Sequence record: NC_024142.2
Source of the DNA: Escherichia phage Bp4
Length of the DNA: 64,000 nt
Direction: 5' to 3' (one strand)
Positions 1 through 64,000 of this stretch are shown here, one piece after another (positions within the stretch are counted from its first letter, which is position 1; each line of letters starts with the position of its first letter). The translations under genes were made by a program, and so were the position numbers. The notes beneath the pieces are model-generated. The model saw only the letters and a list, made by a program, of their open reading frames with translations, did not search any database and was not told the origin of the DNA.

Positions 1-2
1 TC

Positions 3-2015
3 TATTTTTCTGTAGGTGTAGACTTGGGTGGATACAAAGTCATTTATGATAAGACTACTCAACGCGCTTACTCATTGCCCGTACTTCCAGTAGGAACCAC
101 TGCTGTAAGTCTTAGTGAACATGCAGTCTTGGTTCATTCGGCAGGTACAGTTGATTTGGGTGAACTGGCTGCTGCACGTAGAGAGTTTGTATGCTTATCT
201 GATTCATTTACTACGGGCTTAGTAGTAAATACTCGAAATGAGCTTTTGATGCATAATGGTATTGGTTATACCTACTTAGGTTCTCTACCCGTAACTATTG
301 TTGAAGGGGCCAACCCTGTTGGCAACACGGATTGGAAGTCCCAAACGGATCCTAATTTGCGTGCTCAGTTGGCATCTCAGGATGGTATGACTTTAATTGG
401 TAGTGTACCCGACGTAACTGCCCTGGCTTCTGTTGGAGCAACAGTAGGGTCTAGTATAATGCTAGATTCGTACTCAGGCTCTTCCGTTGGTGGGGGTATT
501 ATGATTGCGGTTCCTAATACTACTCCTGTAGATGAAGTTGTAACTTTCACCGGTGCAGGAGTGGTCTGGAAGCGTAAGTTCTTTGATGGCACTGCTACGG
601 TATACGATGCAGGTTATACTGGTACGGGGGATATTGCCCCATTCATTAACAAGGTAAACTCTGCCGGTTACGATTGTCTTGTACCTACATCAGGGACTAT
701 TAGTACACCTATCTTACTGGATGTAGCTAAGGGGGCTTTAGTAGGAGCCAATAAGTGTACCCTTACGGAAATGGAAGGTGTAACAGGAGAGTATTATTTA
801 ACCGTAATCAATTCTAATACAGATTACACAGCCCGTGATGCCATTAATGCTACTGCCCTATTAACAGGTATTTCCTTTGTAGGTAAAGGTACTCGAAAGA
901 TGTGCTTGGGCAGTAGTACTGGAGGGGAGATAGCAGAATTACGTATATCTAACTGCGGGTTTATATCTACCGCAGGTATTGAGTTTAAAGATAATGCATA
1001 CCGTATCCTGTTTGATAAGTGCACCATTTCTCGCAGTTTTACTAACTCTGTAATCTTTAATTCCCCGGTTAATGCTGGTGAGGTTATAAAATTCAACCAC
1101 TGCTGGATGGTTGATAATGGGGGTCCATTTACATTTGAGAATGGGCAGTTCATCTTTGATTCATGCTCATTACCAGCAGGTAAAAAGGCAGGCTACTTCG
1201 ATCCAGTAGTGGCATTAAGTGATAATGCTACCTTAGTATTTGCTAACGGTAATATTGAGTATCAACCCGGGCAGAGTTTTGTAGGCTTTACTGTGAGTGG
1301 AAGCTCACGCCTCAGTATTAAAGATTCTACTATTCTGCTTCCAGAAGGCTACAGTACAGTGCCTATTGTTAGTAATGGTGATGGGGTAGTTAGTTTAAAT
1401 AACTGCTCATTGCCCCTCTACGGTAACACAACGATTGCTACTGGATTTGCTACAAGACAGTTGATAGGCGGTGCAAGTAAAAAAGTAATGTCCAGAGGGT
1501 GCTTCCCTCGTGCAGGATTTATTACAACTAACTGGAATCTAGGGAGCATTGTAAGCCCATATATTAATAGTATTAGCAATGGCTCAGGACAGTTTGGAAA
1601 TACATCTAACTGGACACTCTCGCAAACTGGAACAGGTGCTGTCACTGCTACTACAGCAAATGATGTTCCTAACGATTTAATGTTTACAACTTCTTTTGTT
1701 TTATCTGTACCATCAGCAGATGCAGCAGCTAACTTCACTCAAACAATCATTGATTGTGAACCGGGTCGTTATTTTCAGTTTGGTTTTTGGGCTAAAAATA
1801 CAACAACCACCTTGGCGTCAATTAGATTCCTGGACCAGCAAGGAAATGCTGTTGCGGATTCCATAGGATATATCATTCCAGTAGTAAACACGTTCAACTT
1901 TTACGCTTTGGTGGATTGCGTTCCTCCAGGAGCTTACAAAGCTGAAATTAATTTTAATGTTTCTTCAGTTGTTGGAGGCGTCGTAATACACAATGCAGTT
2001 TATGGATTGATTTAA
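3..2015 (+). CDS. tail fiber/tailspike-like structural protein, 5' end cut by window edge
   Basis: Frame is open from nt 3 with no upstream stop (ORF track 24..2015). Gly/Thr/Asn/Ser-rich, beta-rich sequence. Lies just upstream of the lysis cassette and is followed by a hairpin terminator. Confidence 0.5.
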   Translation, partial: YFSVGVDLGGYKVIYDKTTQRAYSLPVLPVGTTAVSLSEHAVLVHSAGTVDLGELAAARREFVCLSDSFTTGLVVNTRNELLMHNGIGYTYLGSLPVTIVEGANPVGNTDWKSQTDPNLRAQLASQDGMTLIGSVPDVTALASVGATVGSSIMLDSYSGSSVGGGIMIAVPNTTPVDEVVTFTGAGVVWKRKFFDGTATVYDAGYTGTGDIAPFINKVNSAGYDCLVPTSGTISTPILLDVAKGALVGANKCTLTEMEGVTGEYYLTVINSNTDYTARDAINATALLTGISFVGKGTRKMCLGSSTGGEIAELRISNCGFISTAGIEFKDNAYRILFDKCTISRSFTNSVIFNSPVNAGEVIKFNHCWMVDNGGPFTFENGQFIFDSCSLPAGKKAGYFDPVVALSDNATLVFANGNIEYQPGQSFVGFTVSGSSRLSIKDSTILLPEGYSTVPIVSNGDGVVSLNNCSLPLYGNTTIATGFATRQLIGGASKKVMSRGCFPRAGFITTNWNLGSIVSPYINSISNGSGQFGNTSNWTLSQTGTGAVTATTANDVPNDLMFTTSFVLSVPSADAAANFTQTIIDCEPGRYFQFGFWAKNTTTTLASIRFLDQQGNAVADSIGYIIPVVNTFNFYALVDCVPPGAYKAEINFNVSSVVGGVVIHNAVYGLI

Positions 2016-2024
2016 TTAAAACTA

Positions 2025-2048
2025 AGGCCCAAACTGGGCCTTTTCTTA
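2025..2048. terminator. bidirectional intrinsic terminator between convergent genes
   Basis: Hairpin AGGCCC-AAACT-GGGCCT followed by TTTTCTT on plus strand; sits between the plus gene ending 2015 and the minus gene ending 2046. Confidence 0.55.
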
Positions 2049-2699
2049 TATAGAGTTTACTGTTTGCATTACCTCAACCGATACTGCTGTTAGGGTAATT
2101 ACTTGCCCGGATAAGTTAAACATACCCAACTGAATACCATCTACCATGAAAGGGTCAGATGAACCAAGTGTGTAAGTAGCTAGTACGTTATCCCTATTAG
2201 CTATGTCCGTACCCTGTACCTTAACACTAGTGTCTGAACCAACTACTGTAGTTCCATTGGTTCGTCTTGTTTGTGTTCTCCATTCTCTTGCTGTACCAGC
2301 ACCTCCTGTAATAGTTCCTGATATACGTACACTGAACATTACCTGGGTATTCCTGGTTCTAATAGGGAATTTAAGATTACCTCCTTCAATTGTTAATGCT
2401 GCTGTACCCCCAGGTGATTTAGTTATCCATGGTAATGAAAAGTAATTGAGCCAGGACTGGTCATTTACTACCTGGCTCCCGGTCCATGTATACAAGTCCA
2501 GAAGGAAAGTATCTTCTAACTCTGTTGGTGGGATGGGTAGTAGTTCAGGGGGAAGCTCTGAAACGTTATTAGCAGAAACTATTCGTTCCCCATAGCTTCC
2601 CACGACCAACAAACCACCCTTCATTTTGCACACAACATCCTTACCACTTTGGAAAATATCTTTAATAGACATAGATACCTCGTAGTTGATACCAGACAC
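2046..2699 (-). CDS. hypothetical protein, convergent to tail gene
   Basis: 217-aa ORF with non-repetitive, protein-like composition. Internal ATG at 2675 is preceded by GAGG at correct spacing, so the true start may be 2675. Confidence 0.4.
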   Translation of the reverse strand: MSGINYEVSMSIKDIFQSGKDVVCKMKGGLLVVGSYGERIVSANNVSELPPELLPIPPTELEDTFLLDLYTWTGSQVVNDQSWLNYFSLPWITKSPGGTAALTIEGGNLKFPIRTRNTQVMFSVRISGTITGGAGTAREWRTQTRRTNGTTVVGSDTSVKVQGTDIANRDNVLATYTLGSSDPFMVDGIQLGMFNLSGQVITLTAVSVEVMQTVNSI

Positions 2700-2796
2700 T
2701 ATGTCTGGATGTACTCCATCATACTAAGTATTATCTAAGAGTCATCTTATGATACGACCCTATTGGGGTTTCTAACTTTACAACTACGGTAATATT

Positions 2797-3126
2797 ATGA
2801 ATGAATCGGGTGAACTGCTCCTAGTCAGACTGGAGGAACGATTGAAGACTCTGTTTGAGAACCATACAAGGGAAAGGCAGGACCGTGAGAAACTGGAGGA
2901 AACTCTGGTGGAACTACGGGATTCAATCAATGACATAGGCAATAGACTGAAAAATGTGGAGGATAGCTTAGCTAAGAATGAACCTACTATTGAAGAGTTC
3001 ATCACCATTAAGCATAAAGTTGTTGGTGCTGGAATTTTTGGTAAGTGGGTGTGGGCTGGGGCAGGTGCAATTATTGGTGTATTGGCTGCTGCAAGACGGG
3101 AGATATTCGCATGGTTCGCAGGCTAA
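2797..3126 (+). CDS. small coiled-coil protein with C-terminal hydrophobic segment (lysis cassette, holin/antiholin-like)
   Basis: 109-aa ORF; charged helical N-terminus and C-terminal stretch GAGIFGKWVWAGAGAIIGVLAAA. Confidence 0.4.
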   Translation: MNESGELLLVRLEERLKTLFENHTRERQDREKLEETLVELRDSINDIGNRLKNVEDSLAKNEPTIEEFITIKHKVVGAGIFGKWVWAGAGAIIGVLAAARREIFAWFAG

Positions 3127-3371
3127 AAAGAAAGGTAGAGCTAGTACCTAACTGGAAAAGATGCTGGAAGTGGGCATCCATCCAGATTAGTACGCTCGGG
3201 TTAATTATGTTTTCTGCCATAGATATCATTCAACCAATGCTGACAGGATTACCTCGTCACATCCTGGAAGATATTCCCCATGGCTCCAATATTGTAATCG
3301 CACTGTTTGCCTTAAACATCATAGGCAGATTAATACGATTCCGACCAAAGGAAGATTCACATGAAAGCTAA
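3111..3371 (+). CDS. putative holin with two predicted TM helices
   Basis: ATG at 3111 inside ORF track 3045..3371; two hydrophobic segments (ISTLGLIMFSAIDII and IVIALFALNIIGRLI); directly upstream of endolysin. Confidence 0.45.
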   Translation: MVRRLKRKVELVPNWKRCWKWASIQISTLGLIMFSAIDIIQPMLTGLPRHILEDIPHGSNIVIALFALNIIGRLIRFRPKEDSHES

Positions 3372-3996
3372 ACAGAAACTTGCTGCGAAAGGTGGTGCAG
3401 TGGGAGGGGTTGTCGCTGCTATCCTGGGGGCAGTGTTTTATATGGAAGGGGGATATGTAAATAATCCTCGTGACCCAGGTGGTGAAACCAATCATGGTAT
3501 TACCCAAGCTGTAGCTAAATCTCACAAAGAAGTTCTGGCTACTGAATACGGCTGGGATGGTTCTATGAAGGGTTTATCTAAAGAGATGGCTGCTGAGATA
3601 TACATTGATGACTACGTACTTAAGCCTAACTTCGTAGCCTTCGCTGATATATCTCCTGCTGTAACACATAAGCTGGTAGATGCTGGTGTTAATACGGGTG
3701 TAACCCGTCCTGCTAAGTGGTTACAGTTGTCTCTTAATGAAATGTCACGTAATGGCAAAGACTACCCTAAAATACAGGTTGATGGTAAAGTTGGTACAAG
3801 TACTGTTAATGCATATAAAGCATTACAGAAAAAACGAGGCAAAGTTGCAGCATGTCAGGTAATGATTAAGTTACTCGATGCTAAACAACTGAACCACTAC
3901 ACCTCATTAAACATGCCAGACTTTACGTATGGTTGGGTAGCTAACCGAATAGGCAATGTGCCACTGGAGGCATGTAATGAAGATGCTAATCTCTAA
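3361..3996 (+). CDS. endolysin, GH108-type N-acetylmuramidase with peptidoglycan-binding domain
   Basis: Motif EGGYVNNPRDPGGETNHGIT is typical of glycoside hydrolase family 108. N-terminal hydrophobic Gly/Ala/Val stretch suggests a signal-anchor-release (SAR) type. Position matches N4 gp61. Confidence 0.8.
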   Translation: MKAKQKLAAKGGAVGGVVAAILGAVFYMEGGYVNNPRDPGGETNHGITQAVAKSHKEVLATEYGWDGSMKGLSKEMAAEIYIDDYVLKPNFVAFADISPAVTHKLVDAGVNTGVTRPAKWLQLSLNEMSRNGKDYPKIQVDGKVGTSTVNAYKALQKKRGKVAACQVMIKLLDAKQLNHYTSLNMPDFTYGWVANRIGNVPLEACNEDANL

Positions 3997-4483
3997 AGGT
4001 TGGCCTTATCTTCTGGTGGTGGTCCTAGGGGCCACCATTTACTTTTGGGGTAATTCCAATGGGCAGTCTACTGTTCAAAAGAAGTGGGATGATCAAAAGG
4101 TTGAAGATCAAAAGGCAATGCAAAAACTACAGGACAAATACAATGCTCTCCAAAGAAACCATAGTTATGAAGTCGGGTTACTCACTTCCCGGTTGCAGAC
4201 GGCTGAGAGTAATTACGCAAGCGAGCTTGCTCGCGTTAGCAGTGATTATGACAGCCGGATGCAACAGTCTGAAAGACGAGCATCGGTATATAAACGTCAA
4301 GCCGAAGCCGGAACCTTTGAGTGCAGAAGTCTTGCAAGCCATGCAGCCAGACTCGACAACAGTCTTGAAGAAGGCAGACGTTTGGTTGAAGAACTCCGGG
4401 CAACTGTTAGACTCCGTGACAGCCAACTAATTGAGTTGGGTAAACAGATTCAGGCTGATCGTAAACTTTTTGAACAGGAATAA
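3956..4483 (+). CDS. i-spanin (Rz-like)
   Basis: N-terminal TM helix ([16 protein letters not shown]) followed by a charged coiled-coil domain; lies immediately after endolysin. Likely start is ATG at 3977. Confidence 0.6.
4167..4430 (+). CDS. o-spanin (Rz1-like) lipoprotein embedded in +1 frame of Rz
   Basis: ORF fully inside the Rz gene in another frame; signal-like [12 protein letters not shown] with Cys, then proline-rich KPKPEP. Start chosen at internal ATG of ORF track 4059..4430. Confidence 0.45.
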   Translation: MKSGYSLPGCRRLRVITQASLLALAVIMTAGCNSLKDEHRYINVKPKPEPLSAEVLQAMQPDSTTVLKKADVWLKNSGQLLDSVTAN

Positions 4484-4485
4484 CT

Positions 4486-6756
4486 ATGGAACACCAAGAC
4501 ACTTTTAAGCCTTTACCAGACCCGGTTCAATCAGAGAAGTTAACGGACTGGAAGAAGGAACCAAGTATCCAATTACTGAAGGGTGATTTGGAATCTGCTA
4601 AACCTGCTCACGATGCAATCATGGCTCAGATTCGTGAGTGGAATGACTTGATGGAAGTCAAGGGTAAGGCTAAACCCCCAAAGGTTAAAGGTCGCTCACA
4701 AGTCCAACCTAGACTGGTTCGCCGTCAGGCAGAGTGGCGTTATGCACCATTATCTGAACCATTTCTCTCATCTAATAAACTCTTTAAGGTAACCCCTGTT
4801 ACTTTTGAGGATGAGTTAGCTGCACGACAGAATGAATTAGTTCTTAACTACCAATTCCGTACCCAGCTTAATAAAGTAAAACTGGTGGATGATTACGTAC
4901 ATAGTGTCGTAGATGATGGTACTGGTATTGCCCGTATTGGTTGGGAACGTAAGACCGTTAAGATTAAAACAGAAACACCAGTCTTCCAGTTGTATCCAAT
5001 TGAGAACCAGGAACAAGCAGATATTCTTCAGCAGGCTTTACAGCTTCAGGCAGAAAATCCCCGTGAGTATGACGAAACAATGCCGGAAGATATTAAGGAA
5101 GCTGTTAACTACTTCAATGAAACTGGAGAAGCTACTTATGCAATCCAGACTGGAGTTACTGAGATAGAGGTAGAGAAGGCACTGGTTAACAGACCTACTG
5201 TTGAAATGCTTAATCCTAATAACGTAGTTATTGACCCGAGTTGTAATGGTGATTTGGACAAGGCTCTGTATGCAGTTATCTCATTTGAGACGTGCAAAGC
5301 AGACCTCATGAAGAACAAAGACCGTTATCACAATTTGGATAAGATTGACTGGGAAAGTTCCAGTCCTATGACTGACCCAGACCATGAAAGTAAAACTCCT
5401 GGTGACTTCCAGTTTAAAGATGCACTACGTAAGAAAGTAGTCGCTTATGAATACTGGGGATTTTACGACATTAATGATGATGGTTCACTGGAACCGATTG
5501 TTGCTACCTGGATTGGTTCTACTCTTATTCGTATGGAGAAGAACCCATTCCCTGATGGTAAGTTACCTTTGGTAGTTGTTCCATACATGCCACGTAAACG
5601 TGAACTCTACGGTGAAGCAGATGCAGAATTGTTAGGAGATAACCAAGCAATTCTTGGTGCAACTATGCGTGGGATGATTGACCTGTTAGGTCGAAGTGCA
5701 AACGGGCAGCGTGGTTATCCTAAAGGGATGTTAGATACTCTGAACCGACGTCGATATGATGACGGACAAGACTATGAGTATAACCCAATGCAGGGCAACC
5801 CTAGTCAGGCCATTATGGAACATAAGTTCCCTGAGTTACCTCAGTCGGCAATAGTTATGACTCAGATGCAGAACCAGGAAGCAGAAGCACTAACTGGTGT
5901 TAAAGCATTCTCTGGAGGTGTAACTGGTGCAGCTTATGGAGATGTGGCTGCTGGTATTCGTGGTGCACTCGATGCAGCATCCAAACGTGAGATGGCAATC
6001 CTTCGTCGATTAGCTAAGGGTATGGCAGACATTGGTACTAAGATTTGTGCAATGAATGCCGTATTCTTATCTGAGAAGGAAGTAGTACGTATTACCAATG
6101 AACAGTACGTAGAAATTAACCGTGAAGACCTTAAAGGTAATTTCGATATTGAGGTTGATATTAATACTGCTGAAATTGATAACCAGAAATCTCAGGACTT
6201 GAGCTTCATGGTTCAAACGTTAGGTAATACAGTTGACCAGACTATTACATTATCTCTCGTAGCTAAAATTGCAGAACTTAAGCGTATGCCAGACCTTGCT
6301 CATGAATTACGTACCTGGCGACCACAACCAGACCCTATGGAAGAACAGCTTAAGCAATTGGCAATTCAAAAAGCACAGCTTGAGAATGAAGAGTTGAAAA
6401 GTAAGATTGCACTCAATAATGCTAAGGCTAAAGAAGCTATTTCTAGTGGTGACCTTAAAGACCTGGATTATCTGGAACAGGAATCTGGTACTAAACATGC
6501 TCGTGATATGGAAAAACAAAAAGCACAATCTCAAGGAAACCAGAACCTTCAAATAACTAAGGCGTTGACAACACCTACTAAAGAAGGTGAAACTACCCCC
6601 AACATATCTGCTGCTGTCGGATATAACGCTTTGACTAACGGGAACTCTTTACAGGAACGTGACTTAGCTGCACAGCAAGACCCGACTTATTCACTTAGTT
6701 CCCAACATTATGACCCTAGCCAAGACCCAGCATCGGCTCTTGGTATGAACTTATAA
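4486..6756 (+). CDS. portal protein
   Basis: 756 aa, same size class as the N4 gp59 portal, at the conserved position between lysis genes and capsid genes. Confidence 0.6.
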
Positions 6757-6769
6757 GGCAGACCTTCAC

Positions 6770-7114
6770 ATGAGTAAAGAATCAACAATCGCAGGACTGG
6801 AACATCGACTGGAAGCTGCTAAAGGTGCAGTTGCACACGCAGAGGATGTACGTAAACTTCTGGAGAATCCACTGTTCCGTAAAGTAATCCTTCGACAGTT
6901 CTGTGTAGAAGATTGTGCACGTTACGTGCAGGAGTCTGGTGACCCACTGCTTGAACCGAATAACCGTGCAGATGCACTTAACATGGCTCAAGCTGCTGGT
7001 CACTTACGTCGTTGGCTCGACCTCGCCATTCGTATGGGTGAAAATGAAGCTGACGTTATTCTTCAGGTAGAAGAAGAACTCGATGCAGTTCGTGCTGAAC
7101 CCGAAGACGAATAA
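6770..7114 (+). CDS. hypothetical protein (head module)
   Basis: 114-aa ORF tightly packed between portal and scaffold-like gene. Confidence 0.45.
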   Translation: MSKESTIAGLEHRLEAAKGAVAHAEDVRKLLENPLFRKVILRQFCVEDCARYVQESGDPLLEPNNRADALNMAQAAGHLRRWLDLAIRMGENEADVILQVEEELDAVRAEPEDE

Positions 7115-7133
7115 TTAACCGGAGATATTTCCT

Positions 7134-8354
7134 ATGACTACGGAAGCTGCAACCACAGCTTCCGACATTCTCGCAATGTCGGATGATGAGATTCTGAATA
7201 TGGAAGCCCCAGCTATTATTGCTGAGGAAGATACTTCCACTCAGAACAACCCAGAAACCAACGGCGTACAGACTCCTGATGAAGAAGTTGACACCCCTGC
7301 TGTTGAAGAACTACCAACCGAAGAAACCTCCCCCGAAACTGACGCAGATGAAGATGATTCAGCAAATTCTTTAACTTCTGATAAAGTTGATGATAAAGTT
7401 GTTGACACAGAAGTTGATAGTAACGGTAAGCCGATTACTGAAGCTGAACCTTCTACTGCTGAACCAGGCCAGGAACAGAAAGAAGAAGGCAAACAGTCTG
7501 AAGGTCTGCCTGCTGACTTCAACTATAAGGAAGGTTATGAGAAGTTGATGGCTCCTTTTAAAGCTAACGGCAAAATGATTACTCCCCGTTCTCCGGAGGA
7601 GGCCATTAGCCTGATGCAGATGGGTGCTAACTATACTCGTAAGATGCAAGAACTTCAGCCGTACCGTAAGGTAATGCTGATGCTACAGAACAACGGTTTA
7701 ATGGATGAGGAAAAACTTTCTTTCCTGATTGACCTGGATAAGAAGAATCCTGAAGCCATTAAAAAGTTGTTGAAAGACTCTGGTACAGATCCTCTGGACT
7801 TTAATCCAGAAGAGGAAATTAACTACCAGGGTGGCAAACACCGTGTTACAGACACCGAAGCAGATTTTGCAACCGAAATTGACGACTTAAAGTCTACTCA
7901 AGAAGGACAAGCTACATTAGGTGTTATTAGCTCGACATGGGATGCTGCCAGTAAAGATGCTCTTTATCAGAATCGTGGCTTACTCCACACCATTCACGAA
8001 CAGCGTGAGAATGGTATTTATGACACCATTGCTAATGAAGTGAATCGTCTTCAGGTGTTAGGTCAGATTCCGGTAGGTACTCCGTTTATTCAGGCTTATA
8101 ACTACGTTGGTAACCTTCTTGCACAACAAGGAGCATTTAACCAAGTAGCTAAGCCTGAACCAGTACAAGCAGTTAAACCAGCAGTTCAGCCGGTAGTGCG
8201 TGTAGCACAACCTAAGCAGACTCTGGCTAACAGTGAGCAAGCTAAAGCAGCTTCCCTTAATCGGGCTGCTACACGTAAAGCAACACCTATTGTAAACCCA
8301 CTCGCTATGAGTGATGAAGATTTCGCTAAACTCCCAGTACCGGGTAGTCTTTAA
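7134..8354 (+). CDS. scaffolding-like protein with highly acidic N-terminal region
   Basis: 406 aa; long Asp/Glu/Thr/Pro-rich N-terminus, helical C-terminus; immediately upstream of the major capsid gene. Confidence 0.45.
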   Translation: MTTEAATTASDILAMSDDEILNMEAPAIIAEEDTSTQNNPETNGVQTPDEEVDTPAVEELPTEETSPETDADEDDSANSLTSDKVDDKVVDTEVDSNGKPITEAEPSTAEPGQEQKEEGKQSEGLPADFNYKEGYEKLMAPFKANGKMITPRSPEEAISLMQMGANYTRKMQELQPYRKVMLMLQNNGLMDEEKLSFLIDLDKKNPEAIKKLLKDSGTDPLDFNPEEEINYQGGKHRVTDTEADFATEIDDLKSTQEGQATLGVISSTWDAASKDALYQNRGLLHTIHEQRENGIYDTIANEVNRLQVLGQIPVGTPFIQAYNYVGNLLAQQGAFNQVAKPEPVQAVKPAVQPVVRVAQPKQTLANSEQAKAASLNRAATRKATPIVNPLAMSDEDFAKLPVPGSL

Positions 8355-8370
8355 ACAGGAATGAGATGAT

Positions 8371-9573
8371 ATGTTAAACTATAACGCTCCAATTGACGGT
8401 CAGAAATCTAGCATTGATGGTGCTGGTTCCGACCAGATGAATACCTATTACTGGCTGAAGAAGGCTATTATTCAGTCTCGTAAAGACCAGTATTTTATGC
8501 CTCTGGCTAACACCGTTAACATGCCGAAGAACTACGGTAAGACTGTTAAGGTGTACGAGTATGTTCCTTTGCTCGACGATAAGAACATTAACGACCAGGG
8601 TATTGATGCTAATGGTGCTACCATCGTTAACGGTAACCTTTATGGCTCTTCCAAAGACGTTGGTAACATCACTTCTAAACTGCCTCTGCTGTCAGAGAAT
8701 GGTGGTCGTGTTAACCGTGTAGGCTTTACTCGTCTGGCTCGTGAAGGCTCTATTCATAAATTCGGCTTCTTCTACGAATTTACTCAAGAGTCCTTGGACT
8801 TTGATTCTGATGACCAACTGAAAGAACACCTGTCTCGTGAACTGATGAACGGTGCTGTACAGTTGACTGAAGCTGTTCTCCAGAAAGACCTGCTGGCTGC
8901 TGCTGGTACTGTACTGTATGCAGGTGCTGCCGTCTCTGATGCTACCATTACTGGTGAAGGTTCTACCCCGTCTGTAGTTTCTTATAAGAACCTGATGCGT
9001 CTTGACCAGATTCTTACTGAGAACCGTACCCCGACCCAGACTACTATCATCACTGGTTCTAAACTGACAGATACCAAAGTACTCGGTGGTACTCGTGTAA
9101 TGTACGTTGGTTCTGAACTGGTTCCAGAACTGAAAGCGATGAAAGACCTGTTTGGTAATAAAGCATTCATCGAAGTTCAGCACTATGCTGATGCTGGTAC
9201 TCTGATGAATGGTGAAATTGGTTGTATTGATAAGTTCCGTATCATCCAGGTTCCAGAGATGCTGCATTGGGCAGGTGCTGGTGCTCAGGTTACTACTAAC
9301 CCGGGTTACCGTACCTCTATGGTATCTGGTCAGGAACACTACGACGTATTCCCGATGCTGGTAGTTGGTGATGACTCCTTCTCTACCATTGGCTTCCAGA
9401 CTGATGGTAAGTCTGTTAAGTTCACCATCATGACTAAGATGCCGGGTAAAGAAACTGCTGACCGTAATGACCCGTATGGCGAAACTGGCTTCAGTTCTAT
9501 CAAGTGGTACTATGGTATCCTGGTTAAACGTCCAGAACGTCTGGCTCTGATTAAGACTGTTGCTCCTCTGTAA
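8371..9573 (+). CDS. major capsid protein
   Basis: 400 aa, matching N4 gp56 size and position; high-expression-like codon usage; strong hairpin terminator follows. Confidence 0.6.
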
Positions 9574-9591
9574 TAGTCCGAAATAAAACAA

Positions 9592-9614
9592 GGGGGACAT
9601 AAGTCCCCCTCTTA
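9592..9614 (+). terminator. intrinsic terminator after capsid gene
   Basis: Hairpin GGGGGAC-ATAA-GTCCCCC followed by a T-containing tract. Confidence 0.5.
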
Positions 9615-9640
9615 ATAAAACTAAATGAACCACAGGAAAT

Positions 9641-10282
9641 ATGAACATGAGCATTAACGATAAACCGACCACTGACGTAGAAGTGAACGTACAGGGCAAC
9701 GAAGATACCGTTAACGATATTGCAATGCCTAGCGAACTTGAAGTTCTTAAGCAACGTGCAACGTTGATGAATATTAAGTTCTCTAACAACATTTCCGTTG
9801 AAAAGCTTCGTGAGAAGATTGAAGCTGCACAAGTAAAAGATGAACCAGTAGTAGAAGAAGCTGCTGTTAACCCATTGGGTGCTAAGCAGGAAACTGGTGT
9901 TAAGAAGATGACCCTGGGTCAGAAGATTCGTGCAGAACAGACTCGACTGATTCGTGTACGTATCCAGAACCTTGACCCTAAGAAGAAAGACCTGCCGGGT
10001 GAAATTATCACCGTAGCTAACGAATATATGGGTACTGTACGTAAGTTTGTTCCGTTCGGTGAAGTAACCGACAATGGTTATCATATTCCGTACTGTATCT
10101 ACGAGTTCCTTAAAGAACGTAAGTTCATTAACATTACTACTCGTAAAGGTAAGAATGGCTTACCGGACATTCGTGCAACAGAAGCACGTGAGTTCTCCAT
10201 TGAAGTACTGCCTCCGTTGACTGAAGCTGAATTGGCTCAGCTGGCTCAAGCACAGATTGCTGCTGGTAGCCTTAACGATTAA
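9641..10282 (+). CDS. hypothetical virion-associated protein
   Basis: 213-aa ORF in late operon downstream of capsid gene. Confidence 0.45.
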   Translation: MNMSINDKPTTDVEVNVQGNEDTVNDIAMPSELEVLKQRATLMNIKFSNNISVEKLREKIEAAQVKDEPVVEEAAVNPLGAKQETGVKKMTLGQKIRAEQTRLIRVRIQNLDPKKKDLPGEIITVANEYMGTVRKFVPFGEVTDNGYHIPYCIYEFLKERKFINITTRKGKNGLPDIRATEAREFSIEVLPPLTEAELAQLAQAQIAAGSLND

Positions 10283-10352
10283 CGTATAAGCTACAGTTCA
10301 ACACGGCTCACTGGGGTAACTCCGTGGGCCGTTTCTTTTTGAACCAAGAGGA

Positions 10353-11195
10353 ATGATTATGTCTTGTTCTGCTGAGGTAGAAGCTAACCGACTCCTAGAA
10401 GAGTTAACTAAGGGTGATGACTTTACCCTTCCTGATATTGATATGTCTGGTCCTGAATGGGATATCCCTGGTGGAGATGATTCTCCAATCTTTGGGGCTA
10501 TTACTAAAATAACCAATGAATCTCTTACTACCCGTGAAGTAGGAGGCAGTGGTACGTTTGATGCATTAATGGAATCTGCTCACAATCACCTTAAAGCTGA
10601 GTTTAAAGCTAACCGTATTACTGGTGGTGAATATACCAAAGCATACATTGCTATGATGGAATCATGCATGAGTAATGCTGTTCAGTTCTTACTTGGACGT
10701 GACCAGGCATACTGGGCTGCTGCTATGGCACAGATTCAGGCAGTTACTGCTCGTGTTCAACTGGCTACTTCTAAGGCTCAGTTTGTACTGGCTAAGATTC
10801 AGGCATTGTCTGCTAAGAGTGAATACGCTCTTACTAAGATGAAGATTGCTACTGAGTCTGAGACGTATTGTGCTGCATTGTTTAATGCTAATCAGATGTT
10901 ACCTCAACAGCTTAAGCTGATTACTGAGCAGACCGAAGCACAGCGTGCACAGACACTAGATACCCGTAGTGATGGTGCTACTGTTACTGGTTCTGTGGGT
11001 AAACAGAAAGAGTTGTACTCTCAACAGATTACTTCTTACCAACGTGATGCAGAAGTTAAAGCATCTAAGTTGTTTACTGATGCATGGATTACACAGAAGA
11101 CTATTGATGAAGGCTTGAATCCTCCTAATGGTTTCACTAACGCAAGTATTGATACCATTTTGACCAAGCTGAAGACTAACAACGGGCTGAACTAA
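10353..11195 (+). CDS. hypothetical virion protein
   Basis: 280-aa ORF in late operon. Confidence 0.45.
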
Positions 11196-11196
11196 T

Positions 11197-12333
11197 ATGG
11201 GCTTATTCAGTGGGAAGACTAAAGTATACGTAGCATCCTCTGTCTATAACATGGCAGGGGATATACACAAACGTCCTAACTATATGAAGACTGTAGTCAT
11301 CGGTAACATTGTTTCCAATACAGGATTCACTATGGCAGACACTATCTCTGATAGTTATCTGAATGGACCTGGTATTCGTATGCGATTGTTCTCCAGCTGG
11401 AGTAAGAACCACTATGATTCAGAAGTTGGTATGGCTGGTTCTTCGTTGGGTGTATTGGCTAAGATTGACCCTACTGTTATAGAGGGTCAAATTACACCAC
11501 CTGCTGGAGAGTCTGTCTATGTTCAGGCAGCAGAAATTGGCTTTGCTGACTTTGAGCAATGGTGTGACCAATATCTTTATGAAAATGCTCCTAGTCGAAT
11601 CATGGAACGATTCGACATAGACATCAATGAAGATACTAATGAAATTACTATGACCTCCCTGGATGGTGGTTCTACTATTAAATTCACACCTACTAACTTT
11701 GAACCAGGTGCTTTGTATCTCTATGCTGATTACTCATTCTATAAGTCCCCGTCTATCAATCCACCGGTAGAGGGACCGACTACTGTCTATGATGATGAGG
11801 ATGACTTACCTTCTACTTTGTTATGGACTACTGTTTCAAGTGATACAACAGCTAATACAACTAATCTCACTAAGACTATACAGACTCATTCTGTTTATTC
11901 TGATGGTAGACCAGATGAAGACAGTACTGTCACCGAACCAAGTGTAGATAACTGGAACTCTTACATTAAGGTTTACCGTAGAGGATTCACTGAAAAACCT
12001 GATGACGTAACTGTAGTTGTATCTGACAGGGTAATGACTCATAAAAAGTTTGGTGAGATTCAATCCAGTACTTCTGTAACTACCAATGTAGTTGATATAG
12101 GTGGTGGTGTTACTCGTACCGATACAATCACTACAACCACAGAGACACTGGTTCGTAAGTATTCCTCCCAGACTACTCGTACAGATACAGAGATGACTGC
12201 TGTTGGTACACCTAAGCTGCTTATCTATAAGCAGAACTCTGGTAACGTTGCACTAGACTCACTGTTCGATACCGAAGCTACTGATAACCGATTCTACCAT
12301 TCATTCCAATCAGGAATGATAAGCAATGGGTAG
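11197..12333 (+). CDS. virion protein, N-terminal part (probably continuous with 12525..13850 via a frame change)
   Basis: 378-aa ORF. The frame of the next ORF is open and protein-like from 12288, overlapping this ORF's 3' end. Confidence 0.5.
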   Translation: MGLFSGKTKVYVASSVYNMAGDIHKRPNYMKTVVIGNIVSNTGFTMADTISDSYLNGPGIRMRLFSSWSKNHYDSEVGMAGSSLGVLAKIDPTVIEGQITPPAGESVYVQAAEIGFADFEQWCDQYLYENAPSRIMERFDIDINEDTNEITMTSLDGGSTIKFTPTNFEPGALYLYADYSFYKSPSINPPVEGPTTVYDDEDDLPSTLLWTTVSSDTTANTTNLTKTIQTHSVYSDGRPDEDSTVTEPSVDNWNSYIKVYRRGFTEKPDDVTVVVSDRVMTHKKFGEIQSSTSVTTNVVDIGGGVTRTDTITTTTETLVRKYSSQTTRTDTEMTAVGTPKLLIYKQNSGNVALDSLFDTEATDNRFYHSFQSGMISNG

Positions 12334-12524
12334 AGAATGACCCAATCTATCCATACTGTAAGAAAGCTCTTTATAAAGCTACCGGTGGAAAAATTGATAA
12401 GGTAGTAACAGAGCTTAAGAAGAATGATGATATAGGTGATATTCAGTACATTTATGGCACATTTGGCGTATCTCTTAATACTCCTGAAGATACTGCTAAG
12501 GAATACATCTACCGTTTCTTTCAG

Positions 12525-13850
12525 ATGGCTACTGAAGCATTCCCACCTGACCCAACCTATCCAACCTTGGAGGCAGTGATTGCAGGTTATCAGGCAGCTA
12601 ATGATGCAGTTGATGCATATGTAGAATGGTGGAATAGGACTGAAGGGCACACTATTGGAACTCCTCCACCACTGCCAGAATACCCAGTCATACCTAAGAG
12701 AGAATTTAGGGTACATAGTAATAAGCATTACAAGTATGACATGACCATTGGTTGGAATTACGTATCTGAAACTACCCACTCAGGGCAAGCATGGTCTGGT
12801 GCTAAGCAAGGACAACTTCGAGCCAGGTATGCAGGGGATATAACTCTTACTCGCAAGAACATACGAACTGCTAGTAACTCCGGTTCAGCTAAGAAGTTAG
12901 AGGTTACCACTACATTCTATTCTATGCAGGAGTATGAACTGCTTTGGCAGGATGGTAATAACACTTACCGTAAACTCAGAGTACTGGGTCTAAATCACAA
13001 TAACAGGGTATATAAGAATAAGTCAGTGCATATTGATGTTGCCGAAGCAATGGGTGATGCAGAGGAGAGTGGGTTCATTATTCCACTACATACTAACATC
13101 TATCGTTCAATGTCACTGATTCGAAGTACTCAGCTATCCACTGCCTGCTCCTACTTAGTGATGAACTCATATAAGAAGGTTAAGCAGAAGTGGTATCAAA
13201 CATCTGCCTTTAAGATTGTGGTTGTTGTGGTTGCTGTCGTTGTATCCGTATTCACTATGGGTACTGGTGGTGCAGGTATACTTGGGGCATATGGAGCAGT
13301 TGGGGCGTCACTCGGTTTTGTTGGATTAGCTGCTGTAATAGTAGGTGCTGTAGCAAACGCCATTGCTGCAATGATTCTGGTATCTATTATCACTAAAGTA
13401 TCCACTTCACTCTTTGGTGATAAGCTAGGTTTTATCATTGCTGCTGTTGCTTCAATGGTAGCTATGAATGTTGGTACTGCTCTATCTACTGGTTCATCCT
13501 TATCTACCTTAGCCAGTGAAATGATGAATGCTCAGAACATCATGCAGCTTACCAGTTCAGTAGGTAATGGTATTAGCCAGTATATTAATGCATCTACGGC
13601 TGCTACTATTCAGAAAGCAGAGAAAGTAATGCAGCAGTACAATACTGATATGATGGCAATCAATAAGCAGTATGAAGAGATGTTTGGTACTGCTGGGCAG
13701 GGTGTAATTGACCCTATGCAATTTGTGTCAATGGAGTCGATGGATTCTTTCCTCTCACGTACTCTCATGACTGGTTCGGATATAGCTGACATGTCTTTAA
13801 ACATGATTGGAAGCTACTCTGATATGACTCTTAATACTGACCTTGTTTAA
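12525..13850 (+). CDS. virion protein with Gly/Ala/Val-rich membrane-like segment (possible internal/ejection protein)
   Basis: 441 aa; hydrophobic block VVVVVAVVVSVFTMGTGGAGILGAYGAVGASLGFVGLAAVIVGAV; open frame extends upstream to 12288 without a start codon. Confidence 0.5.
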   Translation: MATEAFPPDPTYPTLEAVIAGYQAANDAVDAYVEWWNRTEGHTIGTPPPLPEYPVIPKREFRVHSNKHYKYDMTIGWNYVSETTHSGQAWSGAKQGQLRARYAGDITLTRKNIRTASNSGSAKKLEVTTTFYSMQEYELLWQDGNNTYRKLRVLGLNHNNRVYKNKSVHIDVAEAMGDAEESGFIIPLHTNIYRSMSLIRSTQLSTACSYLVMNSYKKVKQKWYQTSAFKIVVVVVAVVVSVFTMGTGGAGILGAYGAVGASLGFVGLAAVIVGAVANAIAAMILVSIITKVSTSLFGDKLGFIIAAVASMVAMNVGTALSTGSSLSTLASEMMNAQNIMQLTSSVGNGISQYINASTAATIQKAEKVMQQYNTDMMAINKQYEEMFGTAGQGVIDPMQFVSMESMDSFLSRTLMTGSDIADMSLNMIGSYSDMTLNTDLV

Positions 13851-14307
13851 CAGGAGAATCCCTATGGATTTGTCATTCTTAACAGGCAACCAAACCCCAC
13901 AGCCAGCTGCTATGTCTTGGATGTCTAATAACAATCAGAATTTTAATACCCCAGCTATGAACTACAATCCGGGTGCAGCTATTGGTATGAATGCAGGTAC
14001 AGGAGTAGCCTCCCCTACTTCCTTCTTGTCTGGTTCAGCTAATCAGTTGGGTATGAATGTACCCACCTTCCAACTAGGACTCGGTGCACTTGGTTCCTTA
14101 GCTGGTATCTATAGTGGTTTCCAGGCTAACAAGTTAGCCAAAGACCAGCTGAACTTTACTAAGAGTGTTACTAACACTAACCTGAATAACCAGATTAAGT
14201 CTTATAACACTGCACTGGAAGACCGTGCTCGTAGCCGTGCTACAGCAGAAAATCGTGACCAGTCTTCGGCTGATGCTTATATTGCAGCCAATAAACTAAC
14301 CCGTTAA
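13843..14307 (+). CDS. hypothetical virion protein
   Basis: 154-aa ORF, Asn/Gln/Gly-rich. Confidence 0.4.
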   Translation: MFNRRIPMDLSFLTGNQTPQPAAMSWMSNNNQNFNTPAMNYNPGAAIGMNAGTGVASPTSFLSGSANQLGMNVPTFQLGLGALGSLAGIYSGFQANKLAKDQLNFTKSVTNTNLNNQIKSYNTALEDRARSRATAENRDQSSADAYIAANKLTR

Positions 14308-14319
14308 TAGGAAACCACC

Positions 14320-15186
14320 ATGGCTCAGATAACGTGGAGAAATGTTGATGCACCTAACTTCTCTGGAGTTGGTGACAGCATTCGCACATTTGGTAGCATG
14401 ATTGGTAACGCCACCTCCGGCTTAAGTGATGCACTGGGTAATTTCCAGAACGCTGCCAAGCAGGAGGCTGGCAATGCCGTCATGATGAATGCTATGCAGT
14501 ACCAAGACCCGAATGAGTACCGTAATGCTTTGGCATCTGGTGCACTGTTTCAGGGGGTTGATCCTTCACTGGTAAATCAGCGTACCCTCCAAAACCTGGA
14601 TGAACGAGCAGGTACATTACTGACACAACAAGGACAGCAGGGAACCAATGACTACATTGCTTATCGCTTTGGTCGTTTACAGGATACTAACACTGCATTA
14701 GATAATGCTTCCCCGGCTATTCGTTTACTGTCTGAGGCTTATCAGTCCGGTGACCAGAACCGTATTAATGCTGCATTAAGTCAGACCCGTGATGCACTGT
14801 CTGCACTCCCTGCTGACCAACAACTGGAGATGATGGGTCGTCTACAAGGTCAGGGTGGTCAGGCTATTAATCAGGCACAGAATCGTTTTGATTTAGGTGT
14901 TGCTCAACGTAATGATGCTGACAGTCAGGCAGCTATGGGTGTAATGTCACAGATTACCCGTGGTGCTGAGAACCTAATGATGCCCGTCTGTTGGCAGAAG
15001 CATACAGTAAGAACTTGTCCCCAGTTGCACAGGCACGTTTACAGAGTTTACTGGCTAGTACTTACCGGTGTATACGGCAATGGCGTAGGTGCTGCGTCTG
15101 CTCCTGGTACTGCTGGTACTCGTCAGGGTTCCCCTTACGATGTTACTTACCAGTTTGCCGGTACATCTACCCTATTACTCAAATGA
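14320..15186 (+). CDS. hypothetical virion protein
   Basis: 288-aa ORF; its stop overlaps the next start in an ATGA arrangement. Confidence 0.45.
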   Translation: MAQITWRNVDAPNFSGVGDSIRTFGSMIGNATSGLSDALGNFQNAAKQEAGNAVMMNAMQYQDPNEYRNALASGALFQGVDPSLVNQRTLQNLDERAGTLLTQQGQQGTNDYIAYRFGRLQDTNTALDNASPAIRLLSEAYQSGDQNRINAALSQTRDALSALPADQQLEMMGRLQGQGGQAINQAQNRFDLGVAQRNDADSQAAMGVMSQITRGAENLMMPVCWQKHTVRTCPQLHRHVYRVYWLVLTGVYGNGVGAASAPGTAGTRQGSPYDVTYQFAGTSTLLLK

Positions 15187-15446
15187 GTATTGGTGATGTA
15201 ATTAAACACCAGGATGGTATGAAGTCGAATCAAGGTGCTTCACCTGTTGGTGCATTCCAGATTAACCAAGCTACTCTGAAAGACTTCGCTCCCAAAGTTC
15301 TTGGTTCAGATTGGCAAAGCCAGCCTCTTTCTCCTGAGAACCAGGATAAGATTGGTAAGGCTATCTTCGAGTCTCGTAAGAACGGTAACCTTAAAGATAC
15401 TTGGGCTGCTCTGCCTAACTCTACCCAGGTGCTTATAAGGATATGA
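15183..15446 (+). CDS. hypothetical protein
   Basis: ATG at 15183 overlapping the upstream stop (ATGA); 87 aa reading MSIGDVIKHQ...; ORF track gives 14991..15446. Confidence 0.4.
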   Translation: MSIGDVIKHQDGMKSNQGASPVGAFQINQATLKDFAPKVLGSDWQSQPLSPENQDKIGKAIFESRKNGNLKDTWAALPNSTQVLIRI

Positions 15447-16279
15447 CTTGGGAACAGATTAAACCTGTTATTGCTCAAGCTGAAGTAGGGGCTGACCCAC
15501 TTGCTATGGTTCAGAATAATCAAGGTAATCAGGCAGTATCTACTCTGGCTCAGGGTATGATTGGTACTCGTTCTATGCAGGATAACACTGGTAGTCTTAA
15601 CACAGACTTCCTTGGTACTGTCACTGATAATACCCCAGTAGGTGAGATTGCTAATCGTTTGCTGGAGGGTGATTTTAAAGGTGCTGACCGTAACTGGGTA
15701 CTGAATCGACTGAACGATATTTCTCAACGTGGGAATATGTCACCTGCTATGGCTGCTGCTGTTATGCAACGTGCACAGACTGGTGTACCAGAGGGTTATA
15801 TTAGTCGTGCTATTGATGCAGTTAATCCATTCATTACCAATGAAGCAGGTAATGGTATGCGTCTTAATGACCGTCAGGTAGAACAGTTAATCGAGGGTGT
15901 GAAACGGGGTGAACCACTGGAAGGTAGTGTTCGTAACCTTGGTCGTGCTCAAGCTATGCAGAATATTCAGGCGGCACAGACTGCATATGATGCTGCTGTA
16001 GCTGCACTGGCAAATACCCAGAATAAGATTAACACCGGACAAAGCGGTCTTACTGCTCTTTTACCTGCACGTCAGGAGGCTGTTACTAAAGCTGCTGCAA
16101 TGCTCCAAGCTGCACAGGCACAAGTACAGGCTGACCCAGCTAACCTGGCTCCAAGAGGTTTCCAGTCACAGGCTAGTGTGGATAGAGCACGAGCCAAGGA
16201 AGATGAAGAACGTGCTGCACGGTACTTACGTCAGGCACAAGGACTGCCTGAGTATATGCAACCCAGACAAAATCGGTAA
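15443..16279 (+). CDS. hypothetical virion protein
   Basis: 278-aa ORF; start overlaps upstream stop (ATGA); terminator follows. Confidence 0.45.
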   Translation: MTWEQIKPVIAQAEVGADPLAMVQNNQGNQAVSTLAQGMIGTRSMQDNTGSLNTDFLGTVTDNTPVGEIANRLLEGDFKGADRNWVLNRLNDISQRGNMSPAMAAAVMQRAQTGVPEGYISRAIDAVNPFITNEAGNGMRLNDRQVEQLIEGVKRGEPLEGSVRNLGRAQAMQNIQAAQTAYDAAVAALANTQNKINTGQSGLTALLPARQEAVTKAAAMLQAAQAQVQADPANLAPRGFQSQASVDRARAKEDEERAARYLRQAQGLPEYMQPRQNR

Positions 16280-16287
16280 TACTAATA

Positions 16288-16310
16288 AAAGCCCTACGGG
16301 GCTTTTTCTT
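16288..16310 (+). terminator. intrinsic terminator upstream of vRNAP gene
   Basis: Hairpin GCCC-TACG-GGGC followed by TTTTTCTTT. Confidence 0.5.
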
Positions 16311-16354
16311 TAACTGGCTTACTGTAGAGTAAGTTACCTATATACGATATAAGT

Positions 16355-19300
16355 TTGAACAGGAAACATGCTATGTCAACATTTGACCGTCTGGCAGGTT
16401 TCGCAGACAGCATCACTAATGCTAAGCAAGTCGATGTCTCTACTGCAACCTCTCAGAAGCAAGCTGCACAAGGGCAAAGCCCTTTCCAATTAACCCCAGA
16501 GAATGCTTACAATCTCCAGACTGGACGAGTAGGTAATCTTGGAATCGGTGCATTCGAACCAGGTTCACTTCAGGCAGATTTCACTCAAGCCTCCCCATTA
16601 GAAATCATTAATAAGTACGGTAATGAGCAAGGTTTACAAATTCTTAATAGCCGAGCTAATGCTGCTGATGTTGTACGTCAGGACTTATCTAAACAACGTA
16701 CTAACGCAGAAGCATTTGGCGATACTCTTTCTGGTGTTGGTCTTGGTGTTGCTAATACCCTTGGGGGCATTGCTGCTCTTGGTACAGGCTTGGTCAATGA
16801 TAATGCCGGGGCATCCATTGCTTCCGGTCTTGACTGGTTGAATAAAGGTGTACACAACCTACAGTCTGATGCACTGAATGCTCGTCGTAATGTAGTACAG
16901 AACCAGAACGTAATATCTGCTCAAGAGAATGAGAAACTCTATAAGCAAGATATTGCTAAAGGAGAAAGTGAACTCGTTGCTTCTCTGTCTCGTATTGGAC
17001 GAGATGCCTATGATTCTGTTGCTAACACCCTGTCTAATGACATGGCTGCTACAGATGGCCTGGCTGAAGGTGTTGGTTCATTCTTTACTGGCGGTCCACT
17101 TATCCGTGGTGTATCTGCACTTGGTAAAGTAATGGTAGGTGGTGATAAAGCTGTTAAGGGTATTACCTTAGCTGCTGAATTAGGTTATCGTCCTGCACGT
17201 ATTGCACAGACTGCTGGTCGTGTTGCTGCACCTGCTATAGCAATTGGTGGTATGGAAGCTGGTGGTGCATACCAACAGACTGCTAATGAAATTATGGAAA
17301 TGCCATTCAGTGAACTGGCTGCTAAATCTCCTGTATACCAACAGCATATTAAAGACGGTCTGTCTCCTGAAGAAGCACGTCGCCAGACTGCATCTGAAAC
17401 AGGTATCACTGCTGCTGGCTTAACTGCTCCAGTTGCTGCTCTTACTGCTCCACTGGTATCCAAGTTTGAACTTAACCCACTTAAGGTAGGTTCACTGGCT
17501 GGTGCTGGTTCTAACATGCTGCGTGAGACTGTAGAAGAAGGTATCCAGTCTGGTACAAGTCAGTTTGCACAAAACAAGGCAATTCAGGGCAATGTAGATG
17601 CTGAGCGTGATTTGCTTAAAGGTGTGGGTGAACAAACTGGTCTGGGTGCATTGTATGGCTTCGGTTCTGCTGGAGTTGCTCAAGCTCCTGGTGCAACTGT
17701 TAAGGCTGCTGGTGCTGCCGTTGGTCCTGCTGTACGTACTACCCTGGCTGGTGCTTCTTTGGCTGGTAAGGCACTAGCAAAAGTAGCTTCACCTATTACT
17801 AACATCCTGGTTCAACGTGGGGAAGAAGTTGCTAAGCGTAATGAACAAGCATCCCCCGTATCTGATGCTACGGTTAACGCTGCTGCACAAGAAGCTACTG
17901 CTCAGGCAGAACAAGCTCAAGCAACTGTTCAGGAAGCAGTGGATGCAATGGATATTTCTCCAGAAGAGAAAGCTGCTGCTACCCAGTATGCTGCTGACTT
18001 AACTCAGGCAATGAAGTTTGACCCGGTAGAATTGGAACAAACTAACCCAGCAATCCGTGAAGCTGTTTCTGGTTCCACTAACCGTGTAGAAGCTATTCAG
18101 AAGATGGCTGACTTGGTTAATACTGCCGAAGACCCTAACGTTCAAATGGAAGCTGCAATCCAGATGTATGACAATATCATGTCTATGGATAGCTTCATTA
18201 ACCGTGACCCGGGTGCTTTGGCTAATCTGGAACAAGGTTCCCCTGCTGCTGCAATCGTAGACCAATTCTCCGGCCTGATGGCTAACGTACAGAATACCCC
18301 TAAAGTACTCCGTGCATTTCGTGCCATCCATTCCATGATTCAGGAACAGGCTGAAGCGGGTAAGCTGAAAGCTACTGAAGAAGCTAATCAAGCCCAAGCA
18401 AACAACATTGCTATGGCTGCTGATGTATCTCCAGAAGTGCTGGATGCAGATTCAGTGAACATGGTTCTGAAACATGCAAGTGAAGGTAAGATTACACTGG
18501 GGAATCGTCAACGTGCTGCCCTGCAATCTGCTGCTGCCTTATTACAGGGTGCACGAGAGTTCGACGCTAAAGCAGAAGAACTAGGCTTACGTCCTCAAGA
18601 TATTGTTAGTAAACAGATTAAAACCGATGAGTCTCGTTCTAATGAAGGACAGTACTCTGCGTTGCAACATGCGAAACGCATTCGTTCTGCGTATAACTCT
18701 GGTAACTTCGATTTGGCCTCCGCTTATCTGAGCGATTTTATGAAGTTCGCCCAGCACATGCAGAATAAGGTCGGAGCGTTGAATGAGCATCTGATTTCGG
18801 GGAATGCGGATAAGAATAAGTCTGTTCATTATCAGGCTCTCTCGCCTTCCCGTGAATGGGTACGTAGTCGTACTGGCCTCGGTGTCAATCCTTACGATAC
18901 CAAGTCTGTTAAGTTTGCCCAGCAAGTAGCACTGGAAGCTAAGACCGTAGCTGACATTGCTAACGCACTTGCTACGGCTTACCCGGAGCTTAATGTTTCT
19001 CATGTGAAAGTTACCTCGTTGGATTCACGTCTGAACAAGCCAGCTGCCCAGGTAGTTAAAGAGTTCCGTCAAGGTGGTCTTGATGCCACTCAGTCTCAAC
19101 AGACTAATGAACCAGTGAATCAGGTTGATGAAACTCCTGCACTAGTGCAAGAGGACACCACTACTGTACAGCCTAAAGATAAACTAGTGGTAGAAAATAA
19201 GACTGCTCCTACTAAAGAGACTAGTCCAAAAGCAGAAGAAGTCTCTACTACTGAATCTGAAAGAGATGCTTATGTGAAAGAAAATACTATTTCACAGGAA

Positions 19301-22300
19301 ATTCTTAATAAGAATGGTGACCGTAGAGAAAGCCCTTGGTTGTTTGCTGATGGTACTGTGGTTGGTTCTAATGGCGACCATATCAGCCTGTCCGACGTAT
19401 TTGGGCATGATGGTTATCGTGATATGTCTCTGGATACTGGTGCTATTCGCTCTACCTTCTATAAAGGTAGTGAGCAACCATTTGTATCTCTGCAACTGTT
19501 TGATAATCAGAAACTGACTGCTGAACAATTCAATACTGTTCAATCTTTCGTTGAAGCAAACAATGCACTGATTCAGGTTGGTGTAGATACGTCTGGGCGT
19601 AATACCAATAATGTTGAGAAGGAAGAAGTATCACTAGCTCAACTGAAAGCAGACTATACCGTCGGTGGTAAACCTCTATCGGAAATGGAAACAGTGTTCC
19701 CTGTTTATAACAATGACAAGACACCGAACCAGTTCATTAAATCATTCTCTCTTCCAGAAGAACCTAAGTCTCGTACCATTGGTTCCGAATCTCCTTTGAC
19801 TGATGTTAAGAAAGCACTGTCTTCTGCTGCTCGCTTTGAAGCATTTACTCAAAAAGAAAATAACGCTCTCACAAGTGATGTGATTAAGCGTTACCAGGAC
19901 TTATTTGAGTTTGGTGAAACTCTGAAGACTACTCTGTCTGACCGTCTGGCTAAGTTCCTTGCTAACAAGAACGTTGGTAAACGTTTTGCGGAAGGTACTG
20001 AGGCTAACCGTTGGGTAGGTGGTAAGTTACTTAACATCGTAGAGAAAGATGGTGACACCTTTAAGTTCAATGACCAGCTATTAGAAACTGCTGTACTTGC
20101 TGGTCTGCAATGGCGATTGACTGCTACACAGAATGCTGCTGTTAAAGACATGAAAGACGTAGCTGCTATTACTGGTGTGGAAGCATCTCTGCTACCAGAA
20201 GGTATTCTGGCTGACTTCGAGAATGCTCAGACCCTGGTTGAAGCTACTAACTCACTAGCTCAAAAGATTGAATCCTATTGGGGTTTGAATCGTAATCCTA
20301 ATGCACCTTTGGGGTATACCAAGGGTATCCCAATGGCAATGGCTACAGAGATTCTGTCTTCCCTTATTGAGATGGGTGAAGTTAAAGAGTCCATGTTAGA
20401 TGTGTCTGAGATTGACCCAGAATCTAATAAGACTGTTGGTCTGTATACCATTGAGAAGCTGGATGATAACGATGCCATTAATAAATTCCCTACTGCTATT
20501 GAGGAAACTGTCCTTTTAGAACCAGTAGAGAAATTGTATCTGGGTGATGACATTCCTTCCGTGGCTCAAACTCAGTTACGTAACCCGGCTGTTAAGAATA
20601 CCCCGGAACAGAAAGCTGCTCTCAAAGCAGAACAAGCTACTGAGTTTCGTGTACATATGCCGATGGTTAATTTCTATGAAGCATTGGGTCGTGACAACAT
20701 TCTGGAGTTAATGGGTGCTGGTGCTCTTAATCCAGAATTGCTGAATGTGAATACTGCTAAGTCTCTGGAAGGTAAAAACCTGTCCGTGTCCATGGCGTAT
20801 GATTCCTTGTTTGGTGTAATCAATCAAATTAAGGAACAGGAGAATGGACTGGATACACCTATTCACTATGGCTACAACATGACCCGTGTAGGTCGTATGC
20901 AGATGCTTGGTAAGAACAACCCACAGTCCAGCAAACTGGTACGTGAAGCAATCTTACCAACCTTCTCTACCATCGACTTGAGTAATGAAAACAGTCAAAC
21001 GTTCTCTGACTTCCAGTTAGGTCTGGCTCAGGCATTGGGCATCAAAGTTCATAAAATGTCCCGTGAAGTTATGTCGGATGAGCTGACTAAAGCTCTGGAA
21101 GGTAAATTGAAACCTGCCGTTGATATGATGGTCGAGTTTGATAAGTCTGGTCACTTACCTGCTGATGCAGTGGATATTCTGAAGACTTCCTTGGGGAATG
21201 ATAAATCATTCGTAGCTCTTATGGCCCTGATGGAATATGCCCGTTACCTGAATAGTGATGATCGTGCCAACTTTAATACCCCACTGTACGTTGAAGCCGA
21301 TGGTGTAACCAATGGACCAATTAACGCAATGGTATTAATGACTGGTGGTAAGTTTACTTCAGACTGGATTAAGAATACTGCTAAGGGTGGTTTGTTCTTT
21401 GGTAAAGCTGGCAAGACTATGAACGAACACCATTCGCACGAGGATAGTGTTGACCTGTATGAAGCATCCACTAATAGTCTGCAACAGGCACTGAATGAAT
21501 TACGTAATAATTACCGTAACAACGTTCCTGTTACGAATCAGATGAAGCATCTTCAGAAGTTAATGGACCTGTTCATTAAAGACTTCAATCTTAATGAAGA
21601 TGGTACTCTGGACCTGAAACGTGGTATCGCTAAAAACCCACTGACCATTACCATCTATGGTTCTGGTGCTCGTGGTATTGCTGGCAAAATGGTAAGTGCA
21701 ATTACTGATACCATCTACGAACGCTTCAGTGACGTTCTACAAGCCCGTGCTGCTGACCCTAGCATTTCCCCAGCTATGGCTATGTTTGGTAAGGAGGCTG
21801 CGTCTGAGGCTGATGCTCAGGCTATGCTGGATACTTTCCTTACTTCTATGGAAGCACTAACTGGTAATGTTCCGGTTATGCGTAAAGGTGAGTTGTCTAT
21901 TCAGCAGGTAGATGGTGCTCTGACTGGTAAGTTAGACCCTCAGAAGTTTACTGTATCCGGTAATGCTCTGAAGAACTTACAAGAGAACATGCTTCATCTG
22001 TTCGTTGAACCAATGCGTACTGGTATCCGAAATACCGTGGGTGAAGGTCTGATGTACTCTACTGAGAACTTGCAGAAAGCTACCCAGATTCAATCTCTGG
22101 TTCTGCAAGACATGTTCCAGCAACGTGTTCAGGAGAAACTGGCAGAAAAAGAAAAAGACCCAACATGGAAGAAGGGTGATTTCTTAACACAGAAAGAACT
22201 GAATGAAATCCAGGCTTCATTATCTCCACTGGCTCCAATGATTGAGACTGGTTCACAGACTTTCTACATTGCTGGTAGTGAGAATACTGATGTTGCTAAC

Positions 22301-25300
22301 CAAGTATTGGCTACCAACTTAGATGACCGTATGCGTGTGCCAATGAGCATCTATGCTCCTTCACAGGCAGGTGTAGCAGGTATTCCATTTATGACCATCG
22401 GTACAGGTGATGGCATGATGATGCAGACCCTTTCTACTATGAAAGGTGCTCCGAAGAATACCCTGAAAATCTTTGATGGTATGAACATTGGTATTAATGA
22501 CATTACTGATGCAAGCCGTAAAGCTAATGAGGCTGTATATACTTCCTGGCAGGGTAACCCTATCAAGAATGTTTATGACTCCTTTGCTAAGTTCATGAAG
22601 AACGTAGACTTCAGCAAACTGTCTGATGAAACCAAACAAGCTATCGCTAAATCTGCACTGGAATACGACCAACGTGAGGGTGCTACTGATGACCTGTTAC
22701 GTGTTGGTGCTGAACAGATTGAACGTAATCTGCGTAACATTGCTCTGGGTGTGGATATTCGTCATAAGGTAATGGACCAGGTACAGGTCACTGTTGACCA
22801 GATGGCTGCTGTTGGTGCTCCTTATGTGAACAACGGTAAAATCTCTCTGGAAGGTCTGACTGTAGACCAGCAAGTAGCTAAGCTGAACGAACTGTTTGAT
22901 GCTGAATTAAACAAGCGTCGTGATGCAGTACGTGCTGCTAAAGCAGAACCAGTGAAAGAAGTGCCAGCAATGGAACAGGTCGGTCGTGTACTGAAGTCTG
23001 GTGTACGTCTGCTGTCTAATGCTGCCATTACTAAACTGGCTAAAGAGATGTCCCCTGAACAACAAGCAGTACTGAAAGAAATACAGAAATCTCTTGCTGC
23101 TAAAGACTATAAGGTTGTTTATGGTACGCCTTCTCAACTGGATGCCTATGCTATTGAGAAGAACATTACTCGTCCAGCACCGGAAGATATTGAAGCTGCT
23201 GAAGCAGGTAATGCATATGGCTGGACTAACTTTGAAGATAAAACCATCTACTTAGTTACCCCTTCCTTAGAGACTCTGGTTCATGAATTGGTACATGCCT
23301 CTACTTTTGAATCTGTACTAGCTCACTACGAGGGTACTCCTAACGAAGCAGTCCAGAATATTGAAGACCTGATGAACCAGTTCCGTGCTCTTGATGTTAA
23401 GAATGAATCTCCGGCAGTACGTGAAGCATATGCCGATGCACTCAATACCATTAATGGCCACTTGTCCAATGGCTTTATTGAACCAGCAATGGCTAAAGCT
23501 GCTGCACTGAATGAGTACATGGCTTGGGGTTTAACTAACCGTGAACTTATAAGTAAGCAGAAGAAAACCACTGCACTTAAAACTATGGTTCAGGCTGTAT
23601 ATGAAGCAATCAAACGTCTGGTATTCGGACGTAAGAAAGCTCCTGCTAATGCAGATGATATGTTCTCTGGCTTACTGTTTAACTCTGCTGTAGTAATGCG
23701 TGGGCAGGCTCCTACTGCTGCTGTAGCCAAAGATACTACCTTGTTCCATAACAAAGCATACGGTGACAATACTCGTCTGGAAGAGCTAGGGAAAACCTTC
23801 GATAAGCTGATTACTAACTACATTGGTTCAGAACCAGTACAGCAAGTAATTCGTAAAGGTAAGTTCTCTGATGCAGTAGTAAAAGCAACTAAAGTAACTC
23901 GTGATGTTCAGGCTCATGGCTTCACCATGAATATGCAGGAACAGCGTCTCTTCACTAACATTGTTGCTGCACTAGCTACTGAGGCTGCTATTAACCCTGC
24001 TGCTATGGCTCGTGCACAGGAATACTACACGCATGTTACTAAGAACCTGACTGTTGAAGCGTTCATGGCTGACCCGGATAGTACTAACCCTGCTGACCGT
24101 TACTATGCACAGCAGAAGTTCGATACCATCATGGGTGCTAATAACATTGAGTTTGATGCACAGGGTCGTTCTTCCTTACTACCTACCTTTGTTGGTCTGG
24201 TAATGGTAAGTGAAGAAGTACGTAAGGTGCTGGCTGATATTTCTGTTATGAAAGCAGATAAAAAATCTGGCAATACTGTTGATGCAATGCTGACTAACAT
24301 CGGTACTGCTGCAATGGCTAGTCTGAATGCTCGTGTAGCAGGTGATACTAAAGCCACTAACGTACAGGAAGGTATGGATGCACTGGCTCAGACAATCATG
24401 CAGACCAGTCTTAACGCAGAATCCTTCTATGATTCCGTTGCTACTCCTACCGGTAATGCTATCGACCGTGCTAACCAGTATTTGGTGGACTCTATTGATG
24501 CATTGTCTACCCGTGCTTTAGAAGGTGCTCGTGAAGTTGCAGCTAATACCAAGAATCCATTGGTCAAAGGTGCTGCTCATGCTGCACAACTGGTAGCTGC
24601 TATTGCTACAGAGAAGAATGGTGCAATCGTAGCCGAAGGTGTTATGGCTGCAATGAACCAGGGTAAAGTATGGCAACCTTTCCATGACCTGGTTAATGAC
24701 ATAATTGGACGTACTAAGAGCAATGCTTCTGTATATGATTTGATTAAAGCAGTACGAGCACAAGTGCAGGCTGACCGTCAACAGTTCCGTGAACACTTGC
24801 CTACCACTATCGCATCCAAGTTCAGCCGTAAACTGACTAATGATGAGTGGAAAGCAATGCATACCGGTATGGGTAAAACTGACTTAGCTGTTCTGCGTGA
24901 CACTATGTCTTTGGATGAAATCCGTGACCTGCTGACTGACCAGAAGAATGTTGACCGTGAGGTTAATAAACTGGAAGCAGATTTGCAGAAACAAGCAGGA
25001 CGTAACTGGCCCCTGATTAACCGTAAATCTAAGCAACTGGCTCAGTATATGATTAACGGTACAGTCGGTAATAACCTGCTGCGTAATGCTACTGCAATTT
25101 CTCGTTTACTGGGTGAACGTAAGACTACACGTTCTGTTGTAGATGTAGCTCAGCTGGATAAACTGATTACCCTGTATGCACTGGAAGCAATGAGTAAGAC
25201 TGACCGTGAGGTGTTATCTTCACTGGCTCAGACAGAAGTTGAAGGCATGGACTTTGCTACTTCTTACCTGGTTGGTCAGCGTAAAGACGAAATGGCTAAA

Positions 25301-27085
25301 GCCAAGTCTGATAGCCGTGCAACCTTGAACCAGTACAAAGGATACATCCCAACTGAGAACAAACAGGGTGTTAACCTGATTGTTGCTGAAGATAATCAGT
25401 TTGCTGATTTGATTGAGAAATCCTATGTACGTCTTGGTACTTATCAGGGTAGCTCTGCTAACCGGGGTCCAGCACGTAGTTACTACTTTGCACCGGTACA
25501 GGCACAGGCTCCGTTCTCACAAGGTATCCTACAGAACGTTCGAAATACTGCTGGTGGTGTAGACCTTGGTACAGGCTTTACGATGGGAACCATGGTAGCT
25601 GGTCGTATTACTGACAAGCCTTCCGTAGACCGTATCACTAAAGCACTGGCTCGTGGTGAACGTGGCAATGAACCACTGCTGCCTGTATATGATGCTAATG
25701 GTAATGTAGTTGCTTATGAGCAATCTATTGACCCTAACATGCTGAAGCACATTGAGGGTGAGAATCATCTTGCTCGTGCAATCGGTGTATGGCGTGGTCG
25801 TCAGGTGGAAGAAGCTAAGGCTCAGCGTTTCAACGATATGCTAATTGAGAACCTGCATAGCATGTATGAGAACGACATTAAGATGTCTGCTTCTAATAAG
25901 TCCCAGTACGTTAACCTTCTTGGTTCTAAACTGGACCCAGTAACTGCCGATGCCCTTAAGCTGATGAACAGTGAAACTCGTCAGAAAGCAGAAAGTCTCT
26001 TTGGTCCAGGTGAATTGTGGGTGCGTCGTGACATGCTTAATGATGCTCTGGGTTATCGTGCAGCTTCTGTAGGAGATGCCTGGTCTGGTAATTCTCGTTG
26101 GTCACCAGAAACACTGGATACCTTCAAGAAAGCTATGTTGGGTGTATTCGGCAACCGTGCCTATAAGTATGTAATGGGTGGTGAGAACCTGGTTCAGAAC
26201 TTAGTTAAAGAAGCTAAGACCCTGATTGTAGTTAAGTCAGTAGTTGTACCTGCTGTTAACTTCCTGGCTAACCTTTACCAGATGGTTGCTCGTGGTGTAC
26301 CTGTTAAGAACATTGCTAAGAGCATCCCACAAAAAACTGCTGAGATTAACCAGTATCTGAAATCTCGTCTGCGTCAGGTAGATGCAGAAGCAGAATTACG
26401 TGCAGCTACTAACCCGAACCAGATTCGTAAACTCAAGGCTGAGATTCAGTCCATCTCTGATAGCCATAAACGTTTGAGTATCTGGCCTCTGTTGGAAGCT
26501 GGTGAGTTCTCTTCAATTGCAGATGCTGGTATTGGCCGTGATGACATCCTGATTACTGAAGGTAAACTCCACGAATACATGGAAAAGCTGGCTGATAAGC
26601 TGCCTAAGTCTGTTCGTAACGCAGGTCGCTATGCACTTATCACTAAGGATACTGCTCTCTTCCAGGGTATTCAGAAGACGGTTGAGTACTCTGACTTTAT
26701 TGCTAAAGCAATCATCTATGATGAACTGACTCAGCGTAAAGGTAAGACTCGTGAAGAAGCACTGGGGCGTGTAACGGAAGAGTTCATTAACTATGACCGT
26801 CTGCCTGGTCGATTCCGTGGGTATATGGAAAGTGTTGGTTTGATGTGGTTCTACAACTTTAAGATTCGTTCTGCAAAAGTTGCAGTGTCCATGATTCGTA
26901 ATAACCCAGTACATGCTGCTATGGCTATGTTGGCTCCAACCCCTACCATGTTTGGTAACGTTGGTCTTCCTATTCAGGACAACATCTTTAGTATTGCTGC
27001 ACAAGGCAATCTTGGTTACTCCTTTGGTTTCGGTCAAGGCTTACGTGCCCACAACCTGAACCCTTGGCTCAACCTTACTAACTAA
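16355..27085 (+). CDS. giant virion-encapsidated RNA polymerase (N4 gp50-like vRNAP)
   Basis: Single uninterrupted 3576-aa ORF (10.7 kb). This size is a hallmark of N4-like phages. Last gene of the late operon, followed by a strong terminator. Confidence 0.85.
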   Translation: MNRKHAMSTFDRLAGFADSITNAKQVDVSTATSQKQAAQGQSPFQLTPENAYNLQTGRVGNLGIGAFEPGSLQADFTQASPLEIINKYGNEQGLQILNSRANAADVVRQDLSKQRTNAEAFGDTLSGVGLGVANTLGGIAALGTGLVNDNAGASIASGLDWLNKGVHNLQSDALNARRNVVQNQNVISAQENEKLYKQDIAKGESELVASLSRIGRDAYDSVANTLSNDMAATDGLAEGVGSFFTGGPLIRGVSALGKVMVGGDKAVKGITLAAELGYRPARIAQTAGRVAAPAIAIGGMEAGGAYQQTANEIMEMPFSELAAKSPVYQQHIKDGLSPEEARRQTASETGITAAGLTAPVAALTAPLVSKFELNPLKVGSLAGAGSNMLRETVEEGIQSGTSQFAQNKAIQGNVDAERDLLKGVGEQTGLGALYGFGSAGVAQAPGATVKAAGAAVGPAVRTTLAGASLAGKALAKVASPITNILVQRGEEVAKRNEQASPVSDATVNAAAQEATAQAEQAQATVQEAVDAMDISPEEKAAATQYAADLTQAMKFDPVELEQTNPAIREAVSGSTNRVEAIQKMADLVNTAEDPNVQMEAAIQMYDNIMSMDSFINRDPGALANLEQGSPAAAIVDQFSGLMANVQNTPKVLRAFRAIHSMIQEQAEAGKLKATEEANQAQANNIAMAADVSPEVLDADSVNMVLKHASEGKITLGNRQRAALQSAAALLQGAREFDAKAEELGLRPQDIVSKQIKTDESRSNEGQYSALQHAKRIRSAYNSGNFDLASAYLSDFMKFAQHMQNKVGALNEHLISGNADKNKSVHYQALSPSREWVRSRTGLGVNPYDTKSVKFAQQVALEAKTVADIANALATAYPELNVSHVKVTSLDSRLNKPAAQVVKEFRQGGLDATQSQQTNEPVNQVDETPALVQEDTTTVQPKDKLVVENKTAPTKETSPKAEEVSTTESERDAYVKENTISQEILNKNGDRRESPWLFADGTVVGSNGDHISLSDVFGHDGYRDMSLDTGAIRSTFYKGSEQPFVSLQLFDNQKLTAEQFNTVQSFVEANNALIQVGVDTSGRNTNNVEKEEVSLAQLKADYTVGGKPLSEMETVFPVYNNDKTPNQFIKSFSLPEEPKSRTIGSESPLTDVKKALSSAARFEAFTQKENNALTSDVIKRYQDLFEFGETLKTTLSDRLAKFLANKNVGKRFAEGTEANRWVGGKLLNIVEKDGDTFKFNDQLLETAVLAGLQWRLTATQNAAVKDMKDVAAITGVEASLLPEGILADFENAQTLVEATNSLAQKIESYWGLNRNPNAPLGYTKGIPMAMATEILSSLIEMGEVKESMLDVSEIDPESNKTVGLYTIEKLDDNDAINKFPTAIEETVLLEPVEKLYLGDDIPSVAQTQLRNPAVKNTPEQKAALKAEQATEFRVHMPMVNFYEALGRDNILELMGAGALNPELLNVNTAKSLEGKNLSVSMAYDSLFGVINQIKEQENGLDTPIHYGYNMTRVGRMQMLGKNNPQSSKLVREAILPTFSTIDLSNENSQTFSDFQLGLAQALGIKVHKMSREVMSDELTKALEGKLKPAVDMMVEFDKSGHLPADAVDILKTSLGNDKSFVALMALMEYARYLNSDDRANFNTPLYVEADGVTNGPINAMVLMTGGKFTSDWIKNTAKGGLFFGKAGKTMNEHHSHEDSVDLYEASTNSLQQALNELRNNYRNNVPVTNQMKHLQKLMDLFIKDFNLNEDGTLDLKRGIAKNPLTITIYGSGARGIAGKMVSAITDTIYERFSDVLQARAADPSISPAMAMFGKEAASEADAQAMLDTFLTSMEALTGNVPVMRKGELSIQQVDGALTGKLDPQKFTVSGNALKNLQENMLHLFVEPMRTGIRNTVGEGLMYSTENLQKATQIQSLVLQDMFQQRVQEKLAEKEKDPTWKKGDFLTQKELNEIQASLSPLAPMIETGSQTFYIAGSENTDVANQVLATNLDDRMRVPMSIYAPSQAGVAGIPFMTIGTGDGMMMQTLSTMKGAPKNTLKIFDGMNIGINDITDASRKANEAVYTSWQGNPIKNVYDSFAKFMKNVDFSKLSDETKQAIAKSALEYDQREGATDDLLRVGAEQIERNLRNIALGVDIRHKVMDQVQVTVDQMAAVGAPYVNNGKISLEGLTVDQQVAKLNELFDAELNKRRDAVRAAKAEPVKEVPAMEQVGRVLKSGVRLLSNAAITKLAKEMSPEQQAVLKEIQKSLAAKDYKVVYGTPSQLDAYAIEKNITRPAPEDIEAAEAGNAYGWTNFEDKTIYLVTPSLETLVHELVHASTFESVLAHYEGTPNEAVQNIEDLMNQFRALDVKNESPAVREAYADALNTINGHLSNGFIEPAMAKAAALNEYMAWGLTNRELISKQKKTTALKTMVQAVYEAIKRLVFGRKKAPANADDMFSGLLFNSAVVMRGQAPTAAVAKDTTLFHNKAYGDNTRLEELGKTFDKLITNYIGSEPVQQVIRKGKFSDAVVKATKVTRDVQAHGFTMNMQEQRLFTNIVAALATEAAINPAAMARAQEYYTHVTKNLTVEAFMADPDSTNPADRYYAQQKFDTIMGANNIEFDAQGRSSLLPTFVGLVMVSEEVRKVLADISVMKADKKSGNTVDAMLTNIGTAAMASLNARVAGDTKATNVQEGMDALAQTIMQTSLNAESFYDSVATPTGNAIDRANQYLVDSIDALSTRALEGAREVAANTKNPLVKGAAHAAQLVAAIATEKNGAIVAEGVMAAMNQGKVWQPFHDLVNDIIGRTKSNASVYDLIKAVRAQVQADRQQFREHLPTTIASKFSRKLTNDEWKAMHTGMGKTDLAVLRDTMSLDEIRDLLTDQKNVDREVNKLEADLQKQAGRNWPLINRKSKQLAQYMINGTVGNNLLRNATAISRLLGERKTTRSVVDVAQLDKLITLYALEAMSKTDREVLSSLAQTEVEGMDFATSYLVGQRKDEMAKAKSDSRATLNQYKGYIPTENKQGVNLIVAEDNQFADLIEKSYVRLGTYQGSSANRGPARSYYFAPVQAQAPFSQGILQNVRNTAGGVDLGTGFTMGTMVAGRITDKPSVDRITKALARGERGNEPLLPVYDANGNVVAYEQSIDPNMLKHIEGENHLARAIGVWRGRQVEEAKAQRFNDMLIENLHSMYENDIKMSASNKSQYVNLLGSKLDPVTADALKLMNSETRQKAESLFGPGELWVRRDMLNDALGYRAASVGDAWSGNSRWSPETLDTFKKAMLGVFGNRAYKYVMGGENLVQNLVKEAKTLIVVKSVVVPAVNFLANLYQMVARGVPVKNIAKSIPQKTAEINQYLKSRLRQVDAEAELRAATNPNQIRKLKAEIQSISDSHKRLSIWPLLEAGEFSSIADAGIGRDDILITEGKLHEYMEKLADKLPKSVRNAGRYALITKDTALFQGIQKTVEYSDFIAKAIIYDELTQRKGKTREEALGRVTEEFINYDRLPGRFRGYMESVGLMWFYNFKIRSAKVAVSMIRNNPVHAAMAMLAPTPTMFGNVGLPIQDNIFSIAAQGNLGYSFGFGQGLRAHNLNPWLNLTN

Positions 27086-27092
27086 ATGAAAA

Positions 27093-27120
27093 AGCCCCTC
27101 TAATGAGGGGCTTTTATTTT
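27093..27120. terminator. bidirectional intrinsic terminator after vRNAP
   Basis: Hairpin AGCCCCTC-TAAT-GAGGGGCT followed by TTTTATTTT; lies between convergent genes. Confidence 0.6.
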
Positions 27121-27638
27121 TACTGAGCTAACACCCAATCTTCTGCTAATACATCTGATTGAGATGGAACCCATGGCATAAACTGGTTATCAACGGTTTT
27201 AATACCCAGCCAATCCCGTTTCTCACAAACGGTATTTTCATGTTTATCCATGGCCCAATTTTCACCAGATACTAAGGTGATATACATTCCTTTTCCGTTC
27301 CAACCTTTACGGGTCATTCTAAAGCCTGATTTGAGAATCTCTACTGCATGACCAAAGGTACAACCTTTTTCTACGTCACGGTATGCAGCTTCGAATGTAG
27401 CTTTAGGTGACCAGCTAATATAGCCACGGAATTGGGGATGGTTGGACTTAGAGTCTGGATACTCGACTAAGTAGCCTTCTTCTAGCGGGTCTTCATCTGC
27501 TGGTACATCCCAACCACGAAGTTTGCAGTATGTTTCTTTGCTCATCGGGAAACCATTTACACACTTGGTTCCAATGTAGTTGGTGAAATGGACTTTAATT
27601 TCTTCTGACATAACTACCTCAAATGAGAAAGCCCTCAC
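27120..27638 (-). CDS. hypothetical protein with DUF2829-like motifs (candidate Tad2-like anti-defence protein)
   Basis: 172-aa ORF. Motifs RKGWNGKGMYITL and C-terminal WVPSQSDVLAEDWVL resemble DUF2829 as recalled; unverified. Confidence 0.45.
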   Translation of the reverse strand: MRAFSFEVVMSEEIKVHFTNYIGTKCVNGFPMSKETYCKLRGWDVPADEDPLEEGYLVEYPDSKSNHPQFRGYISWSPKATFEAAYRDVEKGCTFGHAVEILKSGFRMTRKGWNGKGMYITLVSGENWAMDKHENTVCEKRDWLGIKTVDNQFMPWVPSQSDVLAEDWVLAQ

Positions 27639-27660
27639 TAGGAGGGCTTGTTTTGTTTTG
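27630..27660. terminator. hairpin terminator between minus-strand genes
   Basis: GCCCTC-ACTAG-GAGGGC followed by TTGTTTTGTTTT on plus strand. Confidence 0.45.
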
Positions 27661-27729
27661 GCTTCATGAGCTTACTACTTTGTCGGGTAGTTCAGTACCT
27701 TTCGGTAAAAACTACCATACACCTTTGAA

Positions 27730-28122
27730 TCAAATTGTACAACCACCACCATCACAGGTATTGTTTTCTGCAAAGGAAGCCAAAGCTTTAGCAGTCTCTT
27801 CCTTCTCATGCAGTGCCTGACGTAGTAGGTAGCCCTCTAATTCCCAAATCTTATTGAATGCATTTTCATATGCATACTGGCGACCTAACTGCTCATCATA
27901 GATAGTTGGGTCTACGCAAGCAGATACACCTTCAACTTTAAAATTGTTTTCCAGAATGATAACACAATAGGTTACCAGACCCAGGTTAGCCAAATCATCT
28001 GCCGGGAGTGCAGAAGGATCAACGAATGCAGATTTCACTGCATCAGCACCATTAAAATAGTAAACGCTCTTAATCTTAGCTTCGATTGCTTCTTTACTTA
28101 CTGTTGCCATTATTAGCCTCAT
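27730..28122 (-). CDS. hypothetical protein
   Basis: 130-aa ORF; likely start ATG at 28110 preceded by GAGG. Confidence 0.45.
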   Translation of the reverse strand: MRLIMATVSKEAIEAKIKSVYYFNGADAVKSAFVDPSALPADDLANLGLVTYCVIILENNFKVEGVSACVDPTIYDEQLGRQYAYENAFNKIWELEGYLLRQALHEKEETAKALASFAENNTCDGGGCTI

Positions 28123-28170
28123 AGAGTGGTTTGAATTTGTACTTAAGCATGATTGCGTTCATCAATACTC

Positions 28171-28198
28171 AAATAAAAAAGTCCCTCCGAAGAGGGAC
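28171..28198 (-). terminator. intrinsic terminator downstream of tRNA region (minus-strand sense)
   Basis: Hairpin GTCCCTC-CGAA-GAGGGAC followed on the minus strand by TTTTTTATTT. Confidence 0.55.
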
Positions 28199-28426
28199 TT
28201 AGTAGCTTTAACGCAGCTAACGAGGCTAGGCCAGTTAACTATTACCACCGGTGCTTGTACCAGCAAACAGGATTGATAGTCCGATAATAGTTAACTGTAA
28301 TTGAGCATTATAGTCTGCTCATACTCACACCGTTAGGTATGTTTTCAATAATTAGAGTGCCGGACTGTCTCACCGGCATTGTCTTTAGAGTGCAATGCAA
28401 TCAGGACTATGTTCTCTATTAATAAG

Positions 28427-28500
28427 TACCCACTACTGGATTTGAACCAGTGACCTTCCGATTATTAGTCGGTTGCTTTCCCCGTCTAAGCTAAGTGGGC
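28427..28500 (-). tRNA. tRNA with apparent anticodon AAU (Ile-like), 74 nt, CCA not encoded
   Basis: Hand-folded cloverleaf on minus strand: acceptor GCCCACU/AGUGGGU, D-stem GCUU/AAGC, anticodon stem ACCGA/UCGGA with loop CUAAUAA, T-stem ACUGG/CCAGU with loop UUCAAAU. Confidence 0.55.
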
Positions 28501-28945
28501 ATAAATGAGTGAGTCATGCCAGACTTTAACTGGCTCCTTCTTCGCAATCCTTACATACCCCTACATAATTATTGCGTTAAGCTTATATTGTTTAAGTTTA
28601 AGTGAAGGCGTTCTTGCTGACTCATAATAGGGTGGGCGTTTGACGAATGACTAGTTCGTTACTACCCGTTTGCCATAAGTACCTGGCGACTTTGGTTTGA
28701 GGCGGGAGTCCGAGTCCTGTACAGCCTTACCGTTCACACATTGGCAGCGTATCTAGAATAGCACTTCCGGCAACTGGATTTAACTGTTACACCCCAAATC
28801 TGGTAGGGGCGTCCAGAAGTCTCATCTGGTACTTACGCCGTCGTATGGTTACGACTTACCCCCATAATCTTTCTAATTCAAAGTAGCACTGCTCCATGTT
28901 TGGCCTTTGAACTCCGGGATGGATTAGTGCAATGCTACTTTGAAT

Positions 28946-29137
28946 TGGTTACCAGTGAGGGATTCGAACCCCCGGTTGGAGTCTATAGCTTACCGCAGCA
29001 GCTCTCCAATCTAGCGGTGTCACACTTAGTCCAAACTTGAACATATCAAGCTATCTCGTGCAACTGATAATTGGTTCCGGCGTCTGGACTCGAACCAGAA
29101 CACTTATGCCGTGCACGACACTAGTACCTACACCGGA
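28946..29137 (-). other. tandem tRNA-like elements that do not fold into a canonical cloverleaf by hand
   Basis: Minus-strand T-arms GGGGG-UUCGAAU-CCCUC and UCUGG-UUCGAGU-CCAGA, each followed by acceptor 3' strand, discriminator A and encoded CCA; matching 5' acceptor strands lie at non-canonical distances (about 124 and 66 nt). Confidence 0.3.
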
Positions 29138-29204
29138 ATTAATTGCCAGGGATTCCACCTGGTCCATCTGTTTTTATAGTCACTCAGATATCGTCTGGAC
29201 TGTA

Positions 29205-29282
29205 GGCATGGGTGGGAATCGAACCCACAAACCATTCAGCACTGTAGCCTCACGCTCTACCTATTTGAGCTATCACACACCA
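29205..29282 (-). other. tRNA-like element (good T-arm and D-arm, imperfect acceptor and anticodon stems)
   Basis: Minus strand: D-arm GCUC-AAAUAGGUA-GAGC and T-arm GUGGG-UUCGAUU-CCCAC; acceptor pairs 6 of 7; anticodon stem pairs poorly. Confidence 0.3.
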
Positions 29283-29572
29283 TTGATTAACTCCCCGTTT
29301 CTAATACACGGACGAGGACACTCCATGGTCGTTTGATAATCAGGACGACTCACTCCCGACTGACGCTTGGCTTATTAGGCTGCCATCAGAACAACATCAT
29401 CGTTTGCATTTATGTTATTGGTTCGTTTCTAAAAAACCGCATAATCGCTTACGAAAACTATCAAAGAGTACACTAAGCACAGGTAGCTACCCTGCCGTCT
29501 TCTCCACCTACACCGGCTACAGTGTAAACCTCCGCACGTTAGCTTAATGTACTCATTGATAGGATGTCAGTA

Positions 29573-29642
29573 GGTCGGGGGCTGGATTCGAACCAGCGAG
29601 AGAAGTAGCGACCATCTGCACATGCCTACGTGCTACCTCGAC
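29573..29642 (-). other. tRNA-like element (about 70 nt, short anticodon region)
   Basis: Minus strand: acceptor GUCGAGG/CCCCGAC (6 of 7), D-arm GCAC-GUAGGCAU-GUGC, T-arm GCUGG-UUCGAAU-CCAGC; anticodon/variable region 2-3 nt shorter than canonical. Confidence 0.3.
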
Positions 29643-30027
29643 CATTATAATAGGAGGGAGGGGACGAGTCCTCCCTTTATACCCTATATTGCATGTAAGA
29701 CCTAACAATTCGATGCTGTAGGTAGCTATGCTATCCGACATTTAACCCAGCCATATAGGGCTTATGTGATTAAAATGCTCAACATTGAGCGGTTAGTTTG
29801 ATAAGGGATCTGAAGCCTTATCCCAAAGATACTAACCTTTGGGATATAGCCTATCATTCAGAAATGGCCCCTATAGGGAGAGGCCATTGATTAACCCGAA
29901 TGTTGCTTTACATTTTCTGTGATAACCCATTCTTAAAATAGTTTACCTGACGGATGGGGGCCACCCCTAGCGTCAGTGCCATACGGCAAAGATTAAGTTA
30001 AGAAAGGTTATGATAGGAGTTCCTATC

Positions 30028-30228
30028 TCAAAGGATTCTAACAGAACCCTTCACGATATTAACTACTCTTTTTAATGCTTCTACTTCACCCTCTCTATAC
30101 CAAGCATATGGTACTAAGATTTTGCAGCCTTCTGATTCAATGTGAAATGCTTTCTTTCCTTCAACGGGTTCTCCACCCATGAAAGAACTAACCTTTCCAT
30201 TGAGCCAGTGAATAGTAAATTTGTTCAT
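30028..30228 (-). CDS. hypothetical small protein
   Basis: 66-aa ORF at the 5' side of the minus-strand replication block. Confidence 0.35.
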   Translation of the reverse strand: MNKFTIHWLNGKVSSFMGGEPVEGKKAFHIESEGCKILVPYAWYREGEVEALKRVVNIVKGSVRIL

Positions 30229-30462
30229 ATTAGTCTCAGTTGAACCAATGGACTTCGGAGAGTATTAAAGTCCACTGGTTCGGTTGTTGTTGTTACTCTG
30301 GCGGCTTGTCACCACCGTGTTTACCACTGCATTTCCACAGGATAATGACAGTGATGATAAAAGCTATGTATGGAGCCGACACGTCTATAATCCTGACCAG
30401 TAGTAGCATTAGGACTATAAACACTACCACACCTAGCAGCAGCTTCTGAGCCACCTACCAGA

Positions 30463-30903
30463 TTAACTACGTTTAAGGCCAGCGAACAGTGAAGGCTTAG
30501 TAGCAGGTTTCTCTGCTGGTTCTTCAGCCTTAGCCTCTTCCTGCACAACTTCTTCTTGTGCTTCTGGTTCAGATACTGCTTCTTCTTCAGGTTCCGGCGT
30601 AGAACTCTCGTTCTGACCACCAGTAGAGGTCTGGGTTTCTTCTACCTTTACCTCTTCAACTACTTCTTCCGGCTCTGGTTCTACCGGACGATGTTTAGCT
30701 TCCTGTGGGTTCTTACGAGAACGACGAGTTTTCTTCTCTACTCCCACGGGTGGAGTATCTTCATGAACCTCTTCGTTGATACCAACGGAAGCTGTACCGT
30801 CTGCATTGATGACAATATTGATGTCACCAGCAAGATTGATTTGATCATCGACATAAGCCTGTACAGCAGCTTCTACTTCGGACTGGTTCAAAATGATTTG
30901 CAT
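30463..30903 (-). CDS. hypothetical protein with acidic Pro/Glu-rich C-terminal half
   Basis: 146-aa ORF; structured N-terminus then PEPEEVVEEVKVEE-type low-complexity region. Confidence 0.45.
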   Translation of the reverse strand: MQIILNQSEVEAAVQAYVDDQINLAGDINIVINADGTASVGINEEVHEDTPPVGVEKKTRRSRKNPQEAKHRPVEPEPEEVVEEVKVEETQTSTGGQNESSTPEPEEEAVSEPEAQEEVVQEEAKAEEPAEKPATKPSLFAGLKRS

Positions 30904-30904
30904 G

Positions 30905-31459
30905 TTACGCCTTTATTAAATTAAGGAGGTTTTGGAAAGCTGGGAGATTTACACCAGCATGGATTGCACCGATTGCATCAGCTAAGTGCTCATTCTTATT
31001 CAGAAGTTTGCCCTTCTTATCTGTGAGCCAGTTGGCTTCAGGATAGATGGCATGAGCAGCACGAATCATCGTGTCCTTAGATGCAGTTTTATCACCGACC
31101 AGTGCAAGTTTGTTTTCAATTGGGGATACTTCAAAGATTGGACAACCCAATGCACGAAATGCACCTATTAATCCTACGCATACGCCATAGGATTTCATAC
31201 CGTTAGCAGACTGAGAGCCTACTGGTACTTCTACGAATACTGCTTTAGCAGACCGTAACCATTCCTCACAACCAAGAAACAAATCGTGAGCGGCTTGTAT
31301 ATCTTTGGAGTTGGTTCGAACTTGTTTGTTGTGGTCAACTTCAGTTTGAACCAGTTTAAGTTCGACCTGCTCGAAGACGCCGGACTCAATGTCCAGCATC
31401 CCACGAGCTAAACCCCAATTGCGGAGACTAATGTCTGCACCGACAATTGGGATTTTCAT
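30905..31459 (-). CDS. RuvC-like Holliday junction resolvase (putative)
   Basis: N-terminal IVGADISLRNWGLA and C-terminal HLADAIGAIHAG resemble the RuvC catalytic motifs (IDPG...G and DAADALAIA). Confidence 0.5.
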   Translation of the reverse strand: MKIPIVGADISLRNWGLARGMLDIESGVFEQVELKLVQTEVDHNKQVRTNSKDIQAAHDLFLGCEEWLRSAKAVFVEVPVGSQSANGMKSYGVCVGLIGAFRALGCPIFEVSPIENKLALVGDKTASKDTMIRAAHAIYPEANWLTDKKGKLLNKNEHLADAIGAIHAGVNLPAFQNLLNLIKA

Positions 31460-32262
31460 TAACGTTTACCGAACAGTGATTTACCACTAGCAGGAGTAGT
31501 ACCAGTGCCAGCACCTGCACCTGGTTTAGGAGGCAAGCCACCTTTACCATTACCACCAGCAGAACTCTTAGTCTTGTCACGAGTTTTGCCTTTGTTCTTT
31601 TCCAGCCATGCTGCATAGAATACAGCCAGTTCTGGGGTTAGTTCTTTTTCAGCCTTCTCTGCTTCCTGAGCCTCGACGACTGTGACCAGCAGTTCCGGGT
31701 GAAACACTTTCTGAATCTCGTTTACTTCACGAGTTTCGTCAGAGTCTACATAACCGTTGTCGCCTTTAACCTGCTTGTTTTCCAGAACTTTTTCCAGAGC
31801 GAAGGTAACAGTCTGGCCTACCAGGTCAACTGGAACCATGACAGATTTATTAACTTCTGCTTTAGCGTCGTAGTCGTAGACTTTAACAATCTTCTCTTCG
31901 AAGTCTGCTTCAGGCAGTTCAGTACCAGTAGCCATCAGCATCATGTCGTTAATGACAGTGTAGCCAGGCAGGAAGTACTCTTTACCATTTTTCTCGTAAG
32001 TCGGCTTGTTGCCTTTAGCATTACCAGAAGTGAAGTACACCTGAGCACGGAACTCGCCAGCAGGCACGCCATCAGAGTTTTTCAGGTCTTCAATAATTAA
32101 CTGCATCCAGTCTGCACCAGAATCAGCTTTGCCTACGTAAGCTACTTTTACAGTACCAGTGTAGATATCGGTTTCTTTTGCACCGAAGCCACCACCACCC
32201 AGAGAGTCTTTAGCAGCTTCAACGTTTTTGGTTTTTTCTTTCAGATTACTGAACAATGACAT
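31459..32262 (-). CDS. putative single-stranded DNA-binding protein (N4 gp45-like by size and position)
   Basis: 267 aa with Gly-rich tail; assigned by synteny only, no classic OB-fold motif recognised by eye. Confidence 0.35.
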   Translation of the reverse strand: MSLFSNLKEKTKNVEAAKDSLGGGGFGAKETDIYTGTVKVAYVGKADSGADWMQLIIEDLKNSDGVPAGEFRAQVYFTSGNAKGNKPTYEKNGKEYFLPGYTVINDMMLMATGTELPEADFEEKIVKVYDYDAKAEVNKSVMVPVDLVGQTVTFALEKVLENKQVKGDNGYVDSDETREVNEIQKVFHPELLVTVVEAQEAEKAEKELTPELAVFYAAWLEKNKGKTRDKTKSSAGGNGKGGLPPKPGAGAGTGTTPASGKSLFGKR

Positions 32263-32301
32263 ATGATTTTCCTAATAAGTGATTAACAACCAGACAAACG
32301 C

Positions 32302-33054
32302 TTAAGCGTAGTATTCAGCCAGGTGGTCTAAGAGTTTCTGGGCATCGTTATCAATGTAAGTCTCGGACTTATCGAACATACCCATAGGAGAACGAAGTCG
32401 TTTACCAACAGACTTCTTGGTTGGACGGGTCTGGAATACATGTTTATAGCCTAAATCACGTTCTTCCTCCGTAATTTCAAGCATCTTGTTTCCATACTTC
32501 TCCAGTTCTTTAATGTCTACACGTTCTGCGTAAACCACTGTAGAGAAGTAGGCTTCAAGCCCGTTATTCTTCAGAGAGCCTTTCACTGGGATGAACGTTT
32601 TCATCACACCAGCAGCTTCATCCAGTTCGTCTTTAGCATGAGCAGTAATGATTACTGGCTTACCAAACTTAACGACTTTTTGTTGCAGCAGTATCTTAAA
32701 GAACTGTGCAAAATCCCCCCATGCCTTTTGCGTGTTTGCAGAAGGCAGAACATACTGGGATTCCAGCATATCCATCATAAAAGTTGCTGAGTCAATGATG
32801 ATACCATCAACATCATCTGCCATTTCTCCACCAGGAGATGCAACATCAAATGCTTCCCAGATTTGGTATGGGTCTTCGATGTTGTAGGTATTGAACTTGT
32901 TACGGAAAGGTAGACGTTTACCTGCCTCAGTGTTCAGATAGAGCCAGCGTTCCTGGTTCCTGATGTTACGCAGTGATGCTGATTTACCACTCGCTGAGAA
33001 TCCTGCAATCAGGATTAGCTGAGTGTTCATATCATTGGGAATTACTTCGGACAT
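32302..33054 (-). CDS. P-loop NTPase
   Basis: Walker A motif GFSASGKSAS near N-terminus; 250 aa. Confidence 0.5.
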   Translation of the reverse strand: MSEVIPNDMNTQLILIAGFSASGKSASLRNIRNQERWLYLNTEAGKRLPFRNKFNTYNIEDPYQIWEAFDVASPGGEMADDVDGIIIDSATFMMDMLESQYVLPSANTQKAWGDFAQFFKILLQQKVVKFGKPVIITAHAKDELDEAAGVMKTFIPVKGSLKNNGLEAYFSTVVYAERVDIKELEKYGNKMLEITEEERDLGYKHVFQTRPTKKSVGKRLRSPMGMFDKSETYIDNDAQKLLDHLAEYYA

Positions 33055-33110
33055 TATTTTTCCTCATTTAATTTAGGAGTCCTTCAAACCAAAGAAAGAC
33101 TCCTGTTTGC

Positions 33111-35003
33111 TTATTTGCCAGCGAAGCGTTTAGCCACGGTGACCATTACGGTTGCATTCAATTCATCATCTGGTAATGGATTAGCCAGTTTCTTATTGAA
33201 TGAGTGGACGGCTTGCTGTACTTGGGCAAAATCCCAACCACTGTCAACCAATGCCAGTGCGTACTTAATCATTTGATTATTACGATTACCGGTAGCAATA
33301 CGACTAGCGAACCAACGCTCCAGATTATCCAACGACTGTACTTCCTTCATCTGGTTCTGGAACTGCTCGTTCTTACTAGTACGAGGAATAAAGTCACGCA
33401 CGTCCAACAGATTTGCTTCAAGATTGTAATGATAGGAACCAGTCTCACAGGACATCCATTTCTTGGCTCGCTGGTTAGCAGATTCATCCGTTTCGAACGG
33501 TAGCCAAGACATAACGTTATTCATAAACTCTTTGTATTCCTCAGTGTCGAGGTGTAACTCATAGTTCATTGGAATAATCAGTCGGAAGCGGTTCTCTTCA
33601 TCAGAATGACGTTTAGTGGTATAGGTCATGAACTTATATTCCTTCATCAGTTCATGGCACGTATGCAGTGGTACTCCACCATCACAGTCAATAACAATCA
33701 TGTTAAATCCTGGAATAACGTTCTCTTCAGAACGATGTCCATTCTTCATGTGATGGTTTACCCAGTGCATACCGGGAGCTTGGGTTAATACATGCAACTG
33801 GTCGAACGGTACACGTTCACCAATGTAGTCATAAGCAAAGCTATCACTATATGCCACTATCATCTCATTGATGTCAGTTTCTTTCAGAGTCTCACCACGG
33901 AAGAACTCAATACCTTCATTAAAAGTCTTCTTAATGATGATGTGCTGTTTGTAGCCCCATGCTGTAGCAAGAGTCATCATCTCATTACGAGCTGCATTGC
34001 CACTCTTATAGAATGGCAATGACTCCACCAAGTCAGCATGAGTTACTTCTTTACCTACAGAAGCAATGTATTTAGCCAGCTTCACATAAGCCTTCTCACG
34101 ATTGAGGATTGTCTGGAATGCTGCTCCAGATTCTTCTACAAGCAGAATTGCTTGTTTAAGGTGAGTCATCTCAATGAATGAACTCTGGTCAACAAACGCC
34201 AGTGCTCCTGCCAGTTTAAGTGCTTTGAAATAACGGTGGGAAATTTCAGCTTTACGAATTTCTTCGTGGTCAGCCATAGCTTCTGCTTGTTTCTCACAAT
34301 CAATTTTGTAAGCAATCAGAGCAATACCCACTGCATCTTCCACAACCATCTTAAAACCAAACAGGTTTGGATCAGCCAGACTATGGAAATGGTTAGCCCA
34401 CTTACCAAGAGTCTGTACGTTATCTTGTTTAATCAAGTTACGGTAGATTTCTTCCGGGGTTAGTGTTGCATGTGCTCTTTTGTCTAAGTGACCAGTGGCA
34501 AACAGACAGCGACGTGCATACCCTATATCAAGAAAGCCATAGAACTGGTCTTCAGTCTGACCACCATCCAGTAGCTTACTTGGTGTACCAAACAGCAGCA
34601 GGTTAGTTGGAGTTTTGCCATCCAATTCTTCACCACGAACGCTTTCAGCAGTATTCTTGGTTAGCTTCTGTTTTACTTTTCCCTGGTCATATAACTCCAG
34701 GAACAGGGTTAGTACATCCATGTTAGCCAACAGGTTCGAACCAATTTCATCAATCTGAAGATTGATTGAACCACATCCAGCCATTAATAGTTTATGGCGT
34801 AGTTGTTTAACTGCTGGTGGAGTACCTGAGTCAAACGTAAACGGATATGCCCCTGCACGTTTATACTCTGCCTCAACTTTATCAAACTCTTCCTGCTGGT
34901 CAGTACCCTGCCGTGCAGAGCGTTCGTTAGCAATCTTCCATAGACGATCATTTGCAATGACGGGCATGGTGTCTTCCATAAAGCGTTTACGGAAGCCAGT
35001 CAT
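33111..35003 (-). CDS. putative DNA primase / primase-polymerase-like protein
   Basis: 630 aa; acidic motif VIDCDGG; position between ATPase and nuclease genes resembles the N4 primase locus. Confidence 0.4.
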   Translation of the reverse strand: MTGFRKRFMEDTMPVIANDRLWKIANERSARQGTDQQEEFDKVEAEYKRAGAYPFTFDSGTPPAVKQLRHKLLMAGCGSINLQIDEIGSNLLANMDVLTLFLELYDQGKVKQKLTKNTAESVRGEELDGKTPTNLLLFGTPSKLLDGGQTEDQFYGFLDIGYARRCLFATGHLDKRAHATLTPEEIYRNLIKQDNVQTLGKWANHFHSLADPNLFGFKMVVEDAVGIALIAYKIDCEKQAEAMADHEEIRKAEISHRYFKALKLAGALAFVDQSSFIEMTHLKQAILLVEESGAAFQTILNREKAYVKLAKYIASVGKEVTHADLVESLPFYKSGNAARNEMMTLATAWGYKQHIIIKKTFNEGIEFFRGETLKETDINEMIVAYSDSFAYDYIGERVPFDQLHVLTQAPGMHWVNHHMKNGHRSEENVIPGFNMIVIDCDGGVPLHTCHELMKEYKFMTYTTKRHSDEENRFRLIIPMNYELHLDTEEYKEFMNNVMSWLPFETDESANQRAKKWMSCETGSYHYNLEANLLDVRDFIPRTSKNEQFQNQMKEVQSLDNLERWFASRIATGNRNNQMIKYALALVDSGWDFAQVQQAVHSFNKKLANPLPDDELNATVMVTVAKRFAGK

Positions 35004-35320
35004 GAACCCGTCTTCAATGATATTACTGAGTGACCTTTACCGAAACCAGATGTAGCCAACGCTATAGCGTAGATGTTTACCGGCAGGTCACCACGATCTT
35101 TAGTTACGATGGTTGCACCCATGCAGGATGCCATTTTAGCCAAGAAGTAGGCTACTTCGACACGGAAAAATCCCCGGTCATTATTCTGGGTTTTATTGCA
35201 GAGCACATCTACGATTTCTTCAATCGCCGGATGATGCACTACTCCGGTAAGGTCAATACTCATGATGGAAAATATCTCTCTCTTTGTTTGCAAATGGACG
35301 CGACAGGGCAGTATAGACAA
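35000..35320 (-). CDS. hypothetical protein
   Basis: 106-aa ORF; stop overlaps downstream start (ATGA). Confidence 0.4.
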   Translation of the reverse strand: MSILPCRVHLQTKREIFSIMSIDLTGVVHHPAIEEIVDVLCNKTQNNDRGFFRVEVAYFLAKMASCMGATIVTKDRGDLPVNIYAIALATSGFGKGHSVISLKTGS

Positions 35321-36240
35321 CGCTTAACCTGCCCCTCCACGACCTTGATAGCACCCTTGCCACCTTTTTCAGCCATGAAGATACGAGCAGATGCCATATC
35401 GTCAAATTTTTTGGTACTTCTGGCTCCAGGTACATCTACCTTAGAAGCATCAGAGAAGTATTTGAACTGTGGCTCTGTTCGCCACAACTCCTCATCAGTA
35501 CATTCAGGAATTTCCTCTTCTGGTGCATTCCAGTACTTCTCAATGAGGTGAATCTTCTCTTCTACCCAACGTTCAGTCTTCTCAACAGATAGCAACGGAA
35601 TATCCTTATGCATAATACGATTAGCAGGATAGTTTGGATTGCTATTAGCCATATGCTTCATGAAGTCAGTGAAGATGTAGTTAATACGGATTACATCCTC
35701 GGTAATGATGTCGTTGTGAATCCAACGGTACAAGCTGCCTTGCATCTTGTGTTCATCATCACGGGAACCAGCAACCCAGGAATAGGTTGAGGTAGACTTA
35801 AAGTCCTGCAACAGACCTTCTGTTACGATGTCGAACTTACCACCGATAGTCCAACCCTTAACTACCCTGGTTCCACGCTGTTCAATGTAGATTGGGATAA
35901 GGTCAGGGTTAGCATCAAAGTCTGCTTTGGTTGGGTTAATAACTACTGCATCAATTACTCGTTGAGGATAACCCAACTTCTTCAATGCAGTCTTATGACC
36001 CAGCTTCCAGGCTTTCTCGATAGAATCATGTAAACCAGTACCCATTGATGTGGAGACGAAATCCATAACATCAATTGACTGATCACTTAAATCTACACGA
36101 TGCTTCATGACGATTTGCTTAATGGGCTTAAGCAATGTGGTAACAGACAGATACTTAGGGTTATCTACATAGTCATAATCATCCGTTACAAGCCATACAG
36201 CTAGTGCAAGACTAACGTCGTGTTTGTTGGTAAGTTTCAT
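35260..36240 (-). CDS. PD-(D/E)xK-type nuclease with C-terminal Cys cluster (Cas4/RecB-like exonuclease, putative)
   Basis: Motif GGKFDIVTEGLLQDFKSTS (D...D/E-x-K) and C-terminal RCLYCPVASICKQ. Confidence 0.45.
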   Translation of the reverse strand: MKLTNKHDVSLALAVWLVTDDYDYVDNPKYLSVTTLLKPIKQIVMKHRVDLSDQSIDVMDFVSTSMGTGLHDSIEKAWKLGHKTALKKLGYPQRVIDAVVINPTKADFDANPDLIPIYIEQRGTRVVKGWTIGGKFDIVTEGLLQDFKSTSTYSWVAGSRDDEHKMQGSLYRWIHNDIITEDVIRINYIFTDFMKHMANSNPNYPANRIMHKDIPLLSVEKTERWVEEKIHLIEKYWNAPEEEIPECTDEELWRTEPQFKYFSDASKVDVPGARSTKKFDDMASARIFMAEKGGKGAIKVVEGQVKRCLYCPVASICKQRERYFPS

Positions 36241-36734
36241 AACAGTCCCAATTGCTTATTAGTTTTAGCAAACTCACCATAATGAGTTATAGCAGCTTCA
36301 TCATAGAGAACAGCAGCTTCTCTTGGGTCATCTGTAAAACCTAATGTAATTGGTTTACTGTTAACCCAAATAGTTGCTCTGTATTTACCTAAATTCTTTG
36401 AAAAGGATACCCCCTTAAATCCAGATGTGTTTGTTTTAGATAAAACAGCACTCTGGTTATTCTGCTTGTGGGTCGCTTCTCTGAGGTTATCTATCCAGTT
36501 GTGATGGCGAATATTGTCCTTATGGTCAATCCTATCCGTAGGCCATACACCGTGCACATAGAACCATGCAAGGATATGCCCATAGTACAACACACTATCT
36601 ACACGGAGTTGAACGTAACCACTCTTCATTAGGTAACCAGATACCTTTCCGGTATTCCTACGAGTAAAAATCCCGGAAATAGGGTCATAACTAACAAGCT
36701 GTAAAAGCCTGTCATGGGCAATCCTCTGTTTCAT
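36237..36734 (-). CDS. HNH homing endonuclease with AP2 DNA-binding domain
   Basis: HNH motif DHKDNIRHHNWIDNLREATHKQN plus AP2-like GVSFSKNLGKYRATIWVNSKPITLGFTDDPREAAVLYDEAA. Confidence 0.8.
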   Translation of the reverse strand: MKQRIAHDRLLQLVSYDPISGIFTRRNTGKVSGYLMKSGYVQLRVDSVLYYGHILAWFYVHGVWPTDRIDHKDNIRHHNWIDNLREATHKQNNQSAVLSKTNTSGFKGVSFSKNLGKYRATIWVNSKPITLGFTDDPREAAVLYDEAAITHYGEFAKTNKQLGLL

Positions 36735-36805
36735 AATTAGTTACTCGTCATGCAATAGCCATACAGCCAGGGCCAGTGATACATCATGGTTGTTGGTTAT
36801 CTTCA

Positions 36806-37282
36806 TTAGTAAGTAATCCTGTATCTGTGAACCCAGTTCCACTTAATTTCACTTAGCTGATTGAAGTTATACGAGTAAATTTCATCTCGTTCATCTTTAT
36901 AAACAATCTCAATGAATGAAAATTCTTTAGTGAAGTGAGGTTTACCATTGTTTGTATGGTGCCAATAACTACCAACGGTATTTACATTCGTAGCAGGATC
37001 CGGAAATAACTCACTAGCTAACTTCTCCTTAGCAAGAATACGATTAGCATAATGAACCAGCTTCTCTGCATCGTAAACAGCAGTGTTTCCAGGTTTACCA
37101 TTACCCATACGGGCAGCAGCATTTCGCCATAGAGCTTTAAAGGCACAACCTTCATCGAAGGTCATGCCCAGTGCTTGGATAATATCCTCACACTCTGCTT
37201 GGTATGGCTCTTGCTCTTTCCGTTGAGGGTGCTTAACTGGTACTACATACCAGTTATTCAATCCACCGGAGAGCTTAGCCAT
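36806..37282 (-). CDS. hypothetical protein
   Basis: 158-aa ORF. Confidence 0.4.
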   Translation of the reverse strand: MAKLSGGLNNWYVVPVKHPQRKEQEPYQAECEDIIQALGMTFDEGCAFKALWRNAAARMGNGKPGNTAVYDAEKLVHYANRILAKEKLASELFPDPATNVNTVGSYWHHTNNGKPHFTKEFSFIEIVYKDERDEIYSYNFNQLSEIKWNWVHRYRITY

Positions 37283-37587
37283 TATTTCTCCTTGGGAATC
37301 ATGTTTGCCTGGAACTCTGGTTCAGACATCAGACCCAGGTTGCTAAGAGACAGATAAACGATGTCTTTCAAGTCAACTGAAGTGTCGAAACGCTGGTCCA
37401 GACTGATTTTCAGAGAGTGATTGGCACGAGCCAAATCTTTATAGGTCACGTAAGGTTCATCTGTGAGCAACATTGTGTTCATGGTAAGCAGGGAACCATC
37501 ATCCACTTTAGGGAGTTGGAAGACTACCTGTGCTGCTACCATCCAATGATATTTTCTGACTACAGTTTCTTTAGTACTTTTGGTCAT
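37282..37587 (-). CDS. hypothetical protein
   Basis: 101-aa ORF. Confidence 0.4.
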   Translation of the reverse strand: MTKSTKETVVRKYHWMVAAQVVFQLPKVDDGSLLTMNTMLLTDEPYVTYKDLARANHSLKISLDQRFDTSVDLKDIVYLSLSNLGLMSEPEFQANMIPKEK

Positions 37588-38078
37588 GCGAATGCCTTTT
37601 GAATTATTTGATGAACTTCTTCTGGGGTAGCGTGATTTGGAATTTCAATCTCGTTAGCCCACGTTGGGTAAAACAAGGATAGTTCCCCACCCAAACCAAC
37701 TTCTGGGTGAGCAATATCAGGATGGTCTTGCCAGTTAACGGCTTCAACCAAGTGCTTGTTCGTGAATTGCAAAGTATCCATGTTGTCACGAATCATGAAG
37801 TACTGAGCATCATGAATATGAATACTAGGACGAATATCTAACCTGAACTCACTGGCTCTGACTTTACGCATAAACTCTGAACCAGCACGGTTATTTAGTA
37901 GACACCAGCTTTGCCCTAAAGCATTACCAGCAGTTCTGCCTTCTGCTTCTGCTTCATACGGAGTCTTACATGTCCCACGTAATACTTGAGCCAGTAAAGG
38001 AGTACGCACTCTCAAACCGAATGCGGCAGTAACATAACCAGTTTTGGCAGCTTCGTCTAGCTTAGCCTGAACCCACAT
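37584..38078 (-). CDS. family A DNA polymerase, C-terminal fragment (palm, motif C region)
   Basis: Contains GYVTAAFGLR and IHIHDAQYF (motif C-like HD). Frame is protein-like upstream to about 38150, where it meets the middle fragment. Confidence 0.75.
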   Translation of the reverse strand: MWVQAKLDEAAKTGYVTAAFGLRVRTPLLAQVLRGTCKTPYEAEAEGRTAGNALGQSWCLLNNRAGSEFMRKVRASEFRLDIRPSIHIHDAQYFMIRDNMDTLQFTNKHLVEAVNWQDHPDIAHPEVGLGGELSLFYPTWANEIEIPNHATPEEVHQIIQKAFA

Positions 38079-38086
38079 GTCGCTAA

Positions 38087-38560
38087 CTACATAGAGGTCG
38101 TGATAACGTTTCTCTGTAGTCTTAGCCTTCTCTTCTGAGAAGCCACAGTTTTCATTAAGCCCATATATGTACCACCATAGGTAAGCAGGAAGGTTGGAGC
38201 CTTCGAGTCACTACGCAATGATTTGTACTTATGCTGAATGGAGTTAATGGATTCTACCGTGTCTTCTATGTCCGGCATCTGCTCACCAAAGTAAGCATAT
38301 GCACGAAGACTGTGACCATCATAACCATCGGTATATACCTTGAGCTTCTGCGGATCTTTAGTAGTTAAAGCTGAGATACGGTCTTCAAGGCTTGCAAAGT
38401 CCAGTCCACAAAAGATCCAACCCGGTGGTGCTTCGAAGCATTTCTTAATCTTCTTGGCGTATTTGGAACCAGATGGAATGGTTTGCAGGTTTGGCTCAGA
38501 GGCAGATAATCTACCAGAAACCGTTCCCCCAAATTGAGGTTGCCGAATAGGTAGTGCCAT
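38087..38560 (-). CDS. family A DNA polymerase, middle fragment (motifs A and B)
   Basis: TVSGRLSASEPNLQTIP and GLDFASLEDR (motif A), KAPTFLLTYGGTYMGL (motif B-like); separated from flanking fragments by -1 frame changes. Confidence 0.8.
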   Translation of the reverse strand: MALPIRQPQFGGTVSGRLSASEPNLQTIPSGSKYAKKIKKCFEAPPGWIFCGLDFASLEDRISALTTKDPQKLKVYTDGYDGHSLRAYAYFGEQMPDIEDTVESINSIQHKYKSLRSDSKAPTFLLTYGGTYMGLMKTVASQKRRLRLQRNVITTSM

Positions 38561-40050
38561 CCATCCGGACCAGGTTGGGCATTTCTAAAGGCCGGGATGA
38601 AGCTAGTGATAATCTTATCCACAAGCTTATAGTCGATAAGCGCATTGAGCAGTTCCTTAACATCTTCGCTCTGCGTATGTGTACGCAGTGCTTTAATGGT
38701 GTCACCATCAGTAGCAGGTTGCTTACTCTTAGTAAGACCAAGAACCGGTAAGCCAATATAGTCAAATAACAGCTTCTGTAATTGTGGACCGGAGTTAGGA
38801 TTAAACTCGATGTCACAATCAGCAAGCGTTACCTGTTTCTTCTTGAGCTTAGCATTCTTATCATCTACCCATTCCTGACGAAGCATCAGGGTGAAGTTCT
38901 TCATGAGCTTAGACTCACGAATAGTTTTCAGAGCCTGGTTCCTGTCAGTTTCCATCTCCTTAGCTACTTGGTTAACGGTATCCATATTCATGGGCATACC
39001 GGTTAACTGCATCTGGATTATGTCTTCACATGCTGGTTTAAAGATGTTGTTGTAAACATCTAATTGGTCATCAGCAATGAGAGTATCCCAGTGCTTCTCA
39101 TAGGTGTACCAGGTACACAAACCGTCAATGAGGTTGTAGCGTAACAGTTGCTCATTAGGAATAAGACGAATGTCTTTAATGTCATCCTGAGCATAGTTAC
39201 CAGCATACTCCTGAGCCTGGTCTTTTAGACTAAGGTGATTACCAGCACAACTGTTAGTAGCCAGGTAGGTGATTAACTTAGTACAGTCCCAGTTGCGTAG
39301 CATGATTTCCATACCATGCAGTAAGCCTTCTGTATCAATCAGGTTATCCATGAATAACTGATAGATAAGCACATACACGTCGTAGCTAATGTTGTGATAC
39401 ATCTGCCGTTGAGTGTACTTAATGAAGAACTCACGAAGAAGATTTCGAACAACATCATTTCTGTTGATACGCCCGTATGGTGCTTCAGTAGCTCCAGGAA
39501 TCGGCTCGTAGTCCACATTAAAGGCTATGCCTTGTGTCTTACTCCAACAGAACGTAATTGTTCCTATACCTGCGTTATAGTGCTTTAAACCGAATGCCTC
39601 GATGTCTATAGCCAGTGGCTTATTCATCTCAAGCAGTTGGTCTAGCCAGGCTTTAATCTTCTCTGGGGTATCTGGATAAGCCTCAAACTCAATGATTCCC
39701 TGACCTGGTTCTGCATACTGCCCACGTATGTGGTTAAGTAATGCATCCATACCCTGAGCAATCTTAGATTTCACTACAGGAGGGTCATAAAAGACCTGTC
39801 TGTAGCTAGGTGCATAGATAACCTTCTGCTTACCCCATACTGAATCACAAACGTAGCCGAGGTTAGCCTCTGCTTTTGCTTCTTTAGTCAGTATTTTGAA
39901 GTAGTCAGAATCGGTACAGATAATGTATTGAGTCTCTGCATCGTCCAGTACTTGTTGCAACTCCTGCTGTATGAACTCCTTAATCTCCCTTGCAGGAGTC
40001 TTCTTCTTGCCGGGGGCAGAATGAAGTTCGATGAAGATGAAATCTTCCAT
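38365..40050 (-). CDS. family A DNA polymerase, N-terminal fragment (3'-5' exonuclease domain and fingers)
   Basis: Exo I motif LAIDIEAFGL; sequence PDGWHYLFGNLNLG just before the frame break resembles the conserved region preceding TGRLSS in Pol A enzymes. Confidence 0.8.
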   Translation of the reverse strand: MEDFIFIELHSAPGKKKTPAREIKEFIQQELQQVLDDAETQYIICTDSDYFKILTKEAKAEANLGYVCDSVWGKQKVIYAPSYRQVFYDPPVVKSKIAQGMDALLNHIRGQYAEPGQGIIEFEAYPDTPEKIKAWLDQLLEMNKPLAIDIEAFGLKHYNAGIGTITFCWSKTQGIAFNVDYEPIPGATEAPYGRINRNDVVRNLLREFFIKYTQRQMYHNISYDVYVLIYQLFMDNLIDTEGLLHGMEIMLRNWDCTKLITYLATNSCAGNHLSLKDQAQEYAGNYAQDDIKDIRLIPNEQLLRYNLIDGLCTWYTYEKHWDTLIADDQLDVYNNIFKPACEDIIQMQLTGMPMNMDTVNQVAKEMETDRNQALKTIRESKLMKNFTLMLRQEWVDDKNAKLKKKQVTLADCDIEFNPNSGPQLQKLLFDYIGLPVLGLTKSKQPATDGDTIKALRTHTQSEDVKELLNALIDYKLVDKIITSFIPAFRNAQPGPDGWHYLFGNLNLGERFLVDYLPLSQTCKPFHLVPNTPRRLRNASKHHRVGSFVDWTLQALKTVSQL

Positions 40051-40169
40051 GCTTAGGTCATTAGGCAGCAGGTAGGTTTAATCATCTCCTCCCTTCGGAT
40101 TTGATGACCGAGGATAGCAATAGGATACTTACCCGTATCCTGAGAGGTGATGTAACGCATAGCCTTACC

Positions 40170-40700
40170 TTAGAAAATCAGATGGGAAGCTGCATAGTAC
40201 TCAATAGAGGGAAGAATCTTCTCATACTGTTTTATTGCCATAGGATCACCAGCAAGTGTCCAGGCTGCTTCACGAGTACGTGGCAGTTCCTTGTACTTAC
40301 CAGTCTGGTCCTGGGCTACCAGGCATTCAGGTAAAGCATCACGTACATCCTGATAGGACATACAACCACGAACCAGGCGATATACAGTCTGGTTCACAAG
40401 GTGTACTTCCATAATCAGGCGACTGGAGGCTTTCAGATACTTGTCCATTGCAGGCCAAAGTTCTGGATTAAGTGTTAATCGTTCACCGTAGGTTGGAGGT
40501 CTGGCAGCATTAGAACGCTGATAGAACTCCCCTTGATAAAGAAATCCAGCCGATATATCAATACCATTGATACGGTCGTTCTTATCAATGATACCGTTTA
40601 ACACACTATCAAGACGAACCAGTTCTGCTAAGAACAGGTGTTTGACTATCTCACTGCTATTGGCAACCTGACCAATAGTCGCTGAACCAATCTGAGGCAT
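40170..40700 (-). CDS. hypothetical protein
   Basis: 176-aa ORF upstream of DNA polymerase. Confidence 0.45.
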   Translation of the reverse strand: MPQIGSATIGQVANSSEIVKHLFLAELVRLDSVLNGIIDKNDRINGIDISAGFLYQGEFYQRSNAARPPTYGERLTLNPELWPAMDKYLKASSRLIMEVHLVNQTVYRLVRGCMSYQDVRDALPECLVAQDQTGKYKELPRTREAAWTLAGDPMAIKQYEKILPSIEYYAASHLIF

Positions 40701-40710
40701 ATATCCTCCC

Positions 40711-42021
40711 TTAGAAAGTTAGACCACCATACTTACTGGCAAGATTGCCATAAAACACTACTCGCTTACGGGCACGAGACACAGCGACGTAAAGCAGACG
40801 AGCAACCATATCCGGTTGGCGACAGCTTGAGAGGTCATCTGCATCAATGAAGATTGTGTCGTAAGTAGAGCCTTGTGATTTATGGACAGTACATGCATGA
40901 GTAGCACGTAGGTCTGGAATGGTTTCTTTAAGACGGAAGTAAGGTTCCCAGTTCTTCTCCTTACCTAGCCACTTAACCAAACGGTTGAAGTATTCTGGGT
41001 CGGTAGGTACTGGGACTTCACTTACAATACCACCATAGCCAAGGTCCAGAGTACTATCACGGACTTCCAGTTCCAGGTCACCTGTAACCTGAATCATGCG
41101 AGTACTGCTATCCTGGTCGATGAGTTTTACGTCTTGCTCGATAGACAGACGGTCTTCCACACCTAAGCGAACAGCAGAGTTAGAAACTAACTGTTCACCG
41201 ATGGAGTACTCACCCACGTAACCATTGGCTTCACGAATGTAGTTATTGTAATTAATAACCTGGTCATTTGTGTAAGCAACAATACGGCTGTTGGTGGGTT
41301 GAGTGAAGTGACTGAGAACCAGTTTCTCCATCTCTTCTCCCTGTACCCAGTCAATAATGCCTGGAATACACTTAATAGGCAGGAAACCTGTCTTACCTTC
41401 CACCGTATCACGTAATTGTTGGTTCAATGCTTTGAGTTCAGGTACATCGGTACGCATCTGTTCAGTCAGATAGTGTGTTGGGATATTACCTGCATATACC
41501 GGAGACTTATTCTCTTTAACAGGCAGAAGCTGAGAAGCATCACCTACGAATACCAGCTTACACTGGTGAGTACCTTCACGAGCATACTTAAGTAACTGAC
41601 GGTCAATCATGGATGCTTCGTCTACGAAGATGATTTTGTTCTTCTTAATATTGAATGATTTGGACGGTACGACATTAGCCTCACCAGTCTTAAAGTCATT
41701 CTTAACAATCAATCCCTGGAAGGAATGATAGGTAGATGTTGGACGCCCAGTAGCTTGAGCCAGAACTTCAGCAGCCTTGTTCGTGGTCGCAGTCATAACG
41801 ACTTCGTTATACAGGGGCTTGGTTCCCATAAGGGAGCAAGTTTCCATATATGCAGGCATAGTGTCATCAATGAGGTGCGACATCAGGAATGTCTTGCCAG
41901 TTCCCCCTGGGCCACTAATATTGAATTCGGTAGCATTAGGGTCGAGCAGGAAGTCGAAGAACTTCTTCGCAACCGCTTCTTGCCCCTTGTTCAGTGGGGC
42001 TTTGGTAGGTTTGGAAAACAT
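40711..42021 (-). CDS. DNA helicase (P-loop, Dda/RecD-like)
   Basis: Walker A GPGGTGKTF near N-terminus, 436 aa, helicase-like downstream motifs; adjacent to DNA polymerase. Confidence 0.65.
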   Translation of the reverse strand: MFSKPTKAPLNKGQEAVAKKFFDFLLDPNATEFNISGPGGTGKTFLMSHLIDDTMPAYMETCSLMGTKPLYNEVVMTATTNKAAEVLAQATGRPTSTYHSFQGLIVKNDFKTGEANVVPSKSFNIKKNKIIFVDEASMIDRQLLKYAREGTHQCKLVFVGDASQLLPVKENKSPVYAGNIPTHYLTEQMRTDVPELKALNQQLRDTVEGKTGFLPIKCIPGIIDWVQGEEMEKLVLSHFTQPTNSRIVAYTNDQVINYNNYIREANGYVGEYSIGEQLVSNSAVRLGVEDRLSIEQDVKLIDQDSSTRMIQVTGDLELEVRDSTLDLGYGGIVSEVPVPTDPEYFNRLVKWLGKEKNWEPYFRLKETIPDLRATHACTVHKSQGSTYDTIFIDADDLSSCRQPDMVARLLYVAVSRARKRVVFYGNLASKYGGLTF

Positions 42022-42054
42022 TAAAATCTCCAGTAAAAAACCCTCCGTAGAGGG

Positions 42055-42522
42055 TTAGATGTAAGGGGTTAAATCCGGGGGAGTGTAGTCTTTCCCTTTC
42101 ATAACTTTCTTATTCTCATTGAAGACAGGTTCACCATCTTCAAACTTAGAATAGTTTGAGCGATTGACTTCAGCCAATGCTCCAGGGACATTCATCCCAA
42201 GGAAAGTACCGACGCCAGTTGCTGTAACAATCTGGTCTGCCAGTGAATCCAGCAAAGCCAAGCGATTGCTATTTGCTGGGAAGATAGCCATGTGGTCTGC
42301 TTTCATCAGCAGAGATAATTTACCCAAAGCAGCCTGTGCATCGGCTAACACTTGCATACTATCCTCGCAGGATGGGGTCAACTCATCTAACATTTCACAT
42401 ACTTCTTCCAGATGACAACCAATCTGGGTACTAATGTTCTTACTTGTTGGATTTGCTACTGCTTTCCGGAACCAGGCTTCCGTATTTGCCAGCGTACAAA
42501 CGGATGAACTTGTCATGCTCAC
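42055..42522 (-). CDS. hypothetical protein (possible MazG-like NTP pyrophosphohydrolase)
   Basis: 155-aa ORF; EEVCEMLDEL resembles the MazG/HisE EExxEL motif; weak. Confidence 0.35.
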   Translation of the reverse strand: MSMTSSSVCTLANTEAWFRKAVANPTSKNISTQIGCHLEEVCEMLDELTPSCEDSMQVLADAQAALGKLSLLMKADHMAIFPANSNRLALLDSLADQIVTATGVGTFLGMNVPGALAEVNRSNYSKFEDGEPVFNENKKVMKGKDYTPPDLTPYI

Positions 42523-42835
42523 TCTCTTGGTTAAGGTGGCGATTATTATATGCCTCCAGAATCAAGTCTCTTACATATGAGCGAATCTCATAAGCAGGAC
42601 CAACTTGTTCTGACAGCCAATCAGCCACATGGGTTGGTAAAGGTCGTAATACGTTTTCCATGAACGTCCGACGTGTGTCGGCTGGTTCAATGTTTAGAGA
42701 ACGCAATCGCAAAGTGACTGTGGTTGGGTGAACCCCCAACGTCTTAGCGATAGTTGCGAGGGACAGACCAACAGCATTCATACGAATGATGTCTTCATCA
42801 GTTGCTTTGCGATTACTTCTGAATACTTTAGACAT
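42440..42835 (-). CDS. helix-turn-helix DNA-binding protein
   Basis: HTH-like segment GLSLATIAKTLGVHPTTVTLRL; 131 aa. Confidence 0.5.
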   Translation of the reverse strand: MSKVFRSNRKATDEDIIRMNAVGLSLATIAKTLGVHPTTVTLRLRSLNIEPADTRRTFMENVLRPLPTHVADWLSEQVGPAYEIRSYVRDLILEAYNNRHLNQESEHDKFIRLYAGKYGSLVPESSSKSNK

Positions 42836-42897
42836 AGCTTATTTCCTCTTCAAAGATAGCCTCACTTTATTATAAGTGAGGCTATTTGAACAGGCTA

Positions 42898-44946
42898 TTA
42901 CTTAAGGTGGTGCTTCAGCTTATCAATGGCTTTGCACTCTTCTTCAGTAAGACCCATAGCAGCATAAGACTTCTTAGCTGCATGTTTCAGGTCATGAATG
43001 GAGTGGGCTTTCTGATAATCAGACATACCACTATCTGCTAGATAACCTCTGATGATGTTGGCATTAGTACTATTAATAGCAGGCTTAGATTTAGTAGGTT
43101 TAACTGTCTTATCCTGCTTAACAGCTTTAGGTTTACCAATAGGCTTAGCTGTATAGGTAGCACGTACATCAGCAATCTTAGCTACTACATCATTACCCAC
43201 ATCGAATGCAGCCCAAGGCTTACGAGCTTTACCACGCAGTTCTACCAGAAGGTCAGCAGCAGCTAACTTATCTTCTGGGGTTGTTGCAGTAAGGAACTCT
43301 TTGACCAGTTCCTGGATTTGTTCTTTCACAGTAGGAGCCTTCTTAATAACAGGTTTAAGGTCAGTAGCCTTCACTGGTTCAGCAGCTACAGCTTCATTCA
43401 GTGACTCTTCCATGTTCAGTGCTTCTTTGCTAGCAACTGTACGGAATTGTTCTACAGAACCAGATGTGAGATTAGTGTATTTGAGGTTAGTACCATAATG
43501 ACCCCCAACCATAATAAGTGTGGTAGGTGAGCTATGGTTCCCAACGATGGCATCATTAAGCAATTTCTTACCTACTTCTGTCTTAGACAGGTAGATACCA
43601 TTATTAACATTATTACGTTCCTCTTCCGGTAGTTCAGCAATAATATGATATGCAGATACACGCATTTTATTGGTGCTGTACTGAGGAACAGCAAATACAT
43701 CTTCCGGTGCTACTTTACCAAGGATGGTCACATTACCACCGAAGCCACGTAGATAGCTCATGGATGCTACGTGCAGACCGTTAGAGCAATCCTGACGACG
43801 GTCAGGGTCTACCAGGTCTTCACGTACCTGCACTTTACAGCCTACCCATTGACGAATGTTACCCGAGTGACAGTCAACGAATACACGTTTACCGTTTTCT
43901 ATACCACTAGACTTAAGGCGTTTGAGGAACAGGATTGAACCATCATCGGCAATAGGCAGTTCAGCAGTTTCCATGAACTTCATCAGGTCTTCTACTGAGT
44001 GCAGACGGTCTTTAATAACCGGAGCCAGACGTTCAAGGAACTTAGTAAAGCCCTTGTAGTCTTTCAGCTTGGCAGACTGACGTAAGTGACGTTGCAGGTT
44101 CTCAACTCCGGGGATAACCCCATTGTTGGTAACAGCAACAACCACTTCATCTTCCTTCACATCGGTGTGGAAGTTAGCGTTATCAGTACTAATAGCACCC
44201 AATGCAGCTAGTTTCTCCGAGGCAGCAGCCAGCTTATCCTGGTTCGTAACTTTAGTTACTTCAATGTAAGGTGGTGGGGTATGTTTACGACTGGTGAATA
44301 CAACATGAACCCCTTTGATGTGTTCGGCTTGTTTAGCAAACTCACCCATTTCATCATCAGATACTGCACGAACTGCAACAGGCCATTCTTGTTTGAGCAT
44401 GGTGTTAGTATGTTCATACCCACAACCCATTACGTCGTTAATAAAACGAACCAGTGCAGGATGGTTATGGTCTTTGTCCCAGCCAGTAACCCACATCAGG
44501 TTGTCACGTTTGTCGTAATAACCATCTGTTACAGTTACTTCTGGTTCATTAGCCTGTACAGCCAGGAAGGTATCCATAGCTTTAGACACTAATGTTTTGG
44601 TTGGATTGCCTAGCTTAATATCAGAAATGATACGGTCAGGTTGAGTACCTGTACCATCCTGGAAGAACTCTTTCAGTTTAGCTTTAGCTACCTTGAAGAA
44701 ACGGACGAATCCGTTAGTGTTCTTCTCTGCTTCCAGATATTCAGTACGCAGGTTTACTTCTGGTGCAATGTTTACTTCTATCTGGTCTTTGGTAGTTCCC
44801 AGACCTTTGGTTTGTGCTTCAGATACAATACGAGCAACCCGTGGGTCGCTCTGAGGATATACAATCGTGGAGCCATCAGGCTTCCACAGTGTAAGGTTAC
44901 GACTGTCAACTGCCAGTGCGATGATAGAAATCAGTTCGATTTTCAT
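42898..44946 (-). CDS. large hypothetical protein (possibly rIIB-like by position)
   Basis: 682-aa ORF immediately downstream of the rIIA-like gene; no motif recognised. Confidence 0.4.
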   Translation of the reverse strand: MKIELISIIALAVDSRNLTLWKPDGSTIVYPQSDPRVARIVSEAQTKGLGTTKDQIEVNIAPEVNLRTEYLEAEKNTNGFVRFFKVAKAKLKEFFQDGTGTQPDRIISDIKLGNPTKTLVSKAMDTFLAVQANEPEVTVTDGYYDKRDNLMWVTGWDKDHNHPALVRFINDVMGCGYEHTNTMLKQEWPVAVRAVSDDEMGEFAKQAEHIKGVHVVFTSRKHTPPPYIEVTKVTNQDKLAAASEKLAALGAISTDNANFHTDVKEDEVVVAVTNNGVIPGVENLQRHLRQSAKLKDYKGFTKFLERLAPVIKDRLHSVEDLMKFMETAELPIADDGSILFLKRLKSSGIENGKRVFVDCHSGNIRQWVGCKVQVREDLVDPDRRQDCSNGLHVASMSYLRGFGGNVTILGKVAPEDVFAVPQYSTNKMRVSAYHIIAELPEEERNNVNNGIYLSKTEVGKKLLNDAIVGNHSSPTTLIMVGGHYGTNLKYTNLTSGSVEQFRTVASKEALNMEESLNEAVAAEPVKATDLKPVIKKAPTVKEQIQELVKEFLTATTPEDKLAAADLLVELRGKARKPWAAFDVGNDVVAKIADVRATYTAKPIGKPKAVKQDKTVKPTKSKPAINSTNANIIRGYLADSGMSDYQKAHSIHDLKHAAKKSYAAMGLTEEECKAIDKLKHHLK

Positions 44947-44950
44947 CAGA

Positions 44951-45196
44951 TTAGTTACCTTTCAGTTTATTTAGACGATTACGGTAGAGGGACTTAAACC
45001 CAGGAATATCCTCTGGATTCTTCTTAAGGTGTTTGACCAAACTACCTAAGTCCAGCGTCTGTAGGATGTCATTTTTATTCCAGCTATAACTGAATAATTC
45101 TTTGTAATCATTAAGTATTTTAAAGTACTTATGATTACGCGGATTAGTCATTATTGCATATGGCTCTAAGTCATCCACTGACTTAATACAACCCAT
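44951..45196 (-). CDS. hypothetical protein
   Basis: 81-aa ORF. Confidence 0.35.
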   Translation of the reverse strand: MGCIKSVDDLEPYAIMTNPRNHKYFKILNDYKELFSYSWNKNDILQTLDLGSLVKHLKKNPEDIPGFKSLYRNRLNKLKGN

Positions 45197-45297
45197 TTCA
45201 ACAAGTTTTTCTTTGTTGTCGTGTGGTCGATTCCGTAGAAAGTCATATGCCCATTCATATTCTGGTTTAAAAATCAGATTCTGTAATGGTTTGAAGG

Positions 45298-46680
45298 TTA
45301 GACCAGTATGTCTAGGATTTCCCAGTATTCCCTGTCATCCAGTCCTACGTATTCCAGAATACCAATACGGTGTTCAGTAACATATTTCTTGAAGCCTTTA
45401 CTGGTAATAACTGGCATCAGCTCCATAAAGCGAACATCATCAATGTGGATAGCACCTCTCCGTTTGGCCTTGTTAGCTTCGATTTGATTACGGCAGACAA
45501 CAGTCTCTGCTCTCATCTCATCAGATAACTCATACCATTTCCACATGGTTCCAATTCGAGCAGTTACTGGGCTACCTGAACCAACCTGATTGGCTAGTAC
45601 GTAGTACTTAGGTTGCTCTACTTCAACGAAACCAGACTTATCATGGCGACTTGGGTCTGCAAATTCCTTCTGAATATAAGGCTTTGGTTCCCAATCCCCA
45701 TTTTTATTCCGTATTTGGGTAGCACCAAGAACTGCATTCAATGAAATCAGAGAATTAGTTTTACCTCCTGCCTTGGTTTTATTGGCAGCGATTGTCTTAG
45801 ACCGTTTCTCAGCAGCTATCTTAGCTTTCTCTCTACGGAAGTTAGTTGGTTTGTCCCACTCATTATATTGAGTAAGGTCGATTACCCGATAACCCATAGC
45901 AGTGAACTTAGCCACAGCTTCTTCTGCTGCACCCTTCTTAGGTCCAACGACGTGAACAAAAGCTGTACGCTCCAGGTCACCTCGATCGTACTCAGGGAAG
46001 TACGAGAAAGAGTCTGCACAGTCAGACAAACGTCGGGTAACTACAACGTTTTTGGTAGTGAATATGCCAATACTTTGGTGGGAGTTATTGTATATCCTAA
46101 AGTAGTCAGTAAGTTTACCTTTTACCAAGTCAACACGGTTACCTTGATTCATTATGTAACCAGACCACTTAATACCAGAGGTTTTCAAAGCAGCCAGCTG
46201 AGGTAAGTGCAGATGGCGATATACTAATTCCGAGAATGGGGAGTATGTACTTTCTTCACGAGTATCCTTAAGAGCACGCATAGCCTTACCATACAGTTTC
46301 TTAAGACCTGCGTATTCAGGACGAGCTAATAATGCCTTATTGGATAAATTACGCCAGTGCTTGATGTAATGCTTACGTTGCTTAGCCCACAAACTAGAGG
46401 ACATATAGCGTTGAACAGTTCTGTCTGTAACAGCACCCAGGAATGATGGATACTCCCAGAAGCGAGTAGAGGATTTAGAAGCATATTCTTCAACCTGCTT
46501 AATGGCTTCAGGAATCTTAGCCTTAATCTCTTTCTCCATACGGTCTACTAAATCTACACATAGAGTAGTAATACCATCGTCGGTTAACTTCTGGTTAGAC
46601 AGCGTTTCTCGACTAGGAGCAATAGCTAAAGTGTCTGGTGCAGCCTGAACTACTAGATTAGAAGCACCAATAATATTCAT
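45298..46680 (-). CDS. rIIA-like protein, C-terminal part
   Basis: 460-aa ORF; its frame is open and protein-like for about 40 codons upstream of its ATG, overlapping the end of the GHKL-domain ORF. Confidence 0.5.
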   Translation of the reverse strand: MNIIGASNLVVQAAPDTLAIAPSRETLSNQKLTDDGITTLCVDLVDRMEKEIKAKIPEAIKQVEEYASKSSTRFWEYPSFLGAVTDRTVQRYMSSSLWAKQRKHYIKHWRNLSNKALLARPEYAGLKKLYGKAMRALKDTREESTYSPFSELVYRHLHLPQLAALKTSGIKWSGYIMNQGNRVDLVKGKLTDYFRIYNNSHQSIGIFTTKNVVVTRRLSDCADSFSYFPEYDRGDLERTAFVHVVGPKKGAAEEAVAKFTAMGYRVIDLTQYNEWDKPTNFRREKAKIAAEKRSKTIAANKTKAGGKTNSLISLNAVLGATQIRNKNGDWEPKPYIQKEFADPSRHDKSGFVEVEQPKYYVLANQVGSGSPVTARIGTMWKWYELSDEMRAETVVCRNQIEANKAKRRGAIHIDDVRFMELMPVITSKGFKKYVTEHRIGILEYVGLDDREYWEILDILV

Positions 46681-46697
46681 GAAGTTGAGGATAAGGC

Positions 46698-47516
46698 CTA
46701 CAGCTTCTTCACTAGCTGGGCTGGATACAATTGGTACATTACATTACCGTAGCGAACGTATATGTTACTGCTACCCATATAGCCTTGATACCATCTATCA
46801 GACATATCATATGAACCAGGTTCAAATGGCATGCCTAGTGTATCCAGTAGAGTGTAGTCGCCTTGTTGAATACTATTACTCTCGTCTGTTCTAATGAGTT
46901 TGGGAGTACTTAGCTCAGCTTTAATTTCACCGTTAAACACAATTGATTTGATGTAATGAATAAAGGTATTTAAATCATGTTTGCCTAACTGGAATTTAAC
47001 TTCCAGACCAGATTCCTCAGTAGGAATACCAGTAATAATAGGAACAATACCAGGCTTACCATCATTCTCAATTGCAGCCTTAGCTACGTTATATACCGAC
47101 ATCTTCCCCTGGTTCCATGAAGTAACCTGGAAGCTATCTGTATAAGCGAATGGAGATTTACATCCCAGACCAAAGCCACCAGTAGCACTACTGTTGGCTT
47201 TCTTAGTAGATGCACCATAGACACCATAAATGGAACCAATGAGTTCATCTGGAATACCACTACCGTAATCACGGAAGGTAATAAAGTTGTCTGTATCAAT
47301 GGTGATACGAATAGGGGTATCAGTTTTACCTGCCTCAATATGAGCATCCCAGCTGTTACATATAGTCTCACGAACTACTGCCAGAGTAGGATTGTTATAC
47401 AGGGAAGTACTTAATACATGGAAGAATGCCGGGTCATCAGAGATGCCAAAGGCAATTGTTTCTTTGCCACCCAGTGTCGCTGAGGTAGCTATTTCGTTGG
47501 TATCTGCAACTAACAT
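46698..47516 (-). CDS. rIIA-like protein, N-terminal GHKL ATPase-like domain
   Basis: GHKL boxes: ETICNSWDAH (N-box), FRDYGSGIPDE (G1), GGFGLGCKS (G2). Confidence 0.6.
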   Translation of the reverse strand: MLVADTNEIATSATLGGKETIAFGISDDPAFFHVLSTSLYNNPTLAVVRETICNSWDAHIEAGKTDTPIRITIDTDNFITFRDYGSGIPDELIGSIYGVYGASTKKANSSATGGFGLGCKSPFAYTDSFQVTSWNQGKMSVYNVAKAAIENDGKPGIVPIITGIPTEESGLEVKFQLGKHDLNTFIHYIKSIVFNGEIKAELSTPKLIRTDESNSIQQGDYTLLDTLGMPFEPGSYDMSDRWYQGYMGSSNIYVRYGNVMYQLYPAQLVKKL

Positions 47517-47543
47517 TTATTTACTCTCCAGATTAAATGTTGC

Positions 47544-47792
47544 TTACATTAGAACTTGTTTACACTTATCAAAAATAGCTTTACGAAGTTCAGCTTCTTC
47601 CCGTGGTTCATCATTAGGATGGTGACCTACAGGACTATTTTGAAAAGCATTCATTAGGAATAAGACCTGATACTCGGTTAAACCATTAATCTGAATGCTA
47701 TACGTTTTCTCTGAGGCGATATTTACATTAGCCATTGCGTTTACCTGCCATTGCTTGTAATACAAACACAGCCATATCTGATGCCATGTCAT
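47544..47792 (-). CDS. hypothetical protein
   Basis: 82-aa ORF. Confidence 0.35.
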   Translation of the reverse strand: MTWHQIWLCLYYKQWQVNAMANVNIASEKTYSIQINGLTEYQVLFLMNAFQNSPVGHHPNDEPREEAELRKAIFDKCKQVLM

Positions 47793-48102
47793 CTGTTATA
47801 TCGTTGACCGTTCCATATGGTAGTGGGCCGTTCTCTTCCCAGTTATCTAACGTGTTTTGTACTTCAGCTAAACCAGCCTGAATCATTTCCTTGCTTGGTT
47901 CCAGCCATAACTTACGTTCCTCTGCTAGTGCAGCGATGCATATGCATAGAGAGGCAATGTTAGCTGGACAAGCAGCAATATCACCAGTTACTGCAATCTC
48001 ACTGAGTGGGACAGCCTTACCGGTTTTACTATGAATTACTTCAGGGTTAATCATGAATTTGCTCCAGGTTATGGGCAGGAATAGGGAAGCATGGATAGTC
48101 AC
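47728..48102 (-). CDS. hypothetical protein
   Basis: 124-aa ORF. Confidence 0.35.
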   Translation of the reverse strand: MTIHASLFLPITWSKFMINPEVIHSKTGKAVPLSEIAVTGDIAACPANIASLCICIAALAEERKLWLEPSKEMIQAGLAEVQNTLDNWEENGPLPYGTVNDITDDMASDMAVFVLQAMAGKRNG

Positions 48103-48259
48103 CGGTAGGGTCCAGTGTTACTGACACATGCAGTGTATTTGTCATTTGGGTTAGCATCTGAGCAGCATTGAAATCATCCTGGATACAGGCATATACAATG
48201 TCGCCCTTCTCACCCTCACACATTACGGGTGTGTCTTTGATACGGTATTTAGCAGGCAT
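48047..48259 (-). CDS. hypothetical protein
   Basis: 70-aa ORF. Confidence 0.3.
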   Translation of the reverse strand: MPAKYRIKDTPVMCEGEKGDIVYACIQDDFNAAQMLTQMTNTLHVSVTLDPTGDYPCFPIPAHNLEQIHD

Positions 48260-48285
48260 ATGCCCTCCTGAAAGAGTTAATTGAA

Positions 48286-48313
48286 ACCAAAAAAGACCTC
48301 CCGGAGGAGGTCT
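48286..48313 (-). terminator. intrinsic terminator (minus-strand sense)
   Basis: 8-bp stem AGACCTCC/GGAGGTCT with loop CGGA, followed on the minus strand by TTTTTT. Confidence 0.55.
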
Positions 48314-48318
48314 TAGGT

Positions 48319-48573
48319 TTACTTACGATTTTGTTCTACAAATCGTATCATTTGTTTTTTCACTTCTTCTTGCTCACGAATTGCTTCGTAGTCACGAGCA
48401 AAGTAGTAAACACACCATAAACCAATCTCGCTTACAAAGAACAGAATACTAGCTCGAATGAACTGCATATCTGTTTCTACGACAAAGGCAACTTTGTATG
48501 CGTAGGTCAGTGTTAGTAGGGTACTAATTAGCATTGCGTATAGAGCTAGTTTTTCATTCAGTAATAGTCTCAC
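48319..48573 (-). CDS. small membrane protein
   Basis: 84 aa with two hydrophobic helices. Confidence 0.4.
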   Translation of the reverse strand: MRLLLNEKLALYAMLISTLLTLTYAYKVAFVVETDMQFIRASILFFVSEIGLWCVYYFARDYEAIREQEEVKKQMIRFVEQNRK

Positions 48574-49498
48574 CAGGAATTAATTTACGGAATTGGATAA
48601 AGTGGAGCAGGTTACCTGAGTACAGATTCCCTTCTTTATCCATGGATGTAACACCTTGTTCCCAGGTAACTGGGTTCATGTTATTCACATACTTCTCACC
48701 AAGGTTCATAGGCGTAGCTTGATGTTCCGTTGGGGAAGCATGAATAGGTTGGTTTTCCACTAACTTAGCAAATAAGCCAAGGTCTTCCTCAATAGTAGAG
48801 GGACGTCCCTCAAAGTTGTTATAGGAAGCACGAGCACAGCGTGCAGCACTTACCTTGAGAAGTAGTCCATGCACTTCTGCATCACTTGGTTCATCGCGTG
48901 TAATTCGATTACGTTTGCAGAAATTGTAAGCCCCAACACGGTCAATATGAGCAATATATGGCAAATGCCATTGCCCATACGGTAATGCTCTTGGTGTGCT
49001 TTCTTCGTGTGCCTTACGCATTGCTTGAGCCAGTTCACGAATCTCCGGTTGTGCATCTTTGTGGTCACGCAGTCCATAGAAATTAGCCCAGCTAGTTGAA
49101 GTTACCACTACACGGATATGTGTGAATGGTTCCAGAATACGGTTAACAATTTGCTTATGTACTTGCCCACGACGAAGGATTTCAGCATAGATAGCTGCAC
49201 TTGTGGCAGCTTGTTGCCATGCAAATGTAGCGTCTACAATCTCCAAAGGGGTGAGTTCTTCCTCTGCTTGCATACCTTTCTGGTTCTTACCCCAGTGACT
49301 TGGCATCACTGGTTCATTACGAACCTGTTCGATGAACTTAGCGGTAGGGATAGCACGACTACTTGAAGCATTGCGGTTGAATACACGGTGAGTCATAAAC
49401 TCACTGTGAATGAATCGGGGATAAACCAATTCAAAAGTTGTGATACGAGTTCCTGTTTCTGGATGAACGGAATCTGCAATTACTGATGCCTTAATCAT
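48554..49498 (-). CDS. thyX: flavin-dependent thymidylate synthase (ThyX)
   Basis: ThyX signature RHR-x7-S: FMTHRVFNRNASSSRAIP; 314 aa. Confidence 0.75.
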   Translation of the reverse strand: MIKASVIADSVHPETGTRITTFELVYPRFIHSEFMTHRVFNRNASSSRAIPTAKFIEQVRNEPVMPSHWGKNQKGMQAEEELTPLEIVDATFAWQQAATSAAIYAEILRRGQVHKQIVNRILEPFTHIRVVVTSTSWANFYGLRDHKDAQPEIRELAQAMRKAHEESTPRALPYGQWHLPYIAHIDRVGAYNFCKRNRITRDEPSDAEVHGLLLKVSAARCARASYNNFEGRPSTIEEDLGLFAKLVENQPIHASPTEHQATPMNLGEKYVNNMNPVTWEQGVTSMDKEGNLYSGNLLHFIQFRKLIPGETITE

Positions 49499-49941
49499 TA
49501 GAATGACCTTAGATAGTTGGTGATACCACTTCTCGTCTCTGTGATTCTCTTAACCTGAACATATACCAGCTTAAACTCACTACGAGGTAGTTCTTGTAAT
49601 ACTGCTACACCTTCAGTAAGAGCCACAGAACACGCTACAGCGGTTTCTTCTTTAAAGGAGTACAAGTCTTCATACATGAGGGCTTCATACTCTTTACGGA
49701 GCATACAGAGAGCATTTCTTGCTTTATCACTTACTTCTTGTGAACCAGCAGACATAGCTAAGCTGTATATGATAAAGACTTGTTCAAAAACAAAGTCCAG
49801 TAATCTATCAGGGTTGTTAGCCCCCATAAATAATTTTGTTGTGTAGGAACGAGCTTTACGGTTGAGTTCATACTCATCCTCTATGCCTTTATTATACAGA
49901 ACAGGATTTCGTTTCCTTTTTCTTAGGAATGGGATACGCAT
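49498..49941 (-). CDS. hypothetical protein
   Basis: 147-aa ORF; start overlaps upstream stop. Confidence 0.4.
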   Translation of the reverse strand: MRIPFLRKRKRNPVLYNKGIEDEYELNRKARSYTTKLFMGANNPDRLLDFVFEQVFIIYSLAMSAGSQEVSDKARNALCMLRKEYEALMYEDLYSFKEETAVACSVALTEGVAVLQELPRSEFKLVYVQVKRITETRSGITNYLRSF

Positions 49942-50321
49942 TAGTATTTACTACCTCTTCTATACCAGGGGTAGTGATGAGTAGTGCTCTTACCTTTGAA
50001 CACATCCTTGGTATAAGGATTCTTTTGTATTTGAGCCAAGTAAAGATGCATTTCGTCATAACACGGGCTAAGCCAGAACTTATCTATGATTCGGTCTACC
50101 TTAGATTTCAGATGGGGTTCTGGAGGAATGTATGAATGAAAAGGTCTGCTAGTAACCCATCCTTTCTGAACAAGAGCCTGCATTGTTGTGTAAAGATCTA
50201 ATTCAATTTCATTATCTACTTGATCATGTACAGCTTTACCTAAGGTGAGCATTGCAGTTTGTTCCAGCTTACCGAAGTCCAGTCCTTGTAGGATAGACTT
50301 ACCATTTCGTCTGTTTGACAT
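49941..50321 (-). CDS. hypothetical protein
   Basis: 126-aa ORF. Confidence 0.4.
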   Translation of the reverse strand: MSNRRNGKSILQGLDFGKLEQTAMLTLGKAVHDQVDNEIELDLYTTMQALVQKGWVTSRPFHSYIPPEPHLKSKVDRIIDKFWLSPCYDEMHLYLAQIQKNPYTKDVFKGKSTTHHYPWYRRGSKY

Positions 50322-50476
50322 AAGAGTACCTATAATTAAAAAAGCCCACGGGTTAGGTGGGCTTGGGTTAGGAGATGGATAAGCAATGAGCTGGAAGCAA
50401 CTTCCACAAGCATCACTATGTAATGATGCTTAGGTTAGTTACTCTGCTTTACTACCACCGTTGGTTTGTACAACAG

Positions 50477-50716
50477 TTACATTTGTAACCTGGTTCTGCC
50501 TTTGTTGGACAGTGACCAAATCAGTGCTACTACCCAGAATACCAGTGACCAGCCTAATACTATATTAAGCACGCCAATGCCCCACTTAGAGGCATGGCCT
50601 CGTGCAAAAGCAATGATAGTAGGGATAAGGTATACAGCTAATATAAACAACATAACAAGGATTGCTGCTAAAGATTCCATGATGGTTCCTATGTGGGGTT
50701 GAGTTAGTTTCTTCAC
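50477..50716 (-). CDS. small membrane protein
   Basis: 79 aa, two hydrophobic segments. Confidence 0.4.
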   Translation of the reverse strand: MKKLTQPHIGTIMESLAAILVMLFILAVYLIPTIIAFARGHASKWGIGVLNIVLGWSLVFWVVALIWSLSNKGRTRLQM

Positions 50717-50753
50717 AAATAGCCCAACAATGCTGGGCTATTTAGGCAGCTAC

Positions 50754-50963
50754 TTACTCAGCGTCTTTGCTTGCAGGAGCAAGAGCTTTCTTCAGGTAAT
50801 TACGTACTGAACGATAGGTTTCTTTGGTATCCATAGTACTATCATTTACGAATGTGATACGTGCACAATCAGACAGTGGAATTTGTTCCACTCCTACTAC
50901 ATTTGCAGCATTAATGGTTACACGTACATCTGAGGTTGCATGAGTTACTTGAAATACTGACAT
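50754..50963 (-). CDS. hypothetical protein
   Basis: 69-aa ORF. Confidence 0.35.
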   Translation of the reverse strand: MSVFQVTHATSDVRVTINAANVVGVEQIPLSDCARITFVNDSTMDTKETYRSVRNYLKKALAPASKDAE

Positions 50964-50972
50964 GTTGTTTCC

Positions 50973-51479
50973 TTATTTACTGCTTCTTGCAGCTACTGGT
51001 TTGTTTTCCTGGTTCTGATACTTGCCATTGTAATTAGCAGGTTCCTGAACCAGATGAAATAATACTTGAGCTATCCCAGAACCAGCCGGGATATGCAGTT
51101 TCTTACGACCGTGATAGACAAGTTCGAGGGTAAGATACCCTTTCCATCCTGGTTCTATTACGGTATTGAACACAGATAATGCACGTCTTGCCCAGGTAGA
51201 CTTATCGTGAACGATGGCTACACAGGAAGGAGACATGTTGAACTTCTCAATTGCTGAAGCCAATGTGAACTTACCGAGATGGCGTGATACTTGATTTCCA
51301 TCAACGACTTTCACCATTGGAATCAACCCAAATAAGCGATAGAAGGTAATATCTTGTTTGATACGAATATCATAACCAGCTTCACCCAATCCATAGCTTA
51401 CACCATGCTCGGATACCTTACGGTCTGGGACATCCAGCAACTGAGATGAACGATAAAGAGAATTACCATTAACAACCAT
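50973..51479 (-). CDS. dCTP deaminase / dUTPase-family protein
   Basis: Motifs VSYGLGEAGYDIRI and PAGSGIAQV resemble the dCTP deaminase/dUTPase fold; 168 aa. Confidence 0.5.
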   Translation of the reverse strand: MVVNGNSLYRSSQLLDVPDRKVSEHGVSYGLGEAGYDIRIKQDITFYRLFGLIPMVKVVDGNQVSRHLGKFTLASAIEKFNMSPSCVAIVHDKSTWARRALSVFNTVIEPGWKGYLTLELVYHGRKKLHIPAGSGIAQVLFHLVQEPANYNGKYQNQENKPVAARSSK

Positions 51480-51997
51480 TATTTCATTCCTTTAGGGATA
51501 TGAACTACCTCCCCAAAAGGTACGGTAGCATTAGGATTATTCAGAACACACCAGATGATAGGAATATCAAATGGTAATTCTTTCATTGGGCGAACATACA
51601 TATCGGAGAATATGATTGCAGCGGTTGGCTTATTCTTAATAATCCAATCACGTACTGGTTCAAGGCTTGTACCACCACGACCAGTAATCTTAATCTCTTC
51701 AAAAGTATCTTCTTCAGTGATGTCTATTTCTTCCTGGATAATATCGTCGAAGGTAATTAGTGACATCTTCTTAGGATTGAACTGACTTTTAACGTAGGCG
51801 ACTTCTGAGTTAAAACGCAGAGAGTCAGCACTACTAATAGAACCAGATACATCCTCAAAGTAGGCTAAGTGACGTAGACGTCCTTCATCATCTTCTAAGG
51901 AAGGTAGATAGATGTCAGTGTAACGACGGTTGGGTCTGGCCCACGTATAATGTGTGTCATCAATGTCGGTAAAAAGTTCATCAGAACTTCCTGCCAT
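51479..51997 (-). CDS. von Willebrand factor A (vWA) domain protein
   Basis: MIDAS-like DVSGSIS and GRGGTSL motifs. Confidence 0.55.
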   Translation of the reverse strand: MAGSSDELFTDIDDTHYTWARPNRRYTDIYLPSLEDDEGRLRHLAYFEDVSGSISSADSLRFNSEVAYVKSQFNPKKMSLITFDDIIQEEIDITEEDTFEEIKITGRGGTSLEPVRDWIIKNKPTAAIIFSDMYVRPMKELPFDIPIIWCVLNNPNATVPFGEVVHIPKGMK

Positions 51998-52051
51998 GGA
52001 ACCACTGGTTTAAGGAATTGGGTAATAACCTCTTCCATACGACCAGCACCT

Positions 52052-52651
52052 TTACCAGGCATCTGTCCACCAGCCATTTTCTGGCTCTGCATTGCACGTA
52101 CTACGTTGTTGACAACAGCACCCTGGGACTGCCCGAAGTGGGGATTTCATGTCGCCAGCAAGACCTGCTCCAGCACCCCCTGACGGCTTCTGCCTTTTCT
52201 GAGGGTTCTTCATCAGGTCATCGTAGATGTCTTCTTCGACCCATCCTTTATATTGAGGGTCTTTGCAAATGCCTTCATCAATGCCAGTGAACTTGTAACC
52301 ATCTTCTTCTAACTGAAGGTTAATGAAGTGGTCACAAGCCTGGTTCCAGACTTCTGGGTCACGGCTTCCACGTCGGATGTCGTGTAGATATGCCACATGC
52401 CATAATTCATGCATAAGCACTGTTTCTCTTACATCTGGACACATCCAGATAAAGAAATCTGGGTTGAAATGGAGTTCTATCCCATCAGTACATGCAGTGG
52501 GACAATCCTCACGTTTCCATGAGAATTTAAGACTACACAGTAATGAACCAAAGAAGGCTGCGCTGCGACCTAAAAAAGCCTGCGCTTGGATTCTATCGTA
52601 CTCCCTCATTAGCTGCTCATCTGTGAGACTATGCGTAGGTATACTGTTCAT
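52052..52651 (-). CDS. putative zinc metallopeptidase-like protein (HExxH)
   Basis: HELWHVAYLH motif; partners with the vWA gene; C-terminal 30 aa look non-protein-like. Confidence 0.5.
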   Translation of the reverse strand: MNSIPTHSLTDEQLMREYDRIQAQAFLGRSAAFFGSLLCSLKFSWKREDCPTACTDGIELHFNPDFFIWMCPDVRETVLMHELWHVAYLHDIRRGSRDPEVWNQACDHFINLQLEEDGYKFTGIDEGICKDPQYKGWVEEDIYDDLMKNPQKRQKPSGGAGAGLAGDMKSPLRAVPGCCCQQRSTCNAEPENGWWTDAW

Positions 52652-52983
52652 TAGGGTGCTCCATGATTGGGGTGATAGCCATACAGTTTTTCAGCCGCTT
52701 TTCTGGCGTCTATGGCATCTTGCTTGTCTGCAAAAGTGCCCAAACTTACCAGACGTGTTCCATCAGATATAGCTGCATACCAGATGGAATCACGCTTGTG
52801 CCAGTACACACCAGTAACACCACTGGAATTAGTTACCCGTTTCTTTTGGTTTCTGGTGTTAGTTCTGCTGTCTACTAATCTAAAGTTACTTAGAAGGTTA
52901 TTAACCCTATTGTGGTCTAGGTGATCAATCTGCATACCTTTCGGGATAGGTCCATTGTGCATTTCCCATATGACACGGTGCAC
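52651..52983 (-). CDS. HNH homing endonuclease with AP2-like domain
   Basis: HNH box QIDHLDHNRVNN and AP2-like GVYWHKRDSIWYAAISDGTRLVSLGTFADKQDAIDARKAAEKLYG. Confidence 0.75.
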   Translation of the reverse strand: MHRVIWEMHNGPIPKGMQIDHLDHNRVNNLLSNFRLVDSRTNTRNQKKRVTNSSGVTGVYWHKRDSIWYAAISDGTRLVSLGTFADKQDAIDARKAAEKLYGYHPNHGAP

Positions 52984-53136
52984 TTTGTAACTTTTGCCCT
53001 TATAGTTGAAGCATAAATAACCATCGCTATTTAGATTACCTACCTTTTTCCAGCAATGCCTCTGGAGGCTACTGTAACTTTCCAGAATAGCTCCCCATTT
53101 ATGTAAACGAGTATGTCATTCCAGTTCATGTTGTGA

Positions 53137-53637
53137 TTACCCGTGAATGTAGCGAGAGATATTAGCAGCAGCCTTACGCCATTCAGGGGTAGCCTGAAGA
53201 TCTGGTAATGCATTGCCTACTGTACGGAAGTACAGAATCTTATGGGTGAACGTTTTAAAGCGTTCAATATACTGAAGAACATCAGCAAAGTTTTCTTCAG
53301 TAGTTTTGTTAGCCAGATGGTTAACGGTAGCCCAACACAGGTTGTTATCTTCTGGTAGTGCACAACCCATAGGGTCTTTGACTACTTTTTCAATCGTAAT
53401 GATACGATTGTATACCTGAGTGAACTGAACAAACTCTGTAGCCTTACCAGCAGTAACGTGACCTGAATAGTAGATAGAATCTTCATCAGGAAGAGCACCT
53501 TCTGGTAAGTTCTTGAGGTCTTTATTAACAAAGTCCCAAGTACGAGGGCAACAGAACGTTTTGTTCTTATGTGCTGGGTCGAAGTCATGCAGATAACCAG
53601 GGTTAGCATGTAAGAATGCAACCAGACGTTCATCCAT
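53137..53637 (-). CDS. AAA+ ATPase, C-terminal part (after frame change)
   Basis: 166-aa ORF whose frame is open from about 53645; continues the ATPase in the -1 frame. Confidence 0.5.
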   Translation of the reverse strand: MDERLVAFLHANPGYLHDFDPAHKNKTFCCPRTWDFVNKDLKNLPEGALPDEDSIYYSGHVTAGKATEFVQFTQVYNRIITIEKVVKDPMGCALPEDNNLCWATVNHLANKTTEENFADVLQYIERFKTFTHKILYFRTVGNALPDLQATPEWRKAAANISRYIHG

Positions 53638-54188
53638 TGCTGAGGAATCATTACATCTTCAACAAAGATGTCGAAGTTAAGTTCCATTTCAAAGTGAACC
53701 ACACGAGACTGCATTGCAGTACCCAGTGGGTTAACAATGGCACGGTCAGTAGCTTTGTTACCAGCACAGACAATCATCACATTAGGATGAAGTTTTTTCT
53801 GACCAGTCATACGGTCTAGAATCAGTTTATATGCAGCAGCTACTACTTCTTTCTTAGCTGAGTTGAACTCATCAAGGAATAAGAGCCAGCCATTATACCC
53901 TTCTGGTAATTCATCTCCCTCAATTGGGAATAAGTCAGCGAATGGAATAAACTCTGCACGGTCACCATTACGGAATGGTAAGCCAGAAAGGTCTTCCGGG
54001 GCAGAAGTTGACAGACGATGGTCTATCAACTTCATACCAAATTCTTCTGCAATAGAACGAATGATTGCAGATTTACCCATGCCAGGTGATGAAGTCAGGA
54101 ACGGTACGTTACCTGCTTTCAAAGCACGGATAATAAAGTTACGAGCTTGACGTGAATTACATACGGTCAAGGAGTCAATGCTTGCCAT
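53382..54188 (-). CDS. AAA+ ATPase, N-terminal part (real coding probably ends near 53640)
   Basis: Walker A SSPGMGKSAI and Walker B LLFLDEFN; after VHFEMELNFDIFVEDV the ORF becomes low-complexity (likely out of frame). Confidence 0.6.
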   Translation of the reverse strand: MASIDSLTVCNSRQARNFIIRALKAGNVPFLTSSPGMGKSAIIRSIAEEFGMKLIDHRLSTSAPEDLSGLPFRNGDRAEFIPFADLFPIEGDELPEGYNGWLLFLDEFNSAKKEVVAAAYKLILDRMTGQKKLHPNVMIVCAGNKATDRAIVNPLGTAMQSRVVHFEMELNFDIFVEDVMIPQQWMNVWLHSYMLTLVICMTSTQHIRTKRSVALVLGTLLIKTSRTYQKVLFLMKILSTIQVTLLLVRLQSLFSSLRYTIVSLRLKK

Positions 54189-54222
54189 TTACTTACTCTC
54201 CTAAAGCTAATGGAATTACTGA

Positions 54223-54552
54223 TTAAGATTTAGTGCAGGGATAGGCCTTGTGTACTGAGTACACAACAATTTGAGATGTATTCTTCATCTTGAGGATTGC
54301 AGAGTCATAAATAACCACTTTGGCAATCTTAGGCAGAATGACCGAATATTTAATACCTTCTGGAACACAGTTATCTGTGCTCTCGATGTAAGAGATCATA
54401 CTGCCCATGAAGAAACCTTGTCCGAACGCATCACGAGTGTCATCCAGGTAAGCCTGAGCACCTTCCAGAATTGGTTCTGGTTCAATTGCTTGTGCACTTG
54501 GGGCTAAAGCTATCAGTGCAGCTACTGCAATACCTTTAAGTAAAGTTTTCAT
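54223..54552 (-). CDS. secreted/periplasmic small protein with signal peptide
   Basis: N-terminal MKTLLKGIAVAALIALAPSAQA signal-like sequence; 109 aa. Confidence 0.45.
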   Translation of the reverse strand: MKTLLKGIAVAALIALAPSAQAIEPEPILEGAQAYLDDTRDAFGQGFFMGSMISYIESTDNCVPEGIKYSVILPKIAKVVIYDSAILKMKNTSQIVVYSVHKAYPCTKS

Positions 54553-54738
54553 TTAGTTACCTTTCATTTCATTGAGTTTAAGTACACCGATAGGGGTTAA
54601 TGACCACCCAAGACCAGCATTGAACTGAACTAAGCCCAGCTTCTTAAGAGACTGTGCGGTTTTGTTATTACGGTTGCTGGTGGCAGAACCACCTTGAACC
54701 ATACGAAGGAAGATTGCTTGGGACTGAGTTAATTTCAA
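54553..54738 (-). CDS. hypothetical small protein
   Basis: 61-aa ORF, abuts neighbours. Confidence 0.35.
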   Translation of the reverse strand: MKLTQSQAIFLRMVQGGSATSNRNNKTAQSLKKLGLVQFNAGLGWSLTPIGVLKLNEMKGN

Positions 54739-54944
54739 AGGTAATATCCTTCCAGGTTTATTGGTGTTACAAATGTATTTGCTGATAGATAGAATGATTT
54801 ACCAGTTTCTACAGCAACAGCAGCAGGTTTGCCTTCAGGTAGGTGAATCTTTAAACACACTGTCTGGTTATAAATAAAACCATTAGCAGGCTCTACATCA
54901 CCGAAAGTTACTTCATTGTTCTCAGAACGATTTGTTACTTTCAC
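54735..54944 (-). CDS. hypothetical small protein
   Basis: 69-aa ORF, overlapping start/stop with neighbours. Confidence 0.35.
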   Translation of the reverse strand: MKVTNRSENNEVTFGDVEPANGFIYNQTVCLKIHLPEGKPAAVAVETGKSFYLSANTFVTPINLEGYYL

Positions 54945-55201
54945 TCATCTTCTCCTTCATCCGGTAGCGGTGATAAATCTACACCTAAATGCTTCAGGCG
55001 TTTCTCTAAGTCATCTACCTTATTTTGATAAAATGACAGTAGCTCAGGTAGTATTCTTGTACGAGCTTGCGGTCCTAAATCCTTATCGTAAAAGGATACT
55101 TTCACCATATGTGGAGCTTTCTTCAAACTAGCTAATTGCTGTCGGTTGTCGTTGTATTCTTCATACAATTTCTCAACCAAATGTAGATTGTGGATATTCA
55201 T
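54941..55201 (-). CDS. hypothetical protein
   Basis: 86-aa ORF. Confidence 0.35.
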   Translation of the reverse strand: MNIHNLHLVEKLYEEYNDNRQQLASLKKAPHMVKVSFYDKDLGPQARTRILPELLSFYQNKVDDLEKRLKHLGVDLSPLPDEGEDE

Positions 55202-55386
55202 TTCTTCTCCGGTACGAACTGCATTACACAGCTTTGATTACGAGGGATATTAAGTTCACATTCATGCTTGAGGGTTTGTGTTACAGAGTTTGGAGTAGAA
55301 CCAAAATAGGTATTGGAGATAGCTACGAATCCTGCACCTATTAAACCACCTAGTAAGAATGAGAAGAATGCAATCTCTTTATACAT
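55198..55386 (-). CDS. small membrane protein
   Basis: 62 aa with one hydrophobic helix. Confidence 0.35.
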   Translation of the reverse strand: MYKEIAFFSFLLGGLIGAGFVAISNTYFGSTPNSVTQTLKHECELNIPRNQSCVMQFVPEKK

Positions 55387-55446
55387 TTCCTGGCTCCAGA
55401 TGTAGAAAACCCAGTCAATGCTGGGGTTTATCTATCAGTTTATACT

Positions 55447-55707
55447 TTATAGACCATGTGGTCGGCATAGACTACCCGAACCAAACGAACGGTGTCCAAG
55501 TCGGCCCAGGATTAGATTGCTTACTTCAGCAGCAGCACGACTGAATGCTTTAAAGTCAAAAACTACGATACCAAAGAGTGGGGCTGCAATAGCAGCTACC
55601 ATGATTGGAGTCAGGTCAACCAGTGACATACCCAAGATTAAGTGAGCAGCGTAGGCAATAATACCCATTCCAACACCACAACCATATCCAATAGCAATTT
55701 TACGCAT
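55447..55707 (-). CDS. small membrane protein
   Basis: 86 aa, Gly/Ala/Ile-rich hydrophobic segments. Confidence 0.4.
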   Translation of the reverse strand: MRKIAIGYGCGVGMGIIAYAAHLILGMSLVDLTPIMVAAIAAPLFGIVVFDFKAFSRAAAEVSNLILGRLGHRSFGSGSLCRPHGL

Positions 55708-55777
55708 AGTTACCTTCTTAGTTAGTAAGTTGATTTACATATTCATATAACAGACAAACAATAGTCAAAAAAGACTC

Positions 55778-55802
55778 CCTTCAATAGGGAGGTCAAGCTT
55801 GA
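55778..55802 (-). terminator. intrinsic terminator (minus-strand sense)
   Basis: Hairpin GACCTCCC-TATTGAA-GGGAGTC followed on the minus strand by TTTTTT. Confidence 0.5.
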
Positions 55803-55844
55803 GGGTTTTATTTCAGGGTTTATAACCCCAAACAAAGGATACTC

Positions 55845-56723
55845 TTATTCTGCAACAGTAACAGGGATAGTTACATCGACCGTACCATTGGTAACTACTA
55901 CAGAAGTAGCTTCACCAGCAGCCACTGGTTTAACTGTCAGTACGTTACCAGCAATGGTAGCCGTAGCACGAGCAGAATCTGGAGCAGTCTTGATAGACAA
56001 AGTACCAGCAGATGAACCAACGGGCATAGCAACAATTGTTACGGTCTTACCAGCAGCAAGATCATCAGCAACAGACAGAGCCAGTGAAGCAGGAGTAGCT
56101 ACCAGTGAACTTGCTTCGTAATAGCCTACAGCTAATAGTGATTCATCCTCTACCGTGGTTCCATTAGCATCAGTAACAATCACTTTGTAAGTACCAGCAG
56201 AAGTAGCTGTTACGTCATTAAGAGTCAGTGTTGCAGTAGCAGCGGATTCGTTCTCACCTGAATCAATATCAGCGAATGCTGCTCCAGCAGTATCAGCTTT
56301 GAATTGCCATTTATAAGTAAATGGTGCTTTCCCACCTGCTACATCAACGTGCCAGTTGATGTCTTCACCTTCGATAGTAGAGACTACACGAGGCAGTTTG
56401 GTAGCAATAGTCAGTCGTGGGGTAGCTTTCATATCAATAGAGATAGACTGCATATCCACAATGTTGTTAGGCCAGAAGCCTGCTTTACTTGGGTCTTTAG
56501 CAGAACGTTTATACAGCAGGTCACGAACACCATGATAGATAACTAAGCTATCTGGGTAAGTGGCATCTGGGTGTTCAAAAGTTCCTACTTCTATGGAACC
56601 ACCTGGGATAGAACCACTGGCATCCAGTACAGTTGCAACATTAGTGGTTTTGTTAAAACCTACTTTCAAAGTTGGCATATCAATTTCCTCATAAGTAAAT
56701 AGCAGAGTTAGTATACATGACAT
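55845..56723 (-). CDS. Ig-like domain protein (capsid decoration protein candidate, N4 gp17-like by position)
   Basis: Thr/Ala/Val-rich beta-strand repeats (TYKVIVTDANGTTVE, TVTIVAMPVGSSAGT); located right after the RNAP II genes. Confidence 0.45.
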   Translation of the reverse strand: MSCILTLLFTYEEIDMPTLKVGFNKTTNVATVLDASGSIPGGSIEVGTFEHPDATYPDSLVIYHGVRDLLYKRSAKDPSKAGFWPNNIVDMQSISIDMKATPRLTIATKLPRVVSTIEGEDINWHVDVAGGKAPFTYKWQFKADTAGAAFADIDSGENESAATATLTLNDVTATSAGTYKVIVTDANGTTVEDESLLAVGYYEASSLVATPASLALSVADDLAAGKTVTIVAMPVGSSAGTLSIKTAPDSARATATIAGNVLTVKPVAAGEATSVVVTNGTVDVTIPVTVAE

Positions 56724-56727
56724 GTAA

Positions 56728-56756
56728 AAAATAAACCCTCCGTTAGGAGGGTTAGT
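56728..56756 (-). terminator. intrinsic terminator (minus-strand sense)
   Basis: Hairpin AACCCTCC-GTTA-GGAGGGTT followed on the minus strand by TATTTTTT. Confidence 0.5.
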
Positions 56757-56967
56757 TGTTTACACAGTAGATAGCAAAAGCTATCCATCCTGCCATTACA
56801 AAGCAGCCTAGTGAGTATGCTCCATAGTAGTAATAAGCAAACTTAGATTTGTGGGCATGAACTATTGTAGACAGAACCAGTACAGATAAAACTATCAGTA
56901 TTAACTGAGAGATTACTTCAAAAGGGATTAGCATAGTTGTTACCTCCAAGCAAAAAATATGCCTCAC
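56752..56967 (-). CDS. small membrane protein
   Basis: 71 aa, two hydrophobic helices. Confidence 0.4.
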   Translation of the reverse strand: MRHIFCLEVTTMLIPFEVISQLILIVLSVLVLSTIVHAHKSKFAYYYYGAYSLGCFVMAGWIAFAIYCVNN

Positions 56968-56991
56968 TCCCGAAGGAATGAGGCTAGTTTA

Positions 56992-58239
56992 TTAACTCAA
57001 CGCATAGTCTGTTTCAAGAATGTCCTGCCAGAGGCTGTCATCCAGCTTACCAGCAGAGAACTCTTGCCCCAGTACCTGAGACAGGATGAAGCCCAGTAGG
57101 TCACTCTTAGCAATATCAGACAGGATCTGATTGTACTGACGACGCAGGTCATTACCGTAGTTAGGATGGCAACGGAAGCAGTCATGTACAGTCATTACAG
57201 GGAATGGTTTCTTAGGCAGAGTGTCAATCATATCTGCTACTACCTGACGGTCTACATAAGCAATAGTACATGGGTCAAGATAGTCCAGGATGGATAAAGA
57301 TAAGAAGCCAGACTTCTCATAATGGCTCCATAGCTCTTGTACCTTCTCCAGATTACCTGCAATCTCCCCATATTCTGATGGACCTTCATCACAGAGTTCT
57401 CGCACAGCTTCCACTAAGTCACGGTCGAAGTTACAACGACGCAGCATCTCACGTACCACCATCCCATCAATAGAGTGGGTGATGTTAGCAGAGAGCATAC
57501 GAGTCTTCTCTTCAGTACCCTGAACCATACGAGTAATGTCGAACGGTTTGCCTAAGAAGTTAACAGTCTGTACTTCTGGAACCATGACCTTAATGACAGC
57601 GTGGAAGTTGTCAGGAAGTATCCATATGTAACGGTTGGCATCTGGATTACCACATTGCAGTAAGAACTTGTTCAATGCCCAAGGACCACTAGCAACAGTT
57701 TCCATTACATTCTCAAAAGTCTTGAGACGAATACCTTCACCGAATACTTCTTTAGGCTTGGCTTCTGAGCCGTAGAACGCAGTCATAACTGCCTGCTTAG
57801 TGTCACTACGTTTAATACGAGATGCTTCACCAAGGATGTCCAACATCTTGTGATAGATGACTGTATAAGCATCACGACGTAATGGCTTACCATTCTCACC
57901 CATGTAATTAACTACGTTACACAGTTCAGCAGCAGAGCGGTCACCCGTCAGACAAGCCAGTAATTGCAAGCCAGATGATGTAGCATCCAGAGCTACGGCA
58001 TAACCAATAGGCTTACCTGCTTTCATATCTTTCCATGCATTTACACCAGCATAGAACAGTGCAGAATCTTCAGCTTCATCTACCAGATTAAGCAGGTTAG
58101 CTTCGTTCTCATCGAACCAGGCAATACGCTCATCCCATGTCTTTTTATCCAGACCATAGTTATTGGCGATATCTACTTTCAGGTATTGTTTAGCGGTTAA
58201 CAGTTGCATTTTATGTTCCTTTTGCTTCTTGCTCCCCAC
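56992..58239 (-). CDS. phage RNA polymerase II large subunit (T7-like single-subunit RNAP catalytic half, N4 gp16-like)
   Basis: T7-like motifs: ALDATSSGLQLLA (motif A), RSDTKQAVMTAFYGS (motif B), TVHDCFRCH (motif C). Confidence 0.8.
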   Translation of the reverse strand: MGSKKQKEHKMQLLTAKQYLKVDIANNYGLDKKTWDERIAWFDENEANLLNLVDEAEDSALFYAGVNAWKDMKAGKPIGYAVALDATSSGLQLLACLTGDRSAAELCNVVNYMGENGKPLRRDAYTVIYHKMLDILGEASRIKRSDTKQAVMTAFYGSEAKPKEVFGEGIRLKTFENVMETVASGPWALNKFLLQCGNPDANRYIWILPDNFHAVIKVMVPEVQTVNFLGKPFDITRMVQGTEEKTRMLSANITHSIDGMVVREMLRRCNFDRDLVEAVRELCDEGPSEYGEIAGNLEKVQELWSHYEKSGFLSLSILDYLDPCTIAYVDRQVVADMIDTLPKKPFPVMTVHDCFRCHPNYGNDLRRQYNQILSDIAKSDLLGFILSQVLGQEFSAGKLDDSLWQDILETDYALS

Positions 58240-58415
58240 TATGGAGAGCCTGCTTATTGGATGGTTAGGCAGTTACTACGTCGGCAGATAGTTTATAAAT
58301 AATGGTTTTACTCTCAGGGTTTTGAAGCTTGTAAAGCTTCTCAAAGTATAAGCACTTCACATATGTACCTGAGTAGACACACTCTTCATTAACCCATAAT
58401 TCATAGGAGCCAATG

Positions 58416-59234
58416 TTAGTCTTCATTTACTAACTCCTTATCAGCGAACTCCAGTACAGCTTTGTTGTAGCTGGTTCCCTGATAGTTGATGTGGTAGCCA
58501 CAGGCATATGTACGCCCACGTTTGTCATATTTGTGAGCCAGTGAGAAGTTATTACCTTCCTTGGTCACTAACTCCATTACCTCTTTAGCTGTACGGCTGT
58601 ACTTTTCAAAGGCTTTAACACGTTTCTCATAGTCCTGACGGGTTTCACCTTCTTTGGGTTTATCCATGTTAGGACGAGAGTCTTTTACATAGTTAGCAAC
58701 GTCCCAGTTAATACAGAGACGTTGGTTATTCATACGGTTAATGTGGTCAAGACAGACATCCATTTCATGATGGTTCTTCTTGAGAATGATGCTACCCCTG
58801 CTTTCGTAGTAACCAGTATCACGGTTACATAGAACAGGCTTAGGAGCACTTACGATAGGCAATGGATACTGGAATGCTTCCAGTTCCATCTGTACATCTT
58901 CACTAATCTCATAAATAACACCGAACTTGTCGATGGTAGGGTCATAGTTGAAGCAGTCATTCTCTGCCATCTTATACAGACAGTCAGCGATGTACTGAGC
59001 ATCATCTGAGTGACTCATGAGAGAGCCAATCATAGTTTGGATGTCAGCACGTTTATGTAGGGCAATCTGCACCATTGCATCAATGAGCAGCTTATAATCA
59101 ATTTCTAAATAGGCAGCGAATGCCTTAAAGTCAATTTCTTCGGAGTCCTCGAATTCCTTCCTCATGCGAGGGAGTAATTGATTCTTGTTGAAAAGGATTT
59201 CAAGTTGCTTCTGATGTTCAATAGATGAGTACAT
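58416..59234 (-). CDS. phage RNA polymerase II small subunit (N-terminal half of split T7-like RNAP, N4 gp15-like)
   Basis: 272 aa directly upstream of the catalytic subunit; the split arrangement is characteristic of N4 RNAP II. Confidence 0.65.
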   Translation of the reverse strand: MYSSIEHQKQLEILFNKNQLLPRMRKEFEDSEEIDFKAFAAYLEIDYKLLIDAMVQIALHKRADIQTMIGSLMSHSDDAQYIADCLYKMAENDCFNYDPTIDKFGVIYEISEDVQMELEAFQYPLPIVSAPKPVLCNRDTGYYESRGSIILKKNHHEMDVCLDHINRMNNQRLCINWDVANYVKDSRPNMDKPKEGETRQDYEKRVKAFEKYSRTAKEVMELVTKEGNNFSLAHKYDKRGRTYACGYHINYQGTSYNKAVLEFADKELVNED

Positions 59235-59267
59235 CGCTTATTCTCCTAAATGTGATTAATAACCAAA

Positions 59268-59282
59268 AGCTGCGGAGCAGCT
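59268..59282 (-). promoter_or_regulatory. hairpin promoter candidate (N4 vRNAP-type), template-strand hairpin AGCTGC-GGA-GCAGCT
   Basis: 6-bp stem, 3-nt GGA loop on the plus (template) strand, about 35 nt upstream of the RNAP II small subunit start; shares the GCGGAGC core with two other hairpins. Confidence 0.45.
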
Positions 59283-59287
59283 ATTAC

Positions 59288-59548
59288 CTAACGCTTAGTC
59301 CAAAAGGCAATACGAATACTGTTCTCTTGACCAAGATAGTTAATACGTACATATAATCCATTACCATTAAATTCTTTTCTTTTTTCTTGATAAGGCCATA
59401 CCAGACTACGCATAGGTATATTAACAAAACCTGATATGTGACCTAACTTAGTACGACCTTTTAGTTCGTTTTGTAATGCACAATAGATATCATGTCGTGT
59501 AAGTGCTCTGGCTCTGACTTGAGCAGACCACAGTTCTTCATATGTCAT
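59288..59548 (-). CDS. hypothetical early protein
   Basis: 86-aa ORF. Confidence 0.4.
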   Translation of the reverse strand: MTYEELWSAQVRARALTRHDIYCALQNELKGRTKLGHISGFVNIPMRSLVWPYQEKRKEFNGNGLYVRINYLGQENSIRIAFWTKR

Positions 59549-59934
59549 GAGAAGGTTCCCCAGTAGATATAGTCATCTCCCAGAATAGGCTTCCAGGCTT
59601 CGTCAAACATGACATTGCCTGTAGCATTGGCAAACATAGGAGCAATATCTTCATCCTTATAACCAGCTAATCCACAACCAATACGTGTTACTTTAAAGTC
59701 CCACTCTGGGTGGGCTGCTGCGTATAGAATGAAGGATGCTACGAATGTCTTAATGTCCTTTAACGGCATAGTCTTGATTGACTGGTCTTTGGTTGGGATT
59801 GCATAGCTGCAACCATAATGGCCTACGCCCATACCCCAACGAGCACCATGCTTCTTATATGCAACTTTCGCTGCACCAGCGCCGTGACGTCCTGCTAAAT
59901 TACTTCCGAATACGAAGATTTCTTTCATTTGCAC
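59545..59934 (-). CDS. hypothetical protein with Gly-rich nucleotide-binding-like motif
   Basis: FVFGSNLAGRHGAGAAKVA and GCSYAIPTKD motifs; 129 aa. Confidence 0.4.
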   Translation of the reverse strand: MQMKEIFVFGSNLAGRHGAGAAKVAYKKHGARWGMGVGHYGCSYAIPTKDQSIKTMPLKDIKTFVASFILYAAAHPEWDFKVTRIGCGLAGYKDEDIAPMFANATGNVMFDEAWKPILGDDYIYWGTFS

Positions 59935-60105
59935 AATTTCCTGTTGTAGTTGTAAGCCTCTTGTTGAGTCATACTTGTATTAGCATGAGTTAGCTCCAAA
60001 TACGTCAGAGCATATTCATGTCACGCTGTTCCTTCTTGGTTCGGCAATGACCACATTTACCATCCCATTGGGATACATGGCCTTTACCACATTTGCATTG
60101 TTTGT

Positions 60106-60369
60106 TCATTTAAAAGTACTCCATGGTATGGACTCCAAGTAATTAATTTTGTAAATAATCTTACTTCTTATTTCTCCACCAACATCTTGTACATGGATTA
60201 GGTTTAACCTTTGTGCTTGGGTTATAGTAGCTGCAAGAGTTCTCCCCATAATATTTGATATTTCTATAAAAGATTTATTGGATTCTACTAGTATCTTTAA
60301 ATTAGTATTATCTAAGTTACTCCACTCTTTAGAATGATTTGCTGGCTTATCCATTAGGATTCTCCACAA
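60106..60369 (-). CDS. hypothetical early protein
   Basis: 87-aa ORF. Confidence 0.4.
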   Translation of the reverse strand: MWRILMDKPANHSKEWSNLDNTNLKILVESNKSFIEISNIMGRTLAATITQAQRLNLIHVQDVGGEIRSKIIYKINYLESIPWSTFK

Positions 60370-60727
60370 AATAGTTATACATAGCTTTTACTAGTTTCTC
60401 TTTAATAACCTCACCATGACAAGGTTTCGGATAACAGAAGCACTGTAAGGCTAACCCTTTTTCGTCAATGGCTTTATTACCCAGACGATTAAGTTCATCC
60501 AGTACAACTGGATTCTTTCTCATTATTTGCTCATTAAGCCATACTCGATACTTGGCTATAACCTGTTCTCTTGAACCGTCTTTACCAATAACGAATGGAT
60601 TGCCTAATGGTGAGCCACGTCCAATATACTCACCGGATTTACCGTGATGTTTATTAACAATGTTAATTGGACGGGCAGATACACCTAGTAAAGCATTGGT
60701 GTCATCACCTAAAGAGATAATCTTCAT
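60347..60727 (-). CDS. hypothetical protein (DUF4326-like motif pattern)
   Basis: GRGSPLGNPF and CFCYPKPCHGE motifs; 126 aa. Confidence 0.4.
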   Translation of the reverse strand: MKIISLGDDTNALLGVSARPINIVNKHHGKSGEYIGRGSPLGNPFVIGKDGSREQVIAKYRVWLNEQIMRKNPVVLDELNRLGNKAIDEKGLALQCFCYPKPCHGEVIKEKLVKAMYNYFVENPNG

Positions 60728-61038
60728 GGTTTAAGTACCTGGAATGGGAATACAGGACGTTTACTACGCCACTGGTTCATAGCTAATTCACTAGTTTCAG
60801 AACCATCATGTAAGTCATAGATAAATGAGATTACATAGTCTGGTTCTTCCGGGAAGTTCTCTATAGAGAACGGTAGACCTGATTCTTTAAGGATGGTAAC
60901 CAGTGGTGATTCAGCATTACAGTAAAGGGTAAACTCTTCATTGAATGCTTGGCTTGTCTGAGATACATAATCAATATTACGCATCATCTTATCTACATCA
61001 GTAAACGTAGAATCATGGATTACTAGAATAGTTTTCAT
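60724..61038 (-). CDS. hypothetical early protein
   Basis: 104-aa ORF; overlapping start/stop with neighbours. Confidence 0.4.
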   Translation of the reverse strand: MKTILVIHDSTFTDVDKMMRNIDYVSQTSQAFNEEFTLYCNAESPLVTILKESGLPFSIENFPEEPDYVISFIYDLHDGSETSELAMNQWRSKRPVFPFQVLKP

Positions 61039-61226
61039 ACTGGCTCCCTGCCTGTAAATGCTACTACTTTTCCTGACATATTCCGTAGGGTTACCTGTGC
61101 TGAGTTAACATCAGCAAATTGCTCTGCAACCCAGTTAAGCATCTCAGGGTCATTATTTAATTGTTTGTTAATCACAGTTTTACTGTCTGCTGTTACTAAA
61201 GTGATTTCATAATTTTCAATATTCAT
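61035..61226 (-). CDS. hypothetical small protein
   Basis: 63-aa ORF. Confidence 0.35.
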   Translation of the reverse strand: MNIENYEITLVTADSKTVINKQLNNDPEMLNWVAEQFADVNSAQVTLRNMSGKVVAFTGREPV

Positions 61227-61480
61227 GCTACTTTCTCCAGCGTTAGGTAAACGTTATTATTGACAATACTCAAATCACAAAAACCAATCTCTTCTTGTCT
61301 CCCAGAGGATACCCAGATATTGTTTTCTGTTAGCTTAGGTTTTTTAGAGAATCCTATTAGTGAGGTATTAGCACTCTTATATTGACGAGGTAGTAATGCT
61401 ATATACTTAACCCAGTGAGGCACTTGAATAGTATGCTTCATATATTCCACAGTCTTGCCTGTAGGATATGCAATAATCAT
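61223..61480 (-). CDS. hypothetical early protein
   Basis: 85-aa ORF. Confidence 0.4.
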   Translation of the reverse strand: MIIAYPTGKTVEYMKHTIQVPHWVKYIALLPRQYKSANTSLIGFSKKPKLTENNIWVSSGRQEEIGFCDLSIVNNNVYLTLEKVA

Positions 61481-61698
61481 TTCTGATACCCCTGTATATA
61501 GTTAATACGGCGAATACGTTGAGTAGATGCTTTAACAGCCATCTGTTGATTCTCTTCTTTATGCTGATTATTCAGCACCTTATCCCATTCTTTCTGATTC
61601 CGTTGTTTCTGTAATATACGACTACACTTCTTATGATTAGCAACTCCTCTTCCTTTATTGCAAATTGGGCAAATACCATAATTAGTGCTGAACAACAT
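61477..61698 (-). CDS. small zinc-ribbon-like protein
   Basis: CPICNKGRGVANHKKC Cys pattern; 73 aa. Confidence 0.4.
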   Translation of the reverse strand: MLFSTNYGICPICNKGRGVANHKKCSRILQKQRNQKEWDKVLNNQHKEENQQMAVKASTQRIRRINYIQGYQK

Positions 61699-61703
61699 TT
61701 TGT

Positions 61704-61934
61704 TTATTCCTTAGTAATGTGATTGGCAGTATAGAAGTCATTAATCTCTGATTGGGTAGTATCAGCATAACCGGATACACCGGTTTCTTTATTAACCCAT
61801 TTATCGAAGCACTCACTGTGTCCATGTGTACTAACTTTTACCCATGTACTGGTTCCAAAGAATGTTTTTTTCTCTACTTCTGCACCAATACCACGTTCAT
61901 TATCTGCAAAGCGTATTACCTTATATTTAGCCAT
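61704..61934 (-). CDS. hypothetical early protein
   Basis: 76-aa ORF. Confidence 0.4.
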   Translation of the reverse strand: MAKYKVIRFADNERGIGAEVEKKTFFGTSTWVKVSTHGHSECFDKWVNKETGVSGYADTTQSEINDFYTANHITKE

Positions 61935-62235
61935 TTAATGCCTCCATTAATATTTTACGAATAACGTTAACATCAGACTCTGTACCAATTAAGCCAACAG
62001 GCTTGCCTGTACTATCTGTTACAAAGGATGCAATCCTTTCCATCTCTGCTGTAATTAGTTTGTCCCCACTAATAAGACGATTACGGAGGTAAGCTTCATA
62101 AGCTACCTCTACATCTTCTACTGTGGTTCTTTCATTACGAGTGAATGGATTACTTAATTGAAAGGGTAAGTGGATACGGATATTCCTGTCAGCTATCTTA
62201 GCTGATTGAGGAAGTATACAAACAATTTCATTCAA
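61927..62235 (-). CDS. hypothetical early protein
   Basis: 102-aa ORF. Confidence 0.4.
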   Translation of the reverse strand: MNEIVCILPQSAKIADRNIRIHLPFQLSNPFTRNERTTVEDVEVAYEAYLRNRLISGDKLITAEMERIASFVTDSTGKPVGLIGTESDVNVIRKILMEALNG

Positions 62236-62426
62236 GGTTATTTCTCCTATTTAAATACATATCTAACTATTCAGGAATAAAAAATAGAAGCCCTCCTAAT
62301 GGAGGACTCCTAGTTACTTGATACATGAATGGTTGAAGGTAACAATCTTACGTACTGGTTCAGACGTCTGTTTCTTAGCAACCAGACGTTCTTTCATCTT
62401 TTGCACGTCTTCTCTGGTTCCCATGA

Positions 62427-62609
62427 TTAATGATTTACGCATGATTTAGTACTCCACATAAAGTTAAAAGGTTTATTCTTACGTACAATTCTTACAACCA
62501 TTTGATAGCCATTGAGTTGTACAACACCATAGTGTCGTTTCTGTACACCAGTGTGATACCTACGAAAGATACATTCTTCAATGGCATCATCTATGTTAGT
62601 GAATATCAC
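62427..62609 (-). CDS. hypothetical small protein
   Basis: 60-aa ORF. Confidence 0.3.
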   Translation of the reverse strand: MIFTNIDDAIEECIFRRYHTGVQKRHYGVVQLNGYQMVVRIVRKNKPFNFMWSTKSCVNH

Positions 62610-62794
62610 TGGTTCCTCTTTGCAAACTCTTCTGCTTGTTGCTTGTAGTACTGAGTCATTGCTTTCTTGTGTTTAATACTAGCAATGAGACACTCGATAG
62701 TAACGAATGGCAGTTTAGCAATAAGCAACCATTTATGACGTAACTTCCAACCCAGAAAGTAGAAGATTACACAGAAAGCGATGAAGTCTAACAT
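62606..62794 (-). CDS. small membrane protein
   Basis: 62 aa with hydrophobic helix. Confidence 0.35.
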   Translation of the reverse strand: MLDFIAFCVIFYFLGWKLRHKWLLIAKLPFVTIECLIASIKHKKAMTQYYKQQAEEFAKRNQ

Positions 62795-62896
62795 GGTTAA
62801 TTCCTCTTCTAATATAAATCTATATCTATCTGGTTACTGTTTCAGTACCCTTCGTCTAAAGATACTCAAAAAGTAGAAATAGCTTATCGTCTAGTT

Positions 62897-62926
62897 AAAA
62901 ATAAAAGACTCCCCGAAGGGAGTCTA
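62897..62926 (-). terminator. intrinsic terminator (minus-strand sense)
   Basis: Hairpin AGACTCCC-CGAA-GGGAGTCT followed on the minus strand by TTTTATTTTT. Confidence 0.55.
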
Positions 62927-62934
62927 TTGGTTGA

Positions 62935-63408
62935 TTAGAAAGTCAGTTTACGAGCATATTTATTCTCGTCTGCTGGGATGTCAGCAGCCTCTGCTTTCAC
63001 ACGACGAAGTTGAACTTGCAGGTTTATGATACCTTCTTCACCTGGTTCCAGGTTCTGAGCATACTCAATTAACTGTTCCAGCAAGTCGTTCTGTGCACAA
63101 CGCATAGCACGGAAGTCAGCATTGCTGCTGTTAGTAGGCAGCGGTTCCTGAGTATCCAGTGGAATACCAGTAGGCAGAGAGATGAATTTCTCATCATCAG
63201 AGCCTTCATTAGCTACATAACCAATGTTCAACCAGAACTGAGCTTTTGGTTTATCAGTTTTAGCAGTGGTAGCAGCAGCGTTAGATTGACCGAAAGTGAA
63301 TTTTTGAATAGCCATTTTGTACTCTCCAGATTTATGTGATTTACGGGTGAACTCGTCGGTGAGAACACCCAAACAAAGGGATAAAAGTTCAATGATTAGT
63401 GGATGCAT
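62935..63408 (-). CDS. hypothetical early protein
   Basis: 157-aa ORF starting about 15 nt downstream of a hairpin promoter candidate. Confidence 0.45.
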
Positions 63409-63421
63409 TTACATCATCCAT

Positions 63422-63438
63422 AAGACGCGGAGCGTCTT
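63422..63438 (-). promoter_or_regulatory. hairpin promoter candidate (N4 vRNAP-type), AAGACGC-GGA-GCGTCTT
   Basis: 7-bp stem with 3-nt GGA loop on the template (plus) strand, immediately upstream of the gene starting at 63408. Confidence 0.5.
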
Positions 63439-63533
63439 GGTTTTTAGAAGTAGAAGTAAAGTAGATAGTTATCTACTTTTGACTATCTATCTAATGTTCA
63501 AAACAGGAGACTCCGAAGAGCCTCCCAGGTGAC

Positions 63534-63857
63534 TTAGTCTTTAGTCAGGATGTCGATTACTTTGGAATATTCTGCGTTATAGATACGAGCGTTCTCTGAA
63601 TCCTTGCAGAATTCCTCGATACTTTTCTTACGCAGAGTCTCAGTCATAGCTGTTTCCTCTGCCAGTTTATTAACAAAGGTATGCATTTCTAATTTAGTAC
63701 GAATGGCTTGTTTCTCTGCCATAGTACTTACATATGAATTAAGCATACCTACTGCTTTAGTTGCTGTACCGAAGGTATCTGCAACAGTAGTAGCAGCTGA
63801 GTTAACAGTACCAAGTAAAGTTCCTGCGGTCATACGTACAGTAGCTTGAGTAGTCAT
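63534..63857 (-). CDS. hypothetical early protein
   Basis: 107-aa ORF, Ala/Thr-rich helical protein. Confidence 0.4.
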   Translation of the reverse strand: MTTQATVRMTAGTLLGTVNSAATTVADTFGTATKAVGMLNSYVSTMAEKQAIRTKLEMHTFVNKLAEETAMTETLRKKSIEEFCKDSENARIYNAEYSKVIDILTKD

Positions 63858-63899
63858 GATGATAGCTCCAATAGTTGATGATAGGACGACATGTCCATA

Positions 63900-63914
63900 A
63901 CATGCGGAGCATGT
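63900..63914 (-). promoter_or_regulatory. hairpin promoter candidate (N4 vRNAP-type), ACATGC-GGA-GCATGT
   Basis: 6-bp stem, GGA loop, same GCGGAGC core; about 45 nt upstream of the gene starting at 63857. Confidence 0.45.
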
Positions 63915-64000
63915 GTAACGTGTAAGGTGGGGTAGGGTAGTGGCTACACCGTCAACATACCGGGGGGGATGGTTGAGTGTAAGGGTGTAGCCCCAGCCAC

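Follow-up and report, generated by a model that had tools for sequence, protein, structure and literature searches.

Open reading frames at the locus

The stretch of DNA analysed here, hereafter called the window, comprises 64,000 nucleotides of the Escherichia phage Bp4 genome record (NC_024142.2). Its minus strand carries two overlapping open reading frames (ORFs) of 268 and 166 aa, the second of which lies in the -1 frame relative to the first (Table 1). The initial annotation had described the longer ORF, with its Walker A and Walker B motifs, and the ORF in the -1 frame, and had regarded them as one AAA+ ATPase gene cut by a -1 frame change. Both ORFs were confirmed, and both match the same protein family, PHROG 1297, which agrees with a single gene. 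Specifically, residues 4–185 of the 268-aa ORF as deposited align with positions 3–185 of the PHROG 1297 profile, and residues 1–165 of the 166-aa ORF align with positions 185–354 (E 8.5e-45), whereas no match to this profile was found beyond residue 185 of the 268-aa ORF. The Pfam AAA family was detected in residues 31–146 of the 268-aa ORF (28.2 bits, cut-off 21.2), and no Pfam family was found in the 166-aa ORF, that is, in the C-terminal half of the protein.

The upstream frame remains family-like through ...FVEDVMIPQQW, i.e., up to residue 185 (TGG at 53636..53634), and the downstream frame is family-like from D186 (GAT at 53634..53632). Base 53634 is common to both parts of the gene because one G is missing. 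The initial annotation had placed the junction at ...FVEDV; family likeness is indeed lost within the ORF, but the point lies five residues further on, after Trp185. The -1 frame is open from the TGA at 53661..53659 onwards, seven codons before the junction. The ATG at 53637, which starts the 166-aa ORF, consists of the last base of CAA and the TG of TGG; this start codon is fortuitous and is made by the junction itself. Downstream of the junction, the window and the record of phage Uz-1 (OP312987.1) differ by 23 synonymous and 6 non-synonymous codon changes when read in the frame of the 166-aa ORF, against 2 synonymous and 27 non-synonymous in the frame of the 268-aa ORF; only the former frame is coding in this region.

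Table 1. Features of the ATPase locus, open frames of PD38 that are split in the window, and inserts in homologous genes of other phages. Positions are those of the window unless stated otherwise.
Feature	Position	Strand	Remarks
268-aa ORF	53382..54188	minus	Walker A SSPGMGKSAI and Walker B LLFLDEFN read in the sequence
166-aa ORF	53137..53637	minus	-1 frame relative to the 268-aa ORF
5' part of the gp24-like AAA+ ATPase gene	53634..54188	minus	codons 1-185 (M1..W185); Walker A SPGMGKSA, Walker B LLFLDEFN
3' part of the same ATPase gene	53137..53634	minus	codons 186-350 and stop, -1 frame
Single-base deletion site	53634..53635	minus	GG here; GGG in all relatives examined, PD38 included, apart from Uz-1
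Out-of-frame tail of the 268-aa ORF	53382..53633	minus	83 codons, MNVWLHSYML...; non-coding, stop-free by chance
HNH/AP2 homing endonuclease gene	52651..53129	minus	frameshifted; intact 480-nt CDS (159 aa) in PD38
gp25-like DUF2201_N + DUF2201 (VWA-like) gene	51479..52651	minus	three run contractions interrupt the frame
DNA polymerase, 862 codons open in PD38	38152, 38530, 40079		three deletions, giving three pieces
rIIA, 855 codons in PD38	45304, 46734		two deletions
Primase, 737 codons in PD38	35024		deletion
Large structural gene, 886 codons in PD38	12298		deletion
Large structural gene, 657 codons in PD38	14974-15426		five deleted bases
gp25, 404 codons in PD38			split by deletions
HNH endonuclease frame, 188 codons in PD38			split by deletion
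ATPase, 350 codons in PD38			split by deletion
HNH-bearing insert in gp24 of PW8	802-1669 (within the extracted locus)
HNH-bearing insert in gp24 of pSb-1	914-1781 (within the extracted locus)
HNH-bearing insert in gp24 of Pollock	844-1687 (within the extracted locus)

The missing nucleotide and the neighbouring genes

A megablast search assigned the window to the genus Gamaleyavirus (G7C-like, N4-like phages, Schitoviridae), with Escherichia phage PD38, classified in the species Gamaleyavirus Bp4, as the closest match (99.9% identity). Across positions 51500–54300 the two sequences differ by no substitutions and by five single-base gaps, all of them run contractions in the window (GGG to GG, A6 to A5, C5 to C4, G4 to G3 and T6 to T5). 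The junction sequence is CAA TGG GAT GAA in PD38 and CAA TGG ATG AA in the window. Thus, GG in the window stands against GGG in a near-identical phage in which the ORF is intact, as expected of a homopolymer under-call. Addition of one G yields a 350-aa protein that is 100% identical to its PD38 homologue (AXY81309.1), and the pairing of the two ORFs is therefore not a matter of chance.

The gene is annotated as a single 1053-nt CDS in PD38, in IME11 (IME11_49) and in G7C (gp24, described as 'similar to N4 gp24'). The repaired protein is collinear with IME11_49, G7C gp24 and PHROG 1297; its residues 4–349 align with positions 3–354 of the 356 positions of this 'ATPase' profile (E 1.3e-133). 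The protein was found in 439 phage records at one place that spans 80% or more of the query and, among the matches listed, it is mostly a single in-frame piece across the whole identity range. The comparison with homologues from N4-like phages that the initial annotation had proposed as a check thus bore out its reading, with an intact 1053-nt CDS in PD38 and mostly one in-frame piece in the relatives. The gp24 protein is conserved across the N4-like phages (Schitoviridae).

The remaining four of the five gaps fall in the two neighbouring genes. The HNH gene has A5 on the minus strand (T5 at plus-strand positions 53045–53049) where PD38 has A6. The gaps in gp25 are located at 51975, 52134 and 52139, each position being the last base before the gap in window coordinates; on the coding strand they shorten T6 to T5, G4 to G3 and C5 to C4. 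The gp25 homologue of IME11 matches DUF2201_N, a putative metallopeptidase family (2.7e-54), and DUF2201, a VWA-like family (1.7e-33). The order gp24 then gp25, with or without an HNH gene between them, was observed in the window, IME11, G7C and PD38, and the HNH/AP2 gene lies between the two in Bp4, PD38 and G7C; gp25 is the usual partner of gp24.

Single-base deletions across the window

Comparison of the whole window with PD38 (positions 1..63999 against 64033..1) revealed 3 substitutions and 34 single-base gaps; in every case it is the window that lacks the base, which makes 34 deletions and no insertions. Runs of at least two bases account for 33 of these deletions (binomial p=5e-11), and runs of at least three bases account for 29 (p=4e-21). 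The contraction rate increases with run length, from 1 in 35,446 single bases, 4 in 10,088 runs of two and 10 in 2,096 runs of three to 6 in 378 runs of four, 2 in 85 runs of five, 7 in 25 runs of six and 2 in 4 runs of seven; that is, it climbs from 0.003% for single bases to 28–50% for runs of six and seven. The sole run of eight in the window has lost two bases. Deletions that are one-directional and become more frequent with run length are the signature of homopolymer under-calling, and the pattern is probably due to the sequencing platform. With 34 such deletions in the record, the frame change in the ATPase gene appears as a property of the record and not of the phage.

We further checked the open frames that are intact in PD38 for splits caused by the deletions in the window. 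The affected frames include the DNA polymerase, primase and rIIA genes, two large structural genes and three genes of the ATPase locus (Table 1), and a phage carrying every one of these deletions could not replicate. The three features expected of genome-wide under-calling, namely a one-way excess of indels, a rate climbing with run length and broken essential genes, are therefore all seen in this record.

Separately, positions 29162–30073 contain five of the deletions and only short open frames. The collinear part of the Uz-1 annotation identifies this stretch as a tRNA-bearing intergenic region, the Uz-1 tRNA genes corresponding to about positions 28427–28500 and 29204–29279 of the window.

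Judging from these comparisons of nucleotide and protein sequences, the missing G is very probably a homopolymer under-call made in sequencing or assembly rather than a change in the phage, the gene itself being an intact N4 gp24-like ATPase gene. In this scenario the locus would hold a single gene for a 350-aa N4 gp24-like AAA+ ATPase, the loss of one G of GGG at 53634–53635 in the Bp4 record would drop the frame by one after Trp185, and the real phage would read the gene straight through (...IPQQW-DERLVAF...). Two observations weigh on the other side. A run of three G is short for a flow-type under-call, though 10 of the 34 deletions fall in runs of three, and the same contraction is present in Uz-1, which would favour a real, recurrent change if Uz-1 were an independent assembly.

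A genuine deletion in the sequenced Bp4 stock, which would make gp24 a pseudogene or reduce its product to a truncated ATPase core that lacks the C-terminal half, is improbable. Such a mutation would account for a frame change that is truly present in the deposited sequence, and single-base slippage in short runs is known in nature. It is difficult to reconcile with a difference from PD38 that amounts to 34 one-way single-base deletions, all but one of them in runs, but no more than 3 substitutions; with three deletions in the DNA polymerase gene, which mean that no viable phage can correspond to the entire record; and with the intact gp24 in the related records examined except Uz-1. General AAA+ architecture places the junction at residue 185, just after the strand ...QSRVVHFEM..., at about the start of the helical lid; a truly truncated product would accordingly be without the lid and probably inactive. 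Less probable still is a variant in which GG is real and Bp4 tolerates or compensates a truncated gp24 core, the C-terminal half possibly being translated separately from the ATG at 53637. Were it true, the lid and C-terminal region of a conserved ATPase could be supplied in trans or would be dispensable.

The Uz-1 record

Homologues that end at the same point and are followed by a separate downstream gene were the observation that the initial annotation had set against its own reading. In appearance they are found only in Uz-1, where the same 807-nt ORF is annotated, encoding 268 aa and ending at the same point. This record has the same length as that of Bp4 (72,583 bp), and its positions 8584..72583 align with the window over 64 kb with no net gaps, despite 3,811 substitutions (about 6%); the only gaps are two compensating pairs. 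Moreover, nearly all homopolymer contractions of the window also occur in Uz-1. The equal length of the records, the absence of net gaps and the common contractions together argue that Uz-1 is not independent evidence. To judge by this alignment, Uz-1 appears to be a substitution-only consensus built on the Bp4 record, which would have inherited its split genes. The genes split in Uz-1 include those for the DNA polymerase, primase, an rIIA-like protein and a tail fibre, all of them probably inherited errors.

The annotation of Uz-1 also bears on the possibility that the locus contains two real, separately translated genes, one for an ATPase core and the other for a C-terminal domain protein. 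Besides the 268-aa ORF annotated in Uz-1, this arrangement could draw on PHROG 16335, which is made of the 267/268-aa form. However, Uz-1 is tied to the window by its alignment without net gaps and equal record length, and PHROG 16335 matches the out-of-frame tail too, from which it follows that this family was built from these same records. The start codon of the supposed second gene is created by the junction, and there is no Shine-Dalgarno sequence before the ATG at 53637 (GATTCCTCAGCAATG). Every other relative examined is fused at residue 185, and the relatives in which the gene is truly split carry HNH-containing inserts at other points, residues 67/68 or 119/120. We consider the existence of two genes to be extremely unlikely.

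Consequences for databases

The 268-aa ORF is exactly the deposited protein AHN83418.1 / YP_009032032.1, 'ATPase [Escherichia phage Bp4]'. This frameshifted ORF is matched along its entire length, out-of-frame tail included, by phrog_16335 ('ATPase', 267 positions; 584 bits), a database family that very probably owes its existence to an artefact. The frame change is almost certainly not a real biological feature, and the gene is a known, conserved one. Its biological weight is correspondingly small, that of an ordinary conserved ATPase of N4-like phages, and the practical value of the observation is a data-quality warning on the Bp4 record, a RefSeq genome and the name-giver of the species Gamaleyavirus Bp4. 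In 64 kb this record carries no fewer than 34 single-base deletions, of which 33 lie in base runs, and it needs correction throughout; the Uz-1 record appears to have taken over its errors. Analyses of core genes, pseudogenes or recoding that use the Bp4 or Uz-1 records would be misled.

Comparison with recoded, interrupted and related ATPase genes

Two overlapping frames that together encode one family are also characteristic of genes with programmed -1 frameshifting, such as dnaX and the phage tail chaperone G/GT, and the -1 frame at the Bp4 locus opens seven codons before the junction. Programmed -1 ribosomal frameshifting or transcriptional slippage could in principle join the two ORFs on this basis. 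Unlike dnaX and G/GT, however, the Bp4 locus lacks a slippery heptamer, a stimulatory structure and a conserved two-frame layout. A scan of the gene found no heptamer of the X XXY YYZ type where the two frames overlap (53661 to 53634), the only slippery heptamer of the gene being TTTAAAA at 53259, beyond the stop codon of the 0 frame. Neither an A/T run of at least five bases nor a G/C run of at least four was found near the junction, and the predicted fold of the 90 nt downstream is no more stable than those of shuffled sequences (-16.3 kcal/mol, z = -0.47). In addition, the relatives are in frame with GGG, and the two-frame layout is shared only with the non-independent Uz-1. We therefore give recoding hardly any credence.

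True interruptions of gp24 are known from PW8, pSb-1 and Pollock, whose genes belong to the same family as that of Bp4 and are annotated as two 'ATPase' CDSs. In PW8 and pSb-1 the break is at residues 67/68, in Pollock it is at residues 119/120, and in each case it is caused by an insert of about 0.85–0.87 kb that carries an HNH endonuclease (Table 1). The inserts give weak matches to group I introns (25–34 bits against a gathering score of 50), and one strong group I intron is found upstream in Pollock (positions 200–552 of the extracted locus, 101 bits). In contrast to these three phages, gp24 of Bp4 carries no insert and differs only by a 1-nt deletion at residue 185. A split of the Bp4 gene by a mobile element was considered and rejected, the break points of the relatives being unrelated to residue 185.

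With respect to function, the protein contains the AAA+ motifs Walker A, GxxxxGK[ST] (SPGMGKSA), and Walker B, hhhhDE (LLFLDEFN), and its matches to the AAA family (PF00004) score 28.2 and 27.2 bits, above the gathering cut-off of 21.2. The best match of the repaired protein among solved structures is an AAA module of midasin (6or5_A, E 2.9e-4); an NCBIfam search with the repaired protein gave no match, and biochemical work on the phage gp24 protein was not found in the literature examined. Like the MoxR/midasin (AAA_5-type) ATPases, Bp4 gp24 combines Walker A and Walker B motifs with a partner gene for a VWA-like protein. Unlike them, it scores below the Pfam cut-offs for AAA_5 (PF07728, 16.9–17.9 against 22) and bpMoxR (PF20030, 14.2 against 27), and its C-terminal 165 residues match no Pfam family. 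Thus, gp24 resembles the MoxR/AAA_5 subfamily in sequence, at scores that do not establish membership. MoxR-type ATPases pair with proteins containing VWA/MIDAS domains, and because of this known pairing we infer by analogy that gp24 may be a MoxR/midasin-type ATPase that forms an ATP-driven remodelling pair with the VWA-like gp25.

The closest known counterpart of the Bp4 gene is gp24 of PD38, IME11, G7C and N4 (PHROG 1297), with which it shares the length of 350 aa after the addition of one G, and in IME11 and G7C gp24 lies upstream of gp25, in the same position as the ATPase gene of Bp4. Unlike gp24 of PD38, the Bp4 copy is one G short and is consequently annotated as a protein of 268 aa that ends in an out-of-frame tail of 83 residues.

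Follow-up and report, generated by a model that had tools for sequence, protein, structure and literature searches.

The RNAPII genes and the hairpin upstream of them

In the window, by which the whole 64-kb stretch of DNA analysed is meant, the early genes occupy the - strand and include both genes of a split RNA polymerase (RNAPII). The small subunit is encoded by a 272-aa ORF (58416-59234, -), a homolog of N4 gp15/RNAP1 (65% identity to N4 gp15; 995 homologs), and the large subunit by an ORF at 56992-58209 (-), a homolog of N4 gp16/RNAP2 that is present as a CDS in GenBank and matches the Pfam family RNA_pol (PF00940, E = 6.7e-14). No Pfam match was obtained for the small subunit or for the adjacent small ORFs, and the small subunit was identified from its identity to N4 gp15 together with the names given in GenBank, where both ORFs are called RNAP subunits. 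Between the two genes the ORF list contains a 53-aa ORF (58265-58426, -) with no Pfam match and no assigned function. The content of this inter-subunit gap varies among the phages: in place of the 53-aa ORF, G7C has an HNH homing endonuclease gene (contig L085, 6085-6666), and N4 has nothing there. A strong terminator-like hairpin (56961-56984, -) with a 10-bp stem, a TTCG loop and a T6 tail is located 8 nt past the stop codon of the large-subunit gene.

The 272-aa ORF is separated from the next gene upstream, an 86-aa ORF (59288-59548, -), by a gap of 53 nt, which houses a short inverted repeat at 59268-59282. The + strand letters of the repeat, AGCTGCGGAGCAGCT, form a perfect 6-bp stem with the loop GGA (AGCTGC-GGA-GCAGCT), and 34 nt separate its near edge from the start codon (ATG) of the 272-aa ORF. 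Folded as single-stranded DNA, the hairpin reaches -5.7 kcal/mol (z = -2.98), a stability matched by 2 of 200 shuffles. The first-pass annotation had placed a hairpin with a GCGGAGC core at 59268-59282, about 35 nt upstream of the RNAPII small-subunit start, with the split RNAPII genes downstream of it. Direct reading of the 6-bp stem and the GGA loop bears out these coordinates, the measured distance agrees with the estimate, and the identity to gp15, the PF00940 match in the large ORF and the GenBank names are all in accord with the gene assignment.

As the early genes occupy the - strand of the window, the + strand, on which the hairpin is found, serves as their template, and the hairpin falls inside the first-injected leftmost ~10% of the genome. 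Judging from its fold, the shuffle statistics and a covariance model (see below), the element is a candidate core of a promoter for the virion RNA polymerase (vRNAP) and a putative ortholog of the early promoter P3 of phage N4. In this case the functional hairpin is presumably DNA of the template (+) strand, not an RNA structure.

The window corresponds, in reverse orientation, to the record MH669274.1 of Escherichia phage PD38 (N4-like; Schitoviridae, Enquatrovirinae, Gamaleyavirus), to which it is 99.93% identical; megablast of the region 56900-60000 returned this single record with 100% coverage and at least 99.9% identity. In the hairpin region the position in MH669274.1 equals 64001 minus the window position, and the equivalent of the hairpin is found at 4719-4733 of 72,213 bp, i.e., at 6.5% of the genome. 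Over the last 9 kb the two sequences differ by only six single-base gaps, which occur in runs of 2-7 bases and none of which is near the hairpin: relative to MH669274.1, the window is without one base at 60021, 58232, 56732, 55775, 55773 and 55413. The gap at 60021 lies inside a 61-aa CDS of PD38 (3891-4076), to which the ORF list of the window has no counterpart.

Copies of the hairpin in the window and in related phages

The bare heptamer GCGGAGC occurs three times in the 64-kb window against 2.15 occurrences expected, and 30 of 100 shuffles reach this number, so that the count is within chance. Because the bare count gave no significance, the heptamer was counted inside a stem of at least 5 bp, that is, as GCGGAGC with at least three further complementary pairs, and compared with shuffles preserving the dinucleotides. 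By this measure the three copies in the 64-kb window stand against a mean of 0.097, and none of 300 shuffles reaches three. The loop centres of the copies are at 59275, 63430 and 63907; all three are on the + strand, all are in gaps between genes, and all are no more than 4.7 kb away from the end of the window matching the left terminus of the genome, i.e., the first-injected end. A covariance model applied to both strands of the 64 kb recognized these three copies only (E = 3e-8 to 6e-6), the next match having E = 0.5. The model was built from 36 such hairpins, the three copies being part of them, and the informative part of this search is consequently the absence of extra copies. At the locus under study the full promoter match (41.1 bits, E = 3.6e-8; 33-mer alignment) extends over 59255-59287 (+), or from about +10 to -23 of the template strand, and takes in CC (+2/+1) as well as the A4 spacer (-1 to -4).

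The two sister hairpins would correspond to the other early promoters. The P2-type one (63422-63438, +; AAGACGC-GGA-GCGTCTT) has its predicted +1 at C63419, 11 nt before a gp2-like ORF, and the P1-type one (63900-63914, +; ACATGC-GGA-GCATGT) has its predicted +1 at C63896, upstream of a gp1-like ORF. Several side observations concern the P2-type site. The gp2-like ORF (62935-63408, -) comprises 157 aa in the window, while GenBank gives only 127 aa for PD38 (record 685-1065, 'RNAP1 subunit A'). The leader from the predicted P2 start at 63419 is 11 nt long and without a Shine-Dalgarno sequence; the same leader in N4 is 10 nt long. In the P2-type hairpins (window 63432-63449, +, and the P2-type sites of the relatives, contigs L005-L017) a conserved GGTTT(TT) follows on the template strand, and on account of this motif the P2-type sites score as terminator-like on the + strand (63421-63439 plus GTTTTTAGAA).

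The N4 genome (EF056009) has, in its first 10 kb, exactly three heptamers embedded in template-strand hairpins, with the loop centres at 96 (GCGAAGC), 565 and 4554. The third hairpin, with the sequence TTACCAAAAGCTGCGGAGCAGCT, precedes gp15/RNAP1 by 52 nt, and the 23-nt core (TTACCAAAAGCTGCGGAGCAGCT/AACCAAAAGCTGCGGAGCAGCT) is identical between the window and this N4 site upstream of gp15. Three early initiation sites (P1-P3) have been mapped in N4, in vivo as well as in vitro (PMC4496689), and the hairpin at 4554 was equated with P3 from the equal numbers of candidate hairpins (exactly three) and mapped promoters rather than from a printed coordinate. The number of early promoters is given in two ways in one publication (PMC13492108), which has three of them (P1-P3) in the introduction and 'four early promoters (P1-P4)' in the discussion; the first 10 kb of N4 show three hairpins.

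For a wider comparison, a profile of RNAPII small-subunit homologs led to 80 viral contigs, from which the 15 with a protein at least 65% identical (ECBP1, IME11, G7C, PhAPEC5, pSb-1, KP8 and N4 among them) were used along with the window. The GC-GGA-GC hairpin is present upstream of RNAP1, on the template strand, in all 16 of these Enquatrovirinae-like genomes. It occupies -38 to -52 relative to the start of RNAP1 in 12 of them (11 contigs and the window) and at -274 to -300 in the other four, where an ORF of 76-85 aa is inserted between the hairpin and RNAP1 (L006, 5723-5977; L010, 5748-5978; L011, 5745-5981; L017, i.e., KP8, 5724-5981). As far as sequence comparison goes, this arrangement shows that insertion of a new ORF does not displace the putative promoter from the operon head. 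Relatives carry 3 to 4 hairpin promoters each. In G7C (contig L007) a fourth template-strand hairpin, AACGC-GGA-GCGTT, lies 4756 nt upstream of RNAP1 and has G at +1, where C is otherwise invariant.

Alignment of the intergenic gaps revealed invariant islands, namely the heptamer, the two G that pair with CC(+1/+2), the Shine-Dalgarno block and the start codon ATG, next to a divergent end of the adjoining upstream gene. The CC at +1/+2 is found in 16 of 16 P3-type sites and in 46 of the 47 sites overall. Within the stem, positions -5, -6 and -7 vary by lineage (GCTGC, GGTGC, GCAGC), always with compensating partners, while the pairs -8:-14 and -9:-13 never change, the former being the same in all 36 sequences of the covariation alignment. 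These sequences had been chosen for having stems of 5 bp or more; in them both partners of -5:-17, -6:-16 and -7:-15 undergo change and no cell of these pairs is unpaired, in agreement with the rule that stem bases not contacted by vRNAP may vary so long as they pair. Altogether pairing holds in 90% of the cells (71% in shuffles), and covariation scores 0.488, compared with 0.120 for the shuffles, none of 500 shuffles attaining the observed score; since the sequences were picked by their stems, this test leans towards pairing. The non-circular figure is that at least three further stem pairs accompany 47 of the 48 template-strand heptamers of these early regions. The RNAP1 proteins of the same genomes are 65-74% identical, yet the functional bases of the hairpin are invariant and the changes in the stem are compensatory, which argues for purifying selection on the hairpin structure.

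In more distant Schitoviridae the covariance model gave 19 matches. Every one is on the template strand; 18 are upstream of RNAP1, the latter only far off, and none of the 19 lies directly 5' of RNAP1. Nor did a plain scan for hairpins in the 220 nt preceding RNAP1 give anything consistent in these phages. At this sensitivity, the layout with a promoter directly 5' of RNAP1 appears limited, by sequence, to the Enquatrovirus/Gamaleyavirus/KP8-like clade.

These data bear on the supposition that the element is a chance palindrome, or else a host sigma-70 or a middle (RNAPII) promoter unrelated to vRNAP. The bare heptamer count would be compatible with it, but the figures for stem-embedded heptamers and the 23-nt identity with N4 are not in its favour. 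A sigma-70-like site (-35/-10 hexamers with a spacing of 16-18 nt) was not found on the - strand of 59235-59290, and such matches are depleted in 56500-64000 as a whole (3 versus 22.2 +/- 5.0 in shuffles), which fits an early region not transcribed by the host RNAP. A search of 56000-64000 against Rfam gave no family match. The probability that we assign to this supposition is negligible: chance and a host or middle promoter are effectively refuted by the N4 identity, the 16/16 conservation and the statistics of the stem-embedded heptamer.

Another possibility is that the element serves, primarily or additionally, as an intrinsic terminator or attenuator of the early transcripts arriving from P1 and P2. 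Like Rho-independent terminators, it presents a hairpin followed by UUUU on the coding strand, where the RNA would fold as AGCUGC-UCC-GCAGCU and continue with UUUUGGUUAUU. This hairpin is present in the minimum-free-energy structure of the RNA and starts 5 nt past the stop codon that ends the 86-aa ORF upstream, and a simple terminator scan flags it at 59282-59268 (-), albeit as a weak one (6 pairs, including 4 GC pairs, a loop of 3 and the tail TTTGGTTATT). The U-run of the UUUUGG tail is, however, the mere complement of the promoter A4 spacer, and it varies in the orthologs (UUGUGG, UUUCGG, UUAAGG, UUUAGG), whereas the heptamer and CC(+1/+2) are invariant; in other words, the conserved features are those that vRNAP would read on the opposite strand. 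Furthermore, only four U follow the stem, which is short, while the clear terminators nearby have stems of 8-12 bp, tetraloops and T5-T7 tails, the 86 nt of RNA around it do not exceed their shuffles in stability (z = 0.09), and the P1 and P2 sister hairpins are without a U-run on the coding strand. We consider termination or attenuation quite improbable as the role of the element. As a conserved function, intrinsic termination was rejected because the U-run is not conserved, no conserved U-tract of about six residues or more being found.

A combined role, with the template DNA acting as the P3 promoter and the RNA from P1/P2 folding into a weak attenuator or a 3'-stabilising hairpin, is doubtful. 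If it were true, P3 would be the main determinant of the RNAPII dosage, which would be shielded from read-through arriving from upstream, and the A4 ruler of the promoter would double as a terminator U-tract in PD38, ECBP1, IME11, PhAPEC5, pSb-1 and N4.

Promoter determinants, predicted transcript and candidate polymerase

The requirements of N4 vRNAP for its promoters are known in detail. These promoters are conserved from -17 to +1 and contain a GC-rich heptamer centred at -11 with inverted repeats on either side; the enzyme specifically reads -11A/G, -10G, -8G and +1C, extrusion of the promoter needs a loop-closing G:C pair together with 5'G and 3'A in the loop, and four A residues from the stem to the start serve as a ruler (PMC4496689). 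The -8G of the stem contacts residue R904 in the specificity loop of vRNAP.

All the published determinants are present in the window, where the template strand reads 5'-CC AAAA GCTGC GGA GCAGC T-3'. The hairpin fits the rule of a 5-7-bp stem and a 3-nt loop, with the heptamer GCGGAGC centred at -11. Counted on the template (+) strand, +1 is C59264, and positions -1 to -4 are the AAAA at 59265-59268. The stem is formed by pairing of -4 to -9 with -13 to -18 and includes G59272 at -8 as well as the closing pair between C59273 (-9) and G59277 (-13). The loop, -10 to -12, consists of G59274 as the 5' base, the purine G59275 at the centre (-11) and A59276 as the 3' base.

By the N4 rule, which puts +1 at 11 nt from the loop centre (PMC4496689), initiation should occur at template C59264, giving a transcript on the - strand with 5' G. 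This position is 11 nt from G59275 and 8 nt from the -8G at 59272, with the AAAA spacer between the stem and the start. A start near 59255-59262 had been proposed in the first-pass annotation; in the light of the spacing rule, this range is 2-9 nt too far downstream. The predicted mRNA opens with GGUUAUUAAUCACAUUUAGGAGAAUAAGCG-AUG, its 30-nt leader beginning at 59264 and continuing, by direct reading of the sequence, through 59235-59263 (-). The leader contains the Shine-Dalgarno sequence AGGAG at 59243-59247, and this leader/SD block is kept in the alignment of the relatives. The strong terminator-like hairpin at 56984-56961 is the probable end of the P3 operon.

Transcripts of the RNAPII genes might, on the other hand, originate upstream, the hairpin being a genuine promoter-like sequence that is kept by descent and little used, with RNAPII expressed essentially by read-through from P1/P2. 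The genes from 62794 to 59288 are all on one strand and have no other hairpin promoter, which means that transcripts already cross this region and could run on into RNAP1. Against such an origin speak the invariance of the functional bases and the compensatory changes of the stem at the given divergence of RNAP1, the place at the operon head held by the hairpin in four genomes despite an inserted ORF, and the three initiation sites mapped in N4. Besides, two strong terminators, at 62925-62906 and 62312-62285, are located between P2 and the RNAPII region. A little-used relic promoter thus seems very unlikely to us, although read-through from P1/P2 could also supply RNAPII mRNA in addition to a working P3.

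The candidate polymerase for such a promoter is encoded in the same window. The vRNAP gene (16373-27085, +) specifies a protein of 3570 aa, counted from the first ATG, which is 66% identical to N4 vRNAP and 71% identical in the polymerase domain. Among the nine promoter-contact residues of the N4 enzyme named in PMC4496689 (numbering of the N4 mini-vRNAP), eight are identical here: K114, R119, W129, K268, K849, K850, D901 and R904. Residue K267 of the N4 mini-vRNAP, one of the two lysines that melt the base of the promoter stem, is replaced by N (residue 1358 of the ORF). From its sequence, the product of 16373-27085 is the enzyme expected to read the hairpin at 59268-59282.

Proposed role of the hairpin and comparison with known systems

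The N4 early circuit begins with the injected vRNAP, which reads hairpin promoters; RNAPII and gp1/gp2 are produced, and the middle genes follow. The early vRNAP promoters P1-P3 of N4 were reportedly the subject of studies by Haynes and Rothman-Denes in 1985 and by Glucksmann and colleagues in 1992.

Taken together, the data suggest, with a probability of about 0.9 in our estimation, that the hairpin at 59268-59282 is a single-stranded DNA promoter for the injected vRNAP and the ortholog of the N4 early promoter P3. The sequence, its fold and statistics, orthology, covariation and the conserved polymerase residues are established here. The proposal of the first-pass annotation that the RNAPII genes are controlled by the injected vRNAP thereby gains support at the level of sequence, from the agreement with all the N4 rules, the 23-nt identity with N4 and the occurrence in 16 of 16 relatives.

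As concerns the mechanism, extrusion of the hairpin, a requirement for SSB and initiation at 59264 in this phage are inferred from the biochemistry of N4. The genome's left end would enter the cell, where the host gyrase would supercoil the entering DNA, and the supercoiling would extrude the inverted repeat as a cruciform. E. coli SSB would then melt the non-template arm, and the template-strand hairpin would survive, being presumably of unusual stability owing to sheared pairing of G(-10) with A(-12) and to closure of the loop by C(-9):G(-13). vRNAP could recognize G(-11) and G(-10) of the loop and G(-8)/C(-9) of the stem and begin RNA synthesis at template C59264. The transcript would run from the 30-nt leader with AGGAG through the RNAPII small subunit, the 53-aa ORF and the RNAPII large subunit to the terminator at 56984-56961. 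In this way the middle-gene polymerase would gain a dedicated early promoter, besides any read-through from P1/P2.

The element, itself unannotated, would then be orthologous to a classic promoter that has been characterised by experiment, and hence of an already known kind. Its presence confirms that the early transcription circuit of N4 is intact in the G7C/PD38 coliphage group. The comparison also lends support to the published recognition rules, the contact bases being invariant and positions -5 to -7 covarying. The GenBank records of N4, G7C, PhAPEC7 and PD38 contain no annotation of vRNAP promoters, and for a promoter unannotated in these four records a precise start, window position 59264, can now be predicted. 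The main gain is a better annotation; no new question is raised.

The closest known counterpart is N4 P3. Both sites share the 23-nt core CCAAAAGCTGCGGAGCAGCT together with an identical flank, as well as the location on the template strand, the heptamer, the loop, -8G and +1C, and both are directly 5' of the gene for gp15 (RNAPII small subunit) or its homolog, approximately 4.6-4.7 kb from the left end. They differ in the length of the stem (7 bp in N4, 6 bp here), since the base past the 3' arm is not the same, and in the leader, which is 41 nt in N4 and 30 nt here, with the hairpin centre at -52 and -41, respectively. The N4 promoter has been characterised experimentally, while the copy in the window is predicted and unannotated in GenBank. 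As to the genes downstream, gp15 and gp16 are transcribed by the N4 vRNAP as early genes (PMC13434306).

In Klebsiella phage KP8 a putative promoter P4, AAGCAGCTCCGCTGCTTGTGGG, was proposed before the RNAP subunit genes (PMC6950046, Table 1). A full-text search for published occurrences of the hairpin sequence returned only this paper and one unrelated paper on humans. The KP8 site (contig L017, at -286) is in the orthologous spot, heading the RNAPII block, and shares the heptamer and the loop with the hairpin in the window. It is distinguished by T(-7)->A with a compensating partner, by the spacer CACA in place of AAAA, and by the 85-aa ORF inserted between the promoter and RNAP1.

The early promoters of the N4-like Pseudomonas phages LUZ7 and LIT1 are of the same general design, being template-strand DNA hairpins with a 3-nt loop that are served by an injected vRNAP and start preferentially with G; in contrast to the hairpin described here, their stems are of 4-5 bp, the start is 13-14 nt from the hairpin centre, and they precede genes 1, 12 and 13 (PMC3715699, PMC9163698).

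Follow-up and report, generated by a model that had tools for sequence, protein, structure and literature searches.

What do the small early genes of an N4-like phage contribute when infection begins? This question is raised by two short reading frames, ORF1 and ORF2, in a 64,000-nucleotide stretch of Escherichia phage Bp4 (NC_024142.2), referred to here as the window. An original prediction, made from the sequence, had described them as early genes with conserved-looking motifs reminiscent of small-molecule or nucleotide processing domains, and had left their families unassigned. Both frames were found where that prediction had placed them and with all of the motifs that it had quoted, namely GSNLAGRHGAGAAKVA and GCSYAIPTKD in ORF1, and GRGSPLGNPF and CFCYPKPCHGE in ORF2, and these motifs proved to be invariant columns of the respective families. 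The evidence presented below makes it probable, in our judgement, that the two proteins are an ADP-ribose-processing counter-defence pair, expressed as infection starts; we infer the counter-defence role from domain fusions, gene context and characterised analogues.

ORF1 and ORF2 lie in a tightly packed early operon

Over positions 59200-61100, the window shares 99.9% identity with the N4-like podophage PD38 of Escherichia (Schitoviridae, Gamaleyavirus Bp4), with a single indel in this interval. All genes of the region are on the minus strand and form a tightly packed early operon, in which stop and start codons overlap and which ends in the two phage RNA polymerase II subunit genes (Table 1). 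The assignment of ORF1 and ORF2 to the early genes agrees with this arrangement, since both lie within the operon and adjoin the polymerase subunit genes.

In the ORF listing, ORF1 has 129 aa starting from GTG and ORF2 has 126 aa starting from ATG. The true start of ORF1 is probably the ATG at 59928, giving a 127-aa protein that begins MKEIF, because homologues begin at this position and the PD38 annotation has a 384-nt CDS. The PD38 annotation describes the products of both genes as 'hypothetical protein', and a Bp4 protein that is 100% identical to ORF2 is already annotated as 'DUF4326 domain-containing protein'. Each of the two ORFs has thousands of database relatives, which places both far beyond chance. 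Neither was matched by the PADLOC models, a library of host defence, not anti-defence, proteins.

Table 1. Features discussed in the text (positions in the window).
Feature	Coordinates	Strand	Remarks
RNA polymerase II subunit gene	56992-58239	-	Pfam RNA_pol; operon end
RNA polymerase II subunit gene	58416-59234	-	Pfam RNA_pol; operon end
ORF1, compact macrodomain protein	59545..59934	-	N4 gp14-like; NCBIfam A1S_2505_Nterm; phrog_2072
Four-Cys, zinc-ribbon-like ORF	59925..60110	-	phrog_13804, E 2.2e-31 for PD38 form
87-aa ORF between ORF2 and ORF1	60106..60369	-	phrog_37989; start overlaps ORF2 end; same packed operon
ORF2, DUF4326 protein	60347..60727	-	invariant R37 in GRGSPLGNPF; C96-x-C98-x-P100-x-x-C103-H104 loop
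Divergent DUF4326-like paralogue, 102 aa	61927..62235	-	phrog_464, E 8.8e-16, full length

ORF1 is a macrodomain, probably of the DarG/TARG1/AdfM type

In NCBIfam, ORF1 falls firmly in NF049995, 'A1S_2505 family phage non-structural protein, N-terminal domain', at E 5e-48; its score of 161.8 bits exceeds the curated threshold of 45, and the match spans all 109 positions of the model. Pfam gave no significant match for ORF1. At least 7998 relatives were found in a large protein collection (best E 5e-80), and relatives occur in 457 phage records, mostly of N4-like phages of many hosts, with some jumbo phages and others. The name 'N4 gp14-like' is the gene name in one N4-like record carrying a relative.

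The AlphaFold2 model of ORF1, built from a 51-sequence alignment, was confident (pLDDT 93.3) and has the three-layer alpha/beta/alpha macro fold. When it was compared with the PDB by Foldseek, the top matches were all macrodomains: BT1257, TARG1, SCO6735, DarTG and Poa1p. The best of these, TARG1/OARD1 and BT1257 (2fg1/2afc, from Bacteroides), share ~20% sequence identity with ORF1, and yeast Poa1p, a macrodomain ADP-ribose 1''-phosphate phosphatase, shares 11-16%. BT1257, itself uncharacterised, carries a RIGCGLAG segment identical to that of ORF1. The two Gly-rich loops of ORF1, FGSN12LAGRHGAGAAK and RIGCGLAG, match the patterns N-x5-G-x-G-[VA]-A and G-x-G-x-x-G and align with the loops of TARG1 and AdfM, and their Gly-rich columns are invariant in 161 homologues.

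Profile comparison by hhalign linked the ORF1 family to human TARG1 (E 1.1e-5, probability 82%), with the Gly-rich loop aligned and R-I-G-C-G-L identical; the segment of the TARG1 sequence used here agrees with the PDB alignment. In this comparison, K49 of ORF1 aligns to the catalytic K84 of TARG1, whereas the second catalytic residue of TARG1, D125, is replaced by the invariant A90. The equivalent Asp is not known to be required in DarG. The match to phiKZ gp104 (AdfM) was weak (E 3.6e-4, probability 37%) and placed N12 on AdfM N23 and K49 on AdfM K78, with a P-T-K-D motif common to both proteins. AdfM strips the ADP-ribose added by DarT2 from DNA and acts against DarTG2, and its N23 and K78 are putative active-site residues that match N22 and K80 of DarG2 (PMC13309987). 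The two phage proteins also differ: ORF1 has 127 aa and AdfM 162, and ORF1 falls in the separate family NF049995. No match of ORF1 to Pfam Macro (PF01661) was found at E <= 0.1, whereas gp104 and the DUF4326-containing representative P0242 do match this model; the ORF1 family is too divergent for it. A search of PDB sequences with the ORF1 profile (hmmsearch) gave sub-threshold macrodomain matches (E 0.3-1.3). Weak Pfam matches to bleomycin-resistance and 5-FTHF cyclo-ligase models, at E 0.02-0.08, fell below the cut-off and were dismissed as chance similarity. A purple acid phosphatase match from a single-sequence search of solved structures was noise (E > 1). We regard the macro fold and the ligand loops of ORF1 as secure.

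Residue conservation was scored over two sets of homologues, 80 viral and 81 bacterial. G10, S11, N12, G15, H17, G20 and A22 are invariant (N12 in 161/161), and P47, T48, G86, C87, G88, A90, G91 and N107 are fully or almost fully conserved, with 72 of 81 as the lowest count in either set. Of the 80 viral sequences, 77 have K49, as do only 39 of the 81 bacterial ones, the remaining bacterial homologues having Met or Leu. Since about half of the bacterial homologues lack it, the Lys is not a family-wide catalytic residue; its predicted catalytic role would be limited to the phage branch, and some members of the family may only bind ligand. ORF1 and the N4 gp14-like/A1S_2505_N family are probably a DarG/TARG1/AdfM-type macrodomain, in which the Asn/Lys pair is retained in the phage branch.

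Some homologues of ORF1 carry the submitters' labels 'ADP-ribosylglycohydrolase' or 'Macro domain Poa1p family'. ORF1 might conceivably regulate or reverse ADP-ribosylation by an ADP-ribosyltransferase (ART) of the phage itself, as a host-takeover toggle, and N4-type ARTs are indeed among the commonest viral ARTs (PMC9503650). However, we consider this highly improbable: no ART is annotated in ~86% of the pharokka-annotated close relative PP889499 (the record outside 50001-57087 and 69466-72326) or in a 7.8-kb stretch of PD38, and in phage RcKeef it is the homologue of ORF1 that bears the label 'ADP-ribosyltransferase', apparently through misannotation.

ORF2 is a DUF4326 protein with a RapZ-C/phosphatase-like fold

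ORF2 matched Pfam DUF4326 (PF14216) with E 6.5e-23 and 81.6 bits (gathering threshold 25) and phrog_464 with E 5.8e-38, and its relatives number 5944 in an exhaustive HMMER search of 50%-identity cluster representatives. It is a full-length member of the family, and nothing sets it apart from the other members. In a 71-sequence alignment of DUF4326, the invariant residues are R37 (within G-R-G-S-P-L-G-N-P-F), L94, C96, C98, P100 and C103, and the nearly invariant ones are H104, N43, R53 and Y60; ORF2 has all of R37, L94, C96, C98, P100, C103 and H104.

The fold of ORF2 is nearest to that of RapZ-C, followed by PTP/DSP and rhodanese domains. Its C-x-C-x-P-x-x-C-H loop sits between the strand formed by residues 92-96 and the helix formed by residues 105-122, and the active-site loop of PTPs and rhodaneses occupies the same strand-helix position. 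This fold agrees with the RapZ-C/DUF488/DUF4326 clade that Burroughs and Aravind reportedly placed in the rhodanese-phosphatase superfamily in 2023. The relation to RapZ-C is at the level of the fold only, and the DUF4326 alignment showed no sequence link to E. coli RapZ in hhalign (probability 0.4%). Searching the sequences of solved structures with the DUF4326 profile gave no match for ORF2, and an exonuclease III match from a single-sequence search of the same structures was noise (E > 1). The prediction of small-molecule or nucleotide-processing domains is supported for both proteins, as a macro fold in ORF1 and as a clear DUF4326 domain with a RapZ-C/phosphatase-like fold in ORF2; the profile searches and fold comparisons that had been proposed as a check revealed similarity to enzyme folds.

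The loop itself, C96-F-C98-Y-P-K-P-C103-H104, has no canonical C-X5-R phosphatase motif and no Arg. It can be read as C98-X5-H104, and the conserved residues R37 and R53 lie elsewhere in the sequence. The three Cys and the His could equally form a structural metal site.

Domain fusions and gene order connect the two families

The most direct connection between ORF1 and ORF2 is a 240-aa representative (P0263) in which an ORF1-type domain (hmmsearch E 1.6e-36) is followed by DUF4326 in one protein, and P0242 similarly combines a Pfam Macro domain with DUF4326. Among the 31 multidomain DUF4326 representatives, nine have SLOG-type partners (YAcAr, YpsA, cpYpsA or DprA-like), three have NADAR, one has Macro and one has a 3'-5' exonuclease. 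The domain that defines the ORF1 family is likewise fused in bacteria to NADAR (one case), to ADP-ribosylglycohydrolase/ADP_ribosyl_GH (three cases) and to a DprA-like SLOG domain (two cases). One further bacterial fusion joins it to a 'Swiss-army-knife' DSP/PTP phosphatase domain (PTP-SAK); apart from the DUF4326 fusions, this is a separate instance of a macrodomain joined to a domain of the Cys-phosphatase superfamily.

According to a prediction by Aravind's group, DUF4326 acts on terminal phosphates carried by the ribose of ADP-ribose (ADPr); the group also noted its fusions with Macro, NADAR and SLOG domains (PMC9503650, PMC7824862), which were recovered again here. The two families already have entries in NCBIfam, Pfam and PHROGs, and the DUF4326-Macro-NADAR-SLOG network is published. 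What is new here is modest: the probable macrodomain type of the N4 gp14-like family, its Rosetta-stone fusion with DUF4326, and a second, degenerate DUF4326 paralogue in the phage.

The same fusions bear on a different reading of ORF2, as an enzyme of nucleic-acid ends or DNA modification, or a non-catalytic zinc-binding nucleic-acid binder, with functions in replication or R-M and not in ADPr metabolism. DUF4326 has been found fused to replication and R-M components (PMC7824862). In our set, besides the single exonuclease fusion, two representatives (P0261 and P0320) join DUF4326 to a four-Cys zinc-ribbon-like motif; among the further PHROG matches of ORF2 are the profiles 'DNA repair protein' and 'NrdA-like', and three Cys and a His within a 9-residue loop would fit metal or nucleic-acid binding. 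However, ADPr/NAD-associated partners occur in 14 of the 31 multidomain representatives and a nuclease in only one, and the nearest fold is that of RapZ-C, which is described as binding an amino-sugar phosphate. We consider a nucleic-acid role quite unlikely.

Gene order was surveyed around ORF1 homologues at 80 viral and 80 bacterial loci. Of the 80 viral loci, 16 have a DUF4326 gene on the same strand and no more than 3 kb upstream, and a looser BLAST clustering placed DUF4326 by an ORF1 relative in 23 loci; DUF4326 was absent near the homologue in 64/80 viral and 79/80 bacterial loci. The two genes abut in one Burkholderiaceae MAG. In Bp4, ORF2 is a stand-alone protein encoded ~400 bp upstream of the macrodomain gene, whereas some other DUF4326 domains are fused to a macrodomain. 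A stand-alone SLOG gene lies within the same early cluster in seven related loci; none was found when a SLOG gene was looked for in the window. The linkage of ORF1 and DUF4326 is mostly synteny among N4-like phages, so that it represents few independent events. It might be that ORF1 acts alone as a dedicated anti-DarT2 factor, an analogue of AdfM directed at thymidine-ADPr in phage single-stranded DNA, and that ORF2 is a functionally unrelated neighbour; we rate this as rather unlikely.

A proposed role in erasing ADP-ribose-based defence

We favour a joint function of the two proteins, for which other phage factors offer precedents. AdfN is a phage NADAR protein with proven activity against DarTG1 (PMC11825919), and ORF83 is a SLOG-like protein that acts against Avs type III and has giant-virus homologues fused to DUF4326 (bioRxiv 10.1101/2025.06.06.658234). 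Both are stand-alone phage versions of host-type ADPr/nucleotide glycohydrolase domains, and their folds differ from those of ORF1 and ORF2. NADAR and SLOG, the classes to which AdfN and ORF83 belong, are recurrent fusion partners of DUF4326. What this last report and the two papers from Aravind's group (PMC9503650, PMC7824862) state about DUF4326 consists of computational predictions only. AdfB of phage ICP1, which interacts directly with DarT to neutralise it and has no macrodomain description, was rejected as a relevant analogue.

In the mechanism that we propose, ORF1 would bind the ADP-ribose moiety through its FGSN12-x2-G-x-H17-G-x-G-A-A and R-I-G-C87-G-L-A-G loops and would probably hydrolyse the ribose C1'' bond with the help of N12 and K49. 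Its substrate might be ADP-ribose that the host has attached to a macromolecule, or an ADPr-derived small molecule, and the best-precedented candidate would be the ADP-ribosylated thymidine that DarT2-type toxins leave in phage DNA. ORF2, a small Rossmann-like domain of the RapZ-C/phosphatase-like group, probably forms a phospho-sugar pocket from its Arg loop and its Cys/His loop, and probably removes or transfers a phosphate; the group acted on, a phosphate or a ribose, would belong to ADPr itself or to the product released by ORF1-type enzymes. Together, the two proteins would erase or dismantle NAD+/ADPr-based defence chemistry of the host.

A variant of this scheme, possible but in our view doubtful, is that the pair targets small diffusible or toxic ADPr derivatives and not macromolecules, for example ADPr-1''-phosphate, ADPr cyclic phosphate, cyclic ADPr signals or sirtuin-type O-acyl-ADPr. 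ORF1 would then be a Poa1p-like enzyme or an O-acyl-ADPr deacylase, and removal or transfer of the ribose-linked phosphate would fall to ORF2. Against this variant, the Asn/Lys pair of ORF1 resembles that of the DNA-acting DarG/AdfM class. A more far-reaching version of the counter-defence reading is offered tentatively: the two proteins could form a two-step counter-defence pathway, DUF4326 could catalyse a novel reaction on ADPr or on the product of de-ADP-ribosylation (e.g., Cys/His-dependent removal or transfer of a ribose phosphate), and N4-like phages could carry an anti-DarT or anti-ADPr macrodomain that is far commoner than the AdfM of chimalliviruses.

ADP-ribose chemistry is one of the main fronts in the conflict between phages and bacteria, with DarTG, Thoeris, sirtuin- and TIR-based NAD+ depletion and CmdTAC as examples, and experimental proof for phage NADAR and macrodomain "orphan antitoxins" is only recent. 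DUF4326, with more than 5,900 relatives among the 50%-identity representatives, occurs in phages and giant viruses as a recurrent partner of proven anti-defence domains. In Bp4, a tractable phage of E. coli, each of the two parts is encoded by a small gene of its own, which makes a direct test feasible. Should ORF1 act like AdfM, N4-like phages would in general be resistant to DarT2-type defence, which would bear on the choice of phages for therapy. As a finding, the pair confirms published computational predictions and is no new kind of system.

Neighbouring small ORFs and a degenerate DUF4326 paralogue

Two small ORFs separate ORF2 from ORF1. The 87-aa ORF had no match in Pfam, NCBIfam or PADLOC, and a by-eye impression that it is GcrA-like was dropped, having found no support from BLAST or Pfam. 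The four-Cys ORF has 61 aa in PD38; here, a 1-base deletion near 60019 shortens it to 34 aa (60006..60110). Its N-terminal motif, MxxxCxCxxGxxSxxDxKCGxCRT, is the one that precedes DUF4326 in P0261 and P0320, which come from other phages.

Further upstream lies the divergent DUF4326-like paralogue, which had no Pfam match and was detected among the ORFs of the window by hmmsearch with the DUF4326 alignment profile (E 8.1e-7). It keeps L-x-N-P-F and the Tyr, and has lost R37 and the entire Cys/His loop, so that it is probably not catalytic. A comparable weak second DUF4326 match was seen in several related loci, and the catalytically degenerate copy could serve as a decoy or a regulatory subunit.

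Gene content of the early region

Comparison of ORF1 (59545-59934), which encodes the macrodomain protein, and ORF2, which encodes the DUF4326 protein, with their counterparts in phage HK2 of the same genus showed that ORF2 is 98% identical, whereas the HK2 ORF1 homologue is merely about 49% identical. Therefore, two very divergent macrodomain-gene alleles exist in early regions that are otherwise near-identical, a pattern suggestive of either rapid evolution or the exchange of a cassette. The ORF1 homologues of phages G7C and ECBP1, likewise of this genus, are about 50% identical to ORF1 of the window.

The region also contains a second, DUF4326-like gene (61927-62235), whose product matched phrog_464 (E 8.8e-16) and a DUF4326 profile built in this analysis (E 8e-7). 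Because the invariant Arg and the entire C-x-C...C-H loop are absent from this product, it looks, from its sequence, like a catalytically dead DUF4326 paralogue. Weak second DUF4326-like matches equivalent to it were also observed in several related N4-like loci. Some N4-like relatives furthermore carry in the early cluster a stand-alone gene for a YAcAr-like SLOG domain (L005:8275-8640 and six other related viral loci), which adjoins the degenerate DUF4326-like gene; a search of the window for a SLOG gene found none. Thus, the ADP-ribose-related gene content of this early region differs from phage to phage.

Additional open reading frames (ORFs) of the early region
Feature	Coordinates	Strand	Description
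Small ORF between two RNA polymerase II subunit genes	58265-58426	-	53 aa; hypothetical in the annotation of Escherichia phage PD38
Four-Cys zinc-ribbon-like ORF, phrog_13804	59925-60110	-	61 aa intact; 34 aa in the window
Second, divergent DUF4326-like gene	61927-62235	-	102 aa; phrog_464 and DUF4326 profile matches

The small ORF overlaps the end of the upstream RNA polymerase II subunit gene and had no match in Pfam. Over 59200-61100, the sole difference between the window and PD38 is a 1-base deletion at about 60019, which causes a frameshift in the phrog_13804 ORF and could be a sequencing error or reflect a genuine pseudogene. The four-Cys motif of this ORF is also found fused N-terminally to DUF4326 in two phage proteins, P0261 and P0320.

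Database records and bacterial homologues

A protein 94% identical to ORF2 (P0224) comes from a 2.76-Mb contig that carries the label Enterococcus faecium. Since a gene of an E. coli N4-like phage would hardly be expected in that species, the assembly may be contaminated or wrongly labelled. The ORF1 homologue of Rhodobacter phage RcKeef (L003:4001-4369) is annotated as 'ADP-ribosyltransferase', which is probably a misannotation, since this label is at odds with a macrodomain (eraser) fold.

The A1S_2505 proteins of Acinetobacter genomes (L125-L160), namesakes of the family, are about 262 aa long and have an ORF1-type domain, with Met or Leu at the position of the putative catalytic K49, followed at the C-terminus by a further domain (about 130 aa) without a Pfam match. 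Met also occupies the K49 position in those Bacteroidales ORF1-type domains that are fused to ADP-ribosylglycohydrolase.

Follow-up and report, generated by a model that had tools for sequence, protein, structure and literature searches.

Three short perfect palindromes that share a GGA loop lie near one edge of the Escherichia phage Bp4 sequence analyzed here (NC_024142.2; 64,000 nucleotides, referred to as the window), each just upstream of a minus-strand gene start. The question raised by this locus is whether they are early promoters, that is, DNA hairpins from which the virion RNA polymerase (vRNAP) of an N4-like phage initiates, as a first-pass annotation made from the sequence had proposed, or whether they are better explained as RNA-level terminators, as other single-stranded DNA signals, or as chance repeats. 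The palindromes claimed at 59268, 63422, and 63900 match exactly in sequence at these coordinates. With the loop center set to −11, they and their predicted starts are as follows.

63900..63914, plus strand: P1 hairpin, ACATGC-GGA-GCATGT, 6-bp stem, loop center (−11) at 63907; predicted +1 at template C 63896, +2 C at 63895; leader of 39 nt, including the Shine-Dalgarno sequence GGAG, to the gp1 homologue
63422..63438, plus strand: P2 hairpin, AAGACGC-GGA-GCGTCTT, 7-bp stem, loop center at 63430; predicted +1 at template C 63419; 11-nt leader to the gp2 homologue
59268..59282, plus strand: P3 hairpin, AGCTGC-GGA-GCAGCT, 6-bp stem, loop center at 59275; predicted +1 at template C 59264; leader of 30 nt, including the Shine-Dalgarno sequence GGAG, to the gp15 homologue

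All three are intergenic, lie on the same strand, and are confined to the final 4.8 kb of the window. The minus-strand starts that had been assigned to them (59234, 63408, and 63857) are genuine ATGs of open reading frames, and their distances to the hairpin edges upstream are 34, 14, and 43 nt, respectively. The GGA of P1, P2, and P3 is always on the plus strand, i.e., on the template of the adjoining minus-strand early genes, so that the placement of the loop on the template strand holds as claimed. The loop is indeed fixed among the copies, and the description of a fixed closing pair needs only to be widened, as two pairs (GC...GC) rather than one are constant. Around this constant core the stem differs, as had been noted, through compensatory changes both between the copies and between phages.

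The minus strand of window positions 59000 to 64000 matched positions 1 to 5001 of Escherichia phage PD38 (MH669274.1) with 100.0% identity over its full length in a megablast search. PD38 is classified as Schitoviridae, Enquatrovirinae, Gamaleyavirus Bp4, and the window runs as the reverse complement of that phage or of a near-identical one, with the early left end of the genome at its right edge. The match pairs 5,000 window bases with 5,001 record bases, implying an indel of at least 1 nt; record position 1 corresponds to window position 63999, and window base 64000 lies beyond the record. Measured from record position 1, P1 lies at a distance of ∼90 nt, P2 of ∼570 nt, and P3 of ∼4,730 nt in a record of 72,213 nt.

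Hairpin promoters of this kind have been studied genetically, biochemically, and structurally in N4 for four decades (Haynes and Rothman-Denes 1985, Glucksmann 1992, Davydova 2007, and Gleghorn 2008, reviewed in PMC4496689). There, P1 to P3 were mapped as vRNAP starts in vivo and in vitro and crystallized with mini-vRNAP (PMC4496689), and early transcription in vivo needs DNA gyrase and the host single-stranded DNA-binding protein (SSB) and is resistant to rifampicin. The N4 determinants are a GC-rich heptamer centered at −11 with inverted repeats on both sides, in which the loop-closing C:G pair and the 5′ G and 3′ A within the loop must be present for extrusion and stability; vRNAP specifically recognizes −11A/G, −10G, −8G, and +1C, initiation takes place eight nucleotides downstream of −8, and stem bases outside the conserved set are free as long as pairing persists (PMC4496689). 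P1, P2, and P3 of the window each carry −8G, −9C, −10G, −11G, −12A, −13G, and −14C, together with template C at +1 and +2 and an A/T-rich spacer from −1 to −4. All three thus combine a stem of 5 to 7 bp and a template-strand loop of 3 nt with the heptamer and with the −11 purine, −10G, −8G, and +1C that were set experimentally in N4. A relaxed scan for C-GNA-G hairpins, including imperfect ones, covered the 72-kb genome in full on both strands (the window plus the remaining 8 kb taken from PD38) and found no further site with −8G and +1C.

The GCGNAGC sequence is an extraordinarily stable DNA mini-hairpin made of two G:C pairs and a sheared G:A pair, with a melting temperature of 76.5 °C for GCGAAGC, and a review of such structures names the N4 GCGGAGC promoter as a natural example (PMC13037366); the N4 structure likewise has a sheared −10G:−12A pair. 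It is because GCGGAGC is such an exceptionally stable mini-hairpin that so short an inverted repeat can extrude. As described by Hirao and colleagues, d(GCGNAGC) defines a structural motif rather than a promoter class (PMC13037366), whereas the GCGGAGC of the window is a mini-hairpin set in a longer stem that would act together with +1C and a specific polymerase. Nearest-neighbor DNA folding gave modest stabilities of −4.4 to −7.0 kcal/mol (z scores of −1.1 to −4.5), with similar values for template and nontemplate strands; it fails to separate the strands because its parameters omit the sheared G:A mini-hairpin and triloop. The template-strand asymmetry would accordingly rest on the published N4 experiments, with folding neither backing nor opposing it.

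We located the N4 promoters in the first 9 kb of EF056009, where the template strand carries P1 at 90-102 (GTTGC-GAA-GCAAC, upstream of gp1), P2 at 557-573 (AAGAAGC-GGA-GCTTCTT, upstream of gp2), and P3 at 4546-4562 (AAGCTGC-GGA-GCAGCTT, upstream of gp15). The window has the same arrangement, its three sites lying at the far left of the genome ahead of homologues of the same three genes.

63534..63857, minus strand: gp1 homologue, 107 amino acids, the first early gene, after P1; 67% identical to N4 gp1 from residue 1
62935..63408, minus strand: gp2 homologue, 157 amino acids, after P2; 68% identical to N4 gp2 from residue 1
58416..59234, minus strand: gp15 homologue, 272 amino acids, after P3; 65% identical to N4 gp15

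N4 gp2 acts as an RNAPII cofactor (PMC4496689), and the gp15 homologue is the small subunit of this heterodimeric middle RNA polymerase. Both phages share the GCG(G/A)AGC heptamer at −11, the 5- to 7-bp stem, −8G, −10G, and +1C, and a 4-nt A/T-rich spacer. Relative to N4, the stem of P2 is changed by one compensatory pair (A:T to C:G), the stem of P3 is the same minus one pair, and P1 has a GGA instead of a GAA loop and an ACATGC instead of a GTTGC stem. The spacer of P1 and P2 is ATAA in the window but AAAA in N4, and the leaders are 39, 11, and 30 nt long compared with 47, 10, and 38 nt when computed alike in N4. Judged by sequence and gene order, P1, P2, and P3 are the positional orthologues of N4 P1, P2, and P3.

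The start of the gp2 homologue, MHPLIIELL, aligns with MHPILYEIL of N4 gp2 from Met1, and with this longer start the leader of P2 is only 11 nt, similar to the 10 nt of N4. The GenBank record of PD38 places the beginning of the gp2 coding sequence (record positions 685-1065) 31 codons further downstream and labels it "RNA polymerase RNAP1 subunit A." When aligned with N4 gp2, this deposited entry therefore looks N-terminally truncated and misnamed.

The window also encodes the polymerase that such promoters would require.

16355..27085, plus strand: vRNAP, 3,576 amino acids; 67% identity to N4 gp50 overall and 71% in the mini-vRNAP domain

This protein, together with the Gamaleyavirus affinity, bears out the view that the DNA comes from an N4-like phage. 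Its central domain matches PDB entries 3C2P, 3C3L, 2PO4, and 3Q0A at ∼1,700 bits, a cluster that includes the promoter complex 3C3L. We converted mini-vRNAP to full-length numbering with an offset of 997, under which N4 shows the expected residue at every position. All five base-contact residues of N4 mini-vRNAP (K114, R119, W129, D901, and R904) are kept in the window vRNAP, as are the backbone-contact residues K849 and K850 and, in addition, K268. The sole promoter-contact residue that is changed is K267, which is N in the window vRNAP (residue 1358); in N4, K267 belongs to the β-intercalating hairpin, and together with a second lysine it melts the two lowest pairs in the 7-bp stem of P2. 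The vRNAP is thus predicted, on the basis of its conserved contact residues, to be the enzyme that reads the three hairpins. It belongs to the same family as the T7-type single-subunit RNA polymerases and has a homologous specificity loop, β-intercalating hairpin, and upstream recognition element. However, T7 promoters are double-stranded and 23 bp long, while promoters of the P1-to-P3 type consist of single-stranded hairpins and depend on supercoiling and SSB.

Related hairpins have been described in other phages. Klebsiella phage KP8, from a sister genus in the same subfamily Enquatrovirinae, shows the core as GC-TCC-GC on the nontemplate strand (PMC6950046, Table 1), and its P2, AAGACGCTCCGCGTCTTATGGA (PMC6950046), is identical to window positions 63438-63417 read on the minus strand. 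Four putative promoters, P1 to P4, identical or nearly so in sequence to the window sites, were listed for KP8 (PMC6950046) compared with three here, both sets being predictions. The early regions of the Pseudomonas N4-like phages LUZ7, LIT1, and PEV2 and of Pectobacterium phage CB1 likewise contain template-strand hairpins with a 3-nt loop and an initiating G, although their stems are 4 to 5 bp long and of other sequences (PMC3715699, PMC9163698, PMC6027278). In LUZ7, whose hairpin early promoters were confirmed by cappable-seq, the start lies 13 to 14 nt from the hairpin center, in comparison with 11 nt in N4 and, as predicted, at the window sites. Cappable-seq identified nine early starts in LUZ7, some of them without hairpins, and by analogy the three promoters reported here may be an undercount. 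The recognition of three hairpin promoters by inspection is routine in papers on N4-like phages, e.g., for LUZ7, LIT1, and PEV2 or for Pectobacterium phages CB1, CB3, and CB4. In the library searched, descriptions of early promoters of G7C and Gamaleyavirus were limited to the KP8 paper, and no 5′-end mapping or in vitro transcription data for Gamaleyavirus turned up; the records of PD38 and PhAPEC7 carry no annotated promoter features. Hairpin promoters are thus already known biology, and these sites are simply unannotated in the PD38 and PhAPEC7 records.

To gain an idea about the conservation of the sites, we collected relatives from IMG/VR by searching with a gp15 alignment that included N4 gp15. 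This yielded 16 loci of 55 to 99% identity, N4 among them; a single gp15 protein query had returned only 8 close loci, so that the alignment doubled the count. Each full-length early region contains three to four template-strand GC-G(G/A)A-GC hairpins, all of them upstream of gp15, and the P1 hairpin is identical in 6 related loci. The most distant locus (L028, GC content of 55%) has one canonical site, and its other template-strand hairpins carry TAA and GAG loops. Across 36 distinct sites, including those of the window, +2 is C in 36 of 36 and +1 is C in 35 of 36, although neither position was used in the selection. The spacer is A or T at −1 in 35 and at −3 in all 36 sites, and A at −4 in 31.

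The stem positions vary by exchange of whole pairs and are never unpaired in these 36 sites: the pair −7/−15 is T:A in 19, C:G in 11, and A:T in 6; the pair −6/−16 is A:T in 17, C:G in 13, and G:C and T:A in 3 each; and the pair −5/−17 is G:C in 32, C:G in 3, and A:T in 1. The covariation score was 0.482 compared with 0.120 in shuffles, a score reached in none of 500 shuffles, and partners slid out of register scored at most 0.120. Since this set was picked as hairpins with stems of at least 5 bp, the score is partly circular, and a separate test selected sites on the 7-mer alone. There, 48 of 49 GCGRAGC occurrences on the template strand upstream of gp15 are flanked by at least three further stem pairs, compared with 1 of 13 elsewhere.

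Some relatives contain four canonical hairpins (sites of note are L016:509, L019:2090/2346, L021:3163/3594, and L026:970/1233), and PhAPEC7 has an open reading frame without an N4 counterpart between gp1 and gp2, roughly at the position of the extra promoter in these relatives. The same stem variants (ACATGC, GTTGC, GGCTGC, AGAAGC, and CAACGC) recur at different positions across phages. Mini-hairpins with a GAA loop were also seen, in tandem on the nontemplate strand at L019:2451 and 2467 (GTCGC-GAA-GCGAC and ACCATAC-GAA-GTATGGT) and immediately upstream of P1 at L015:1812 (GACGAAC-GAA-GTTCGTC); these three lack the −8G/+1C promoter signature.

Taken together, P1 to P3 are very probably functional vRNAP early promoters orthologous to N4 P1 to P3, with starts predicted from sequence. 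The anatomy of the sites, their nonrandomness, their orthology and covariation, and the retention of the enzyme's contact residues are established, while initiation at the predicted positions and dependence on gyrase and SSB are inferred by analogy with N4.

Hairpins ahead of genes could instead act in the RNA, as intrinsic terminators or attenuators whose position upstream of genes is incidental. Indeed, a consensus terminator scan flagged two of the sites: P2 on the plus strand, with GGTTTTTAG after the hairpin, and P3 on the minus strand, with TTTGGTTATT after it; an RNA copy of P3 could reach −11 kcal/mol on folding and has four U's next to it. However, the coding (minus) strand of P1 and P2 has no U-tract, there are no plus-strand genes here for P2 to stop, and P1, ∼90 nt from the genome end, has nothing upstream. 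P2 appears terminator-like on the plus strand because of a TGGTTTT(T) tract directly 3′ of the hairpin on the template strand (63439-63446, approximately −20 to −26), and the T-rich tail of P3 is simply the A-rich spacer (−1 to −4) read on the other strand. The TGGTTTT(T) tract is present next to P2-type hairpins in most relatives (with equivalents in L015, L017, L018, L020, L021, and L024 to L026) and absent from N4. A terminator, moreover, has no need of an invariant GGA loop, of −8G, or of a CC 8 to 9 nt away, yet these are found in 35 to 36 of the 36 sites among relatives. The actual terminators nearby look different, with GC-rich stems of 8 to 9 bp, UUCG loops, and long U-runs, as in the following two.

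63506..63527, minus strand: terminator-like RNA hairpin, 9-bp stem, UUCG loop, followed by UGUUUUG, between the gp1 stop and P2; −17.2 kcal/mol
62906..62925, minus strand: terminator-like RNA hairpin, 8-bp stem, UUCG loop, followed by UUUUAUUUUU, directly past the gp2 stop

The three sites thus do not fit the pattern of Rho-independent terminators, in which a GC-rich RNA stem-loop runs straight into a U-tract on the transcribed strand where a transcription unit ends, and we regard a role as terminators as very improbable. Conceivably, although we consider this unlikely, P3, whose hairpin has a U-rich tail, additionally attenuates read-through from upstream early genes.

The hairpin at 63506..63527 probably ends the P1 transcript. 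Further minus-strand terminator-like hairpins lie at 62285-62312, 56961-56984, and 56734-56753, and the early region has more such hairpins than expected (18 compared with 5.0 ± 2.5); several combine a UUCG-type loop with a U-run and directly follow gp1, gp2, or a later gene of the early or middle class. The terminator-like hairpins of the early region probably mark the ends of early transcription units. Matches to σ70-like promoters are strongly depleted both at 55000-64000 (5, compared with 24.3 ± 4.3 in shuffles) and in the middle region at 30000-49000 (16, compared with 37.9 ± 5.6), which suggests a genome-wide avoidance of strong host RNA polymerase promoters that is strongest in the early region.

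It is equally improbable, in our estimation, that the hairpins are single-stranded DNA signals of another kind, such as a priming site or replication origin, binding sites for gp2 or the phage SSB, or middle promoters bound by RNAPII. Mini-hairpins of the GCGNAGC type do occur at replication and priming signals elsewhere (PMC13037366), gp2 and N4SSB bind single-stranded DNA, and the middle promoters of LUZ7 are hairpins too. Such a role is nevertheless unlikely because the N4 orthologues are mapped vRNAP starts that were crystallized with mini-vRNAP. In addition, N4 RNAPII relies on other motifs, which are sequence specific, and starts preferentially at T, the constant distance of 8 nt between −8G and the +1C/+2C fits the molecular ruler of vRNAP, and the contact residues of vRNAP are kept.

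The genome-wide enrichment scan that the first-pass annotation had proposed as a check came out clearly in favor of a signal at the level of the whole hairpin. The bare 7-mer GCGGAGC is not enriched in the window, with 3 matches compared with 2.15 expected and at least 3 in 30 of 100 shuffles. Hairpins with the GC-GGA-GC core and a perfect stem of at least 5 bp, on the other hand, number 3 in the window compared with a mean of 0.035 in shuffles, and not one of 2,000 dinucleotide-preserving shuffles contained two or more. The significance of the GCGGAGC sites therefore emerges only once the whole hairpin, and not the bare 7-mer, is tested. With any loop sequence allowed, the window contains 113 perfect 3-nt-loop hairpins with stems of at least 5 bp. 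The sole other one with a GGA loop, at 10653-10665 (ATGAT-GGA-ATCAT), was rejected as a candidate, as it has neither the GC core nor −8G nor the closing C:G pair; with 1.76 GGA-loop hairpins of this stem length expected per window, it is consistent with chance. The notion that P1 to P3 are themselves chance palindromes sharing one 7-mer, for which the chance-level frequency of that 7-mer and the abundance of 3-nt-loop hairpins could be invoked, is already refuted by these shuffles and by the conservation, with covariation, of orthologous sites over the 16 loci, N4 included, and its probability is negligible.

If P1 to P3 are vRNAP promoters as in N4, the left genome end would enter the cell first, together with vRNAP, and negative supercoiling by the host gyrase would extrude each short inverted repeat as a cruciform. 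RNA would begin with G opposite the template C, 8 nt past −8G, at 63896, 63419, and 59264, and transcription would proceed leftward on the minus strand from each site. P1 and P2 would thereby supply the RNAPII cofactors gp1 and gp2, and P3 the RNAPII subunits, products that would jointly trigger the middle phase of transcription.

The practical value of these sites lies in annotation, as the predicted starts at 63896, 63419, and 59264 would define the early transcription units of the phage, and the sites indicate that the PD38 record gives gp2 too short a coding sequence. One may further speculate, although we consider it unlikely, that the hairpin promoter is a portable module in the Enquatrovirinae, in which early-gene cassettes move with their own promoter and the sequence and length of the stem tune its strength. 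The 36 sites amount to a natural mutagenesis, in which −14 to −8 and +1/+2 are essentially invariant, −5 to −7 covary with their partners, and −1 to −4 are A/T rich. This pattern is in line with the crystal structure from N4 and could help in designing orthogonal pairs of vRNAP and promoter for transcribing single-stranded DNA.
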